Below are positions 1 through 64,000 of a stretch of DNA of 64,000 nucleotides, piece after piece (within the stretch, counting starts at the first letter, position 1; each line of letters opens with the position of its first letter). Both the position numbers and the translations under genes were made by a program. The stretch is taken from the NCBI GenBank assembly GCA_902766825.1, contig CACXFB010000038.1, forward strand, positions 2,903 through 66,902, written 5' to 3'. Source of the stretch: an uncultured Lachnospiraceae bacterium (GTDB taxonomy: Bacteria; Bacillota; Clostridia; Lachnospirales; Lachnospiraceae). The notes beneath the pieces were generated by a model, which searched no databases, was not told where the DNA came from, and saw only the letters and a list, made by a program, of their open reading frames with translations.

Positions 1-1855
1 CTCTCTCCCACATTGAACGAAGAACATTAGATGCTGTAGGAAGATGATAAGCCGGAAGCTCCATTACAAATGGTGCCGGATCACCAGCAAAAATTCTGGT
101 CTTCTTTAACATAATACCTGATATAATAATTGCCGCCATTCCAAGGAAATATGCACTTGGACCAACCCACCATGCACCATCAAACAATGCAACAGCAATC
201 ATTGCTATGATTGGAAGCTTTGCACCACAAGGAATAAATGTAGTTGTCATGATCGTCATACGACGGTCTCTTTCATTTTCAATTGTTCTTGAAGCCATTA
301 TTCCAGGAACTCCACATCCTGTTCCAATAAGAATAGGGATAAATGATTTTCCCGAAAGTCCAAAACGGCGGAATATTCTGTCCATAATAAATGCAACTCT
401 TGCCATGTAACCGCATGCCTCAAGAAATGCAAGGAATATAAATAATACAAGCATCTGTGGAACAAATCCGAGAACCGCACCAACACCCGCAACAATTCCG
501 TCAAGCACAAGACTCTTAACCCATTCACCGCAGTTAATTGCATCAAGTCCCTTTTCTACTACTACAGGTACTCCCGGAACCCACACACCATAATCGGCTG
601 GATCAGGAGCTGTAAATTCTCCATCTTCATCAAGAGCATCACCAAGCGCTTCATTTATGTCATATACATTGCCACCATCTTCTTCATGCTTGTAGAACTC
701 ATCCGCATAGAATCCATAAGCTTCTTCAAATGCATCAAAATCTCCATCTTCAAATGCGCCCGCAAGCTCATCTGCACCCTTAATTGTGGTGTCATTTGCT
801 GCATCATTTATAACATCTTCAACATCATCTGTAAACACATTTTCACTTGCCCACTTATCTTTCTCATCATCATAATCCCCACTAATTCCAAACAGATGGA
901 AACCATCACCGAACAAACCGTCATTAGCCCAATCCGTAGCCCATGTACCTACTGTTGTTACAGAAATATAATAAACAACAATCATTACAACCGCAAATAT
1001 AGGAAGTCCCAGGATACGGTTAGTAACTATCTTATCAATTTTATCAGATACCGTCAGTGCGCCCGCTGATTTCTTTTTGTAACTTCCTTTGATGACACTT
1101 GTTATATAATTATATCGCTCATTTGTTATGATTGACTCAGCATCATCATCCATTTCTTTTTCTACATTTTCAATAGCCTTGTTAATCTCGCTTAGAACAC
1201 TTTCATTAAGTTTTAGCTGTTCAAGAATTTTCTCATCATGCTCGAAAACCTTAATTGCATACCATCTTTTTTGTTCTTCTTTTATATCATACAATGCCAC
1301 ATCTTCTATGTGATTAACTACATTTTCCACTGAAGATGAAAATCTGTGAGCTGCTTCCATCTTTTTATCTTTTGCTGCTTTTATTGCAGCTGATGCAGCT
1401 TCCATTACTCCCTCAGACTTTAACGCCGATATTTCAACAATCTCACATCCAAGAGATTTTGAAAGAGCTCTTACATCAATCTTATCACCATTTTTTCTTA
1501 CAACATCCATCATGTTAATGGCAATAACCATAGGAATACCAAGCTCTGCAAGCTGTGTTGTAAGATAAAGATTTCTCTCAAGATTCGTTCCGTCAACAAT
1601 GTTAAGTATGGCATCCGGCTTCTCTGCCAAAAGATAATTTCTTGCAACCACTTCCTCCAAGGTATAAGGAGACAGTGAATAAATACCCGGCAGGTCAGTT
1701 ATTATAACATCATCATTCTTCTTAAGCTTTCCTTCTTTTTTTTCAACCGTAACTCCCGGCCAGTTACCTACAAACTGATTTGATCCGGTAAGCGCATTAA
1801 ATAATGTTGTCTTACCACTGTTTGGATTACCTGCTAAAGCAATCTTAATACTCAT
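1..1855 (-). CDS. feoB: Ferrous iron transporter FeoB, C-terminally truncated by the window edge
   Basis: Minus frame is open from position 1 to the ATG at 1853-1855. It is absent from the ORF track because no stop lies in the window. My translation MSIKIALAGNPNSGKTTLFNALTG...DLPGIYSL shows the FeoB G-domain (G1 GNPNSGKT, G3 DLPG). It lies downstream of two feoA genes. Confidence 0.9.
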   Translation of the reverse strand, partial: MSIKIALAGNPNSGKTTLFNALTGSNQFVGNWPGVTVEKKEGKLKKNDDVIITDLPGIYSLSPYTLEEVVARNYLLAEKPDAILNIVDGTNLERNLYLTTQLAELGIPMVIAINMMDVVRKNGDKIDVRALSKSLGCEIVEISALKSEGVMEAASAAIKAAKDKKMEAAHRFSSSVENVVNHIEDVALYDIKEEQKRWYAIKVFEHDEKILEQLKLNESVLSEINKAIENVEKEMDDDAESIITNERYNYITSVIKGSYKKKSAGALTVSDKIDKIVTNRILGLPIFAVVMIVVYYISVTTVGTWATDWANDGLFGDGFHLFGISGDYDDEKDKWASENVFTDDVEDVINDAANDTTIKGADELAGAFEDGDFDAFEEAYGFYADEFYKHEEDGGNVYDINEALGDALDEDGEFTAPDPADYGVWVPGVPVVVEKGLDAINCGEWVKSLVLDGIVAGVGAVLGFVPQMLVLFIFLAFLEACGYMARVAFIMDRIFRRFGLSGKSFIPILIGTGCGVPGIMASRTIENERDRRMTIMTTTFIPCGAKLPIIAMIAVALFDGAWWVGPSAYFLGMAAIIISGIMLKKTRIFAGDPAPFVMELPAYHLPTASNVLRSMWER

Positions 1856-2003
1856 TGTTTTTTTCCTCTCTTTCCTTTACGACAAGCTTAATAAATCTTT
1901 TGTAATTAAAAGCTTTATCCAACGCGGATTATATTGTTACGCTCCGCTAAGTTTGGTTAGCATATTCTAACCGATATTCAAAAAAAATTCCTCATTTATA
2001 GAC

Positions 2004-2222
2004 CTACTCTAACTCTATCATTGCAGCGTCCGCCTTTCTTATAGAAAGCTCATACCCTCTGACAGTCACCTCTATCGGATCTCCAAGTGGTGCAACCTTA
2101 CGCACAGACACAGTAACTCCCTTGGTTATTCCCATGTCCATTATTCTGCGTTTTACCGCACCTTCACCATTCACCTTAGTAACAGTAAATGACTGACCAA
2201 TCTTTGCTTCTTTAAGATTCAT
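2004..2222 (-). CDS. feoA: FeoA-family small iron transport protein
   Basis: 72 aa of SH3-like FeoA type (FTVTKV...RRIMDMGITKGVTVSVRKVAPLGDPIEV), immediately upstream of feoB. Confidence 0.85.
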   Translation of the reverse strand: MNLKEAKIGQSFTVTKVNGEGAVKRRIMDMGITKGVTVSVRKVAPLGDPIEVTVRGYELSIRKADAAMIELE

Positions 2223-2232
2223 AATATCCTCC

Positions 2233-2457
2233 TTAAACCATAATTTTCAAAGCCATCTCACGACTTAATGCAATTCTGCTTTCCTTAACATTAACAATAA
2301 GATTTCCCGCCACAGAATTTACAATCTTTACTTTTCCACCCTGAACAAGCCCAAGCTCTTCAAGATGCCTCTTAACCTGTGGCGAACCTCCAAGACATTT
2401 TATTGTATATTCTTTTTCCATATCCGCAAATGTAAGTGGCATCATCTCATCCTCCAT
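2233..2457 (-). CDS. feoA: FeoA-family protein, second copy
   Basis: 74 aa (YTIKCLGG...LEELGLVQGGKVKIVNSVAGNLIVNV). GGAGG inside the first codons suggests the true start may be the ATG at 2445. Confidence 0.8.
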   Translation of the reverse strand: MEDEMMPLTFADMEKEYTIKCLGGSPQVKRHLEELGLVQGGKVKIVNSVAGNLIVNVKESRIALSREMALKIMV

Positions 2458-2554
2458 TCTTCTACACCCATGCGCATTTTAATACATTAGTGCCAAGTGT
2501 CAAACAGCCGCTTTTAATTAGCTGTGGCTAACCTTAAGCAGTTGTATCTTACCA

Positions 2555-2606
2555 CCATAGAAAAAGAAAGTCAATAACCTTTTTAACTATAGTTATTGAC
2601 TTTCTT
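2555..2606 (-). terminator. Rho-independent terminator after the SbcC-like gene
   Basis: Perfect 15-bp inverted repeat AAGAAAGTCAATAAC (2564-2578) / GTTATTGACTTTCTT (2592-2606), followed on the minus strand by TTTTCTATGG. Confidence 0.5.
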
Positions 2607-2646
2607 AAGTACTCTTTTGTGAACCAACCGGATTATTACGAGTTTA

Positions 2647-5295
2647 CTACGCCCTTTCTTTACTACAGGTAAAATAAATAATCTGATATCTGGCTGCCAC
2701 ATGCTCCAAAAAGCGTCTGGCAGCTTTAACTTTCGAATCATCCATATTTGTAAAAGGATCATCAAATATAAGAACAGGTTTCTCATCTTCATACATCGCA
2801 TCCACAAGCGCCAGACGCAAACATATATCAATCAGATCCTTATATCCCGTACTCATATTTTCGACATTACGCTGCATCCCCATCTCGTCTATCAATACAT
2901 TAATATTGGCATCAAGTCTGAACGCATCCATTGCAATCGCATTATCACTGTCACTGCAAAGCAACTCATAATACATGTAAAATGCATTCAGAATAGGTGC
3001 ACTGTACTTTGCCGTCAGTGTTTCTTTTGCAACCTGCAATTTCTCCAATGCCATTTTTAAATACTTGTGCTTTTTGCTCTCGGCATCCTGAATCTCGTAC
3101 AATTCATTAAGTTCCTCTTTTGTCTCCTCCCACTCATCATACTTTTCGCGTATGTCATCTAACATCTTATTATAGTCGCTGATATTCTTTTGAAGTACGT
3201 CCGTCTCTTCGTCCATTTTTACAATATCATTGCTTATATCTTCTAAGCTCTCAGCATCTGACAACTGCACTTTATCAAACATATCAACATCAACATTTTC
3301 TTCAAACCTTGCTAATGTATCTTTTGCCTCCTTGAAGTTTGCATAAGCATTTTCATAATCAAAAACATTTTTTCTGATTATGTTAATCTTTTCTTTTCCG
3401 CCTGTATTTTCATCTGTTTCAAACCCGTATTTTTCAAAAAATGCATCCAGCGATTTTTTGTGCATTATAATCTCGTCATCGATTTCTTTAGCCTTATTAT
3501 CTCTTGCCAGATAATCATTATATTTTTTCAGGTCATTCTTAATATCATAAAGCTTACCTGTAAGTGCATGATCATCCACAATCTCAGCATTATCAAACTG
3601 CTTAATATATTCCTGCACCCTGGTTCTTATATTCTCAATCTGATGTGTTTTGTCATTCTCACTTAAAAGAGCTGCCTTTTCTTTTAACGATTTTAACTCT
3701 ACATACGCCTCTGTTATCTTTGCAAGCAATACTGATACTGTATTCTCATCATACTCTTTATTATGATTTGACAAAAACGTTTTAACTTCTTCTTCTGCCT
3801 TTTGAACGTAACTCTCATCCTTTTCAATCTCAGACTTGCACATTGATATTTCATTACCTTCATCATCAGGTAATTCACTTACCTTTTTCCCTTTAATTAT
3901 TCCAAATGTCACTGCCGCAACCGCCAACGCAAGTAAAATTGCACCTGCGGCAACTGAAACCGCTACAGTTACACCAATACCTGCAATAATTCCAATCAAA
4001 CCTGTAAACAGAATAATAAGTGATGTACTTTTTTCCTGTGATTTTGATGAAATCTTACCTGATGATTCAAGCACCTGCAAAGTTGCTTTGTTAGTCAAAA
4101 TTGATGCCTTTTTACCGTTTCGTTCATTCCAGATTGCATTAATCTCAGAAACAGTTGATTTATCCCCGGCAAACTCATCCTCGAGTTCAGTTAATCTCCT
4201 ATTATCCCTCTCACTTAACTGCAATCCGGCCATCTCTTCCGTATACTTATTAAGTGTGGCAACCTCTTTTACCATCTGATCAATGTCGCCATCTGACGGA
4301 ACGCAGTTTCCTTCGTCAAACATACGAACAATCCTGTTATACTCCGTGCTCTCTTCTTCTGTCAGAACATAAGCTTTCTTTCGTTCCCTTGATTTTTCCC
4401 ATAAGTCACATGCACTGTCCGCTTTATCAACTTCCGTTTTTGTCGGGATGTCGCCCTTAAACTTATTCTTTGCCTGATTGTAAGGAATCTCTTTTTCAGC
4501 GCAGTTCTTTTTAAGTCTCTCCCACTCTCCCTTTTTAGCAATAATCTTACCGGCATCAGACAACTTCTTTTGTTTATCAAGTGCTTCTTTTTTTACCGCT
4601 TTTAACTCATCATACTTCTCCTGAACAAGTGACAGTTTTGAATTAATCTCATCCATGCTGTCTAATATGTTTTCCCCATCCTTTACAAATCTCTCAAGTT
4701 CAGTAATTCTTACCTTTCTCTTGTTAATGGTACCGGTAACACGCCTTGGATTAAGTTCATTAATATACTTTGTCAGTCTTTCTTCTGCTGCCTCAAAGCT
4801 GTTCAAATCATTTGTATTATCAGTAATATTGCCAATCTTAGAATTAATATCATCCATTGCTTTGGCGCGCATTTCATCCTGCCCGATAAACACGGTTCTG
4901 ATAAATGAATCCGCACTTATCCCGAATATTTCTTCACCTATTTTCTCAGAATAATCCTCGCAAATAATGTTGGTTTTGGCATTTCTAAGCTCAAACTGAT
5001 CATTTACTTCTTTATCTTTAAAAACCCTTGTGATTTCATAGCATTTATCATCTGTTTCAAACTGAAGCTTTCCTCCAAAAACTCCGCCCTGCCAAGGCGC
5101 AAAACGCTTTCTCTCATTGTCCAGTGTCCTTTTTCTGTCCCCGTAAAGCCCATAAAACATTGCCTTGATAAATACAGCAAATGTGCTTTTTCCCCATCCG
5201 TTATCTTCACAAATGACATTATTGCCGTCGCTAAAATCAAAGGAAACATCATGAAGTTTTCCAAAATTTTCGATATGACATGAAATAATCTTCAT
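2647..5295 (-). CDS. SMC-like AAA ATPase, SbcC/Rad50 (YhaN/SbcE-like)
   Basis: 882 aa. N-terminal Walker A (NGWGKST), long K/E-rich coiled-coil-like middle with one strongly hydrophobic segment (LIILFTGLIGIIAGIGVTVAVSVAAGAILLALAVAAV), signature-like MSTGYKD and Walker B LIFDDPF at the C-terminus. Start overlaps the stop of the upstream nuclease gene. Confidence 0.75.
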   Translation of the reverse strand: MKIISCHIENFGKLHDVSFDFSDGNNVICEDNGWGKSTFAVFIKAMFYGLYGDRKRTLDNERKRFAPWQGGVFGGKLQFETDDKCYEITRVFKDKEVNDQFELRNAKTNIICEDYSEKIGEEIFGISADSFIRTVFIGQDEMRAKAMDDINSKIGNITDNTNDLNSFEAAEERLTKYINELNPRRVTGTINKRKVRITELERFVKDGENILDSMDEINSKLSLVQEKYDELKAVKKEALDKQKKLSDAGKIIAKKGEWERLKKNCAEKEIPYNQAKNKFKGDIPTKTEVDKADSACDLWEKSRERKKAYVLTEEESTEYNRIVRMFDEGNCVPSDGDIDQMVKEVATLNKYTEEMAGLQLSERDNRRLTELEDEFAGDKSTVSEINAIWNERNGKKASILTNKATLQVLESSGKISSKSQEKSTSLIILFTGLIGIIAGIGVTVAVSVAAGAILLALAVAAVTFGIIKGKKVSELPDDEGNEISMCKSEIEKDESYVQKAEEEVKTFLSNHNKEYDENTVSVLLAKITEAYVELKSLKEKAALLSENDKTHQIENIRTRVQEYIKQFDNAEIVDDHALTGKLYDIKNDLKKYNDYLARDNKAKEIDDEIIMHKKSLDAFFEKYGFETDENTGGKEKINIIRKNVFDYENAYANFKEAKDTLARFEENVDVDMFDKVQLSDAESLEDISNDIVKMDEETDVLQKNISDYNKMLDDIREKYDEWEETKEELNELYEIQDAESKKHKYLKMALEKLQVAKETLTAKYSAPILNAFYMYYELLCSDSDNAIAMDAFRLDANINVLIDEMGMQRNVENMSTGYKDLIDICLRLALVDAMYEDEKPVLIFDDPFTNMDDSKVKAARRFLEHVAARYQIIYFTCSKERA

Positions 5296-6398
5296 TATTC
5301 GTTTATCTCCTCTCCGGCAATAGCCATTAATCCGTATCTTATAATATGCTTTTTATCATCTTCATCAATTGACGCATCCCCCATAACCTGACGCACAAAC
5401 TCTCCCTTTAATGATTCATCAAGCATATAATCCTCTATGTCAATTTTTAATGCAGTCTCATCATATACTTTTACAAAGAAATACTTCTCTTTAAAGTATG
5501 CTCTAACATGGTCTGTATCCTTCTCACATTCCACATCCATTGCACCTTTAAGAATAATCTTTATAAGTGATTTGCTGTCATAATTATTCTCTTTAAGCAC
5601 TTCCTGCACATTGCTTATAATCTGCGCGGTCGTGTCACAACCTGTTACATCCACTGTAACCGTATATAGATTTCTGTATGCAAAAGGCACGAATTCATGA
5701 GTATATTTTCCGGTGTCTTCATCAATATCAAGCACCACAAAACCATGCTCACCACACTCATCAAATCCTCTTCCCTCAAGGCATCCCGGATAACAATAAA
5801 CTGCTCTTGGATCAAGCTGTTCCTTTTTGTAAGCATGAACATGTCCAAGAGCCAGATAATCAATTCCCTTATTTCTAAGTGCCTTAAGATTAATAATCTC
5901 TGCCTTATCCTTAACACTTGCTTCAAACTCCTGCCCGTGAAGCATGACAATATTAAATTTATCATTATCAGGCACCAGCGACACATAGACCTGACCGGCA
6001 TTTTTATTAGAAAGTTCCACGCCACTTATCGTTATCTTTCCAGCTTCCTCTTCGTAAGTAGTCCACTGCTCCGAAAACAACCTGAGATTGTCCGGCACTT
6101 CCTCCAAACCTGCAAGGAAATTATCGTTATCGTGATTGCCTCTAAGACAGTAAAATGTAATTTCTTTATGACTGTTAATGCTTTGCAACACAGTGTTTCT
6201 TGTTGTAGCCGATATGTTTTTAGTATCAAACATATCTCCTGCAATCAGTATCGCACTAATCTCATTCTCAACCGCGTACTCCACCATACGCTCAAATGTA
6301 TGTAATAATTCCGTCTTTCTTATCTTTGCTTTTTCTTTATCAAGATTTGCCGCCATCTTTGAATCAAGATGCAAATCCGCACAATGAATGAATTTCAT
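5295..6398 (-). CDS. Metallophosphoesterase DNA exonuclease, SbcD/Mre11 (YhaO-like)
   Basis: 367 aa with calcineurin-like motifs CADLHLDS, GDMFD, GNHD, MLHGQ, GHVH. Paired with the SMC-like ATPase. Confidence 0.8.
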   Translation of the reverse strand: MKFIHCADLHLDSKMAANLDKEKAKIRKTELLHTFERMVEYAVENEISAILIAGDMFDTKNISATTRNTVLQSINSHKEITFYCLRGNHDNDNFLAGLEEVPDNLRLFSEQWTTYEEEAGKITISGVELSNKNAGQVYVSLVPDNDKFNIVMLHGQEFEASVKDKAEIINLKALRNKGIDYLALGHVHAYKKEQLDPRAVYCYPGCLEGRGFDECGEHGFVVLDIDEDTGKYTHEFVPFAYRNLYTVTVDVTGCDTTAQIISNVQEVLKENNYDSKSLIKIILKGAMDVECEKDTDHVRAYFKEKYFFVKVYDETALKIDIEDYMLDESLKGEFVRQVMGDASIDEDDKKHIIRYGLMAIAGEEINE

Positions 6399-6412
6399 TT
6401 TATTCTTCCTCG

Positions 6413-7069
6413 CTATATATAATCTTTTAAAGTTATAAGCTTTTCTTTAATATCTACCCCATAATTTTCAGCAAATTCAAACAACCATTTTTTATCCTCT
6501 TTTCTATATGGATTCTTAAAAAATCTTCTGATGAATTTAGCCAAATGGCTTCTAAATGACCATCTAAGATCCGAGGCATCATTAATATCTTCAAAGTCAA
6601 TTACTGTTTGATTCTCATCCACTTCTCCTCTAATATACCTTAAAATAAGAATGTCTGCAAATGTAAACGGCATAACCTCATCTTCAAACTGAAGCAAGGA
6701 CATATATGGTCCACCCTGTTTTATATCATCTGTAACTAGCGAATAAACCCCTAATGTTTGAGCTAAAGAAATCGCATAAACTTCCCCTAAATCACCCGTT
6801 CCGTATAAATTTTTATTCTCATTAACATTATTCAAAAAAATATTATATACTGATTCACTTTTTAACTTACCCTCTGTAAACACCTCTATCTTTCCGCTTG
6901 TAATATCAGCATCTATCCTATCAAGCAAGTTATATGCGTGTTTTTTTAATTCAACATTACGAATCTGTTCATATATGCAAACTCCCTCATCGAAAAAATC
7001 AAATATTATATTTTCTAGACCAGCCGCATAAAAATGAATAATAACATTTGTATCTAAAGAGGCTCTCAT
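6413..7069 (-). CDS. PIN-like domain protein (predicted nuclease)
   Basis: 218 aa. N-terminal LDTNVII, then GDLGEVYAISLA and LVTDD, an acidic-residue pattern typical of PIN folds. Only 2 nt after the ImmA-like gene. Confidence 0.5.
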   Translation of the reverse strand: MRASLDTNVIIHFYAAGLENIIFDFFDEGVCIYEQIRNVELKKHAYNLLDRIDADITSGKIEVFTEGKLKSESVYNIFLNNVNENKNLYGTGDLGEVYAISLAQTLGVYSLVTDDIKQGGPYMSLLQFEDEVMPFTFADILILRYIRGEVDENQTVIDFEDINDASDLRWSFRSHLAKFIRRFFKNPYRKEDKKWLFEFAENYGVDIKEKLITLKDYI

Positions 7070-7071
7070 TA

Positions 7072-7884
7072 TTACAATCCCCCTATCAAACTCTCCAAAT
7101 CATCATCTGCATCAGTGTGTTCCACTAATCTGTCGCTTACATCTTCTATTGTTAACTTATAATATAAAAGAGCTCTCTCCAAAGTTTCTTTAGGAATTGC
7201 ATTATGATTATAATTATAAATTACACAATCAAGATATTCATATGGTAAATCAACTTCATTGCTTGAACAATTCAGTCTTGCATTACCTCCAACACTTTTT
7301 AACAGATTACTTACTCTTAGCTTATTTTTTTCAGTGTCCAATATTAAACGCTGGGCAGCATCTATCTTTTCAAGATTTTCAAGACGATTTAAAACCATCT
7401 CAAAACTAACATTGAACTCCGACATCATTCTGGCAATATCCATGGCAGATAAACCATCATCTCTAAAATTGGGTAACTCTAAATCCAAAAATCTATTTAC
7501 CTCTTCCGAAGGCATTAATAGACAAGCCGCAAAATAATTAGCCTCCTGTTCATTTTCATCATTACATCTACCTGCAATGGTGGTTTTATCATCAACAAAA
7601 TGCATATTCATATTTTGATGAAGAATAATATGCCCTATTTCATGCGCTAATGTAAATATTTCCCTTGACAATCTATTGCTTGTGTTGGTAAAAATTATAA
7701 TATCGTTGTCTTTCTTTAACACAAATCCCAAATCAGCATTCTCTCCCAAAGGATATCTGATAAGTTTATAACCACATCTTTCACACTCTTTAAACAAGTC
7801 TATTATACCATACCTGCTCAACTTACATTTTTCTCTAAATAAATCAGCCTTCTTGCGTATTTCTCTCTTAATACTCTCCTGCAT
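7072..7884 (-). CDS. ImmA/IrrE-family zinc metallopeptidase
   Basis: 270 aa with the HExxH motif (AHEIGHIILH) in the COG2856-type context, directly downstream of an XRE repressor gene. Confidence 0.8.
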   Translation of the reverse strand: MQESIKREIRKKADLFREKCKLSRYGIIDLFKECERCGYKLIRYPLGENADLGFVLKKDNDIIIFTNTSNRLSREIFTLAHEIGHIILHQNMNMHFVDDKTTIAGRCNDENEQEANYFAACLLMPSEEVNRFLDLELPNFRDDGLSAMDIARMMSEFNVSFEMVLNRLENLEKIDAAQRLILDTEKNKLRVSNLLKSVGGNARLNCSSNEVDLPYEYLDCVIYNYNHNAIPKETLERALLYYKLTIEDVSDRLVEHTDADDDLESLIGGL

Positions 7885-7895
7885 ATAAACACCAC

Positions 7896-8234
7896 CTATT
7901 CTAAATCATTATTTCTAAGCTTATTGTACATGTGCTTGTTTGCATAAAACAAATCCAGCATCTCAAACAATTCTGTTGACGAATCATTCTCTCCAGCTCT
8001 ATATGCAACAGCAAGTTGAACATCAATAACTTTTGTAATGTCTCCTACCATTACATCAAGTAACAAGGACACTTTAGCCAAAATCTCCAACGTAATACTG
8101 TTAACGCCATTTTCAATACGCGCATATTTCTGTCTGCTAATACCTATACGTTCAGCCATATACTCCTGTGTATATCCTTTTGCAATTCTTAATTCTTTAA
8201 TTCGGCCACCCAACAAAACGTTCATATTCATCAA
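7896..8234 (-). CDS. XRE-family helix-turn-helix transcriptional regulator
   Basis: 112 aa. HTH_3-type N-terminus (LRIAKGYTQEYMAERIGISRQKYARIENG). Confidence 0.85.
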   Translation of the reverse strand: MMNMNVLLGGRIKELRIAKGYTQEYMAERIGISRQKYARIENGVNSITLEILAKVSLLLDVMVGDITKVIDVQLAVAYRAGENDSSTELFEMLDLFYANKHMYNKLRNNDLE

Positions 8235-8286
8235 CTCCTTTAGTTGTTATCTTTATCATAACATAGAAATAATAAAAATCAACCGC

Positions 8287-8310
8287 CAATGTTATAAAAT
8301 TATAACATTG
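8287..8310. promoter_or_regulatory. 24-bp perfect palindrome, candidate XRE operator
   Basis: CAATGTTATAAAATTATAACATTG reads identically on both strands. It lies about 55 nt upstream of the XRE start, next to a TTGATT-N16-TATGAT promoter-like pair on the minus strand. Confidence 0.45.
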
Positions 8311-8343
8311 CATTCACGTATGTGTTATAAATATGTTTATGTT

Positions 8344-8390
8344 AATAAAAAATGACGTTAATTCTCACGCTTTCGATAATTAACGTCATT
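8344..8390 (-). terminator. Rho-independent terminator of the flavodoxin gene
   Basis: 13-bp perfect stem AATGACGTTAATT/AATTAACGTCATT (8351-8390), followed on the minus strand by TTTTTTATT. Confidence 0.65.
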
Positions 8391-8410
8391 CTTTATTAAG
8401 TTATTATGTT

Positions 8411-8833
8411 TTAACAAAGCATTTCGCCTAACTCCTTGCATTGTGCAAGTTCATCGTCATTTGGCTCATTATTCGCCATAACTCCATCACAAACAAGATT
8501 TGCTCCCGCCGCTACAGCTCTGTCCTGCCAGTCTCTCATCCATTGGCCATCTCCCCAGCCATAAGAACCAAACAGACCAATCTTCTTTCCTTTTAGATAA
8601 CCTTCGACATCCAAAAACATCGGTTCAAATTCTGTTTCTTCAAGGACTTCTGCCCCCATTGCCGGGCATCCAAAAGCTATGGCATCATATCCTGCAACAT
8701 CTGTCCCGCTAAACTGTGCCGGACCAATATATTCAACTTGTGCTCCCTTTGCTGCTGCCGCATCACCAACAGCCTGCGCCATAATTCCGGTGTTACCGGT
8801 ACCCGTCCAATAAACAACTGCTATCTTACTCAT
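8411..8833 (-). CDS. Short-chain flavodoxin
   Basis: 140 aa. IAVVYWTGTGNTGIMA FMN-phosphate loop and typical flavodoxin length. Confidence 0.9.
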   Translation of the reverse strand: MSKIAVVYWTGTGNTGIMAQAVGDAAAAKGAQVEYIGPAQFSGTDVAGYDAIAFGCPAMGAEVLEETEFEPMFLDVEGYLKGKKIGLFGSYGWGDGQWMRDWQDRAVAAGANLVCDGVMANNEPNDDELAQCKELGEMLC

Positions 8834-8866
8834 AATTAATCCTTTCCGGGATAATCCCTTTTATAT

Positions 8867-9439
8867 TTATGCGCTGACCACAAGACTCTCCAAAGAGTTA
8901 CCTGTCTTGTATCTCGCGACATAATCCATAGTACATTTTTTATATTTTTTAAACATGTTCAGAGCCTCTTTTTCATCTCCATACACTTTCCAGTTTCCAA
9001 CACACTTGTAGTACTCACCTTTATTTCTTATAAATCCTTTTACGTCTTCAGGCGGATATCCAAGAAATGCCCCTATCTCATGTGGAAATTCCTGATTACA
9101 TTTCATTCCCTCAAACCTATCCCTAAGATATCTTACGCACGTGCACGGATTATCAACTTCATACCCTATAGCCGAAAGGAGTGCAGATATTTCATCATTC
9201 TTTAAATCTTGCTCCAAAAGTCTCGGTCGATATACATACAAAAGGAATCTGTTTTTTTCTCCCATTACCGGAATTAAATATATTCCTTTTTTCACAAACT
9301 TATGATTAACAGCCCTTACTTCTGCCATCATTATTTTTTTATCAGAGTATTCATACGAAAATAAACTTGCTGTTTTTATTCCCGCAAGTGTCGGTGAACA
9401 ATATTCTATCAGAGCTTCTTCGAGCTTATGAATATTCAT
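8867..9439 (-). CDS. DUF3793-like protein
   Basis: ORF-track start 9475 is unlikely. ATG at 9439 (MNIHKLEEALIEYCSPTLAGIKTASLF) is preceded by GGAGG. Family call is from motif recall and the pairing with flavodoxin. Confidence 0.55.
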   Translation of the reverse strand: MNIHKLEEALIEYCSPTLAGIKTASLFSYEYSDKKIMMAEVRAVNHKFVKKGIYLIPVMGEKNRFLLYVYRPRLLEQDLKNDEISALLSAIGYEVDNPCTCVRYLRDRFEGMKCNQEFPHEIGAFLGYPPEDVKGFIRNKGEYYKCVGNWKVYGDEKEALNMFKKYKKCTMDYVARYKTGNSLESLVVSA

Positions 9440-9487
9440 TGTTGTTTTCCTCCGAATAATATAAATATACCTCAACCATAGTTAGTT

Positions 9488-9509
9488 ATAACTAACTATA
9501 CCTTAAAAA
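9488..9509. promoter_or_regulatory. 22-bp perfect palindrome, candidate operator
   Basis: ATAGTTAGTTATAACTAACTAT is self-complementary, about 50 nt upstream of the 9439 start codon. Confidence 0.4.
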
Positions 9510-9629
9510 TTTTGCATATACCACAGACAAGAAAATAGTTCTTGTCTGCAGATATGCTTTGTTAAACATTGCTTTAGTTGGTAATATGATAGTTAATATA
9601 ATTCACATAGAGGTTAGCTTTTATTAACC

Positions 9630-9651
9630 ATAGTTAGTTATAACATACTAT
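9630..9651. promoter_or_regulatory. Second, imperfect copy of the 22-bp palindrome
   Basis: ATAGTTAGTTATAACATACTAT differs from 9488-9509 at 2 positions. Flanking CCAT is also shared. Confidence 0.3.
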
Positions 9652-9672
9652 CTTGTATTTTGCAACTTTTTT

Positions 9673-12309
9673 TTACTCTACCGCTGTTGCACCTTTAACA
9701 TCTGCCGTATTGCTGTACGAATCAACTGTTATGGTAACATCTGATGTTCCCTTAACATATACGGTTCCGTCTGTTCCTTGTACTGTTACGGTTTTACCGG
9801 TAGCATCTTCAATTGTTCCTGCACAATACAGATTGGTTAATGTGCTGTCCTGTGTGACAATCCATTTCGAAGATTCATCAATGTAGAGGTTGCAATAACC
9901 GTCACCGCCATCTCCTGCGCATGACTCATCATCTGTTACAGCTCCGGTAAGAATACTTCCATCTGTCATATAGAAGTCAAGTGTGCTGATGCTGTCCCAT
10001 ACAACAAGCCCTTCCATCTGCTGTTTGTTAGCTGTGAAATTACACTGTGAACCGTTCTTTCCGGTGCTGCCCCATCCACGTTCATTGGCATTACCTGTAC
10101 ATCTTAAGAAAAATTCACTGTCATCTGCGTAAGTGATATCAACATCAGAAAGAAGAATTGTGCATTCCGTGTTGGTTGTATATATCATCCCACCATTTCC
10201 GGCTGTAAGAGTTCCTCCTACCATTTCAAATGTACTGTTACCAACTTCTGCATCACCTGACATGCTCTGATATACAATAATGTTCCATGTCGTATCATTT
10301 GTATCTAAATCCTTCATATTACCGGTAAGATTGCAGTTGGTTAGTTTCAAAGAATTAAGTCCTTCAATACATACAGCCTCTGATCCTGTTGCGGTAAGGT
10401 CTGCATCATTTACAGTAATATCAGCTGTACAGTATACAGATGGTGAACCTACACCGTTACTTGTATATGAGCCGCCGTTAACTGTCATTGTTCCGCCGCC
10501 CCTATCACTTCTTATTGCAGCTGCACTCTCTCCGTTCGTCTCAACCGTCAGGTTAGATGCATTAAGTGTTCCGCCACCTGCAACATGTATTCCGCCCGAT
10601 GTGCTTTCCGTGGTATTAATTGTTGTATCAGAAACATTGACTACTCCGTCACCATATGCAAATACTCCTGCTCCGCCTTTTGCGTCCGTGGTAATTGTGC
10701 TGTCTTTTATGGTAATCTCCCCATCTGTTGCAAGAACAGCTGCACCTACTCCGTAAAAACTGGCACTATCACCGCCTGTACTGTCAGAAGAGTTTCTTGT
10801 AATATTAGCATTTTCTATATTAACCTTAACATCCGAATCAGCAAGAACGGCATTTTCATCTGTTCCTTGCGATGTTACATCTCCTGTTACTGTCTGTCCG
10901 TCTGTAGCGGTTATTACCGAATCATATGAAGTAACTGCTGCCTGTCCCGATGGTCCTCCTTGCTCATTACCGTCCGGTCTGCCCATGCCTTCCTGCGCTG
11001 CGGACATATTTTCCACAACAATCTTAGTTATATTCCCATCTTCATCAAATGTGATTGTTATGAAATCACCTTCCGAAATGTCTTCTAAGGAAATACTATT
11101 CTCCTCGCCATCAGCCGCCTTATACAACACACTCTCATCATTAATTGTCAGAACTGCTTCACTTTCCTGCCCCATCATTCCATCCGGTGCCTGTCCGCCA
11201 CCATCTTCTGCGTCCGGCATCTTTAGTGGTGTATTGGTATCATCTGGGCTTTTTGTACTGGTACTGTCTTGAGTTTTATCCTCTTGTGTCTGATTCTCTT
11301 CTGTAGATGACTGTTGTGTCAATTCTTCATCTTTACCGGTATTCACGGTGTCACTGTCTGATTTATCAGCTGCCTCTTTTGTTTCTTTATCTGCTTTATT
11401 ATCTGTTACCTTATCAGTCGCTGATTCATCCTTCCCGTTTCCTGTGGTTTTTGTATCATTTGATGTCTCGTTCGTTGTATCGGTTGTCGCTTTTTTATCT
11501 TTCTTTGTCTTTTCTGATGAATTTCCATCGGATTTCTTACTGTCTGATGAATCATCAGTGTCGCTGCTTTCCTTTTTTTCAGGTGGCGTCTTACGCCTTT
11601 CCTGTGTACTGCTATCACTTGAATCTTCACTGTCTGAATCCGATGAATTCTCTCTTTTATGATTATTCTTAGTCTCGTCCTTGTTACTTGAATCGCTGTC
11701 AGATTCAATGTTTTCTTCACTGTCAGAATCTGAATCTTCTGATGATTTATGTCTCTTTTTATGTTTACTTTAAGATGAATCCGACGTGTCAGACTCATTG
11801 TTATCTGATTCGCTATCCTGTGAAGTCTCCGATAACTGCGTATCATCTTCTGCAACAGACGCAGTGCTCATTGCCACTGCATTAGCAATTTTCAGATCAC
11901 CGGTTGTCGCAGATGAAGTTTTAGTCGCCTCGTCATCATTTGTTTTTTCAGCCGGCTCTTGTTCATCAGGTTTTGCAGGTGGCTCTTGCCCATCCGGCAT
12001 CGCAGGTGGCTCTTCTCCATCAGCCGTTGCCTGTGGTGTGCTTCCCTGCGGCGCCCCACCCATTACCGATAAGGTTATCTCATTATCCTCAATGGCACTG
12101 ACACAACCCGATACCGTCGTTCCCTAAGGTACCTCATCACCATTAGAATATTTAAACTCATTATCACTGCCACTTTTACTGTCAGTTGCCTCTTTTGCCA
12201 AACTACTATCGTTATCAGAAGATTTGGCACATCCTGAAAATGATGCTGCTACAAGACTTGTTGACATTGCTAACACCAAAAATAATTTTCTTTTGCTCAT
12301 AACAATCAC
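9673..12309 (-). pseudogene. Lipoprotein with acidic/Ser-rich linker and parallel beta-helix domain, interrupted by two in-frame stops
   Basis: ORFs 12124-12309 (signal peptide plus lipobox LVAASFSGC), 11770-12063 and 9673-11346 are all in one frame. They are separated only by TAG (12124-12126) and TAA (11770-11772). The C-terminal 557 aa has repetitive G/T/N-rich beta-helix-like repeats. Confidence 0.55.
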
Positions 12310-12404
12310 TCCTTTTAGTTTTCGCTGAACATATGTAATCTTATCTGTGATTTTATATGCAAAAGAAGTCCATTGTGTGTTAGCAATGTGAACTATGTGT
12401 GAAA

Positions 12405-12824
12405 TTAATCTTCATCATTTTCCTTATTCTCGCTTTGCTCATCTTCCTTATTATCATCTGCCTTAACCTTCATTCTCTTCTTGTTTTTTCTCATTGAAAC
12501 AAGTGCAAAGAATGCATTAATCAGGCACCATCCTGACCAGATTGCCAGATCCTTAAATATTCCTATATTGGTAAATCCAATCGCAGCCGCCAGACCAAAA
12601 AGAATAATCAATGCCACATTTCCGCCGTTCTTTTTTGCCTTTCTCGTAACGATTGAAACTATTCCACCTGATAGCATCAAAAATCCCACAAACATACCTG
12701 CCGAGCCTGAAGAGTCGCCGTTATCTTCCAGGGAATTAACCACCCCTGCTGCACACGACTGAAACTCAACCAACAAAAAGAATACTATTGATAAAATACC
12801 TGCAACTAATTTCCATGCTTTCAT
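12405..12824 (-). CDS. Small integral membrane protein, unknown function
   Basis: 139 aa, four hydrophobic segments, charged C-terminal tail. Confidence 0.5.
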   Translation of the reverse strand: MKAWKLVAGILSIVFFLLVEFQSCAAGVVNSLEDNGDSSGSAGMFVGFLMLSGGIVSIVTRKAKKNGGNVALIILFGLAAAIGFTNIGIFKDLAIWSGWCLINAFFALVSMRKNKKRMKVKADDNKEDEQSENKENDED

Positions 12825-12863
12825 TACACATTCCTCCTTGAATATTTACTGACCTGTCACTTG

Positions 12864-13322
12864 CTACTCCTGGACTCCGCTTGTACGAAGCGGTTCCATT
12901 CCTTTTTTCTTTAACACCTCATTAAACTCAATAATACTTCCGGGTCTTTCATTAAACATAATCATAATAAGTGCATCTCGTGGTGACTTTGGATAAAGCT
13001 GTGGCATCTCATATTTCCTTAGTGCACGCTGTGTTTCACTAAGACTCATCTGCGCGCCGTAACATATTCTTAAAATCACATCCCTTTGCTTAGTACGCTT
13101 CTCGCCCGACAATAGCTTATATCCATACCTTTCAGGAATATCCGCCTTCAAAAATACGCTCTGCTGCGTCATGCCTCTTTCTTTTAACAATCCTTTCATA
13201 TACACACCAAACGCATCATATCCGTTCATTCTCTCCCTGTTGTCGATACAGAATTTATCATATTCCGACAGGTGTATTTTCTCCAGAATATCATAGAGAT
13301 CTTTTGTATCCTGATTGTTCAT
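12864..13322 (-). CDS. HTH-domain transcriptional regulator (XRE-like)
   Basis: 152 aa. Central MTQQSVFLKADIPERYGYKLLSGEKR HTH-like segment. Confidence 0.55.
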   Translation of the reverse strand: MNNQDTKDLYDILEKIHLSEYDKFCIDNRERMNGYDAFGVYMKGLLKERGMTQQSVFLKADIPERYGYKLLSGEKRTKQRDVILRICYGAQMSLSETQRALRKYEMPQLYPKSPRDALIMIMFNERPGSIIEFNEVLKKKGMEPLRTSGVQE

Positions 13323-13425
13323 TGAAAGCCTCCTCTTTTGTAACTAATAAAATCTTATCATATTAACCTTTCTGTCGTTCCCACCATAACGGTGGGAATT
13401 TACCTGTTATCTTTCTATCAGGGTA

Positions 13426-13457
13426 CAAAAAAACACACCTGCATTTCACAGATGTGT
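13426..13457 (-). terminator. Rho-independent terminator of the hydrolase gene
   Basis: 9-bp stem ACACATCTG/CAGGTGTGT (one G-T pair), followed on the minus strand by TTTTTTTG. Confidence 0.55.
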
Positions 13458-13472
13458 ATAAATGACTTTTAT

Positions 13473-14375
13473 TCAATTTTTCTTTTTATTTTCCTGACAT
13501 CTTTTTAAAAATGAACTGACATGTCTGCGGTAAATATCAGGTTCCTTAAGAATACCCTCCGCATGTCCTGCTCCTTCAATCATACACAGTTCAGATAATC
13601 CTCTTGTAGCTTTCGCCATTCTTTTTGAATTATCCGGTGTAATATAAATATCTGCCTTACCGTGAAGAAACAATATCGGTATATGGTTATCCGACAATGC
13701 ATCTATTGGTCGCATCTCTTCTAATGAATGGTGGTATAAAACCTTTATTCCCATATTAGCAAGATCAACCAGGACATCTGGTAAATGTGCCCTCCTGTAA
13801 CCTTCCCTAAGCACATTGTCAATATCCGAAAATCCGCAATCGGCAACAACAAAGTCCACCAAAGGTTTGTATTTTAATGACGTTATTGTTGTGGCTGCTC
13901 CAAGCGATTCCCCATGAAGTCCAAGGCATTCAATATCATTATACCGGCTACGTGTATCCTTAATAAGTGATATTAAATCCCTGCTTTCAAGCTTCCCGTA
14001 AGTGGTAATAGCTCTTTCATTTTCACCATGTCCGCGCAAATCATATATTATACAGTTAAAACCCAGCTCCATATACATCTGAACATATTTAAGTGATCCT
14101 ATCCGGTTGTCGCTATACCCATGGGATATGATAACATAACGATTCGTCGGTGTAGGATTCTTAAGAAACTGCACATGAAGAATGTACCCTTTATAACCGC
14201 TAACAGTATAATCCGTTTTACTTAATGTATTGTAAAATGAAGTATCATACTTCTTTGACTGCCATTCTAACGCTTCCGTTACAGACTGCCTTTTTCCTCT
14301 CCTGACAACAAAAGTTGCCAGCCACATGGCTACAATAAAAAACAAAACAATAACAACAATAAGTACAATCATCAT
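13473..14375 (-). CDS. Membrane-anchored alpha/beta hydrolase
   Basis: 300 aa. N-terminal TM helix, HGYSDN, nucleophile elbow GESLG, later HGKAD and GAGH. Confidence 0.8.
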   Translation of the reverse strand: MMIVLIVVIVLFFIVAMWLATFVVRRGKRQSVTEALEWQSKKYDTSFYNTLSKTDYTVSGYKGYILHVQFLKNPTPTNRYVIISHGYSDNRIGSLKYVQMYMELGFNCIIYDLRGHGENERAITTYGKLESRDLISLIKDTRSRYNDIECLGLHGESLGAATTITSLKYKPLVDFVVADCGFSDIDNVLREGYRRAHLPDVLVDLANMGIKVLYHHSLEEMRPIDALSDNHIPILFLHGKADIYITPDNSKRMAKATRGLSELCMIEGAGHAEGILKEPDIYRRHVSSFLKRCQENKKKN

Positions 14376-14481
14376 GTTTTTTCACCACTTTTCCTGTCAG
14401 ACTTAACTCTAAGGTATCAAAAAATATTAATTTAATTATAATATCATACCGCCATTCCGGTCAACTTCTCGCAAGACAATC

Positions 14482-14508
14482 AAAAAAACGGCGGGGAAAT
14501 TCCCGCCG
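14482..14508 (-). terminator. Rho-independent terminator
   Basis: CGGCGGG/CCCGCCG GC-rich stem, followed on the minus strand by TTTTTTTG. Confidence 0.7.
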
Positions 14509-14531
14509 CATGTTGTAGCATTATTATGCAA

Positions 14532-14987
14532 TTAGTATCTTCTTGGCTGTCCAACTTTGCTTAAAATATAGTCGTTACCATTGTTGTTATCCCAAGCATC
14601 AACACCGTTATCTGTCTGATAGTGAATAGCGAACTGTGCATCGCTGATTACATATCCTTCGATAACCCATAACTCTCTGTTGTTATCTAAGCTCTTAACA
14701 TAAGTAGCTGCTGGAGATTCCTTCCATACCTTTGTGTTATCGCAATACCACATATGGATGTACTTGTTATAAGCATTGTTCTCAACCTGAACATATACCT
14801 TGTAATGAACAACTCCGCCACCATTCTCTGTGTGGATGTAAGTTGTAACATAAAGATCTTCAGCGCTCATGAACTGAACCTGTGGATCCCACCAGAATGC
14901 ATTTGCATATGTTGTTGTTGCTAATACAGATGTAACGATTGCTACAGCTGCAAGCATAACTGATAATAACTTTTTCATCTTTGTCAT
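14532..14987 (-). CDS. Secreted CBM21-like (starch/glycogen-binding module) protein
   Basis: Signal peptide (MTKMKKLLSVMLAAVAIV...ANA). Pattern VYVQVENNAYNKYIHMWY...FAIHYQ...AWDNNNGNDYIL matches the CBM21/CBM53 signature ending in WDNNxGxNY. Start moved to ATG 14987, which is preceded by AAGGAG. Confidence 0.6.
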   Translation of the reverse strand: MTKMKKLLSVMLAAVAIVTSVLATTTYANAFWWDPQVQFMSAEDLYVTTYIHTENGGGVVHYKVYVQVENNAYNKYIHMWYCDNTKVWKESPAATYVKSLDNNRELWVIEGYVISDAQFAIHYQTDNGVDAWDNNNGNDYILSKVGQPRRY

Positions 14988-15208
14988 AATGAAATTCTCC
15001 TTTTTCTTTTCTTTATATTTTGCCAATACAATTACAATTGCTAAGGATTATTTGTATATTCGTATCAGCTAAATAACTACATCATATAAACATTCCCACC
15101 GGCAGTTGTAAAATGCTAAAAAACAACTGCCGATGCTGTTCTTACTGCCATATACAGTAATGATAAAAGTGATTCTTCATCTTTCCATCAAATTTAGTTA
15201 CATCACAA

Positions 15209-15237
15209 ATTATATGTACATTTTATTTGTATTTCAA
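15209..15237 (-). promoter_or_regulatory. Sigma-A-type promoter
   Basis: TTGAAA (15232-15237) - 17 nt - TATAAT (15209-15214) on the minus strand. Implies a leader of about 210 nt before the CBM21-like gene. Confidence 0.45.
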
Positions 15238-15320
15238 GCTTATAAATAATAATCAGCGATATTTATATACACTCAAAAAACCAACGGTCATTTTTGTTGC
15301 TTTTGCGAAAAACTTTTTTT

Positions 15321-15497
15321 CTACATCTGTTTTCTGACTATCTTATACTCATCATCTGCCTGATAATAAGGACATGAGGAATTTTTGTCACACATAAGTC
15401 TTACATAATCATCTTCATCCATATTTACCTGACAATCATACGCATCATATTCCTCGTCATATACATAAAAACTACAACTGTTACAATCTGCACTCAT
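15321..15497 (-). CDS. Small cysteine-rich acidic protein (58 aa)
   Basis: Below the ORF-track size cut-off. My translation is MSADCNSCSFYVYDEEYDAYDCQVNMDEDDYVRLMCDKNSSCPYYQADDEYKIVRKQM. Its ATG abuts the TAA of the upstream gene (TAAATG). Confidence 0.4.
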   Translation of the reverse strand: MSADCNSCSFYVYDEEYDAYDCQVNMDEDDYVRLMCDKNSSCPYYQADDEYKIVRKQM

Positions 15498-16772
15498 TTA
15501 ATGACGTCCTCCTTTTTTTCCATGAGAGCTTACCATATCACTGTTAGGATTGTCAAATGATATTCCAAGTGCATCGGCCACAGCTTCCATAATACCATTA
15601 CTGCTGAACGTTGCACCGCTCACTGAATCAACATCCGTTGTCTGTCCGGATATTATTTCATTAATAACCGTTGTCTTGGCTTTATTGAAAAACTGATTGT
15701 CATCAGCATAATCGTCCACGGTAATGTCCGTTATCTTTCCATTCTTAACAGTCACCGTTACGGTTGTTGTTCCTCTGTAACCCTCACCACTTCCCTGATA
15801 TGTTCCGTCTTCTATCTGCAACAACGCTTCCTCTAAACTGTCTGCATCAGATTGTATCAACGAATTATCACTGCCGTTACCGATACTGCCTGTGCTGTTT
15901 GTATCTGCAGTACTGCCTGTCGTATTACTGCTTGAATCCACCAATGCATTTCCACCATAATACACACCAGCAATTATTGCAACCGACACAACTGCAGCCA
16001 CAATTCCTTTAGGGCTTGTATATAAGACATTAAGATTACATACATTTGCACATTTAAAACAATCTATACATTCTCCCGAAACAACTTCACCATGTTCATC
16101 CGCCTCCTTATTCACATCTATTCCCATCGGACATTTTTTACTGCACATGCCACATTTAACACAGCTTGTATTCTTTTTGACTCTGTATAATCTTGCTGAT
16201 GAAAGTACTCCAAATATACCACCTAGCGGACACAGATATCTGCAAAAGAATCGCTCTTTAAACATTGACATAACAATTATTATCAGTAATATCATTCCGC
16301 CGACTGATATCAGCGAACTTAAATCACTCCATCCTTTGTATGATGAATAGATACCAAATACATTCCACGGACTAAGTGTATTAAGTGAAAGATTCATTAT
16401 CCATGTAACAATAACTGCAACCAGAACAACGTATTTTCCCCACTTTAACATTTTATCTGTCTTAGGGCTTATCTTAATCTGCTTAATCTTAAGTTTTGCT
16501 GCTGCAAATGCCATCAGCTCCTGCATACTTCCAAAAGCGCACAGATATCCGCAAAAGAAACGTCCGACAACCATTGTTACCGGTATTACCGCAAGTAAAG
16601 TGATAACCGGTGTGAGCATAGCCGACGTAAAGAGTGCTCCAGCTATTGCGCCTTTTATTAATGTCTCGATTGCACTAAGAATTAATATAAACACTCCCGG
16701 CATTACTATAAATCCGGCAATCTGAATAACATGTCTTAATAACTGCACTACCGAAACTTTTCTTTTATCCAT
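15498..16772 (-). CDS. Membrane polyferredoxin (NapH/MauN-like 4Fe-4S) with C-terminal FMN-binding domain
   Basis: FFCGYLCAFG and FFCRYLCPLG membrane Cys motifs, CVKCGMCSKKCP and CIDCFKCANVC ferredoxin motifs, C-terminal FMN_bind-like VDSVSGATFSSNG. Start set at ATG 16772, downstream of AAGGAG. Confidence 0.8.
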   Translation of the reverse strand: MDKRKVSVVQLLRHVIQIAGFIVMPGVFILILSAIETLIKGAIAGALFTSAMLTPVITLLAVIPVTMVVGRFFCGYLCAFGSMQELMAFAAAKLKIKQIKISPKTDKMLKWGKYVVLVAVIVTWIMNLSLNTLSPWNVFGIYSSYKGWSDLSSLISVGGMILLIIIVMSMFKERFFCRYLCPLGGIFGVLSSARLYRVKKNTSCVKCGMCSKKCPMGIDVNKEADEHGEVVSGECIDCFKCANVCNLNVLYTSPKGIVAAVVSVAIIAGVYYGGNALVDSSSNTTGSTADTNSTGSIGNGSDNSLIQSDADSLEEALLQIEDGTYQGSGEGYRGTTTVTVTVKNGKITDITVDDYADDNQFFNKAKTTVINEIISGQTTDVDSVSGATFSSNGIMEAVADALGISFDNPNSDMVSSHGKKGGRH

Positions 16773-16896
16773 AATACTCACGCTCCTTCACTCTTAATTT
16801 ATAATTATAATTAAAGAGAATAAGGTGTTTATTCTGTGAATACTTTGGCAATAATCTGTGAAACTAACACCTTGCAAATCAAAGTATAATATGCTA

Positions 16897-17011
16897 ACAT
16901 CTAACTAAACAGAAAGCACCCACTCCAAAGTGGATGCTCCGAGTTTAGGTTCAAATGTCCTTATGGACACCGCCTATCCTGTGGTCAGACAGGATAGGCA
17001 TTTTTTATTTT
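16897..17011 (+). ncRNA. Candidate orphan small RNA on the plus strand
   Basis: TATAAT at 16885-16890, two internal hairpins (GCACCCACT/AGTGGATGC, GTCC/GGAC) and a strong plus-strand intrinsic terminator. No plus-strand ORF is present. Confidence 0.3.
16972..17011 (+). terminator. Plus-strand intrinsic terminator
   Basis: 11-bp perfect stem GCCTATCCTGT/ACAGGATAGGC, followed by ATTTTTTATTTT on the plus strand only. Confidence 0.6.
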
Positions 17012-17113
17012 CTTCTCTTAGAAACTCTATTTACTAAAGTTCTCTCTTTATTGAAAAAACTAAGTAACGCTACAATCAAGCTGCCATATGATAATATCAA
17101 ATATTTAGTCATT

Positions 17114-18541
17114 CTATTGTTTAAGTCTTGAATCAATTGAATTTTCATATATACGGTAAAATGATACTCTCTCATACGGCGTTGCCATCTCGTTGTAACT
17201 ATCTATAATACCTTGATAATCAACGCTGCCGTCCATGTCCCCAACATAGATATTCACTCCGATTTTATCGTTCTTTATATACGCCTTTACATCCTTTATA
17301 CAATTGCTTTTACTTTTAATCAGTTCTTCAATCTTTGCTGCACTTACATTTTCACCGTTACTGGTAAGAAGCATTTTTTTCTTACGTCCTTTAACATATA
17401 ATTTGTTATCTTTGATAAAGCCCAGGTCACCTGTATGGAAATATCCGTTCTCATCAAACACTATTGCATTCAGACTTAGGTCTGTATATCCCTTAAACAC
17501 ATTATCCCCTTTTACTGTTATTTCCCCGATTCCGTCTTTGTCAGCATCTGCAATCTTAACATCAATGTCCTCATACAATTCGCCGGCACTTTCAAAGTCA
17601 TCACATCCCGGATACGCCAGTGTAAAGCTTGACGAACATTCAGTAAGTGCATACGTCTGCATAAGATTCATATTTTTATCCGCAAACATCTGCCTGTATT
17701 TCTTTTCAAGCGCAGCACCCCCGCATATGACACATCTGATTTTATTGCCAAATGCTTTATCTATGTTGTCTTTGTAACTGTCACATAAGTTCTTGATTAC
17801 TATCGGTACACAGCAAAAAATCGTAGGATTAACTTCAATAAGTTCTCTTGCTATGTTGCTTGTGGAACTCGAAATATATATTCTGTGACCTGTTATAAGT
17901 GAATACATAAAGTGACACACCGATGCGTATGTATGGTGCATAGGCAGGAACATATATGCAGTGTCATCATGACTTAGATGACATCTTTTTTGCAGGCTGT
18001 TAAGACCTGAAAAGATATTCCTAAGTGACAGCATTACCCCTTTACTCTTTCCCGTGGTGCCTGACGAAAACACTATCTTAGCCGTTTCATCGTATTCTTT
18101 AACAGGCATCCCAAGTAAAGATATTGAAAAATCCTCTTCCACATTCTCCATCTTTAAAACGTCGATTGCAATTTCTTTTCCAATCTCAGACGCAACATCT
18201 TTATACCTTTCTGAACAGATAAGAACATCGGCATCTATCTCTTTAATACTTTCAGTTATGTCTTCCTTGTTCCATTCCTTGCAAATGATACAGCTTTTGC
18301 CGACATAAAAAGTTATCGCAAGATCGCATGCCATAAGATTAGTGCTGTTCTCGCTTAACAAAATAATGCTTTTGTCTTTATAGCCACTCTCCAAAAGATA
18401 TTTTGCAATTCCAAGTGACTTCTCAATAAACCTCTTATAAGTTATACCCTCAAATCCGGCCGTCCCCTTTTTTTCAAAAATATATTCATCATACGACCAG
18501 TCATGATATATTTTTTTAATCTGCTTTTTTAAATCAATCAT
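17114..18541 (-). CDS. AMP-dependent synthetase/ligase (acyl-CoA or acyl-AMP ligase)
   Basis: 475 aa. FSSGTTGKSKGV adenylation P-loop, YALTE, TGDLG and GRKKKML motifs. Confidence 0.85.
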   Translation of the reverse strand: MIDLKKQIKKIYHDWSYDEYIFEKKGTAGFEGITYKRFIEKSLGIAKYLLESGYKDKSIILLSENSTNLMACDLAITFYVGKSCIICKEWNKEDITESIKEIDADVLICSERYKDVASEIGKEIAIDVLKMENVEEDFSISLLGMPVKEYDETAKIVFSSGTTGKSKGVMLSLRNIFSGLNSLQKRCHLSHDDTAYMFLPMHHTYASVCHFMYSLITGHRIYISSSTSNIARELIEVNPTIFCCVPIVIKNLCDSYKDNIDKAFGNKIRCVICGGAALEKKYRQMFADKNMNLMQTYALTECSSSFTLAYPGCDDFESAGELYEDIDVKIADADKDGIGEITVKGDNVFKGYTDLSLNAIVFDENGYFHTGDLGFIKDNKLYVKGRKKKMLLTSNGENVSAAKIEELIKSKSNCIKDVKAYIKNDKIGVNIYVGDMDGSVDYQGIIDSYNEMATPYERVSFYRIYENSIDSRLKQ

Positions 18542-19604
18542 TTAATTCTTTCTCCATCAGAACATACTCATATCTGTCCATTATCTTTTCCTCGCCATAA
18601 TTAATATTAATATTTCCGTCTCTTATAAGTGCACTTATGCTTGGCAGATTATTCTTCTTAAGCTCCCCGGCCACACAGTACGCTATCGCTTTTCCAAGAC
18701 CTTTGTGCTGCCTGTCGGCTCCAAGATACGGCATTACATATTCTCGAGGATGCTTTCTTGTCCACATAATCTTTAAAATATTAAGAGGTGTTAAGTGATA
18801 TACCCTGTTGTGATAATTAGGCACGCTGATACAGAAACCTACCGCTTTCCCCTTATAATATGCCATCTTTACCATATCCATATTTACAATCGATTTATAA
18901 GATGAAAACATGGCAATAAAATCATCTTTATCTAACATTTTGAACATAGGAAATGAACTGTAAAGGTCCATAATCAGGTAATAAACTTCTTCAATGCATT
19001 TATCAAAATTCTTCTTTTTCGGACTTATTATCTCATATCCTTTTTGCGCAAATTCATCAAAATGACTTGTAAACTTATCGTTATGATATGTCTCATCAAT
19101 CTTTTCAAAGATATTCGAAACATAGTGCTCTTTTACACCATATCCATTATCTAAAAACATCTTATAGTAATAATCTTTATTATATGGTTCTCCGGTATAA
19201 GGAAGACCGTCAAAAAGATTAATCTTTAAGCGATACTTGTTCCAAAATGATGCATCCACCGGACCTATAATTTTTTTATATCCGTGTTCTTTTGCAAATG
19301 AATCCGCATTTTCAAATATAAATTCAGCAACCTTGGCATCATCAATACATTCAAAAAAACCGATATAACATGCATCCTTATCTTCCGGGTACTGCGTTAT
19401 GGCAAATCTTCCTACAACCTCGTCCTGTCTGTACACCAGAAACTTGTCCAAAGTTATATATCTGCTAAGGAAATGAGTATCCGTAAGGAACTGTCTTATC
19501 GTGCCCTCATCCTCCATATTCGTTTTTGCAGAATACAGTTTTTTTGTTATATTTATAAAATCATCTATACACTTTTTATCACTGTCAAATTGTACAAGTC
19601 TCAT
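18534..19604 (-). CDS. GNAT-like acyltransferase (tentative)
   Basis: 356 aa. Only QHKGLGKAIAY resembles the GNAT CoA-binding loop. Overlaps both neighbouring genes. Confidence 0.4.
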   Translation of the reverse strand: MRLVQFDSDKKCIDDFINITKKLYSAKTNMEDEGTIRQFLTDTHFLSRYITLDKFLVYRQDEVVGRFAITQYPEDKDACYIGFFECIDDAKVAEFIFENADSFAKEHGYKKIIGPVDASFWNKYRLKINLFDGLPYTGEPYNKDYYYKMFLDNGYGVKEHYVSNIFEKIDETYHNDKFTSHFDEFAQKGYEIISPKKKNFDKCIEEVYYLIMDLYSSFPMFKMLDKDDFIAMFSSYKSIVNMDMVKMAYYKGKAVGFCISVPNYHNRVYHLTPLNILKIMWTRKHPREYVMPYLGADRQHKGLGKAIAYCVAGELKKNNLPSISALIRDGNININYGEEKIMDRYEYVLMEKELND

Positions 19605-21853
19605 TTATCGTCCCTTTTTCTTATTATCTCAATCTTTCCTTTGTATGCATCCATTCTAACGTAATCACCTGTTTTAATTATATCGGTGGCATTCTCCACG
19701 CCCACAATCGAAGGGATCTTAAGCTCCCTGGATATTATGGCTGTGTGGGATAAAATCGAGCCTTTTTCGGCGATTATTCCTCCTGCTGTGGCAAGAAGGA
19801 AAACCCATCCCGGGTCCGTCATTTTAGTAATTAAAATCTTGTCCTTTGTGTCGATTTTTTTATTCACATCCGTTATAACAAGGGCATGACCTTCTGCAAT
19901 TCCGTTAGAAGTAGGAGTTCCTTCAAGCAAGTCTTTGTCCACTGTCTTTTCTTTTTTGTTAATTATCCTGATACTCTTATCAAATTCTTCGCTTGCAAAT
20001 ACAAGTCTTGAATAATCAGGAAGCTTTGCATATGACTTATAATCTTTTTTTCTCTCATTAATAATCGTTTTAAAATTGGTATTATTATCATCAAAAATCT
20101 CTTCAACCTCAAGATAAAAAACATCTCTTACATCATCTAATCTTCCCTCTTTAACGAAGTTACGGGCCGCCTGCAGGAACATGCTCCTTACCATTCCGTA
20201 TATTCTGCTTCTGTTAAGTCTTGATATTTCCCTGTTTTTTATTCCTGTCATTGCACGCTTTAGAATAAACCTTGTTATAAAATCATCTTTAATTTTGCTG
20301 TCTGTATTCTTAGCTTCATTAAGATTTTTATATATCGTTTCAAGCTTATTCATATCGCTTCTGTACTGCTCTATCTTTTCCTCAAGAAGCTTTCTATTGG
20401 TTCTGAATGTCTCACTTTCGAGTTTTAACTCTTCAAGATTACGGTCGCCGTACAAAGAGATATAATTATCAAACATTGTATTAAATTCTTCATTTGATAC
20501 CTTGCCTTTTTTATATGCAAGCTCAACTAGCGCTTTAATAGGTTTAAGACTCTCGATATTACTTATTCCGCAAATGTAATCATTTACAGCTTCATCGGAC
20601 AGCTTTTTGCGTTTCAGCCTTTTCTTTAGCAGACCGGTAAAAATAAATGAGTACAAATCATTTATCAATGTAATGTCCCATATATCAAGAATCTCTTTTT
20701 TAATTTTTTCATACAGCTCTTTTACATCTGCCGTCGACATATTTTCATTAAAATGACTGTAAAAATATTCATTTATCTGAACAAACTGCCCGTTAAGCAT
20801 ATCCATGTTTTTTGAGACATTTTTCAACTCATGAAATGTATAAAAATATGTTTTTGTCTTCGTAAAGAACGGTATTTTAATCTTTGTATTGTCATAGGTT
20901 TTATTCTTCACTCCAAGCATATCCTGCCATATCGGAATGATAAATCTGTCAAACGGAAGGAACTTGATAAGCGTATACCAGTTAGAAATCTTATAGTAAA
21001 GTCTTGCATTCGCACTTCCGACCATGTTGTTAAAATTGTCATCATTTGCAGCCACAAGCTTCTCGTTTTTAGTCAGACGAAATGCTTCTTTTTTGAAAAC
21101 ATTACTGTACACAAATTTCACAAATGATATTGTTAACGGCAAACTTATTCTCGGATAACTCTCCACAATATTACTGTTATCAAGAATTACCGGATTATCT
21201 GTATTAAGCGTTGTTATCGGTCTTACCTGCAATATGTAAATGACATTGTCTTTAATTGCAAACTCAATATCAAGATACTCACCAAAGACATCTTTTATTT
21301 TCCCTGATGTATCTATAAGTTCTTCAACCAGGTCACTGCCCAGATATTCTTCACTGCCCTCATAATAATAAATTCTGTCTGTAAGATTGTAATAATATGT
21401 GCAGGCTTTAGTCCTGTCTTCAACAATGCCATCACCAAGTCCTTTTCCTGCCACTATTACAGATTCATTGATTATTCCCTGTGGATTTGAAGTAAAAAGA
21501 ACTCCGGAATAATCGCTTTCAACCATCTGCTGGATAATAACATCCATCATAAGTTCTTCCTCGGGAATTTTTCTTTCTTTCAAATAATCCACTACATTTT
21601 TATTGTGAACAGATTCAAAACACTCTTTTACTTTTTTCTCAATATCAAACACATCAACATTTAAGTACGTGTTAAACTGCCCCGCAAAGCTGTCACTTTG
21701 TGAGTCTTCAAGAGAACAGGAGCTTCTTATGGCATACTTTCCCCTAAAGGGTGCTGTATCTATGTCAGCGTCTCTTTCATCCCATTTAACCACCGTAAAT
21801 GGCGGCACGTTGAATCCATTATCTTTTAGTAGTTTTAAATTCTCTGCCTTCAT
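19601..21853 (-). CDS. PEP-utilising-type phosphotransferase (PPDK_N ATP-grasp plus His swivel domain)
   Basis: 750 aa. N-terminal IRSSCSLEDSQSDSFAGQFNTYLNV. C-terminal mobile domain ITKMTDPGWVFLLATAGGIIAEKGSILSHTAIISRELKIPSIVGV with the phospho-His. Confidence 0.8.
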   Translation of the reverse strand: MKAENLKLLKDNGFNVPPFTVVKWDERDADIDTAPFRGKYAIRSSCSLEDSQSDSFAGQFNTYLNVDVFDIEKKVKECFESVHNKNVVDYLKERKIPEEELMMDVIIQQMVESDYSGVLFTSNPQGIINESVIVAGKGLGDGIVEDRTKACTYYYNLTDRIYYYEGSEEYLGSDLVEELIDTSGKIKDVFGEYLDIEFAIKDNVIYILQVRPITTLNTDNPVILDNSNIVESYPRISLPLTISFVKFVYSNVFKKEAFRLTKNEKLVAANDDNFNNMVGSANARLYYKISNWYTLIKFLPFDRFIIPIWQDMLGVKNKTYDNTKIKIPFFTKTKTYFYTFHELKNVSKNMDMLNGQFVQINEYFYSHFNENMSTADVKELYEKIKKEILDIWDITLINDLYSFIFTGLLKKRLKRKKLSDEAVNDYICGISNIESLKPIKALVELAYKKGKVSNEEFNTMFDNYISLYGDRNLEELKLESETFRTNRKLLEEKIEQYRSDMNKLETIYKNLNEAKNTDSKIKDDFITRFILKRAMTGIKNREISRLNRSRIYGMVRSMFLQAARNFVKEGRLDDVRDVFYLEVEEIFDDNNTNFKTIINERKKDYKSYAKLPDYSRLVFASEEFDKSIRIINKKEKTVDKDLLEGTPTSNGIAEGHALVITDVNKKIDTKDKILITKMTDPGWVFLLATAGGIIAEKGSILSHTAIISRELKIPSIVGVENATDIIKTGDYVRMDAYKGKIEIIRKRDDK

Positions 21854-22752
21854 TAAATCTTTCCAACCAATAAATAAACTGCAACAGTAAGTAACATTGT
21901 TGATTCCTGAAGATAAGTGTATATCTCAACTTTTGATACAATCTTATACTTTGTAGGATCTTTTGAAAATTCAATAAACTTATATGTCATCCACGACACG
22001 AGTACCGCAAGCACTGCAACAGATATCTTTGACAGATTCCATACAAGAATAAAGTTTGTCACGATATCCATTAACGTCACTATAAGCACAAAACGAGTTG
22101 CTCTTTTATAGCCAAACAGCTTCGAATATGTTGTGTAATCATTTTCATCCTGCGGTGCCTTTATCTTTCTTGAAACTTCCCATATAAGCGCCGGAAAATA
22201 AAGTGTAAACAAAGTCATAATCGTAGTCAGGTTAAGAAAACTTAAGTCATACTTTATTACGGTAAAGCTTATGATATAAAGGTTTACAAACATCTGGACC
22301 GGATTATGCGTAACAAGCGCCTTAGGAAGAGACGGCTGAATCTTAGCTTTCTGGAAAAACCATTTACTCATCAGATAACCGTAGATGTATAGCACAACAA
22401 AAAATATTCTGTTAGGCATAAATATCATATTAAGCACAAGTGCGATTATCTCAAATATAAGGCACGAAACAAATATGTCTTTTCTGGTTGTTGCACCTCG
22501 CTGCAGAGGTCTGTCCGGAAACAATTTAAAATCCGTCTCATAATCCTTTAAATCATCTGCAACCCTAAGCCACAAAAGGAATGCAAAAACAGTGTAACAG
22601 CCTATAAGCTCCTGGTATGTGATATCAAATTTAGTAACTCCGCGATTAAGTAAAACTATAAAGTATATCTCCCCGAACACAATAAGACCAAGAATCAGTC
22701 TTGCAAAAATCGGGTATCTTTCATGGTAATAAACATATAATCTTTTTAACAT
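21853..22752 (-). CDS. UbiA-superfamily prenyltransferase
   Basis: 299 aa, about 8 TM. First Asp-rich motif ADDLKDYETDFKLFPDRPLQRG and second QDENDYTTYSKLFG. Confidence 0.7.
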   Translation of the reverse strand: MLKRLYVYYHERYPIFARLILGLIVFGEIYFIVLLNRGVTKFDITYQELIGCYTVFAFLLWLRVADDLKDYETDFKLFPDRPLQRGATTRKDIFVSCLIFEIIALVLNMIFMPNRIFFVVLYIYGYLMSKWFFQKAKIQPSLPKALVTHNPVQMFVNLYIISFTVIKYDLSFLNLTTIMTLFTLYFPALIWEVSRKIKAPQDENDYTTYSKLFGYKRATRFVLIVTLMDIVTNFILVWNLSKISVAVLAVLVSWMTYKFIEFSKDPTKYKIVSKVEIYTYLQESTMLLTVAVYLLVGKI

Positions 22753-23579
22753 ATTTTTTCTCCAACCCTATCTCCTATGTTCACTTTACATTCAATGTTT
22801 CGCAAGCTGTATTGTATAATGTCATCATCAACTTTTATACCGCTTGCAATAATGATAACCGTGCTTGCTCCCGGCAGAAAATATCCTTTTTCCTGCCCTC
22901 TTTCAAATTCTTTGTTATCATGGTTAATAATCCTGCCGACTAACATCGCACCGACTTCCATATAGATTACTTTTCCAAAATGTACGGTATCAAGGACACT
23001 GTATGAACGCTCATTCTCTTTGTAAATAGCATATTCACCGGAGCTGTCGCTTACCGTGTGAAGTCTTCCTTTGATTCTTACCGACCTTTGTACTTGGCCA
23101 TCATCAATGTGATAAAATCTGTGACAGTCATCAAGTGATAATCTGTAAACAAACATGTAACTGTCAGTAAGATTATAATCATCGGATTCTAAAAGTTCAC
23201 TTACACTGTACACCGTATTTTTAACTTTAACTCTTAAGTCATCATCTATCTTGTATACAAGCAGTTTGCCATCACACGGACTGATAAAACCCTCTTTATC
23301 AAAACCTATTTTCTTATATTTTCTGATAAAAAAATCATTGAAAGATTTATAATCCTTCTCTTCATACAAGGACATATCAACCGCATTTTCTTTGATAAAG
23401 CTTTCTATCTTTTTTTTACTAAAAGAAGTGCCGTTATGCAGTCCGTATAAAAATGATACAAACTTTGAGGTCGCAATCCTTGTAAGCAGCCTGCTTCCAT
23501 AAATCTTTGTCAAAGAATCCTTTCCAAAATGCTTTACTTCTTCTATGCTTTTTAGTTTTCTGTTGTAAACCTTAGTCAT
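22746..23579 (-). CDS. Phosphatidylserine decarboxylase-family (pyruvoyl) protein
   Basis: 277 aa. RLSLDDCHRFYHIDDG (PSD DYHRxH-type motif) and GYFLPGASTVIII (self-cleavage G-S-T region, here GAST). Confidence 0.75.
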   Translation of the reverse strand: MTKVYNRKLKSIEEVKHFGKDSLTKIYGSRLLTRIATSKFVSFLYGLHNGTSFSKKKIESFIKENAVDMSLYEEKDYKSFNDFFIRKYKKIGFDKEGFISPCDGKLLVYKIDDDLRVKVKNTVYSVSELLESDDYNLTDSYMFVYRLSLDDCHRFYHIDDGQVQRSVRIKGRLHTVSDSSGEYAIYKENERSYSVLDTVHFGKVIYMEVGAMLVGRIINHDNKEFERGQEKGYFLPGASTVIIIASGIKVDDDIIQYSLRNIECKVNIGDRVGEKIC

Positions 23580-23580
23580 A

Positions 23581-26088
23581 TTATTTACCCTTTTTTACTT
23601 CTCCGGTTGTTCCGTTAATCGTAATAATCTCACCGTCTTTTATCTCACTCATAATATTTGTACAGCTTACAATCGCAGGAATACCATACTCTCTTGATAC
23701 AATCGCAGCGTGACAAAGTATTCCTCCAAACTCCGTAACAATACCCGAAAGAATTGCAAACTTAGGTGTCCATCCTGTATCCGTAAATTTTGTAACAAGA
23801 ATGTCCCCCTCCTGCAATCTGTCTATTTCGTCAAATGATTCAATAACCCTTGCCACACCTGTTACTACACCATTGTTAGCACCAAGTCCTCTCATCGAAC
23901 TTGTTATTTTCACCTTCTCGCCGCCAAATACACTACCTATCTCGTTCTCACTCATATAGTTTCTGTAGGCATTATAGTAAGCTTTGTTTTTAACTATTAA
24001 TTCATTCAAATCTTCCCCTGTTAATTTTCCGTCAATGTAGTCCCACAGATTGCCCACCTTTAAGAACCAGATATCATCTTCATGACTGATTACATTATCC
24101 TTCACAAGCTTTTTTGCATAACGTATCGTATAAATTCGGATGATGTAATATAGTCTTGTGGATAAATCCCTAAACTCCTCTCTCCACCATAACATCTTTC
24201 TTATCTTGGTAACTTTCTTCTCGATCTTCTCATAATCTTTTTTACTAAGTCTTTGTTTTATTTCATCAAGTTTGCCTCGGTATTTTTCCTGTCCGCGCGC
24301 CTGATCTTTCTTAGGCGAATATTCATCATCAAGCATAACCAGATCTCTTATATTAGTTACAATCGGTGTAATATCTTCATAATAGCAAGGATATGTAACA
24401 TCGAGTTCCTTGTCGGAATGGTATCCGTACTTGCTGATAACATCTTCAACCTTATCAAAGCAATTAACTGATTTATCTATAGTGAATTCGTTCACTATAT
24501 CCTCTATTTTTGAATTTTTCCAATACTCAAGGGCTTTTTTATCATTTCTTATAAGTCTTGAAGCATCCCACATCTCATAGAACGGAAGCAGATGTGATAT
24601 ATCTTCAATATTGCTTATAAGCGTTAAATAATCTTCCTCGGTTATATGTTTTAAAAGGCTGTCTTTATTAAGCGACTGATGTATCGTATTGATGAAAATC
24701 TGCCAGAAATACGTTGTCTCACTAAACAGATAATCATCATGCGTCAATGTTTTAAACATTTCTTCGATGTTATCAACAGCGTCGGTATCATGTAACTTTT
24801 TATAGTTATTGTACTTGTCAAGCAAGCCATTTTTCAGATTCTGTGCATCAGCTTCTCGTTCTTTAACAATCTTACTCTGGGCTATAGCCATCTTTGTAAT
24901 ATCAACAATACTTTTTAAGGTAACACCTGTTGTCTGTCCGTCACCCGTATAGGTCGGTGTTATTCCGTATTCGTTATCAAACTCTCTCTCCTTATATCCG
25001 ACAACTTTACTCATCGCTTTTTTTACGGCAGATAGATTCCAGTAACATCTTCCAAAGAACATGTCTCCTAGCTTTTTAGGAAGTTCCTTTTCCTTTAAAA
25101 TCTTAGAATCCACTATAAATTTCTTAAGCGAATGTTCCCATATGTATTCATACAGACTCCACATATATGGGGTGCAAACAGACGCTGATACGCCGCCGTC
25201 TTTAAAGTCAGCCGTCGTCCATATATAGTCGTAGCCCTGATACTTTATCTTAGTTACCTTACGGCTTTGAAGTATATACAACTCATTATTGTATATTGCA
25301 AACTCTATATCGCACGGATATCCAAAGTAAGACATTATCTCAAAAAATGTTGGTGCGATTCTCTCTAAAACTGGTTTGTCCAAAAATTTATTATCATCCG
25401 AATAATCAAATGTGTGTTCAAACCAATTGTAATAATACTGTTCCGGTTTGTTCTGACCGCTTACAATATTCTCACCTAAACCTTCACCTACCTCTATAAG
25501 CATCGTCTTATCATTTCCCGTAACAGGATCAATTGTAAAACATATTCCCGAGTATTCACTTGGAACCATTTCCTGCACGATAACACTCATTGCAAGTTCT
25601 TCAAATACATTATCAAGATTACTCATGTTCCCAATCATGTAGCTAAGAACCGTTGTGGAAAACATGGATTTATAACATTCAATAATCTTTACCTGTACAT
25701 CCTCTACCTTTGTGTTCAGGAAACTCTTGTACTGTCCGGCAAATGAAAAACTGTCAAGATCCTCTTTTGTTCCGCTGCTTCTTACGGCATAAAGTTTGTC
25801 TTTCTTTAACAATTCATTTAATGTACTTTTAGTAGTGTCGCTTAATTTAAAACCATCAAAAAGTCCGACGATCTCTTCACTGATTTTTTCAATGTTATCT
25901 TTTGAAAGCAGCTTTATCAGCTTAGTTATCTTTGTATCTAATTTATTAAACTTAACTTCTTCAATATAGGTATCACTATCCAGTGCAAACCCGTCCGGCA
26001 CATTAAATCCGGCCTTTTTCATCTCCATCAGGAAACGTGCTTTGTTACCTGTTTTTTTATTATCCTTATCATCAAATCTTACAATCAT
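23581..26088 (-). CDS. PEP-utilising-type phosphotransferase, RPH/YvkC-like length
   Basis: 835 aa. VRSSGTKEDLDSFSFAGQYKSFLN ATP-grasp motif. C-terminal LVTKFTDTGWTPKFAILSGIVTEFGGILCHAAIVSREYGIPAIV. Confidence 0.8.
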   Translation of the reverse strand: MIVRFDDKDNKKTGNKARFLMEMKKAGFNVPDGFALDSDTYIEEVKFNKLDTKITKLIKLLSKDNIEKISEEIVGLFDGFKLSDTTKSTLNELLKKDKLYAVRSSGTKEDLDSFSFAGQYKSFLNTKVEDVQVKIIECYKSMFSTTVLSYMIGNMSNLDNVFEELAMSVIVQEMVPSEYSGICFTIDPVTGNDKTMLIEVGEGLGENIVSGQNKPEQYYYNWFEHTFDYSDDNKFLDKPVLERIAPTFFEIMSYFGYPCDIEFAIYNNELYILQSRKVTKIKYQGYDYIWTTADFKDGGVSASVCTPYMWSLYEYIWEHSLKKFIVDSKILKEKELPKKLGDMFFGRCYWNLSAVKKAMSKVVGYKEREFDNEYGITPTYTGDGQTTGVTLKSIVDITKMAIAQSKIVKEREADAQNLKNGLLDKYNNYKKLHDTDAVDNIEEMFKTLTHDDYLFSETTYFWQIFINTIHQSLNKDSLLKHITEEDYLTLISNIEDISHLLPFYEMWDASRLIRNDKKALEYWKNSKIEDIVNEFTIDKSVNCFDKVEDVISKYGYHSDKELDVTYPCYYEDITPIVTNIRDLVMLDDEYSPKKDQARGQEKYRGKLDEIKQRLSKKDYEKIEKKVTKIRKMLWWREEFRDLSTRLYYIIRIYTIRYAKKLVKDNVISHEDDIWFLKVGNLWDYIDGKLTGEDLNELIVKNKAYYNAYRNYMSENEIGSVFGGEKVKITSSMRGLGANNGVVTGVARVIESFDEIDRLQEGDILVTKFTDTGWTPKFAILSGIVTEFGGILCHAAIVSREYGIPAIVSCTNIMSEIKDGEIITINGTTGEVKKGK

Positions 26089-26096
26089 AACAACCT

Positions 26097-26702
26097 CTAA
26101 AACATATTTTTTCTTACGTGCATAAAATATAACAACATGTTAATTAAAATGTGGGTTCCTGCTCCGACAAGCACGAACAAAATATATATTCCAATTCCAA
26201 CCGGGTAAAATGCCCCTACAACTAGCGCCATTCCAAATATGGAATCTGCCTGATCCAAAAACACAAAAAACATCTTTGCCTTGCTGTCAGTTGTTTTACC
26301 TGATTCAATATCCAGTCTTCTCTTAATAAAACTGTTAGGGAGCTCAAAAAGTGCATAAGCAAATCCAAGCAACGCACCCACTATAACATTATACACCACA
26401 TTATTATCATGTGTAAGATAAAAATAGTTAAGATGTTCAAGGTCGCTTACCTTCCATATCACCCCGAAAACCACCGAAAAAATAATGTTAAAAAAAATGT
26501 ATCCAAAAAAGCCCTTCCACGTCTTATTATCCCCAAAAATTCTTTTATTGTCCCTTAAAACCTTATAGTTATCCATAGGCCTCTTAAGTGCCGCAAAACT
26601 GCCCGACTTACAAAAAAGAGAGTTGATAATTCCCGCTAAAATCGCCGACAGCAACGTTACGTATAATCTTAAAATCGTAGTCATAATATTACTTTTCTCC
26701 AA
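26097..26702 (-). CDS. CarS-like (CDP-archaeol synthase family, ex-DUF46) membrane cytidylyltransferase
   Basis: 201 aa, about 5 TM. GDNKTWKGFFG, SFIKRRL and FLDQADS match the CarS/CdsA-type signature as I recall it. Confidence 0.6.
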   Translation of the reverse strand: MEKSNIMTTILRLYVTLLSAILAGIINSLFCKSGSFAALKRPMDNYKVLRDNKRIFGDNKTWKGFFGYIFFNIIFSVVFGVIWKVSDLEHLNYFYLTHDNNVVYNVIVGALLGFAYALFELPNSFIKRRLDIESGKTTDSKAKMFFVFLDQADSIFGMALVVGAFYPVGIGIYILFVLVGAGTHILINMLLYFMHVRKNMF

Positions 26703-26774
26703 TTATCATTTATCTAAATTAATCTAGTTCTTCCATGGTCTGGTTTTGTCAAGCATCGACTTCATGGCACTTTT

Positions 26775-27278
26775 CTAGTTATTTATTTTCACATACTTAA
26801 TAAGCATCATCTTATCATTTACCTTTATATCCTCGCCCTCTGCGACAAACCCCACTTTTTCGTACAAATGACAATTACCCTTTTCCTGCTTAATTGTAGC
26901 CAGATGCCACTCAATCGTATCAGAATATATATCAAAAAGCTTTTCTATAACACAAGTGGCAATGCCCCTGTTTTGAAATTTTGGAACAACATAAATGGGC
27001 GATATCCAGTTGTAATTCTTATGTACCGTACTGCCATTGTGCCACTTAACCCTGACACCGCCAACCGGCTGTCCTCCTAACAGGATGAAATAATAATCAG
27101 AGTTAACATCTGTTATTTTTCCTTCAACTGTTTCAACACTTTCCTTTGCCGGACTTATGTCATCATCATGATACTTTTCATATAACGGTAAAAACGCCTC
27201 CACCTGCAGTTTATGCAGGCATCCGGCTTCTTCTTTATTAACCGGTTTTAATTCAATTAAATCATTTATGTTACTCAA
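26775..27278 (-). CDS. GNAT-family N-acetyltransferase
   Basis: VVPKFQNRGIATCVIEKL acetyl-CoA loop. Probable TTG start at 27278 after AAGGAGG; the ORF track extends to 27302. Confidence 0.8.
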   Translation of the reverse strand: MSNINDLIELKPVNKEEAGCLHKLQVEAFLPLYEKYHDDDISPAKESVETVEGKITDVNSDYYFILLGGQPVGGVRVKWHNGSTVHKNYNWISPIYVVPKFQNRGIATCVIEKLFDIYSDTIEWHLATIKQEKGNCHLYEKVGFVAEGEDIKVNDKMMLIKYVKINN

Positions 27279-27407
27279 AGCCACCCTCCTTTTCACGTCC
27301 AACTACACGAAAAGCGCATAAGACATCTATGTCCAATGCGCTTTTTTTACTCACTCAATGTCATTTAAAATAAAAATAACACTTGTGGTTAGTTATGTCA
27401 ATTCTCT

Positions 27408-27432
27408 GAAACGAGGGACGGTTCCTCGTTTC
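27408..27432. repeat. REP-like hairpin, copy A
   Basis: GAAACGAGG-GACGGTT-CCTCGTTTC, a 9-bp stem around the conserved GACGGTT loop. Confidence 0.8.
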
Positions 27433-27524
27433 ATTCACCAATAACATTTAGTAATGATTTCGTGTAATCAATATAACCTGAACTTTTTACTCTGTCTTTT
27501 AGAATATCATTTACAGTAGCATTA

Positions 27525-27812
27525 TTAATAATAATACGTTTTAAATCCATCATTTCCACTTGGAACACATGCCATACCATTGTTCGAATATGAAGGATAT
27601 ATTCCTTGATTGTTTAGGCTCCACTGATTATTTTCTTTAATATCTATAGGATTCTTAATGTAATCGACATCATCAGAAATTTCATGCGATGATTCAATTT
27701 TTTTAACACCTGTGGTCTGCGAGCTACTATCTTCAACAAAGGAACAACTATTAAAAATAATACAAAAAAGTAATATTGCAATTAGTATTTTAACTTTTAT
27801 AGATACTATCAT
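27525..27812 (-). CDS. Small lipoprotein, unknown function
   Basis: 95 aa. Signal peptide with lipobox-like IFNSC. ATGA overlap with the upstream gene. Confidence 0.5.
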   Translation of the reverse strand: MIVSIKVKILIAILLFCIIFNSCSFVEDSSSQTTGVKKIESSHEISDDVDYIKNPIDIKENNQWSLNNQGIYPSYSNNGMACVPSGNDGFKTYYY

Positions 27813-28036
27813 TCTTTATTATTTACCATATCACTTAAAGCGAACCCCAATGTAACAATTCCTATCACACAGCTTAATATAAGTGAACCACCAAGTAATC
27901 CATACATTAACATTTCATGTCCACCAAAAACACTTGGCAACATCCTTGGAACAAATAATAGTAATAAATTTATCACTGCAAAAAACACCAATATTTTCAT
28001 TAATAATAATGTCTTCTTACTACAAGTATTCTTCAT
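27809..28036 (-). CDS. Small two-TM membrane protein
   Basis: 75 aa, two hydrophobic helices. Confidence 0.5.
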   Translation of the reverse strand: MKNTCSKKTLLLMKILVFFAVINLLLLFVPRMLPSVFGGHEMLMYGLLGGSLILSCVIGIVTLGFALSDMVNNKE

Positions 28037-28066
28037 CCTTCAATCCTCCTATTAAATGATACTTTT

Positions 28067-28858
28067 TTATATTTCATAGCCATATTTTTTTATTACTGCA
28101 TATAAATCTTCTATATCACGATAATCACAATATGCATCATAAAAATCTTTCACAGCCATTGAATATCCACCCACCGTAGCTGCTACAATTGTTACGATAG
28201 TTGCTGGCGGACAAGTAGCCGCAGTAACACCAATCAAGGTACAAATCAGTAACACTGTATCTGAACTTCCCGCTTCAATTGCTCCTTGTGTGATATTTCT
28301 ATTGCAGCTTTTAATTGCACTTACATATTTATCACATTTATCCTGTTTTTTTGATGATAAATCCCAATATTTTATCCTATACTTTGCTTTACAACCTATT
28401 TGCATATAATCATTGCCATAATCAGAGGCACCAAGCTGATACCAAAAGCGATCTTTAACACTCCATTTTTCATATCTTTTCTTTCCCCATGAATACTGTG
28501 ATGTGACATTGTCATTATCATCTGCATCAATACTAATCTGTATACTATTTTCCTCTGTTATGTATTTATCAAATCCTAAAATATTTTTTCCTTGATAATC
28601 ATAATTAGTGATAATTAATTCTTCATATTCATTATCAACAACAATCTCTATTTTATCCTTGCTTTCACAATTTGTTGTAACGACCTTTCTATAATCATCA
28701 TAATCATATGTCTTAATAACATACTTAGTACCATTCTCGTCATATACAACTGTTCCATAATTATCATCCGCATTTGCAACAATCGCAGTTCTTCCTACCG
28801 CTATCAATACAAATGTCAACGCCAATACCAAACTTACTACTCTTCTCAATCTTTTCAT
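28067..28858 (-). CDS. Secreted protein with C-terminal hydrophobic hairpin, unknown function
   Basis: 263 aa. Signal peptide (LVLALTFVLIAVGRTAIVANA), D/N/Y-rich middle, C-terminal TVLLICTLIGVTAATCPPATIVTIVAATVGG. RBS AAAGGAG. Confidence 0.6.
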   Translation of the reverse strand: MKRLRRVVSLVLALTFVLIAVGRTAIVANADDNYGTVVYDENGTKYVIKTYDYDDYRKVVTTNCESKDKIEIVVDNEYEELIITNYDYQGKNILGFDKYITEENSIQISIDADDNDNVTSQYSWGKKRYEKWSVKDRFWYQLGASDYGNDYMQIGCKAKYRIKYWDLSSKKQDKCDKYVSAIKSCNRNITQGAIEAGSSDTVLLICTLIGVTAATCPPATIVTIVAATVGGYSMAVKDFYDAYCDYRDIEDLYAVIKKYGYEI

Positions 28859-37178: not shown

Positions 37179-38075
37179 CTATATATACTTTCTTAACGCT
37201 TCCATGTATGCTTCTCCATAACGGCTAAGGGAAACATTTTTTTGTCTTATAACTCCTATCCTCATATACTCATCAACCTTAAGCGGCTTGGCTATAATAT
37301 TTTCGCCGTTAAGCTCCTTGCTTATAACCCCCGAACTTACAGTGTAACCGTTAAGTCCGATAACAAGATTAAATAACGTCGCCCTGTCTCTTACCTTTAT
37401 ATTTTTCTTCCTGTCGAGTGTACTTAAGATTTCCTCTGAAAAATAAAATGAATTATAATCGCCCTGCTCAAACGAGAGATACGGATATTCCTCTAAATCC
37501 TCCAAAGTAAGGCTTTTCTTTTTTGCGAGGGGATGATTTGAACAAATAAAAACATGCGGTTTTGCAACAAACAGTTCTTCAAAAACCAACTCATTACGGC
37601 CTATAAGTTTTGAGATGACCTCTTTGTTTTTTGATGACATATAAAGAATTCCAATTTCACTTTTTAAGTTACTTACATCTTCTATAATCTCATTTGTCTG
37701 GGTCTCTCTTAATGTAAAATCATACTTATCCGCATCAAATGCTTTAATAACATCCACAAATGCATTGACCGCAAATGAATAATGCTGACACGATACAGAG
37801 AACTTCGAACTTTGCTTAGGGCTGTTTAAGAACCTTTCTTTTAGCATATCAGCCTGCTCTAAAACCTGTCTTGCGTATGCCAAAAACACGTCACCCTCAT
37901 TAGACACGGTAACGCCTTTATTGGTTCTGTTGAAAATGGTAACCTGCATTTCTTTTTCAAGTTCCTTAATGGCATTGGTAAGGCTTGGCTGACTGATAAA
38001 AAGTCGTTTTGCCGCCTCCGTAATGTTGCCGGTTTCAGCAACGGTAACTATATATTTTAATTGTTGTAATGTCAT
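37179..38075 (-). CDS. LysR-family transcriptional regulator
   Basis: MTLQQLKYIVTVAETGNITEAAKRLFISQPSLTNAIKELE wHTH plus a substrate-binding domain. Immediately upstream of metE. Confidence 0.9.
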   Translation of the reverse strand: MTLQQLKYIVTVAETGNITEAAKRLFISQPSLTNAIKELEKEMQVTIFNRTNKGVTVSNEGDVFLAYARQVLEQADMLKERFLNSPKQSSKFSVSCQHYSFAVNAFVDVIKAFDADKYDFTLRETQTNEIIEDVSNLKSEIGILYMSSKNKEVISKLIGRNELVFEELFVAKPHVFICSNHPLAKKKSLTLEDLEEYPYLSFEQGDYNSFYFSEEILSTLDRKKNIKVRDRATLFNLVIGLNGYTVSSGVISKELNGENIIAKPLKVDEYMRIGVIRQKNVSLSRYGEAYMEALRKYI

Positions 38076-38100
38076 GATTTCTTCTTATCTCCTATTTAGG

Positions 38101-38129
38101 GTGAAACGGGGGACGGTTCTTCGTTTCAC
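38101..38129. repeat. REP-like hairpin, copy B
   Basis: GTGAAACGGGG-GACGGTT-CTTCGTTTCAC, an 11-bp stem including two G-T pairs, with the same loop as copy A. Confidence 0.8.
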
Positions 38130-38227
38130 ACAAAATTGCACCGACCATCTCTGTCCGGTGCTCTTTTGATATTTATATTAAATATATTCAGCTCTTATTC
38201 AGTTTCCTTTTCAGGAAGTAAATGTTG

Positions 38228-38256
38228 TTTACAAAAACGACTATATCACATATAAT
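38228..38256 (+). promoter_or_regulatory. Near-consensus plus-strand promoter facing the 3-prime end of the response-regulator gene
   Basis: TTTACA - 17 nt - TATAAT on the plus strand. No plus-strand ORF follows. Confidence 0.3.
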
Positions 38257-38348
38257 CCTGTAGCACAATAATTATGGGCAATATGTAAATAATAATTAAC
38301 AGTTTCTTAATTTTTGTAAAGGCATAGCAATACTTTGTGATTATATGT

Positions 38349-38972
38349 TTACAAATTACTACCCGAAAGCGCCATTACAAGTTTTACTCTGTCATGTATT
38401 CCTGTCTTATCGTAAATGGATGAAATATAGTTTTTAACTGTTCCTTCTGACACATAAAGGCTGTCTGCAATCTGCCTGTTGGTAAGTCCTTTTGCAAGTG
38501 CCGCGGCAACCTCCCTCTCACGGGCTGTCATATCAACAAACAATCCTTCCGTGTTGTTTTTATTCATCAAAGAAGTAAGTCTCATCATAACCTTCGGGTC
38601 AAGAACACTTACTCCATTCATCAACTGCTCAACAGCTCCAAGGATAGCATCTTTCCCGCTGTCCTTTAAAAGATATCCGTCTGCTCCGTTGCTGATAGCA
38701 TCAGTTATATTTTTATCATCATAAAATGTGGTAAGAACCAGAATCTTAACAGACGGATACATACGTTTTACATGTCCTATAAGTTCAATTCCGCCCATTC
38801 CTTTCATGTTAAGATCCACCAGTGCAACATCACAGAAATCATTTCTTAAACATTCAAGTGCTTCCTTTCCGTCGTGGGCTTTCCCCATAATCTCCATACC
38901 TTTCATAGATAAAATAATCTCAAGGCTGTCAAGCAGCATATTTTCATCATCTACCAATAAGACTTTATACAT
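38349..38972 (-). CDS. Response regulator, NarL/LuxR family
   Basis: REC domain (VLLVDDE...DLNMKGMGG) plus a LuxR HTH (LTAREREVAAALAKGLTNRQIADSLYVSEGTVKNY). Confidence 0.9.
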   Translation of the reverse strand: MYKVLLVDDENMLLDSLEIILSMKGMEIMGKAHDGKEALECLRNDFCDVALVDLNMKGMGGIELIGHVKRMYPSVKILVLTTFYDDKNITDAISNGADGYLLKDSGKDAILGAVEQLMNGVSVLDPKVMMRLTSLMNKNNTEGLFVDMTAREREVAAALAKGLTNRQIADSLYVSEGTVKNYISSIYDKTGIHDRVKLVMALSGSNL

Positions 38973-39007
38973 AACAATTCCCTTCCAAACATTTATTTTT
39001 TCTGCTT

Positions 39008-40195
39008 CTATTTTTCTGCATTATTCTGAATCGGCAATTCGATTATACTTCTGAAACCGTCTTCATTTTTAAACGTTGTAGTGCCGCCGCATCTGTTAAC
39101 ATACGCTTCTATTTTCTTAAGTCCGAAGCCTTTTTCAATTAATTCATGCCTGTTGGTCTCGTCAAATTCTCCCCTGCCGTCATCTTTTACTTCCAGCTTA
39201 AAATGCGCACTGTCGCCACTAAGCTTTACCATATAGTTTTTTGCCCCGGTATGTTTGGCACCGTTAGTTAAAAATTCCTCAAGTGCCCCGGTAAGAAACT
39301 GCGCATGTTCGCTTGGAATCATCATCTGCATATCATATATTTCATACAGTCTGTCGCAGCTTCTGTCTGTGTCCATCAAAAAATCATCTATGATATTATC
39401 AAAATAACAAATTAAATCTTTTACACTCACATCTGCCGCTTCGTCATCCAGTGCACGCACCGCACTTCTTATCGCATCAAGACTTCCTCTTATCCTTTCG
39501 GTAGCATCAAGCATTTTCTGATGTGCTTCCTTAGGCTTTTGTTCAAACAACATGTCTGCCGCATCCAAAGTCATTACGGCAGCTGTGATTGAGTGACCAA
39601 CACTGTTGTGAATTTTTCTGCTTATATTTTCCCTCTCAACAAGCCTTGCATTCTTATCTATGTAAAAGCTTTGTCTTGCAAGCTCTTTGTTCTTCTTAAT
39701 TTCCACCATTTCATTTAAGCTGAACTTTATAATTTTGCGCCTGCCTTCCTCTTCTTTTATCTCCCATCTGTCAATTAAATATCTGACTGCAACTACCAAG
39801 CAGATAATAATATTCACCACGGCAAATATCAAAAGTGACTTTGCAATCATATACGGCACTGAACTTTCCACATTATTATGAACATATATTTTTATCATAA
39901 TTTGCAGTAAAAATGTTATATCAGCAGCAAGTAATGTCTGTCGCAGATTAATTCCCACAATGCATACAAAAATCAGACACGCCCACCATTTCCCCGCACA
40001 CAACGCAAATAAGACCGCAAGAAAAAGCTGTACTGCAATAAGCAGCTTTTTCTTACCGTCTTCTACATATCCCGCTGTCACGCTAAGGAGCAGTCCGCCT
40101 CCAAGCAGGAATGTCAAAGGCGCATGCCCCGACATTCCTGCTGCCAAAAGCGTAAATATAATTATAAATATATTTGACATAATCACGTATATCAT
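39008..40195 (-). CDS. Sensor histidine kinase (HisKA_3 type)
   Basis: About 5 N-terminal TM segments, H-box ISRKIHNSVGHSIT, HATPase_c G-box GFGLKKIE. Confidence 0.85.
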   Translation of the reverse strand: MIYVIMSNIFIIIFTLLAAGMSGHAPLTFLLGGGLLLSVTAGYVEDGKKKLLIAVQLFLAVLFALCAGKWWACLIFVCIVGINLRQTLLAADITFLLQIMIKIYVHNNVESSVPYMIAKSLLIFAVVNIIICLVVAVRYLIDRWEIKEEEGRRKIIKFSLNEMVEIKKNKELARQSFYIDKNARLVERENISRKIHNSVGHSITAAVMTLDAADMLFEQKPKEAHQKMLDATERIRGSLDAIRSAVRALDDEAADVSVKDLICYFDNIIDDFLMDTDRSCDRLYEIYDMQMMIPSEHAQFLTGALEEFLTNGAKHTGAKNYMVKLSGDSAHFKLEVKDDGRGEFDETNRHELIEKGFGLKKIEAYVNRCGGTTTFKNEDGFRSIIELPIQNNAEK

Positions 40196-40284
40196 AATTT
40201 TAAATCATTTCCTCCAACGCCCCCAAAAAAGGCTCTTGCAATTATCCTTAATTATACATGAAACAACTTTTTTTATCTACCACC

Positions 40285-41376
40285 CTAAAACTGTGTTACG
40301 TCTGCCCTGCTCATTTTTCTTCCTTTTAACAAAACGGTAGGCACAAGCACTAAGAGGTTAGATGCCACAAATGCCAGAATTCCTGTCTTTGACCAATACG
40401 GAAGATACCTGCCTGACGGCTTGTAATAAAGCTCATTTCCTATAAACATCATCAAATACAGTACTGCGGCTCCTAAAGTTACTGCGACCGCATCCATACA
40501 CAAAATCTCCCTCGCGCATTTTTTATAAATATCCATTCTGCTAAGCCCTATAGCCCTGTACACACCAAACTCATATGATCTTGCAATGAACTGGCCTGTA
40601 ATTACGGAGTTAACAATCACCGCAAGTATCACGGAAAGAAGCACTATACCTACACCGAAAATCAATTCAAAAGGTGCAAACTCAGCGGCGATTTCATCTC
40701 TAATCGGTTCATCAATCTGAACCTTGTATTCACCTTTTAAATCATTTAAATAATCTCTAAGCTCATGTCCGCTTATGTCTTTTCCGATGACATTCATTCG
40801 AAGTGGCTCACCACTTTTTTTCACATAAAATAATACAAAACTGTCATCCTCAAGAATTGCATCGACAGTGTATTTCCCCTCAATACTTTTACTTACGGAA
40901 GCATCAAGAACATCTCCTTTTTTTAGCCCGTACTGCTTTGCAAATTCCGATGACATGCACACGCTGCCATCCCCGACATCCGAAAGATCAGCTTTAATAC
41001 CAAGTTCATCAAATGCTTTTTCCATGTCCTGTTTTGTTTCAAAAACCATCGATGAACCGCCCATCTCAAATCCCATGGTACATACCCATGACATTCCGGA
41101 AAATCCTCTTGCGGACCTGTCTAAAACCAAAAGATTATCGTCTTTTAAAAGTTTTTCCCTGAATGCTTTATAATCTTTATAATCCTCATCATTTGATATT
41201 GCACTCACAACGCAGTTCTTATCGGAATAATCCTGTGCCTTCTCCCAGTAATACATGTTGCTGCTTACATAATTACCTGCAACAAAAAGAAGTGTTGTGA
41301 AGAAAAACAAAAATATTATAATGGCAGATTTTCCTTTGTTCTCTTTAATATAATAAGGTCCTGATAATGGTTTCAT
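40285..41376 (-). CDS. ABC transporter permease, FtsX-like
   Basis: Start set at ATG 41376 (ATGA overlap with the ATPase stop, RBS GGAGAGG). Extracytoplasmic domain plus a C-terminal FtsX bundle. Confidence 0.8.
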   Translation of the reverse strand: MKPLSGPYYIKENKGKSAIIIFLFFFTTLLFVAGNYVSSNMYYWEKAQDYSDKNCVVSAISNDEDYKDYKAFREKLLKDDNLLVLDRSARGFSGMSWVCTMGFEMGGSSMVFETKQDMEKAFDELGIKADLSDVGDGSVCMSSEFAKQYGLKKGDVLDASVSKSIEGKYTVDAILEDDSFVLFYVKKSGEPLRMNVIGKDISGHELRDYLNDLKGEYKVQIDEPIRDEIAAEFAPFELIFGVGIVLLSVILAVIVNSVITGQFIARSYEFGVYRAIGLSRMDIYKKCAREILCMDAVAVTLGAAVLYLMMFIGNELYYKPSGRYLPYWSKTGILAFVASNLLVLVPTVLLKGRKMSRADVTQF

Positions 41377-42029
41377 CGGCTTACCTCTCCATCCCACATT
41401 TCAATAATCCTGTCCGCATCCTGCAAAATACTTCTGTCATGAGTTACAACTATCACAAGTCTTTCCTGTGAATATCTTTTTAGAATTTTCATAACATTAA
41501 ACGCATTTTCATGGTCAAGCGACGCTGTTGGTTCATCCGCAAAAATAACCTTGGGATCATTTATCATCGCTCTTGCTATTGCGACTCTCTGGCACTGTCC
41601 GCCGGAAAGTTTTGCCGGCTTTTTGCCCCATTCCTTTTTGCCAAGTCCTAAATCCTCAAAAAATCCTTCTGCTTTCTTACGGGCTTCATCAGACTTATCA
41701 ACTGCACCTACAAGACAATTGTCCATAGCTGTCATATACGGAACTAGATAATGCTTTTGAAAAATGAATCCAAACTCCGTTCTTCTAAGCTGCTCTCTTT
41801 GCGAATTGCTGATTGAGTCATATCTGATTCCGTTGTAAGTAACACTTCCGCCGGTTGGCTCCTTGAGTGTCGACAGACAATACATAAGCGTACTTTTTCC
41901 GCTTCCCGACGGCCCTATGATTCCTACGAGTCCTTTATCCCCAAGTTCAAGGTCAAACCCTTTAAGTGCATACGTTTTTGAATCTGTGTCCATATCATAA
42001 ATCATACATATATCTTTTACTTCAAACAT
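41373..42029 (-). CDS. ABC transporter ATP-binding protein
   Basis: GPSGSGKST, LSGGQCQRVAIARA, IFADEPTASLD. Confidence 0.9.
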   Translation of the reverse strand: MFEVKDICMIYDMDTDSKTYALKGFDLELGDKGLVGIIGPSGSGKSTLMYCLSTLKEPTGGSVTYNGIRYDSISNSQREQLRRTEFGFIFQKHYLVPYMTAMDNCLVGAVDKSDEARKKAEGFFEDLGLGKKEWGKKPAKLSGGQCQRVAIARAMINDPKVIFADEPTASLDHENAFNVMKILKRYSQERLVIVVTHDRSILQDADRIIEMWDGEVSR

Positions 42030-42046
42030 TTTTTCTCCTCCTGATT

Positions 42047-43207
42047 CTATTCTTCTATCGCATCAATTGTTCTGATTTTTTTAAGGCTTAGAAGCACCGG
42101 TATCTGCAGAACTCCGATTATAAATACATACGTGGTAATAATTGCAAAGATCTGATTCATATACACTACATGTCCGACAAGTCCTTTTGGGCTGATAACA
42201 CTTAGGTTAATTAAAAATGCACATCCCAGTGAAATAATAAGCCCTGCCAGAGTGCCTGCTCCAAACAGGATAAGCATTTCTCTTACAATCATTTTGTAAA
42301 TATCACCTCTGCTGTATCCGATTGATGAATACAGACAATATTCATTAATACGGTTTCGAAGAAATGACACATATGCCACAAGCACCAGAATCGCAAGAAA
42401 CGTCATTATCATCGTAAATATGGTTGAGATTACTGCATCTATTGTATCTGTACATAATTCCTTGTAATTTCTTAAATATTCGGCAGCATCTAAGACCTCA
42501 TCCTCGTCGCTGATGGTAATTCCATTATCCTCAAGAATCCCAACCATATCCGTTGTGTTCTCATCGTTGTAAACCACGATGTACCATCCGCTGTTGGTGT
42601 ATCCGTTTGGCACTCCGACCGACACCATATAATCAGACTTCATTGTTCCCGTGATGCGAAATGTCTGTCCAAACCATTTTTCCATATACCAGTCACCAAT
42701 CTTGTAACCCGCATTTTTCATAATAGTCTCATCCACGAGGACATCGCCCGGTTCCTTTGGCATCTTTCCGTCAGTTATTGAAGCATCCATATGGTCCAAA
42801 AATCCCTGCACCTGATCTGCTTCCATAAGCGGCATCTCAAAATTGAATTCTCCCATAACTGCCTGATATCTGCTGGTTATAATCTGAGTATAAAATGCAT
42901 CCTCAATCCCCTTTGTATTCTTCAATTTGTTAACTAACTCTTCCCTTTTTTCTTCAAATGCAGCATTAAGCTCATCATTATTATCAAAATCATCCGGATT
43001 AAGGCCATACGCCTTTGCCCCAAGATTGATATAAGACAGTCTTTGCGGCATCTTTACCATAATCGTCTCAAAGCTTTCTGTCGTTGTTATTAGCAGAACA
43101 TACACAACATACATCGCCATAAATGATATGGCTAATGCCGTGACTAAAACCGCCACCGTTGCCTTATTGTTTTTAACGTATTTCCATGCTGATAGTCGTG
43201 AACTCAT
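42047..43207 (-). CDS. ABC transporter permease, FtsX-like
   Basis: 386 aa. N-terminal TM, extracytoplasmic domain, C-terminal FtsX 3-TM bundle. Confidence 0.8.
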   Translation of the reverse strand: MSSRLSAWKYVKNNKATVAVLVTALAISFMAMYVVYVLLITTTESFETIMVKMPQRLSYINLGAKAYGLNPDDFDNNDELNAAFEEKREELVNKLKNTKGIEDAFYTQIITSRYQAVMGEFNFEMPLMEADQVQGFLDHMDASITDGKMPKEPGDVLVDETIMKNAGYKIGDWYMEKWFGQTFRITGTMKSDYMVSVGVPNGYTNSGWYIVVYNDENTTDMVGILEDNGITISDEDEVLDAAEYLRNYKELCTDTIDAVISTIFTMIMTFLAILVLVAYVSFLRNRINEYCLYSSIGYSRGDIYKMIVREMLILFGAGTLAGLIISLGCAFLINLSVISPKGLVGHVVYMNQIFAIITTYVFIIGVLQIPVLLSLKKIRTIDAIEE

Positions 43208-43281
43208 TATTCATCGGTTCCTTTCTTTTTTATGTAGCACTTTTTGCTTTGTAATTACATACTAACAGCATCCTGCAGACA

Positions 43282-43323
43282 TAAAAAGTGACCGCGGTCA
43301 TGTTTTGGCATGACTACGGTCAC
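43282..43323 (-). terminator. Terminator-like hairpin after the 768-aa permease operon
   Basis: 15-bp stem GTGACCGTAGTCATG/CATGACCGCGGTCAC (2 mismatches), followed by TTTTTATG on the minus strand. Confidence 0.45.
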
Positions 43324-43340
43324 TTTGGAACAGAGGGGCA

Positions 43341-43509
43341 GTGAAACGGGGGACGGTTCTTCGTTCCAATGAGTCAACAGGGACGGTTCTTACTGACTCA
43401 TTCTTTTTCAGCTGACTGATTAACTTAACCGACAACTTCCAAGAATGAGTCTGTAAGAACCGTCCCTGTTGACTCAAATTTTGGAACGAGGAACCGTCCC
43501 CCGTTTCAC
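43341..43509. repeat. REP/MITE-like composite element, copy C (longest)
   Basis: Inverted arms of about 65 bp (GTGAAACGGGGGACGGTTCTTCGTTCCAATGAGTCAACAGGGACGGTTCTTACTGACTCATTC and its near-perfect reverse complement) around a core of about 40 bp. No ORF. Confidence 0.8.
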
Positions 43510-43521
43510 CCCCCGTCTGTT

Positions 43522-45828
43522 TTACTCTACATTCTTTAGTGCATCCGTCATTGGAATCTTTTTAATTCTTACAACGTCCATTGCGGCAACAATTGCGTAT
43601 GAGATAATTATCATTACCACAGCCTGTATCAAACGCTGTGTTCCCATGTAGTATTCAAACCAGCCATCAAGCTGATACATGTATATTTTCCATATCTCTC
43701 CCACAAACAAGACGCCAAGGAACGACGTTGCCAATGCTGCGATTACAACAACTATAGAAGTAAGCCTTATATACAGACTGTTAATCTCTTTATTATTGTA
43801 TCCAAGAACTTTTATCATTGAAATCGAGCCTGCATTTTTTTCAATGATAAGCTTTGTCAGAAGATATATAAGCAGCAGTGCAAATATCATACATATGACT
43901 GAGAAATACTTCATATAAGCTCCCATAGAATGATCTAACTGCCTTGCAATCTTAAGCATGTCATCTTGTGTTACAACAGTCATTATCTGTTTATTATCAA
44001 TATCTTTAATCTCATTTTCTGAAAGGAATCCTGTAAATGCTTCTTTATCTTTTTCAAAAACTTTATTAAAGTTATCATTAGGCATAAATACGGCTAACGT
44101 TCCCGGAAGATCATAAATACCTTTAACTTTGAAGCTGTATTTCCTGCTGTCATACTGCTCTTTCAGAGTAATACTGTCACCTTTATCTATTCCAAATTTA
44201 TCACTGTAAGCTTTTGAAATATAAACATTATCTTCATCTAAATCTTCATCTATTTCGAAGTATCTGCTTTCATCCATGTAACCATAAATCGTTATTCCCT
44301 CGCCCACATGAACACCATCAGTTGTTTCAAGACTTGCAACACTGTACTTTTCTGCACTTTCCTCGTCAGTGTTAATTATGTTACCTTCAGAATCGACATT
44401 GCTTTTTAAAATGTACTGATAATCTGCAAGCATGTATTCTTTAATATCATCCTTGTAATTATTCACTGTTGCCGGCATGCCAAGCGCAAACACAAGCATA
44501 ATCTGCACGAACAGTATTCCTATAAACATAACACCGTAATCTGCCAGGTTCTGAAAAAGTATCCTGAGTCTGAATCTTGATAAGAACTTCCACCTTGGAA
44601 GGCGCATTGCTTTTTTACGTTTTGATGTTCTAAGATCTCTTCGCAAAAACTTAAGCGGTGCTATTCTAAGCTTTTTATAAATAACAATTGTGCACACCAA
44701 AATCATAATAAGCAATGGATACACAGTAGTCTTTACAAAACCATCCGCATTCCACAAAGTTGTGTATTTTGGAAGGCTATAAGAATTGTAATACATCTTA
44801 ACAACCAAATCCTTAAACGTGGTGTAACCCATCACATTTCCAACAACCGCTGCAACTAGCGTTATGATCACCGGAAGGCTTATATAATGAATCAAAAGTT
44901 CTCCTCTTGTATATCCCGAAGCTCTTAAAGTTCCGATAACTGCCGCTTCATTAACAATCGTATTGTTGATTGTTATAGCAAAAATAAATGCAAGAACTAC
45001 GACAAGAACTATAAGAAGAACCTCACACATTATCTTGTCAGAACCAAAATCGTCCGGTGCAAAATGAATCGCTTTATTAGCATATTCAGGCACAAAATCC
45101 GTTATTTCATTACCATTTTGAATGCACGATACTGCTACATTCTCAATAAGCTTATCCGAGAGCTCTTTGTTTTCATCCTCGTCTTTTGGTTCATCATCAA
45201 ATAAATATGCATACTGATAAATTTGTTTTCCCTCTATCTTATCGTAGAACTCCTCTGTTACGGCACCCACGTCAAATGTAAGTGCATCAAACATTATTTC
45301 TGTGCTGTTTTCAAACAGACAGGTATAATCAGAAAATGAAACCAGTCCGACAACCTCTGCTTCATATCCGTCAATTCTTATCATATCCCCAACAGATATA
45401 CCGTTGTTATCGGCATGCATTCTGTCTATAACTATCTCATCATCTTTATCAGGAAATCTTCCTTCAAGCAGACATGCTTTATTAATCTCCTCTCTCATTT
45501 TAAATACTCTTATTCGGACATTTTTATCATCATCCTTACCCTTATAATCTTCCTTAAACTCCTTATAATACTGCTTGTAAATCGTAATGTCCTGTTTTTC
45601 AAATTCATTTATAAGCTCACTTGTCGCTTCATTTTTCAGGTTGAAATGTCCGTCCTCTATATTGTATTTTTCAAATGCATCATTTGCCGCTTTTTCCATG
45701 CTGTCATTAGCAACAAACATGCCCGATACAAATCCTATGGTTACTGTCATCAAAAGAAAAAGGACTATGTATTTCATCCACTGTTTTTTAATTTCTCTTA
45801 TAACTCTTTTTCGTAATGGATTCTTCAT
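43522..45828 (-). CDS. ABC transporter permease with two FtsX domains (10-TM type)
   Basis: 768 aa. Two FtsX-like bundles separated by a large extracytoplasmic domain. Paired with the upstream ATPase. Confidence 0.85.
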   Translation of the reverse strand: MKNPLRKRVIREIKKQWMKYIVLFLLMTVTIGFVSGMFVANDSMEKAANDAFEKYNIEDGHFNLKNEATSELINEFEKQDITIYKQYYKEFKEDYKGKDDDKNVRIRVFKMREEINKACLLEGRFPDKDDEIVIDRMHADNNGISVGDMIRIDGYEAEVVGLVSFSDYTCLFENSTEIMFDALTFDVGAVTEEFYDKIEGKQIYQYAYLFDDEPKDEDENKELSDKLIENVAVSCIQNGNEITDFVPEYANKAIHFAPDDFGSDKIMCEVLLIVLVVVLAFIFAITINNTIVNEAAVIGTLRASGYTRGELLIHYISLPVIITLVAAVVGNVMGYTTFKDLVVKMYYNSYSLPKYTTLWNADGFVKTTVYPLLIMILVCTIVIYKKLRIAPLKFLRRDLRTSKRKKAMRLPRWKFLSRFRLRILFQNLADYGVMFIGILFVQIMLVFALGMPATVNNYKDDIKEYMLADYQYILKSNVDSEGNIINTDEESAEKYSVASLETTDGVHVGEGITIYGYMDESRYFEIDEDLDEDNVYISKAYSDKFGIDKGDSITLKEQYDSRKYSFKVKGIYDLPGTLAVFMPNDNFNKVFEKDKEAFTGFLSENEIKDIDNKQIMTVVTQDDMLKIARQLDHSMGAYMKYFSVICMIFALLLIYLLTKLIIEKNAGSISMIKVLGYNNKEINSLYIRLTSIVVVIAALATSFLGVLFVGEIWKIYMYQLDGWFEYYMGTQRLIQAVVMIIISYAIVAAMDVVRIKKIPMTDALKNVE

Positions 45829-45854
45829 AGTATGTCTCCAATCTTGCTTTGTTA

Positions 45855-46601
45855 CTACCAGTCAAGGTCCTGTGCTTTTACCTTGTTCTCATTGTAAATA
45901 TTCTTTCTTACTTTTCCGTCTCTAAGCTTTATTACATGGTCTGCCATCTGCTGTATAGCCTCATTATGAGTTACCATGATAATGGTGTTACCATACTTTT
46001 CATTTACTTCTTCAATAAGCTTTAAAATCTCCTTTGAAGTGTTGTAATCAAGCGCTCCCGTCGGCTCATCGCAAAGAAGAATATCCGGATTCTTTACAAT
46101 TGCTCTTCCGATAGATGTTCTTTGCTGCTGTCCTCCGGATAACTGATTAGGAAGCTTGTATCTGTGCTCATAAAGTCCAAGAGTGTGAAGCAGTTCATCG
46201 GTATCAAGACTGTTATCCGACAAATATGCTCCTACCTCAATATTTTCCTTTACATTGAGATTCGGAATAAGATTGTAAAGCTGAAATACATATCCAAGAT
46301 GCTTACGTCTGTAATTAGTAAGAGCCTTTTCGTCCATATCCCTAAGCTTATCTCCTCCGATTGAAATGTATCCGTCATCGGCACTGTCAATCCCACCTAT
46401 AATATTAAGCAGGGTTGATTTACCCGAACCTGAAGGTCCAAGCAACACACAAAATTCACCCTTTGCCACACTAAAGTCCATTCCCCTTAAAACCTCCTGT
46501 CTGCTGTCCCCGGTTCCGTAAGCCTTATTTACCTGACTTACTTTCAAAAATTCTTTTTTTTCTTCATCTTTTAAATCATCATATGAAAAATCTTTGCTCA
46601 T
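45855..46601 (-). CDS. ABC transporter ATP-binding protein
   Basis: GPSGSGKSTLLN, LSGGQQQR, LLCDEPTGALD. Confidence 0.9.
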   Translation of the reverse strand: MSKDFSYDDLKDEEKKEFLKVSQVNKAYGTGDSRQEVLRGMDFSVAKGEFCVLLGPSGSGKSTLLNIIGGIDSADDGYISIGGDKLRDMDEKALTNYRRKHLGYVFQLYNLIPNLNVKENIEVGAYLSDNSLDTDELLHTLGLYEHRYKLPNQLSGGQQQRTSIGRAIVKNPDILLCDEPTGALDYNTSKEILKLIEEVNEKYGNTIIMVTHNEAIQQMADHVIKLRDGKVRKNIYNENKVKAQDLDW

Positions 46602-46762
46602 AACGTCTCTCCTTATTTCTTTTTTTAATCATCCTTTTTTAAACAACTTTCAAACATATTGTTAGATGTATCAATTTTGTGTTAGTTTTACCTAACTCAT
46701 ATATTATACCTTTTAGTTAGTTAATTCAATTATATATTACTAACAATATTCACTTTATTAAA

Positions 46763-46815
46763 ATCTCATTATTTATAATCTTTGCATTAAATTATCTCAT
46801 TATTTATGGTATAAT
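46763..46815 (+). promoter_or_regulatory. Direct repeats plus an extended -10 promoter of the LRR gene
   Basis: ATCTCATTATTTAT occurs twice (46763-46776, 46794-46807; 31-nt period). The second copy abuts TGGTATAAT (46807-46815). Confidence 0.35.
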
Positions 46816-46852
46816 TTTTTTATATATACAATTCGTGAAAGGATGTGGCAAA

Positions 46853-48739
46853 ATGGGAAAATTCATGGCTAAAATAATAGCTGTCGGCCTTGTTGCAAGC
46901 ATGCTTATGTGCGGATGCAGTTCTAAGGACACCACTGACAAAAGCGATACCAAATCATCCAATTCGACTGATTCTAATGAGAAAGATGATTCTGCTTCGC
47001 TTGAAGGATTGTCATTTAAAAAAGTTTCGGAATATGCAGATAAGAGCGGTTATCCTGCCATTACCGAAAACTTAAAAGACGTCGATGCATATGCATGTAT
47101 TATTGACAAAGATGCACCCGAAAGCATTGTTATTCCCGATGAATACGACGGACTGCCCGTCAAAGCGGTTCTTGGCAGTGACAACAACACGGTAAAGGAG
47201 CTTACCATAAGTGAAGGAATTATCGCTATACAGGATCTTTTCCCATACAGCAATGATTCCCTTGTGTCTGTCAGTTTTCCTGACAGCATAAAAGCTATTA
47301 ACAATTCCTTTTCCGAATGCAATGCTCTAGCCGACATAAGCTTTGGTGCACTCGATAATGTGACCATAATAAAATCATTTAAAAAGACTCCTTCTATTAC
47401 CAACCTGGAATTTAGAGGAGCCGTGAATTTAAAAAACTATATGCTCGAAGACGAAACATTTGTAAATACATATCTTTTCACTAATGCAGCCACACTAAAG
47501 GATGTTACATTTAATGATAAAGTTATACTTTTACCTGAATCATTTTGTTCATCATGCGATTCCCTTGAAAAAGTAACCTTCAAAGGTGATGTTACACAGA
47601 TATCCTATATGTGTTTTAACGGTTGCAAAAATCTTTCCGACATTGTGTTTGAAGGAAAAGTTGGGACAATCGGTCCACACTGTTTTACAGACGCAGCCGT
47701 CACACAACTTACCTTTGCAAATGATGTTGACACAATAAGTGAATATTCATTCCAGTCATGCGAAGATCTTACACAATTAACTTTCAAGGGAAACATCAAC
47801 GAACTTAACACATGTTTTGCACTATGCAATAAACTTAAGTCAATACAGTTTGAAAAAAATATAGATATCATAGACAATGCATTTTCAAAGTGTGCGGTTC
47901 TTAAATCTGTTGATTTTGATGCTGATATCAACACCATCAGCGAAGCTTTTACAGACTGCCCTGAACTTGAAGACATTAATTTTAATGCAGATATAAAAAA
48001 CATAAGCAAAATGGCTTTTTATAACTCCGAAAAAGTTGTTCTTAATAATCTGTCCGCTGATGTCGTATTTGACAGTGAAGAACTGTCACACCGTTTTGAC
48101 AGCGCACAGCAGATTTACCGCGCATACTATGACAAGCTTAACAGTTACTCTGACAAAGACCTTAAAGAATGGTTTGAGAAAAATGTTGCCGGTAAGACAC
48201 TTGATGCAGGCAAAAAGATAGACGAAAAAAATGCTACGCAATATGCAGATATAATTAACGGTCCAATCATTTACCAGTACCATTGTACAGACTGTCCGTA
48301 TGAAAAATACAACCGCGATGCTGCACTTGATAACGAGTACTTTGTTGAAACCGTTAAGGAGATAAAAAAGACATATCCTGACACAATCTACACAGATGAA
48401 AAAGCTTTAAAGGTTGCCAAAGGCAGTGCACCGCTTGTCATCGGCGTAGCAGATTCACTTGGCTACATACCTGTTGATTATGTTGATAAAGATAACCCTG
48501 ACACGACAGAGACATTATACTTTGAAATGATGAGGGTAAGCATCTGGAACATCGAGACCGGTGAACTTCTTGCCTGGTACGACCACTGTGACGGAAATGC
48601 TCCGGCAGAGTACAATTCACACGACAAAAGTGATTATGTATATCTTGACCGAATCGGAACGGACCACGATTACTACTTCTTTGAAGGCGGCTATACATAT
48701 CCTATGAATTTCCTGATGGAAACAATCTACCCAGAGTGA
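46853..48739 (+). CDS. BspA-like leucine-rich-repeat lipoprotein
   Basis: The only plus-strand gene. MGKFMAKIIAVGLVASMLMCGCSS lipobox, then more than 10 LRR_5-type repeats (xFxxCxxLxxIxF) and an unassigned C-terminal domain of about 230 aa. Confidence 0.75.
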   Translation: MGKFMAKIIAVGLVASMLMCGCSSKDTTDKSDTKSSNSTDSNEKDDSASLEGLSFKKVSEYADKSGYPAITENLKDVDAYACIIDKDAPESIVIPDEYDGLPVKAVLGSDNNTVKELTISEGIIAIQDLFPYSNDSLVSVSFPDSIKAINNSFSECNALADISFGALDNVTIIKSFKKTPSITNLEFRGAVNLKNYMLEDETFVNTYLFTNAATLKDVTFNDKVILLPESFCSSCDSLEKVTFKGDVTQISYMCFNGCKNLSDIVFEGKVGTIGPHCFTDAAVTQLTFANDVDTISEYSFQSCEDLTQLTFKGNINELNTCFALCNKLKSIQFEKNIDIIDNAFSKCAVLKSVDFDADINTISEAFTDCPELEDINFNADIKNISKMAFYNSEKVVLNNLSADVVFDSEELSHRFDSAQQIYRAYYDKLNSYSDKDLKEWFEKNVAGKTLDAGKKIDEKNATQYADIINGPIIYQYHCTDCPYEKYNRDAALDNEYFVETVKEIKKTYPDTIYTDEKALKVAKGSAPLVIGVADSLGYIPVDYVDKDNPDTTETLYFEMMRVSIWNIETGELLAWYDHCDGNAPAEYNSHDKSDYVYLDRIGTDHDYYFFEGGYTYPMNFLMETIYPE

Positions 48740-48863
48740 AACTGGGGGTGAAACGGGGCGGTGAAACGGGGGACGGTTCTTCGTTCCAATGAGTCAGTAA
48801 GAACCGTCCCTGTTGACTCAAATTTTGGAACGAGGAACCGTCCCCCGTTTCACCCCCGTTTCA
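48736..48863. repeat. REP/MITE-like element, copy D
   Basis: Three tandem GTGAAAC(T/G)GGGG units on the left, two CCCCGTTTCA units on the right, and inverted arms as in copy C with the core deleted. Fills the whole convergent intergenic gap. Confidence 0.8.
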
Positions 48864-49970
48864 GCTTTCGCAGATTATCAGCGGTATTCTGACTTCATCA
48901 GCAGTGATTCCTGCATGAACGCCAATAAACTTTCCTGCCTCTTCTTTGTTATTGAATATTGAGACATCTCCTATTGCAACTCCAAGATAATCCCCTAACA
49001 TACCTTGAAAATTCTTATGCTCCGTGCCGGTTCCGAAAACCCTGTTTTTAAGTACTTCCTCTTTAGTAAGCAAAATAAAGTCATCTTTAAAGAATTTGTT
49101 AAATTCATTTTCAAACTGTTCTCTTTTTTCTTCTTTCACAAAGAAATTCAATGCTCGTGGTTCAATCGAAGGCATTCTCACAAGACATTCTGTTATTGAC
49201 GGATAATCCGTAATTGTCACTCCTTTTGAGTCTATGTGTCCATGATCTGCAGTCACAATTACAAGTGTGTCACTTAGTTCTTCGCACAGCTTTTTAACCT
49301 GATCCTGCAGCTTATTTAAAACCTCTTTTGACTGATTGCTGTAACAGCCTGTATCGTGCATTGTTGAGTCAGGTTCACTCCAATAAGCGTATATGTATTT
49401 ACTATAATCTTCCTTGCAAATGCTTTTAATCTCATTTGCAACCTTCTCAAATGTGTCTGGAAAAGGTGGTACAAAAGGCATCACCAGATGAGCTTTAGCA
49501 CCGGCTTTTTCAAAACGGTCAAATATGCTTTCATATCCTGTATACTCATTTGCAACATTATAATCTGCAGCCTGTTCATCGCTTCCCTGTTCACTGTTTA
49601 AAAACACGGTAACATTTTTATCAATCTGTGGATAATAGCAGTCCCATCCGAGCCATCCGTGTTCGCAAGGCATAAGACCATTCATAACTGAAGTTGTCGC
49701 TGCAACTGTTGTAGGCGGAAATACTGAATTGTACTCTCCGGCAAGATGTGTTCTAAAGAAGTCATCTTCTTTCAGATTATTTTCAAGTATGTTTATTCCC
49801 ATACCATCAAGAAGTATAACCACAATATTTTTATAATCCTTTTTAAGATACTCATCTAACAATGGCAGCGTATCCCCTACCGTTTGAACCCCAAACTTTT
49901 TCATTATTGAATTAGGCAGATTAGCCGAACAATTCTTGTAATCCGGCCACATAAATTTTTTGTCACTCAT
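48861..49970 (-). CDS. Alkaline-phosphatase-superfamily protein (phosphodiesterase/nucleotide pyrophosphatase-like)
   Basis: LLDGMGINILE and VTADHGHID metal-site motifs. Start set at ATG 49970 (ACGGAGG RBS), because the ORF-track extension to 50051 contains a terminator. Confidence 0.75.
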   Translation of the reverse strand: MSDKKFMWPDYKNCSANLPNSIMKKFGVQTVGDTLPLLDEYLKKDYKNIVVILLDGMGINILENNLKEDDFFRTHLAGEYNSVFPPTTVAATTSVMNGLMPCEHGWLGWDCYYPQIDKNVTVFLNSEQGSDEQAADYNVANEYTGYESIFDRFEKAGAKAHLVMPFVPPFPDTFEKVANEIKSICKEDYSKYIYAYWSEPDSTMHDTGCYSNQSKEVLNKLQDQVKKLCEELSDTLVIVTADHGHIDSKGVTITDYPSITECLVRMPSIEPRALNFFVKEEKREQFENEFNKFFKDDFILLTKEEVLKNRVFGTGTEHKNFQGMLGDYLGVAIGDVSIFNNKEEAGKFIGVHAGITADEVRIPLIICES

Positions 49971-49993
49971 TTTTAATTCCTCCGTTTCAATGT

Positions 49994-50031
49994 AAAATAA
50001 ATAAAACCGCTTATCCTGCAAAGATAAGCGG
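49994..50031 (-). terminator. Leader terminator (attenuator candidate)
   Basis: 9-bp perfect stem CCGCTTATC/GATAAGCGG, followed by TTTTATTTATTTT on the minus strand. Lies only about 25 nt upstream of the 49970 start. Confidence 0.6.
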
Positions 50032-50078
50032 CTCACGTATTGTATTTTCAAAAACGGCTGTCTGCTCTTCTTAGCAAG

Positions 50079-50171
50079 TTAGATATTAATGTACGCAATT
50101 AAGAACATACGAATAATATACTCGTACATTTTCGAAGTTGAATACATATATCTGACTGCAAAGTTTTTCAT
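50079..50171 (-). CDS. 30-aa leader ORF candidate
   Basis: AAAGGAG - 7 nt - ATG. MKNFAVRYMYSTSKMYEYIIRMFLIAYINI. Sits between the promoter and the leader terminator. Confidence 0.3.
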   Translation of the reverse strand: MKNFAVRYMYSTSKMYEYIIRMFLIAYINI

Positions 50172-50201
50172 GAACAGGCTCCTTTCTGATAATATTGTCA
50201 C

Positions 50202-50230
50202 ATTGTAAATCATATCTCAATATATGTCAA
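50202..50230 (-). promoter_or_regulatory. Consensus-like promoter
   Basis: TTGACA (50225-50230) - 17 nt - TACAAT (50202-50207) on the minus strand. Confidence 0.55.
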
Positions 50231-50254
50231 TTATTTTTCTCAATTTATTTTTCA

Positions 50255-50788
50255 TCATTCGGCAGTATTATTTCGTTCATCGTGAACTCCTTTCTGTTTC
50301 CAATCAATCGCTTGGCGCAACTGTTCTAACGCCAAATATTCCCGATAATACATTCCCTGTTTAAAAGCATTACTTTCTTTATAATCCTCATGTTTTGAAA
50401 AAATACGTACAATGTCCTCAAGTAATGCCCACCTCGGCTCCATTCCGACTTCCTTTTCTGCTTCTGTCAGTTTCATTTCCGTTTTCCCAACAAACTTGCA
50501 CAGGAAATACTTATTCACCCACTTTACATTTCCATAATACTCATCAATTTGAAGTACACATTCTATAGGTTCCACCCGTATTCCTGTCTCTTCCTCGATT
50601 TCCCTTGCACAACAATCCCGTTCATCTTCCCCTTCTTCTATGCCGCCACCGGGAATCATCCATTGGTCCGTCACCGACTCATATGACATTAAAATCTTAT
50701 TCTCATGAAGGACAATTCCTCTGCATGCGGTTCTTGATTTTTCACACTCTTTGCAATAATCATCGCCAAAAATCTCAATCTTCTTCAT
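50255..50788 (-). CDS. NUDIX hydrolase
   Basis: Nudix box GGGIEEGEDERDCCAREIEEETG. Confidence 0.9.
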   Translation of the reverse strand: MKKIEIFGDDYCKECEKSRTACRGIVLHENKILMSYESVTDQWMIPGGGIEEGEDERDCCAREIEEETGIRVEPIECVLQIDEYYGNVKWVNKYFLCKFVGKTEMKLTEAEKEVGMEPRWALLEDIVRIFSKHEDYKESNAFKQGMYYREYLALEQLRQAIDWKQKGVHDERNNTAE

Positions 50789-50899
50789 GTTATCTCCTAG
50801 CCCTGTTTACAAAACTTCTTGTCATCTTTCACAAACTGAGAAAATAACCGAATTTCCTGTTTGTTTGCTCATTACAACATTCAAAACCATACAAAGACC

Positions 50900-51463
50900 T
50901 CAATTGGAATCATCGCCCGGAATTATTATTTGATTAAATGAGCCAATTCCGTCCGTTAGCATATTATACGAAAATGACTTAAAATCAATATATCGGTATT
51001 CCCTGTTCCAGCCATCAAGAATGCACACAAATTCATGCTTCTTTTTTAAATGTCCAAACAGAATCTTATGCTTTGTCTTGCATGTAAAATACCCGCAAAC
51101 CGTCACGCTGTGATCTTTGTAATGCCCTCTTGCAATATTCATTACCACCGGTCTGTCATTATCAATTTCATTTTTAACCTGCTTATTAAAGCTCCAGATA
51201 TATACGCCTTTTGAATGGCATTTTTTATAACCGTAATTATTTAAAACCTCTATAAATATTCTCTTAATTTTTAGGGGATTTGTCCCTTTCTTTTGCGTAT
51301 ATCCATTATCTATTGCAACTTTTAATACTTCATCATAAATCTCTTTATAGTCTTGTGGGATCTTATTGTACCCCTTGAAATGATAGTAATTAAGAATACG
51401 CGTTATTGCTACAATGGTACAGTTTTGTGACTCCTTAAAATCAGAGCATATGCATTTATTCAT
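50900..51463 (-). CDS. Papain-fold cysteine peptidase-like protein (C39-like, tentative)
   Basis: QNC near the N-terminus and DHSVTVCGY later give a Cys/His order consistent with C39-like peptidases. The frame stays open and protein-like for about 25 codons upstream of the ATG, without a canonical start. Confidence 0.35.
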   Translation of the reverse strand: MNKCICSDFKESQNCTIVAITRILNYYHFKGYNKIPQDYKEIYDEVLKVAIDNGYTQKKGTNPLKIKRIFIEVLNNYGYKKCHSKGVYIWSFNKQVKNEIDNDRPVVMNIARGHYKDHSVTVCGYFTCKTKHKILFGHLKKKHEFVCILDGWNREYRYIDFKSFSYNMLTDGIGSFNQIIIPGDDSN

Positions 51464-51717
51464 ATCAATTATCTTTGATTCGCATTCCGTTATTGTGTCT
51501 CCGTATTTTTCTTTTAAATACGCACGTGGCGAAGTTATTCCAACCGGTTCACCTCATTTCTTTTACATTTTTCCTGAGTGAAATTTTTTATATTCATCAT
51601 TATTTTAACATAAAAAACTCATGCACAGCATTAAATTATTAACTTAATACTGCCATGAGTTTTAATACCATTTGATTTATATAATCAAATTATTAAGTTA
51701 TTTAATAAAAACATTTT

Positions 51718-52470
51718 TTATAATGGGGACATTGCATAGTTGATGTCATAGTTAGCACCAAAATAGTTTGCCCAATATTCCTGACCGTTTACCTGATAGC
51801 AGATAGCATACTCGAAACCGCTGCTAGTGTTAACACCTTCAAGTGATAACTTTGTGCTCCATCTTTCTGTTCCATCACTGTTAGTATTAACATAGCTAAG
51901 TGCCTGATCACTGTATGTATTCCATCCGTCTGTTGTGTATCTTACAAACACATTCTTCTCATAAGCAAAGTTCTTTAAAATAGCATTGATTGTATAATCT
52001 CTGCCGCTAAACTGGTATACACTTAATCTTTCAGATGCAATTGGTGCTGCACCGATCACATTTGCTGAAGTATAATCATTTCCATTGTTGTTATCCCAAA
52101 ATACTTCACCATCAGCCTCATATTTGATTGCAAACTGGCATTTATAACTTGTGAAAACTGCTCTCCAGATCTTAGAACCATCGCTAAGTGTAGTTACATA
52201 TGTAGCCTTAGTATCTGTCCATCCAAGGTTAGGCATATAAAAATAACGAACTTTTACTTCCTGATCATTCGCATTGTCATTTGTCTGAACAAATACTTCA
52301 TAAGTTGATATACCCTGTCTTGTGCTGATGCTTCCCATTGAGTAAAAACTTACTCTAGGTGCTGTTGATGCGCTTACAGGAGTAACTGCCTTAAAGCTAA
52401 ATACGCTAAGAAGCATTGTTAATGTAAGCATCATTGCTACGATTTTTGTTGACTTTCTTGTCTGTGTCAT
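51718..52470 (-). CDS. Secreted protein with two CBM21-like modules
   Basis: Signal peptide. Module 1 ends FWDNNNGNDYT and module 2 ends YWANYFGANYDINY. Paralogous to 14532-14987. Start set at ATG 52470 after GGAGG. Confidence 0.6.
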   Translation of the reverse strand: MTQTRKSTKIVAMMLTLTMLLSVFSFKAVTPVSASTAPRVSFYSMGSISTRQGISTYEVFVQTNDNANDQEVKVRYFYMPNLGWTDTKATYVTTLSDGSKIWRAVFTSYKCQFAIKYEADGEVFWDNNNGNDYTSANVIGAAPIASERLSVYQFSGRDYTINAILKNFAYEKNVFVRYTTDGWNTYSDQALSYVNTNSDGTERWSTKLSLEGVNTSSGFEYAICYQVNGQEYWANYFGANYDINYAMSPL

Positions 52471-52557
52471 GTTGACTTCCTCCATTTTAAAAAAATTTAT
52501 TTAAATTAGTACAGGCAACATGTTAGCAGAAACCAATTTAATTATCAACAGTTTTTT

Positions 52558-52653
52558 TGAAACGGGGGACGGTTCCTCGTTCCAAAATTGGTGAATCAAC
52601 ATAACCGGATTCTGTGAGTCAGTTTTGGAACGAAGAACCGTCCCCCGTTTCAC
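52558..52653. repeat. REP/MITE-like element, copy E
   Basis: 29-bp arms GAAACGGGGGACGGTTCCTCGTTCCAAAA / TTTTGGAACGAAGAACCGTCCCCCGTTTC (1 mismatch). Directly abuts the aguB stop codon. Confidence 0.8.
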
Positions 52654-53520
52654 TTAGAATAAATCATACTCCGGTCTTCTGTCACGAAAAACTCCCCAGC
52701 TTAGTCTGTACTCATAAAGTTCATCAAGGTCAAACTCATTTATCAGGATTTCCTCTTTATCGCGCGAGCCATCCTGCACGATGTCGCCAAGGCCGTCTGT
52801 GATAAATGATGAGCCGTAGAAGTTCAGGGATGACTGCTGGTTACCGTTTTCTTCACATGGTGTTACTTCCTCAAGTCCGATGCGGTTTGCAGCCGCAACA
52901 GGTACAAGGTTGCTTGCACCGTGTCCCATCATGCATCTTCTCCAGTGTGGCATGCTGTCGGTCTCAAGAACAGGCTCCGAACCGATTGCCGTAGGGTAGA
53001 GTAACATCTCTGCTCCCATTACCGCCATCGCCCTTGCAGGCTCGACAAACCACTGGTCCCAGCATATTCCTACACCGATTTTTCCGTATGCGGTATCCCA
53101 GACTTTGTAGCCAGTATTACCCGGTGTGAAATAGAATTTTTCCTGATAAAAATGGTCGTCAGGTATGTGAGTTTTTCTGTACACACCAAGAACGCTTCCG
53201 TCGGCATCTATCATCGCTATGCTGTTGTACAGCACGTTATTATCTTTCTCATAGAAGCTTATCGGCATAACAACATGAAGTTCACGGCACACATTTTTAA
53301 AATGATTTACAGCTTCATTTTCTGAAAGCGTGCTTGCAAATGCGTAATATTCATACTGTCTTTCCTGACAAAAATACTGTCTTTCAAAAAGCTCCGGCAA
53401 AAGTATTACATTGGCTCCAAGAGCTGCAGCCTCACGCACCATCTTATCTGCCTTTTTAATATTTTCAGAAACCACTCTTGTCATTGCCATCTGAATTGTT
53501 GCTAATTTAACTTTTCTCAT
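52654..53520 (-). CDS. aguB: N-carbamoylputrescine amidase
   Basis: CN-hydrolase fold with the catalytic Cys in GVGICWDQWF. Follows aguA with a 4-nt overlap. Confidence 0.85.
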   Translation of the reverse strand: MRKVKLATIQMAMTRVVSENIKKADKMVREAAALGANVILLPELFERQYFCQERQYEYYAFASTLSENEAVNHFKNVCRELHVVMPISFYEKDNNVLYNSIAMIDADGSVLGVYRKTHIPDDHFYQEKFYFTPGNTGYKVWDTAYGKIGVGICWDQWFVEPARAMAVMGAEMLLYPTAIGSEPVLETDSMPHWRRCMMGHGASNLVPVAAANRIGLEEVTPCEENGNQQSSLNFYGSSFITDGLGDIVQDGSRDKEEILINEFDLDELYEYRLSWGVFRDRRPEYDLF

Positions 53521-54677
53521 TGTATGTTTCCCTCCGGTATCTGCTGGGTAATGCAGTGAATATTTCCGCCGCCCACAATTATTGATCTTGCAGGGATACC
53601 TACAACTTCCCTGTCACTAAAAAGCGGTTTTAAAACCTCAAGTGCAGGTTCATCATTTTCATCACCAAACTGAGGAACCAAAACTGCTGCATTTGAAATA
53701 TAAAAATTCACATAACTTGCCGCAAGACGTTCTCCAACCTCGCGCTCATCCTCACCCGGCTCCGGAACGAGTCCCGCAAGCTCATGTTCATTGATAGTAA
53801 CAGGTGATTTTGGAATATAAAGCTTGTGAACTTTAATATGGCGCCCCATGGCATCAGTCTCATTTTCAAGCACGCGCAAATCAGCCATACTCATCTCATA
53901 CTGCGGGTCGCTCTCATCATCAGTCCATGCAAGCACGGCCTCACCCGGTGCCACAAATGCAAACACGTTATCTACATGTCCGTCCGTCTCATCGTTATAT
54001 ATTCCTTCAGGAAGCCAGATTACTTTTTTTACACCAAGTTCCTTTTTTAACCTGTCTTCTATCATCGCCTTAGACAGCTTTGGATTGCGTCCTTTGCTAA
54101 GAAGACAGCACTCCGTAACTACGCATGTGCCCTCGCCGTCAACGTGAATGGCGCCGCCCTCCATGACAAAATCTTTTGCATCAATTGTACCTGCACCTAT
54201 TTTTATGTTAAATGCTCCCGCAAATGCATCGTCTGACTCCCACTGTGCATAAAGTCCGTTATACTGACCGCCCCAGGCATTAAAACACCAGTCAATTCCC
54301 TTTAAGCAACCTTTATCATTGCGCACGTAAGTAGGCCCGATATCTCTTGCCCAGCTATCGTCAGTATCAATTGCCATATAAATAATATTCTCTGCCACGT
54401 CATCGCACACACCGGTGCTGACAGCTTTTTTCATCTCGTCAAAATCAGCATTTCTTGCAACCATGTAGATTTTTTCGCCCTTTGCAATCTCATTTGCAAT
54501 TGTAATAAAAGTCTTTTTTGCATCAGCTCCGCCATATGGCCATGAACCTGCTCTTACCGGCCAGATTAAAATTGTCCCGTGATGTTTATCAAACTCAGCC
54601 GGCATGTAAAATGCTTTTTCGGTATTTATATTGTTATTTATTACTTTATTATTCATATCAACATTTATCATTTTCAT
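53517..54677 (-). CDS. aguA: Agmatine deiminase
   Basis: PAD_porph family. C-terminal GGGNIHCITQQIP catalytic Cys motif. Confidence 0.9.
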   Translation of the reverse strand: MKMINVDMNNKVINNNINTEKAFYMPAEFDKHHGTILIWPVRAGSWPYGGADAKKTFITIANEIAKGEKIYMVARNADFDEMKKAVSTGVCDDVAENIIYMAIDTDDSWARDIGPTYVRNDKGCLKGIDWCFNAWGGQYNGLYAQWESDDAFAGAFNIKIGAGTIDAKDFVMEGGAIHVDGEGTCVVTECCLLSKGRNPKLSKAMIEDRLKKELGVKKVIWLPEGIYNDETDGHVDNVFAFVAPGEAVLAWTDDESDPQYEMSMADLRVLENETDAMGRHIKVHKLYIPKSPVTINEHELAGLVPEPGEDEREVGERLAASYVNFYISNAAVLVPQFGDENDEPALEVLKPLFSDREVVGIPARSIIVGGGNIHCITQQIPEGNIQ

Positions 54678-54699
54678 TATTTGAATTTACTGTTTTTTT

Positions 54700-55872
54700 C
54701 TACAGCCTCATCTTAAAATCCTGATAGTCAAATTTTCTAATCAGACGACACTGCCCCTCTTCATCCATTGCATAGATGGAAGGCAGCGCAATTCCGTTAA
54801 ATGTGTTGTTTTTAACCATAGAATAAATCGCCATATCTTCAAAATACAGTCTGTCGCCGGGCATTACTTCCTCATCAAATGAATAGTCACCTATCACATC
54901 ACCCGCCAGACAGGTGCATGACGAAAGTCTGTAAGTATAAGCCTTCTCATCCGCCTCACCTGAATTCTTAAGCGGCGGTCTGTAAGGCATCTCAAGAACA
55001 TCCGGCATATGACACGAAGGGGATGTGTCAAGAAGCAGTGTTGTAATACCGTTTTCAACAGTATCAAGTACCGTTGTAACGAGATATCCTGCATTAAGAG
55101 CAACAGCCTCTCCCGGCTCAAGGTAAACCTCGATATCGTATTTTTCCTTAACATCATTGATAAGTCTGACAAGTCTGTCCACATCATAATCATCTCTCGT
55201 AATATGATGTCCGCCGCCCATGTTAAGCCATTTTATCTGAGGCAACGCAAGGTACTCGCCGAATTTATCAATAAAAGTCTCAAGCGTAGTCTCAAGATCA
55301 TCACTGTTTTGTTCGCACAAAGTGTGAAAATGAAGTCCTTCCACCAGCTTAAAATCATCCGGATACTGTTCTATACCTTTCTTAAAATTTGTGAGTGTAA
55401 TTCCAAGTCTTGAACCAGGCGCACACGGGTCATAAATTGCATGACCTTCCTGTGTCGAACACTCAGGATTAATTCGCAGTCCGATTCCTGTAGCGCCCTC
55501 ATTTGTACCCTCATTTCTGTCACTGATAAATGCACCCGCAAACTTGTGAAGCTGTGAAAATGAGTTAAACAAAATATGCTCGCAGATACGCGCAATGTCA
55601 CCCATTTCCGACTCTTTGTATGCAGGAGAAAAAATGTGATTTTCCTTTCCCATCTCCTCATATCCAAGTCTTGCCTCGTAAAGACTTGATGCAGTGCATC
55701 CGTCTAAATACTGTCCGATTAACGGATACTCACAGTAATTTGAAAATGCTTTCTGGGCAAGAAGTATCTTGCAGCCTGTTTTGTCCTTTACCGATTTTAA
55801 TATCAAAAGATTGCTTTTTAGCTTTCCTTCATCGATTACATACGATGGTGTAGGAACCTCATTTAATCGCAT
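54700..55872 (-). CDS. nspC: Carboxynorspermidine/carboxyspermidine decarboxylase
   Basis: PTPSYVIDE N-terminus, NMGGGHHIT, about 390 aa. Start at ATG 55872 after GGAGG. Confidence 0.85.
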   Translation of the reverse strand: MRLNEVPTPSYVIDEGKLKSNLLILKSVKDKTGCKILLAQKAFSNYCEYPLIGQYLDGCTASSLYEARLGYEEMGKENHIFSPAYKESEMGDIARICEHILFNSFSQLHKFAGAFISDRNEGTNEGATGIGLRINPECSTQEGHAIYDPCAPGSRLGITLTNFKKGIEQYPDDFKLVEGLHFHTLCEQNSDDLETTLETFIDKFGEYLALPQIKWLNMGGGHHITRDDYDVDRLVRLINDVKEKYDIEVYLEPGEAVALNAGYLVTTVLDTVENGITTLLLDTSPSCHMPDVLEMPYRPPLKNSGEADEKAYTYRLSSCTCLAGDVIGDYSFDEEVMPGDRLYFEDMAIYSMVKNNTFNGIALPSIYAMDEEGQCRLIRKFDYQDFKMRL

Positions 55873-55896
55873 GAAAACCTCCAAAAAATCATTGTT

Positions 55897-64000: not shown

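What the first reader, a model, noticed from the sequence alone, without database searches (positions are those of the whole stretch)
17114..26702. Seven-gene coupled operon combining archaeal-type lipid enzymes (CarS-like, UbiA, PSD-like) with two PpsA/RPH-type His-swivel phosphotransferases, a GNAT-like protein and an acyl-AMP ligase
Gene junctions are 8-nt gap, 1-nt gap, 7-nt overlap, 1-nt overlap, 4-nt overlap and 8-nt overlap, so this is one translationally coupled unit of 9.6 kb.

Motifs read from the translations:
- CarS/CdsA-like: GDNKTWKG, SFIKRR, LDQAD.
- UbiA Asp-rich boxes.
- PSD: DCHRFYH plus GAST.
- Two ATP-grasp plus phospho-His swivel enzymes: SSxxEDxxxxSFAGQ and GGxxxHxAIxSRE.
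- Adenylation P-loop: SSGTTGKSKG.

The CarS, UbiA-type ether-lipid prenyltransferase and serine-headgroup decarboxylase trio echoes the archaeal phospholipid pathway. However, G1P dehydrogenase, GGGP synthase, a prenyl-diphosphate synthase and any CDP-alcohol phosphatidyltransferase are absent from the window.

Enzymes with this ATP-grasp plus His-swivel architecture phosphorylate water or small molecules (PEP synthase, rifampin phosphotransferase, flavonoid phosphate synthetase-type YvkC). Two of them in a lipid context is not a pathway I know.

Working hypothesis (inference): synthesis of a prenylated, phospho-linked amino-alcohol lipid. Its amine would be produced by the PSD-like enzyme and then N-acylated by the ligase/GNAT pair.
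Basis: partly seen in the sequence, partly recalled or inferred. Interest (0 to 1): 0.8.

Follow-up and report, generated by a model that had tools for sequence, protein, structure and literature searches.

The report
Uncharacterised archaeal-like lipid operon in Clostridia
A tightly packed seven-gene operon, conserved in gene order across more than a hundred gut and rumen Firmicutes loci, joins archaeal-style membrane-lipid enzymes to two rifampin-phosphotransferase-like kinases and an acyl-CoA ligase/tandem-GNAT pair, and probably makes a membrane lipid that I could not find described anywhere.

Summary
Seven minus-strand genes (26702/26684..17114) have exactly the stated gaps and overlaps, and all seven family assignments hold.

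New findings:
- The unit is conserved in the same order in 115 loci of at least 9 kb, mostly Lachnospiraceae. No other neighbouring gene recurs in more than 15 of them.
- 87 of the 115 loci carry an eighth gene between the first kinase and the PSD gene. The window's species has lost it.
- The UbiA-like protein is the most conserved gene (median 72% identity). Its model is closest to archaeal DGGGP synthase.
- The "GNAT-like" protein is a tandem GNAT with a CoA-binding motif.
- The two kinases share only their ATP-grasp and His-swivel domains. Their central domains differ, which suggests different substrates.
- UbiA-kinase2-GNAT-ligase also occurs as a free-standing four-gene operon.

Best reading (inferred): the operon builds a non-canonical, probably prenyl-ether, phospho-serine/ethanolamine membrane lipid through a CDP-activated intermediate. 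The kinases would make lipid or prenyl phosphates, and the ligase/GNAT pair would add an acyl group.

Nine literature searches found no description of this operon. Substrates and product are unknown. I rate it moderately to highly interesting.

The parts
26097..26702 (-). g1: CarS-like CTP:lipid-phosphate cytidylyltransferase, an integral membrane protein. The probable true start is ATG 26684 (195 aa).
   Evidence: Pfam PF01864 scores 63 bits against a cut-off of 22. It aligns to Aeropyrum pernix CarS 5guf, including GDxKTxxG and SF[IV]KRR. Those motifs and LDQxD are at least 95% conserved in 56 orthologues. Hydropathy gives five hydrophobic segments. The start choice rests.
23581..26088 (-). 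g2 (Pps1): Rph-type ATP-grasp plus central domain plus phospho-His swivel dikinase. It has no PEP/pyruvate-binding domain.
   Evidence: PPDK_N scores 167 bits and the PEP-utilizers mobile domain 84 bits, with no PF02896 hit. All NCBIfam scores are far below their cut-offs; Rph scores 281 against 999. The catalytic His motif CHAAIVSRE is invariant in 96 sequences, and the central domain is conserved within the Pps1 group.
22746..23579 (-). g3: phosphatidylserine-decarboxylase-family proenzyme (pyruvoyl type).
   Evidence: PF02666 scores 130 bits. NF001941 scores 207 bits against a cut-off of 371. The motifs PxDG, DxHR, NER, EVGAxLVG and G-x-S-T are at least 95% conserved in 61 orthologues.
21853..22752 (-). 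g4: divergent UbiA-superfamily membrane prenyltransferase (NCBIfam PRK13592 subfamily). It is the most conserved gene of the operon.
   Evidence: NF010118 scores 401 bits against 443. Pfam UbiA scores 24.8 against 34.2. The AF2 model (pLDDT 70) best matches archaeal DGGGP synthase 7bpu/6m31 at TM 0.64-0.72. The first Asp-rich motif DDxxDxxxD...RPL is invariant. Median identity across 69 species is 72%.
19601..21853 (-). g5 (Pps2): second Rph-type dikinase. Its central domain differs from that of g2, and its N-terminus is shortened.
   Evidence: PPDK_N scores 127 bits and PEP-utilizers 77 bits. NF004882 scores 793 bits against 850. The best PDB match is Listeria rifampin phosphotransferase 5fbs/5hv1. 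Against g2 it is 40% identical in the ATP-grasp domain and 28% in the swivel domain, and the central domains cannot be aligned. The His motif SHTAIISRE is invariant in 104 sequences.
18534..19604 (-). g6: tandem-GNAT acyl-CoA-dependent acyltransferase.
   Evidence: The AF2 model has pLDDT 92. The top Foldseek PDB hits are all tandem GNATs: 2wpw, 5kf1, 7q3a and MshD 2c27, at TM about 0.55. G302-L303-G304 in R-x-x-G-L-G-K-A is invariant. No NCBIfam family matches, and Pfam GNAT scores only 18 bits.
17114..18541 (-). g7: ANL-superfamily adenylate-forming acyl-CoA ligase.
   Evidence: PF00501 scores 161 bits. The best NCBIfam match is menE at 180 bits against 330. The nearest PDB entries are oxalyl-CoA synthetase, MenE, FadD13 and malonyl-CoA synthetase. 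It is the least conserved gene (median 38% identity) and is absent from some operons.
16913..16999 (-). Two terminator-like hairpins downstream of g7, marking the probable 3' end of the transcription unit.
   Evidence: Found by the consensus scan and read directly from the sequence. The number of such sites in the region is no higher than in shuffled sequence, so this is weak evidence.

Best explanation
The operon encodes a dedicated pathway for a non-canonical membrane aminophospholipid.

Shown here:
- There are three integral-membrane enzymes (CarS-like, UbiA-like and, in most relatives, a serine-type CDP-alcohol phosphatidyltransferase) plus a PSD-family decarboxylase.
- There are two Rph-type dikinases with intact catalytic His motifs and different central domains.
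- There is a tandem GNAT with a CoA-binding motif.
- There is an ANL ligase.
- All of these are co-inherited in a fixed order.

Inferred mechanism:
1. The UbiA/DGGGPS-like enzyme attaches an allylic prenyl chain from a prenyl diphosphate, by an ether bond, to a hydroxyl of a phosphorylated lipid backbone.
2. The CarS-like enzyme converts the resulting lipid phosphomonoester plus CTP into a CDP-lipid.
3. The Pss-like transferase exchanges CMP for L-serine. In this window's species that enzyme must be encoded elsewhere.
4. The PSD-like enzyme decarboxylates the product to a phosphoethanolamine head group.
5. The two dikinases (ATP to AMP plus Pi, via a phospho-His) phosphorylate lipid or prenyl hydroxyls. 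They would thereby make the phosphate esters that UbiA (Pps2) and CarS (Pps1) need, replacing the missing G1P-dehydrogenase/GGGP-synthase entry steps.
6. The ligase makes an acyl-CoA. The tandem GNAT transfers that acyl group either to the backbone, as the first (acyl) chain, or to the head-group amine.
For: - Conservation: the genes occur in the same order in 69 GTDB species and in 115 loci of at least 9 kb. No ninth gene family is found in more than 15 loci.
- Head-group logic: CarS-like, a Pss-like gene in 87 of 115 loci whose best NCBIfam hits are archaetidylserine synthase and pssA, and a PSD with an intact catalytic and processing motif.
- UbiA-like: its nearest structures are archaeal DGGGP synthases, and its only other NCBIfam hits are DGGGPS-type models. 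More distant members of the subfamily pass the Pfam UbiA threshold.
- Membrane location: g1, g4 and the Pss-like protein are polytopic, while the other proteins are soluble.
- Kinases: they have the Rph architecture without the PEP/pyruvate domain. The catalytic His is invariant in both groups, and the central domains are conserved within each group but not between them. All characterised Rph-type enzymes retrieved in the literature search phosphorylate a substrate oxygen.
- GNAT: it carries a CoA motif and usually sits next to a CoA-ligase-type ANL.
- Modularity: CarS-Pps1-(Pss)-PSD and UbiA-Pps2-GNAT-ANL behave as two separable modules.
Against: - No substrate is known for any of the seven enzymes.
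- No G1P dehydrogenase, GGGP synthase or prenyl-diphosphate synthase is linked to the operon in any locus.
- The UbiA-like protein is very divergent. A family profile finds no PDB sequence match, and the second Asp-rich motif is non-canonical (WExxRKI...ExDY). The model has pLDDT of only 70, and ApUbiA scores nearly as well as DGGPS, so the acceptor could be aromatic or a polyprenyl phosphate.
- No Rph-type dikinase has ever been shown to act on a lipid.
- The window's own operon lacks the Pss-like gene, and some relatives lack PSD or the ligase.
- Assigning a specific substrate to Pps1 and to Pps2 is guesswork.
- Module B occurs without module A nearby, so the two modules may not serve one linear pathway.
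Confidence: 0.45

Rival explanations
1. Salvage pathway. The two dikinases, with the CarS-like enzyme possibly acting as a CTP-dependent kinase, re-activate free isoprenoid alcohols that are abundant in gut and rumen contents. Candidates are phytol from chlorophyll, geranylgeraniol, or archaeol core lipids from methanogens. The alcohols would be converted to prenyl (di)phosphates or archaetidic-acid-like lipids. UbiA and the CDP/Ser/Etn head-group enzymes would then build them into bacterial membrane lipids.
For: - Hits come overwhelmingly from rumen and hindgut MAGs and metagenomes.
- There is no linked de novo backbone enzyme or prenyl-diphosphate synthase.
- Rph-type enzymes phosphorylate hydroxyls of bulky hydrophobic molecules.
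- The gene order CarS-Pps1-Pss-PSD reads naturally as alcohol, then phosphate, then CDP, then P-Ser, then P-Etn.
- In distant relatives the UbiA-like domain is fused to an N-terminal polytopic domain with a D-T-x-A-A-x-V-G-x-R-x-G ... K-[ST]-x-E-G-S motif. From memory this resembles CTP-dependent polyprenol/phytol kinases.
Against: - The kinase-like reading of the fused domain was not confirmed. Pfam, NCBIfam, a PDB profile search and hhalign against the g1 family all gave nothing.
- The operon also occurs in oral Johnsonella and in a Fusobacterium MAG, so it is not restricted to herbivores.
- The sampling is heavily biased towards rumen MAGs.
- The idea does not explain the GNAT/ligase pair.
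Confidence: 0.2
2. Prenylated aromatic or other small-molecule product. In this reading UbiA is an aromatic prenyltransferase. The ANL is an aryl-CoA ligase whose product the GNAT couples to an amine. One or both dikinases phosphorylate a phenolic hydroxyl, as phenylphosphate synthase and HpeHI/MarK do. The CarS/Pss/PSD genes then add a phospho-linked head group or serve a separate purpose.
For: - Classic UbiA enzymes prenylate aromatic acids, and ApUbiA is almost as good a structural match as DGGGPS.
- The nearest relatives of g7 include MenE, 4-coumarate-CoA ligase and a benzoate-CoA ligase chimera.
- Several characterised members of this kinase family act on phenols.
- Module B exists on its own.
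Against: - The top fold hits and the only secondary NCBIfam hits are DGGGPS-type.
- CarS, Pss and PSD families are known only from lipid head-group chemistry, and they are co-inherited with module B in most loci.
- No aromatic-ring biosynthesis or tailoring genes are linked.
Confidence: 0.12
3. Polyprenyl-phosphate-linked carrier. The UbiA-like enzyme acts as decaprenyl-phosphate phosphoribosyltransferase does, or the CarS-like enzyme activates a polyprenyl phosphate. The result would be a polyprenyl-P-serine/ethanolamine (or N-acylated) donor used to decorate the cell envelope, not a bulk membrane lipid.
For: - The membrane-bound PRTase 8j8j/8j8k is among the fold hits.
- The head-group genes are dispensable in some lineages, which fits an accessory decoration.
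Against: - The PRTase match is weaker (TM 0.51) than DGGGPS.
- No glycosyltransferase, flippase or phosphoethanolamine transferase is linked in 115 loci.
Confidence: 0.1
4. Nothing special: ordinary phosphatidylethanolamine synthesis genes that happen to lie beside PEP synthases or rifampin-resistance kinases and a generic acetyltransferase and fatty-acid ligase.
For: NCBI-style models would name g2 and g5 'phosphoenolpyruvate synthase' and g3 'phosphatidylserine decarboxylase'.
Against: - g2 and g5 lack the PEP/pyruvate-binding domain and score far below the PpsA and Rph cut-offs.
- The cytidylyltransferase is CarS-type, not CdsA (PF01148 scores 19.8, below its cut-off of 24).
- Gene order and overlapping junctions are conserved across families and even phyla.
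- All scores to the housekeeping equivalog models are below their cut-offs.
Confidence: 0.03

Closest known systems
Archaeal polar-lipid pathway: DGGGP synthase (UbiA family), then CarS, then archaetidylserine synthase, then archaetidylserine decarboxylase
   Same: The same four enzyme families are present together. The window has three of them, and most orthologous operons have all four. g1 shares the CarS motifs. The g4 model is closest to the DGGGPS structures. The Pss-like protein's best model is archaetidylserine synthase.
   Different: - The host is a bacterium of the Clostridia.
- No G1P dehydrogenase or GGGP synthase is linked.
- All scores fall below the archaeal equivalog cut-offs (70 against 148 for CarS; 79 against 240 for the serine synthase).
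- Two Rph-type dikinases, a tandem GNAT and an ANL ligase are integral parts of the operon, and the archaeal pathway has no counterpart for them.
Bacterial archaeal-type lipid genes: Ca. Cloacimonetes/FCB-group GGGPS plus DGGGPS (Villanueva et al. 2021, PMC7852524) and Bacillus PcrB
   Same: These are bacteria that carry homologues of archaeal ether-lipid enzymes. As here, G1P dehydrogenase is absent in the Cloacimonetes case.
   Different: The Cloacimonetes MAGs have GGGPS and DGGGPS but explicitly lack CarS. The present operon is the reverse: it has CarS-like, Pss-like and PSD-like genes plus a DGGGPS-like UbiA, but no GGGPS. It also adds the kinases and the acylation pair.
Rifampin phosphotransferase (Rph), PigC/HapC, HpeHI/MarK and phenylphosphate synthase: ATP-grasp plus His-swivel water dikinases
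   Same: g2 and g5 have the three-part architecture of ATP-grasp, substrate domain and phospho-His swivel. The best PDB hit is Listeria Rph.
   Different: - Scores are far below the Rph and PigC equivalog cut-offs.
- The central domains are specific to each of the two groups.
- Two copies are embedded in a membrane-lipid operon.
- No member of this family was found in the literature acting on a lipid.
Bacterial CdsA-PssA-Psd phosphatidylethanolamine pathway
   Same: It has the same chemical logic: a CDP-activated lipid, then the serine ester, then decarboxylation to ethanolamine. The same Pss and PSD superfamilies are used.
   Different: The cytidylyltransferase is CarS-type rather than CdsA. 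The PSD and Pss-like proteins score below the housekeeping equivalog cut-offs. These genes are co-inherited with a UbiA prenyltransferase.
ANL ligase plus GNAT N-acyltransferase pairs in lipid synthesis (for example bacterial ceramide synthase systems and N-acyl amide synthases; recalled from memory, not tested)
   Same: A CoA- or AMP-forming ligase sits next to a GNAT-fold acyltransferase in a lipid context.
   Different: g6 is a tandem GNAT with no sequence-level family. No serine palmitoyltransferase or acyl carrier protein is linked.

Membership tests
CDP-archaeol synthase (CarS, PF01864) | HMM match above the curated threshold | tested here: met
   PF01864 scores 63 bits against a cut-off of 22. 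The NCBIfam CarS equivalog NF003114 scores only 70 bits against 148. So g1 belongs to the family but is not an equivalog.
CDP-archaeol synthase (CarS, PF01864) | Conserved CTP/lipid-phosphate site motifs (GDxKTxEG, SFxKRR, DQxD) and about five transmembrane helices | tested here: met
   g1 aligns to ApCarS 5guf over GDNKTWKG and SFIKRR. These motifs and LDQAD are at least 95% conserved in 56 orthologues. Hydropathy gives five hydrophobic segments.
CDP-archaeol synthase (CarS, PF01864) | CTP plus unsaturated archaetidic acid gives CDP-archaeol | not testable with these tools
   This needs an enzyme assay.
UbiA prenyltransferase superfamily / DGGGP synthase | Pfam PF01040 match above the gathering score | tested here: not met
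   g4 scores 24.8 bits against 34.2. A family profile finds no PDB sequence. More distant members of the same subfamily do pass, at 36.6 and 41.1 bits.
UbiA prenyltransferase superfamily / DGGGP synthase | UbiA fold (all-helical, polytopic) | tested here: met
   The AF2 model has pLDDT 70 and pTM 0.74. The top Foldseek hits are DGGGPS 7bpu and 6m31 (TM 0.64-0.72), followed by ApUbiA and AfUbiA.
UbiA prenyltransferase superfamily / DGGGP synthase | Two Asp-rich motifs (NDxxDxxxD and DxxxD) | tested here: inconclusive
   The first motif, D66-D67-x-x-D70-x-x-x-D74 followed by R81-P-L, is invariant or nearly so. At the second position the family has W-E192-x-x-R195-K196-I ... E203-x-D205-Y instead of a canonical DxxxD.
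UbiA prenyltransferase superfamily / DGGGP synthase | Pathway partners GGGP synthase and G1P dehydrogenase | tested here: not met
   No recurrent neighbour beyond the eight genes was found in 115 loci. They were not seen in the ten large window ORFs scanned. Whole genomes were not available.
Phosphatidylserine decarboxylase (PF02666) | HMM match, plus the catalytic Asp/His/Ser residues and the GST-type self-cleavage site | tested here: met
   The HMM match is 130 bits. P-x-D-G, D-x-H-R and G-x-S-T (GAST in the window) are at least 95% conserved. The equivalog cut-off is not reached (207 against 371).
PEP synthase / pyruvate phosphate dikinase | C-terminal PEP/pyruvate-binding TIM-barrel domain (PF02896) | tested here: not met
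   Only PPDK_N and the mobile His domain are found in g2 and g5. TIGR01418 scores 247 and 181 bits against a cut-off of 740. They are therefore not PEP synthases, whatever the automatic names say.
Rifampin phosphotransferase (Rph) | ATP-grasp, substrate domain and His-swivel architecture with the catalytic His | tested here: met
   The best PDB matches are 5fbs and 5hv1. The His motif is invariant in 96 and 104 sequences.
Rifampin phosphotransferase (Rph) | Equivalog-level similarity, implying rifampin as substrate | tested here: not met
   NF041857 scores 281 bits (g2) and 205 bits (g5) against a cut-off of 999. The central domains are distinct.
GNAT acyltransferases | GNAT fold and the acyl-CoA pyrophosphate-binding motif (Q/R-x-x-G-x-G/A) | tested here: met
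   The Pfam score is below cut-off (18.2 against 20.7). However, the AF2 model (pLDDT 92) is a tandem GNAT, and R298-x-x-x-G302-L-G304-K-A is invariant.
ANL adenylate-forming enzymes | PF00501 match and the P-loop (A3) motif | tested here: met
   The match is 161 bits, and SSGTTGKSKG is present. Substrate class is undetermined: the best models are menE, long-chain FACS and malonyl-CoA synthase, all below their cut-offs.
CDP-alcohol phosphatidyltransferase (serine type) as part of the operon | Presence of a PF01066 gene with the DG..AR..G...D...D motif | tested here: not met
   It is absent from the 64-kb window (tblastn). It is present between Pps1 and PSD in 87 of 115 related loci. There PF01066 scores 48-61 bits, and the best NCBIfam hits are archaetidylserine synthase and pssA.

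The most novel reading that the evidence does not exclude
Widespread gut and rumen Clostridia make an archaeal-type, isoprenoid-ether, CDP-activated serine/ethanolamine phospholipid by a route that bypasses G1P dehydrogenase and GGGP synthase. Two Rph-type water dikinases would phosphorylate lipid or prenyl alcohols, possibly diet-derived or methanogen-derived ones such as phytol or archaeol. An acyl-CoA ligase/tandem-GNAT pair would add an acyl chain. The result would be a hybrid acyl/prenyl lipid that straddles the bacterial-archaeal 'lipid divide', and a first lipid substrate for this kinase family.
Probability: 0.25. Interest if true: 0.85.

Novelty: new variant of a known kind. Interest (0 to 1): 0.68.

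Why it matters
If the reading is right, abundant gut and rumen Lachnospiraceae carry a dedicated eight-gene pathway for a membrane lipid built partly with archaeal-type enzymes: a CarS-like cytidylyltransferase, a DGGGPS-like prenyltransferase, and serine synthase and decarboxylase homologues.

That would bear on three questions:
- The lipid divide. The best-studied bacterial example of archaeal-type lipid genes, Ca. Cloacimonetes, lacks CarS (PMC7852524), whereas this operon has it.
- The kinase family. It would give the Rph/PigC dikinase family its first lipid substrates.
- Host and biomarker relevance. It would define a new lipid class that could act on the host immune system or serve as a biomarker.

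The system is directly testable. Cultured carriers of the full operon exist: Butyrivibrio sp. XPD2006 and Lachnospiraceae bacterium P6A3 and AC2028.

It also corrects misleading automatic names. g2 and g5 are not PEP synthases.

Tried and rejected
- Literature. Nine full-text searches combined CarS, UbiA, PSD, PEP synthase, Rph, GNAT, CDP-alcohol transferase, Lachnospiraceae, Butyrivibrio and ether/isoprenoid lipids. None found a paper on this operon. The lipocone paper, an archaeal-lipid review and Coleman 2019 do not cover it.
- PDB sequence searches. g4 found nothing, alone or as a family profile. g6 found nothing meaningful.
- Pss-like gene elsewhere in the window. tblastn found none.
- Small GNAT g0 as an operon member. 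It is not conserved outside the species. It is not homologous to the small GNAT that occupies the same position in nine Lachnospiraceae loci.
- Extra ORFs inside some operons (L027, L029, L073). They are not shared and look like insertions.
- Flanking recurrent genes. These are glycoside hydrolases, an aldo-keto reductase, a Na/H exchanger, a MerR regulator and an SDR. They are lineage-specific synteny with no functional link.
- N-terminal domain fused to UbiA-like proteins in distant relatives. I suspected a polyprenol-kinase- or CdsA-like domain from its motifs. Pfam, NCBIfam, a PDB profile search and hhalign against the g1, Pss and UbiA families gave no support. It remains only a lead.
- Metagenome scan. 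It returned only close relatives (65-86% identity), so no distant genomic contexts were obtained.
- Promoter scan. The number of sites was no higher than in shuffled sequence, so no promoter is claimed.
- Regulatory RNA. Rfam finds none at the operon.
- Exact-sequence look-up. It gave no organism names. Taxonomy was instead inferred from MetE relatives.

Full report
**1. Observation**

The region 17114-26702 holds seven ORFs, all on the minus strand:

| Gene | Coordinates | Length |
|---|---|---|
| g1 | 26702..26097 | 201 aa |
| g2 | 26088..23581 | 835 aa |
| g3 | 23579..22746 | 277 aa |
| g4 | 22752..21853 | 299 aa |
| g5 | 21853..19601 | 750 aa |
| g6 | 19604..18534 | 356 aa |
| g7 | 18541..17114 | 475 aa |

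- Independent gene calls on six metagenome contigs of the same species (96-100% protein identity) give the same junctions.
- Each internal start codon is preceded at 7-10 nt by a GGAG/GAGG/AAGGG-type stretch lying inside the upstream gene.
- g1 more probably starts at ATG 26684 (195 aa, GGAGA upstream) than at TTG 26702.
- Two terminator-like hairpins lie 115-200 nt after g7.
- The promoter scan found no more sites than in shuffled sequence, so I claim no promoter.
- Base composition of the operon does not differ from the rest of the window.

**2. What the seven proteins are**

- **g1** is a CarS-family protein.
  - PF01864 scores 63 bits against a cut-off of 22.
  - It aligns to Aeropyrum CarS (5guf) over the GDxKTxxG and SFxKRR motifs.
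  - Those motifs and LDQxD are at least 95% conserved among 56 orthologues.
  - It has five hydrophobic segments.
  - It is not an equivalog of archaeal CarS (70 bits against 148).
- **g2 and g5** have an ATP-grasp (PPDK_N) domain and a phospho-His swivel domain but no PEP/pyruvate-binding domain.
  - For g5, the only one of the two searched against PDB sequences, the closest solved structure is Listeria rifampin phosphotransferase.
  - They score far below the cut-offs of the Rph, PigC and PEP-synthase models.
  - The two are 40% identical in the ATP-grasp domain and 28% in the swivel domain. Their central, substrate-binding regions do not align.
  - Within each orthologous group the catalytic His motif is invariant, and the central domain carries long conserved stretches.
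  - In the window's clade g5 is about 50 residues shorter at the N-terminus than other Pps2 proteins.
- **g3** is a PSD-family proenzyme (130 bits). Its PxDG, DxHR and G-x-S-T motifs are conserved.
- **g4** is a very divergent UbiA-superfamily protein.
  - Pfam scores it below threshold (24.8 against 34.2), and it finds no PDB sequence even as a profile.
  - It scores 401 bits against NCBIfam PRK13592 "prenyltransferase", whose cut-off is 443.
  - The AF2 model (pLDDT 70) best matches the archaeal DGGGP synthases 7bpu and 6m31 (TM 0.64-0.72, 17% identity). ApUbiA, AfUbiA and a membrane phosphoribosyltransferase follow.
  - The first Asp-rich motif is intact. The second is replaced by a family signature, WExxRKI...ExDYxTYS.
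  - A search of 1.84 billion representative proteins found 690 relatives at E ≤ 1e-10. Some of them pass the Pfam UbiA threshold.
- **g6** has no sequence family, but its model is confident (pLDDT 92) and is a tandem GNAT.
  - The top hits are 2wpw, 5kf1, 7q3a and MshD, at TM about 0.55. FemX- and MprF-type folds score lower.
  - The second GNAT domain keeps an invariant R-x-x-x-G-L-G-K-A CoA-binding motif.
- **g7** is an ANL adenylate-forming ligase (161 bits).
  - Its nearest relatives are MenE, oxalyl- and malonyl-CoA synthetases and FadD13.
  - Its substrate class cannot be called.

**3. Conservation and the missing gene**

A scan of one genome per GTDB species, using g4 as probe, found 69 loci. 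Most are rumen or gut Lachnospiraceae, including these cultured isolates:
- Butyrivibrio sp. INlla14
- Butyrivibrio sp. XPD2006
- Lachnospiraceae bacterium P6A3
- Lachnospiraceae bacterium AC2028

The remaining hits are all MAGs: Acetatifactor, Johnsonella, Oscillospiraceae/Acutalibacteraceae, Bacilli and a Fusobacterium. tblastn shows g1 to g7 in the same order almost everywhere. A metagenome scan added 482 more matching stretches.

I clustered all ORFs of the 115 loci of at least 9 kb. This gave exactly eight recurrent families:

| Family | Loci (of 115) |
|---|---|
| Kinases | 115 (215 copies) |
| UbiA | 112 |
| PSD | 105 |
| Tandem GNAT | 100 |
| CarS | 94 |
| CDP-alcohol phosphatidyltransferase | 87 |
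| ANL ligase | 82 |
| Next most frequent neighbour | 15 |

- The eighth family encodes a protein of about 205 aa that sits between Pps1 and PSD. It has the DG..AR..G...D...D motif and 6-7 transmembrane segments. Its best NCBIfam hits are archaetidylserine synthase and pssA.
- This gene is absent from the whole 64-kb window. The seven-gene layout without it is the second most common architecture: 11 of 46 fully covered GTDB loci, against 20 with all eight genes.
- The window's closest relatives (L007-L011) still have it, so the loss is recent. A Pss elsewhere in the genome presumably compensates; this is an inference.
- Median identity to the window proteins is UbiA 72%, Pps1 57%, CarS 56%, GNAT 53%, Pps2 51%, PSD 44% and ANL 38%.

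**4. Modularity**

- L026 and L050 lack Pps1.
- In L058 and L074 the Pss-PSD pair sits at the 3' end.
- L021 lacks both Pss and PSD.
- Several loci lack the ligase.
- L044, L066 and L068 have only UbiA-Pps2-GNAT-ANL, flanked by unrelated genes: a GH92 glycosidase, a class IV aminotransferase and a carboxyltransferase.

The system therefore behaves as two modules. Module A is CarS-Pps1-(Pss)-PSD and module B is UbiA-Pps2-tandem GNAT-ANL. The GNAT/ligase pair is tied genetically to UbiA and Pps2, not to PSD.

**5. Mechanism (inferred)**

- Module A reads as a linear head-group pathway acting on a lipid that is not ordinary phosphatidic acid:
  - lipid-OH to lipid-phosphate (Pps1)
  - to CDP-lipid (CarS-like)
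  - to lipid-P-serine (Pss-like)
  - to lipid-P-ethanolamine (PSD-like)
- Module B would make the lipid core. The DGGGPS-like UbiA adds a prenyl ether to a phosphorylated backbone. Pps2 supplies a phosphate ester, either on the backbone or on the prenyl donor. The ligase and tandem GNAT add an acyl chain, either to the backbone or to the head-group amine.
- What is shown: the enzyme families, intact catalytic motifs, membrane location, and co-inheritance.
- What is not shown: any substrate, the order of the steps, or the product.
- Every characterised Rph-type dikinase retrieved in the literature search phosphorylates a substrate oxygen of a non-lipid molecule: rifampin, MBC, hydroxyphenylethanones, other aromatic monomers, or glucan.

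**6. Rival readings**

- **Salvage of exogenous prenols or archaeol.** This is attractive given the rumen and gut bias and the absence of de novo entry enzymes.
  - It gains a lead from fusion proteins in distant relatives (P0492, P0523, P0549). In these a polytopic N-terminal domain with a DTxAAxVGxRxG...K[ST]xEGS motif precedes the UbiA-like domain.
  - From memory that motif resembles CTP-dependent polyprenol kinases or CdsA. No tool confirmed this.
- **A prenylated aromatic product.** UbiA would act as an aromatic prenyltransferase, the ANL as an aryl-CoA ligase, and the dikinases as phenol kinases.
- **A polyprenyl-phosphate-linked carrier** for decorating the cell envelope.
- **The trivial reading** (housekeeping PE synthesis genes plus PEP synthases) is excluded by the domain content and the conservation.

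**7. Comparison with known systems, and novelty**

- The closest system is the archaeal DGGGPS-CarS-serine synthase-decarboxylase pathway. This operon shares its four enzyme families. It fails the membership tests for equivalog-level similarity and for the G1PDH/GGGPS partners.
- In the bacterial case studied by Villanueva et al., GGGPS and DGGGPS are present but CarS was not detected (PMC7852524). The present operon is complementary to that case.
- Nine full-text literature searches found no description of this operon.
- I classify it as a new variant of a known kind: a CDP-dependent, archaeal-type phospholipid head-group pathway with an unprecedented addition of two Rph-type dikinases and an acyl-CoA ligase/tandem-GNAT pair.

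**8. Host and context**

- MetE in the window is 78-80% identical to proteins from Eubacterium sp. and Lachnospiraceae MAGs. The host is therefore an uncultured member of the Clostridia.
- The window is an ordinary chromosomal segment, with an SbcC-like gene, MetE and polyamine genes. Almost all genes are on one strand, and nothing else lipid-related was found among the ORFs scanned.

Noticed in passing
window 29064-29180 (-): A c-di-GMP-I riboswitch (RF01051, 55 bits against a gathering score of 35) lies just upstream of the 263-aa ORF 28858..28067. That ORF has a signal-peptide-like N-terminus. The riboswitch is about 2.4 kb upstream of the operon and separated from it by other ORFs, so I do not count it as part of the operon.
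   Followed up: partly
window 26775-27302 (-); L022:4816-5295: A small single-domain GNAT (g0, 175 aa) sits 72-90 nt upstream of g1. A different small GNAT occupies the same position in nine Lachnospiraceae loci. The two are not detectably homologous (no BLASTP alignment), and g0 is not conserved outside the species. This may be coincidence or analogous recruitment. The best promoter-like site in the region (27401..27373) lies upstream of g0, so g0 may be co-transcribed with the operon in this species.
   Followed up: partly
P0492, P0523, P0549 (distant relatives of g4, 552-590 aa): In these proteins the UbiA-like domain is fused to an N-terminal polytopic domain of about 250 aa with conserved DTxAAxVGxRxG, K[ST]xEGSLAFF and GxDN motifs. 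It looks to me like a CdsA- or polyprenol-kinase-type domain. However, Pfam, NCBIfam, a PDB profile search and hhalign against the g1 family gave no hit.
   Followed up: partly
window 19601-21853 (-): Pps2 of the window and its closest relatives (L007-L011) is about 750 aa, against about 790-800 aa in other lineages. It matches the PPDK_N and NF004882 models only from about model position 100. Part of the N-terminal ATP-grasp subdomain is therefore missing in this clade.
   Followed up: partly
window 27303-28066, compared with L001:1201-2639 and L002:1132-2570: There is strain-level variation upstream of the operon. Some contigs of the same species carry a 75-aa ORF plus a 404-aa S8 peptidase between the 263-aa ORF and g0. 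The window has only a 95-aa ORF there, as does L006.
   Followed up: no
window 51718-59493 (-): A polyamine gene cluster is present. It includes agmatine deiminase (489 bits, above cut-off), a carboxynorspermidine-synthase-like protein (403 bits, below its cut-off of 800) and a PLP-dependent basic-amino-acid decarboxylase-like protein. It is unrelated to the operon.
   Followed up: no
window 15498-16781 (-) and the neighbouring small ORF: A NapH/NosR-like polyferredoxin membrane protein with a C-terminal FMN-binding domain lies directly downstream of the operon. In the metagenome contigs of the same species a 58-aa DUF6472 gene follows it. It is conserved only within the species.
   Followed up: no
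whole window: 32 of the 33 ORFs of at least 250 aa are on the minus strand. GC skew is negative in every 2-kb bin. This fits a single replichore with strong co-orientation of genes, as is typical of Firmicutes. No tRNA genes were found.
   Followed up: no
L027:14952-16343, L029:5354-6805, L073:3557-4960: An ORF of about 470 aa with a C-terminal coiled-coil repeat (NKELTDT repeats) is inserted between Pps2 and the tandem GNAT in three or four Lachnospiraceae operons. It is probably a mobile-element insertion that the operon tolerates.
   Followed up: no
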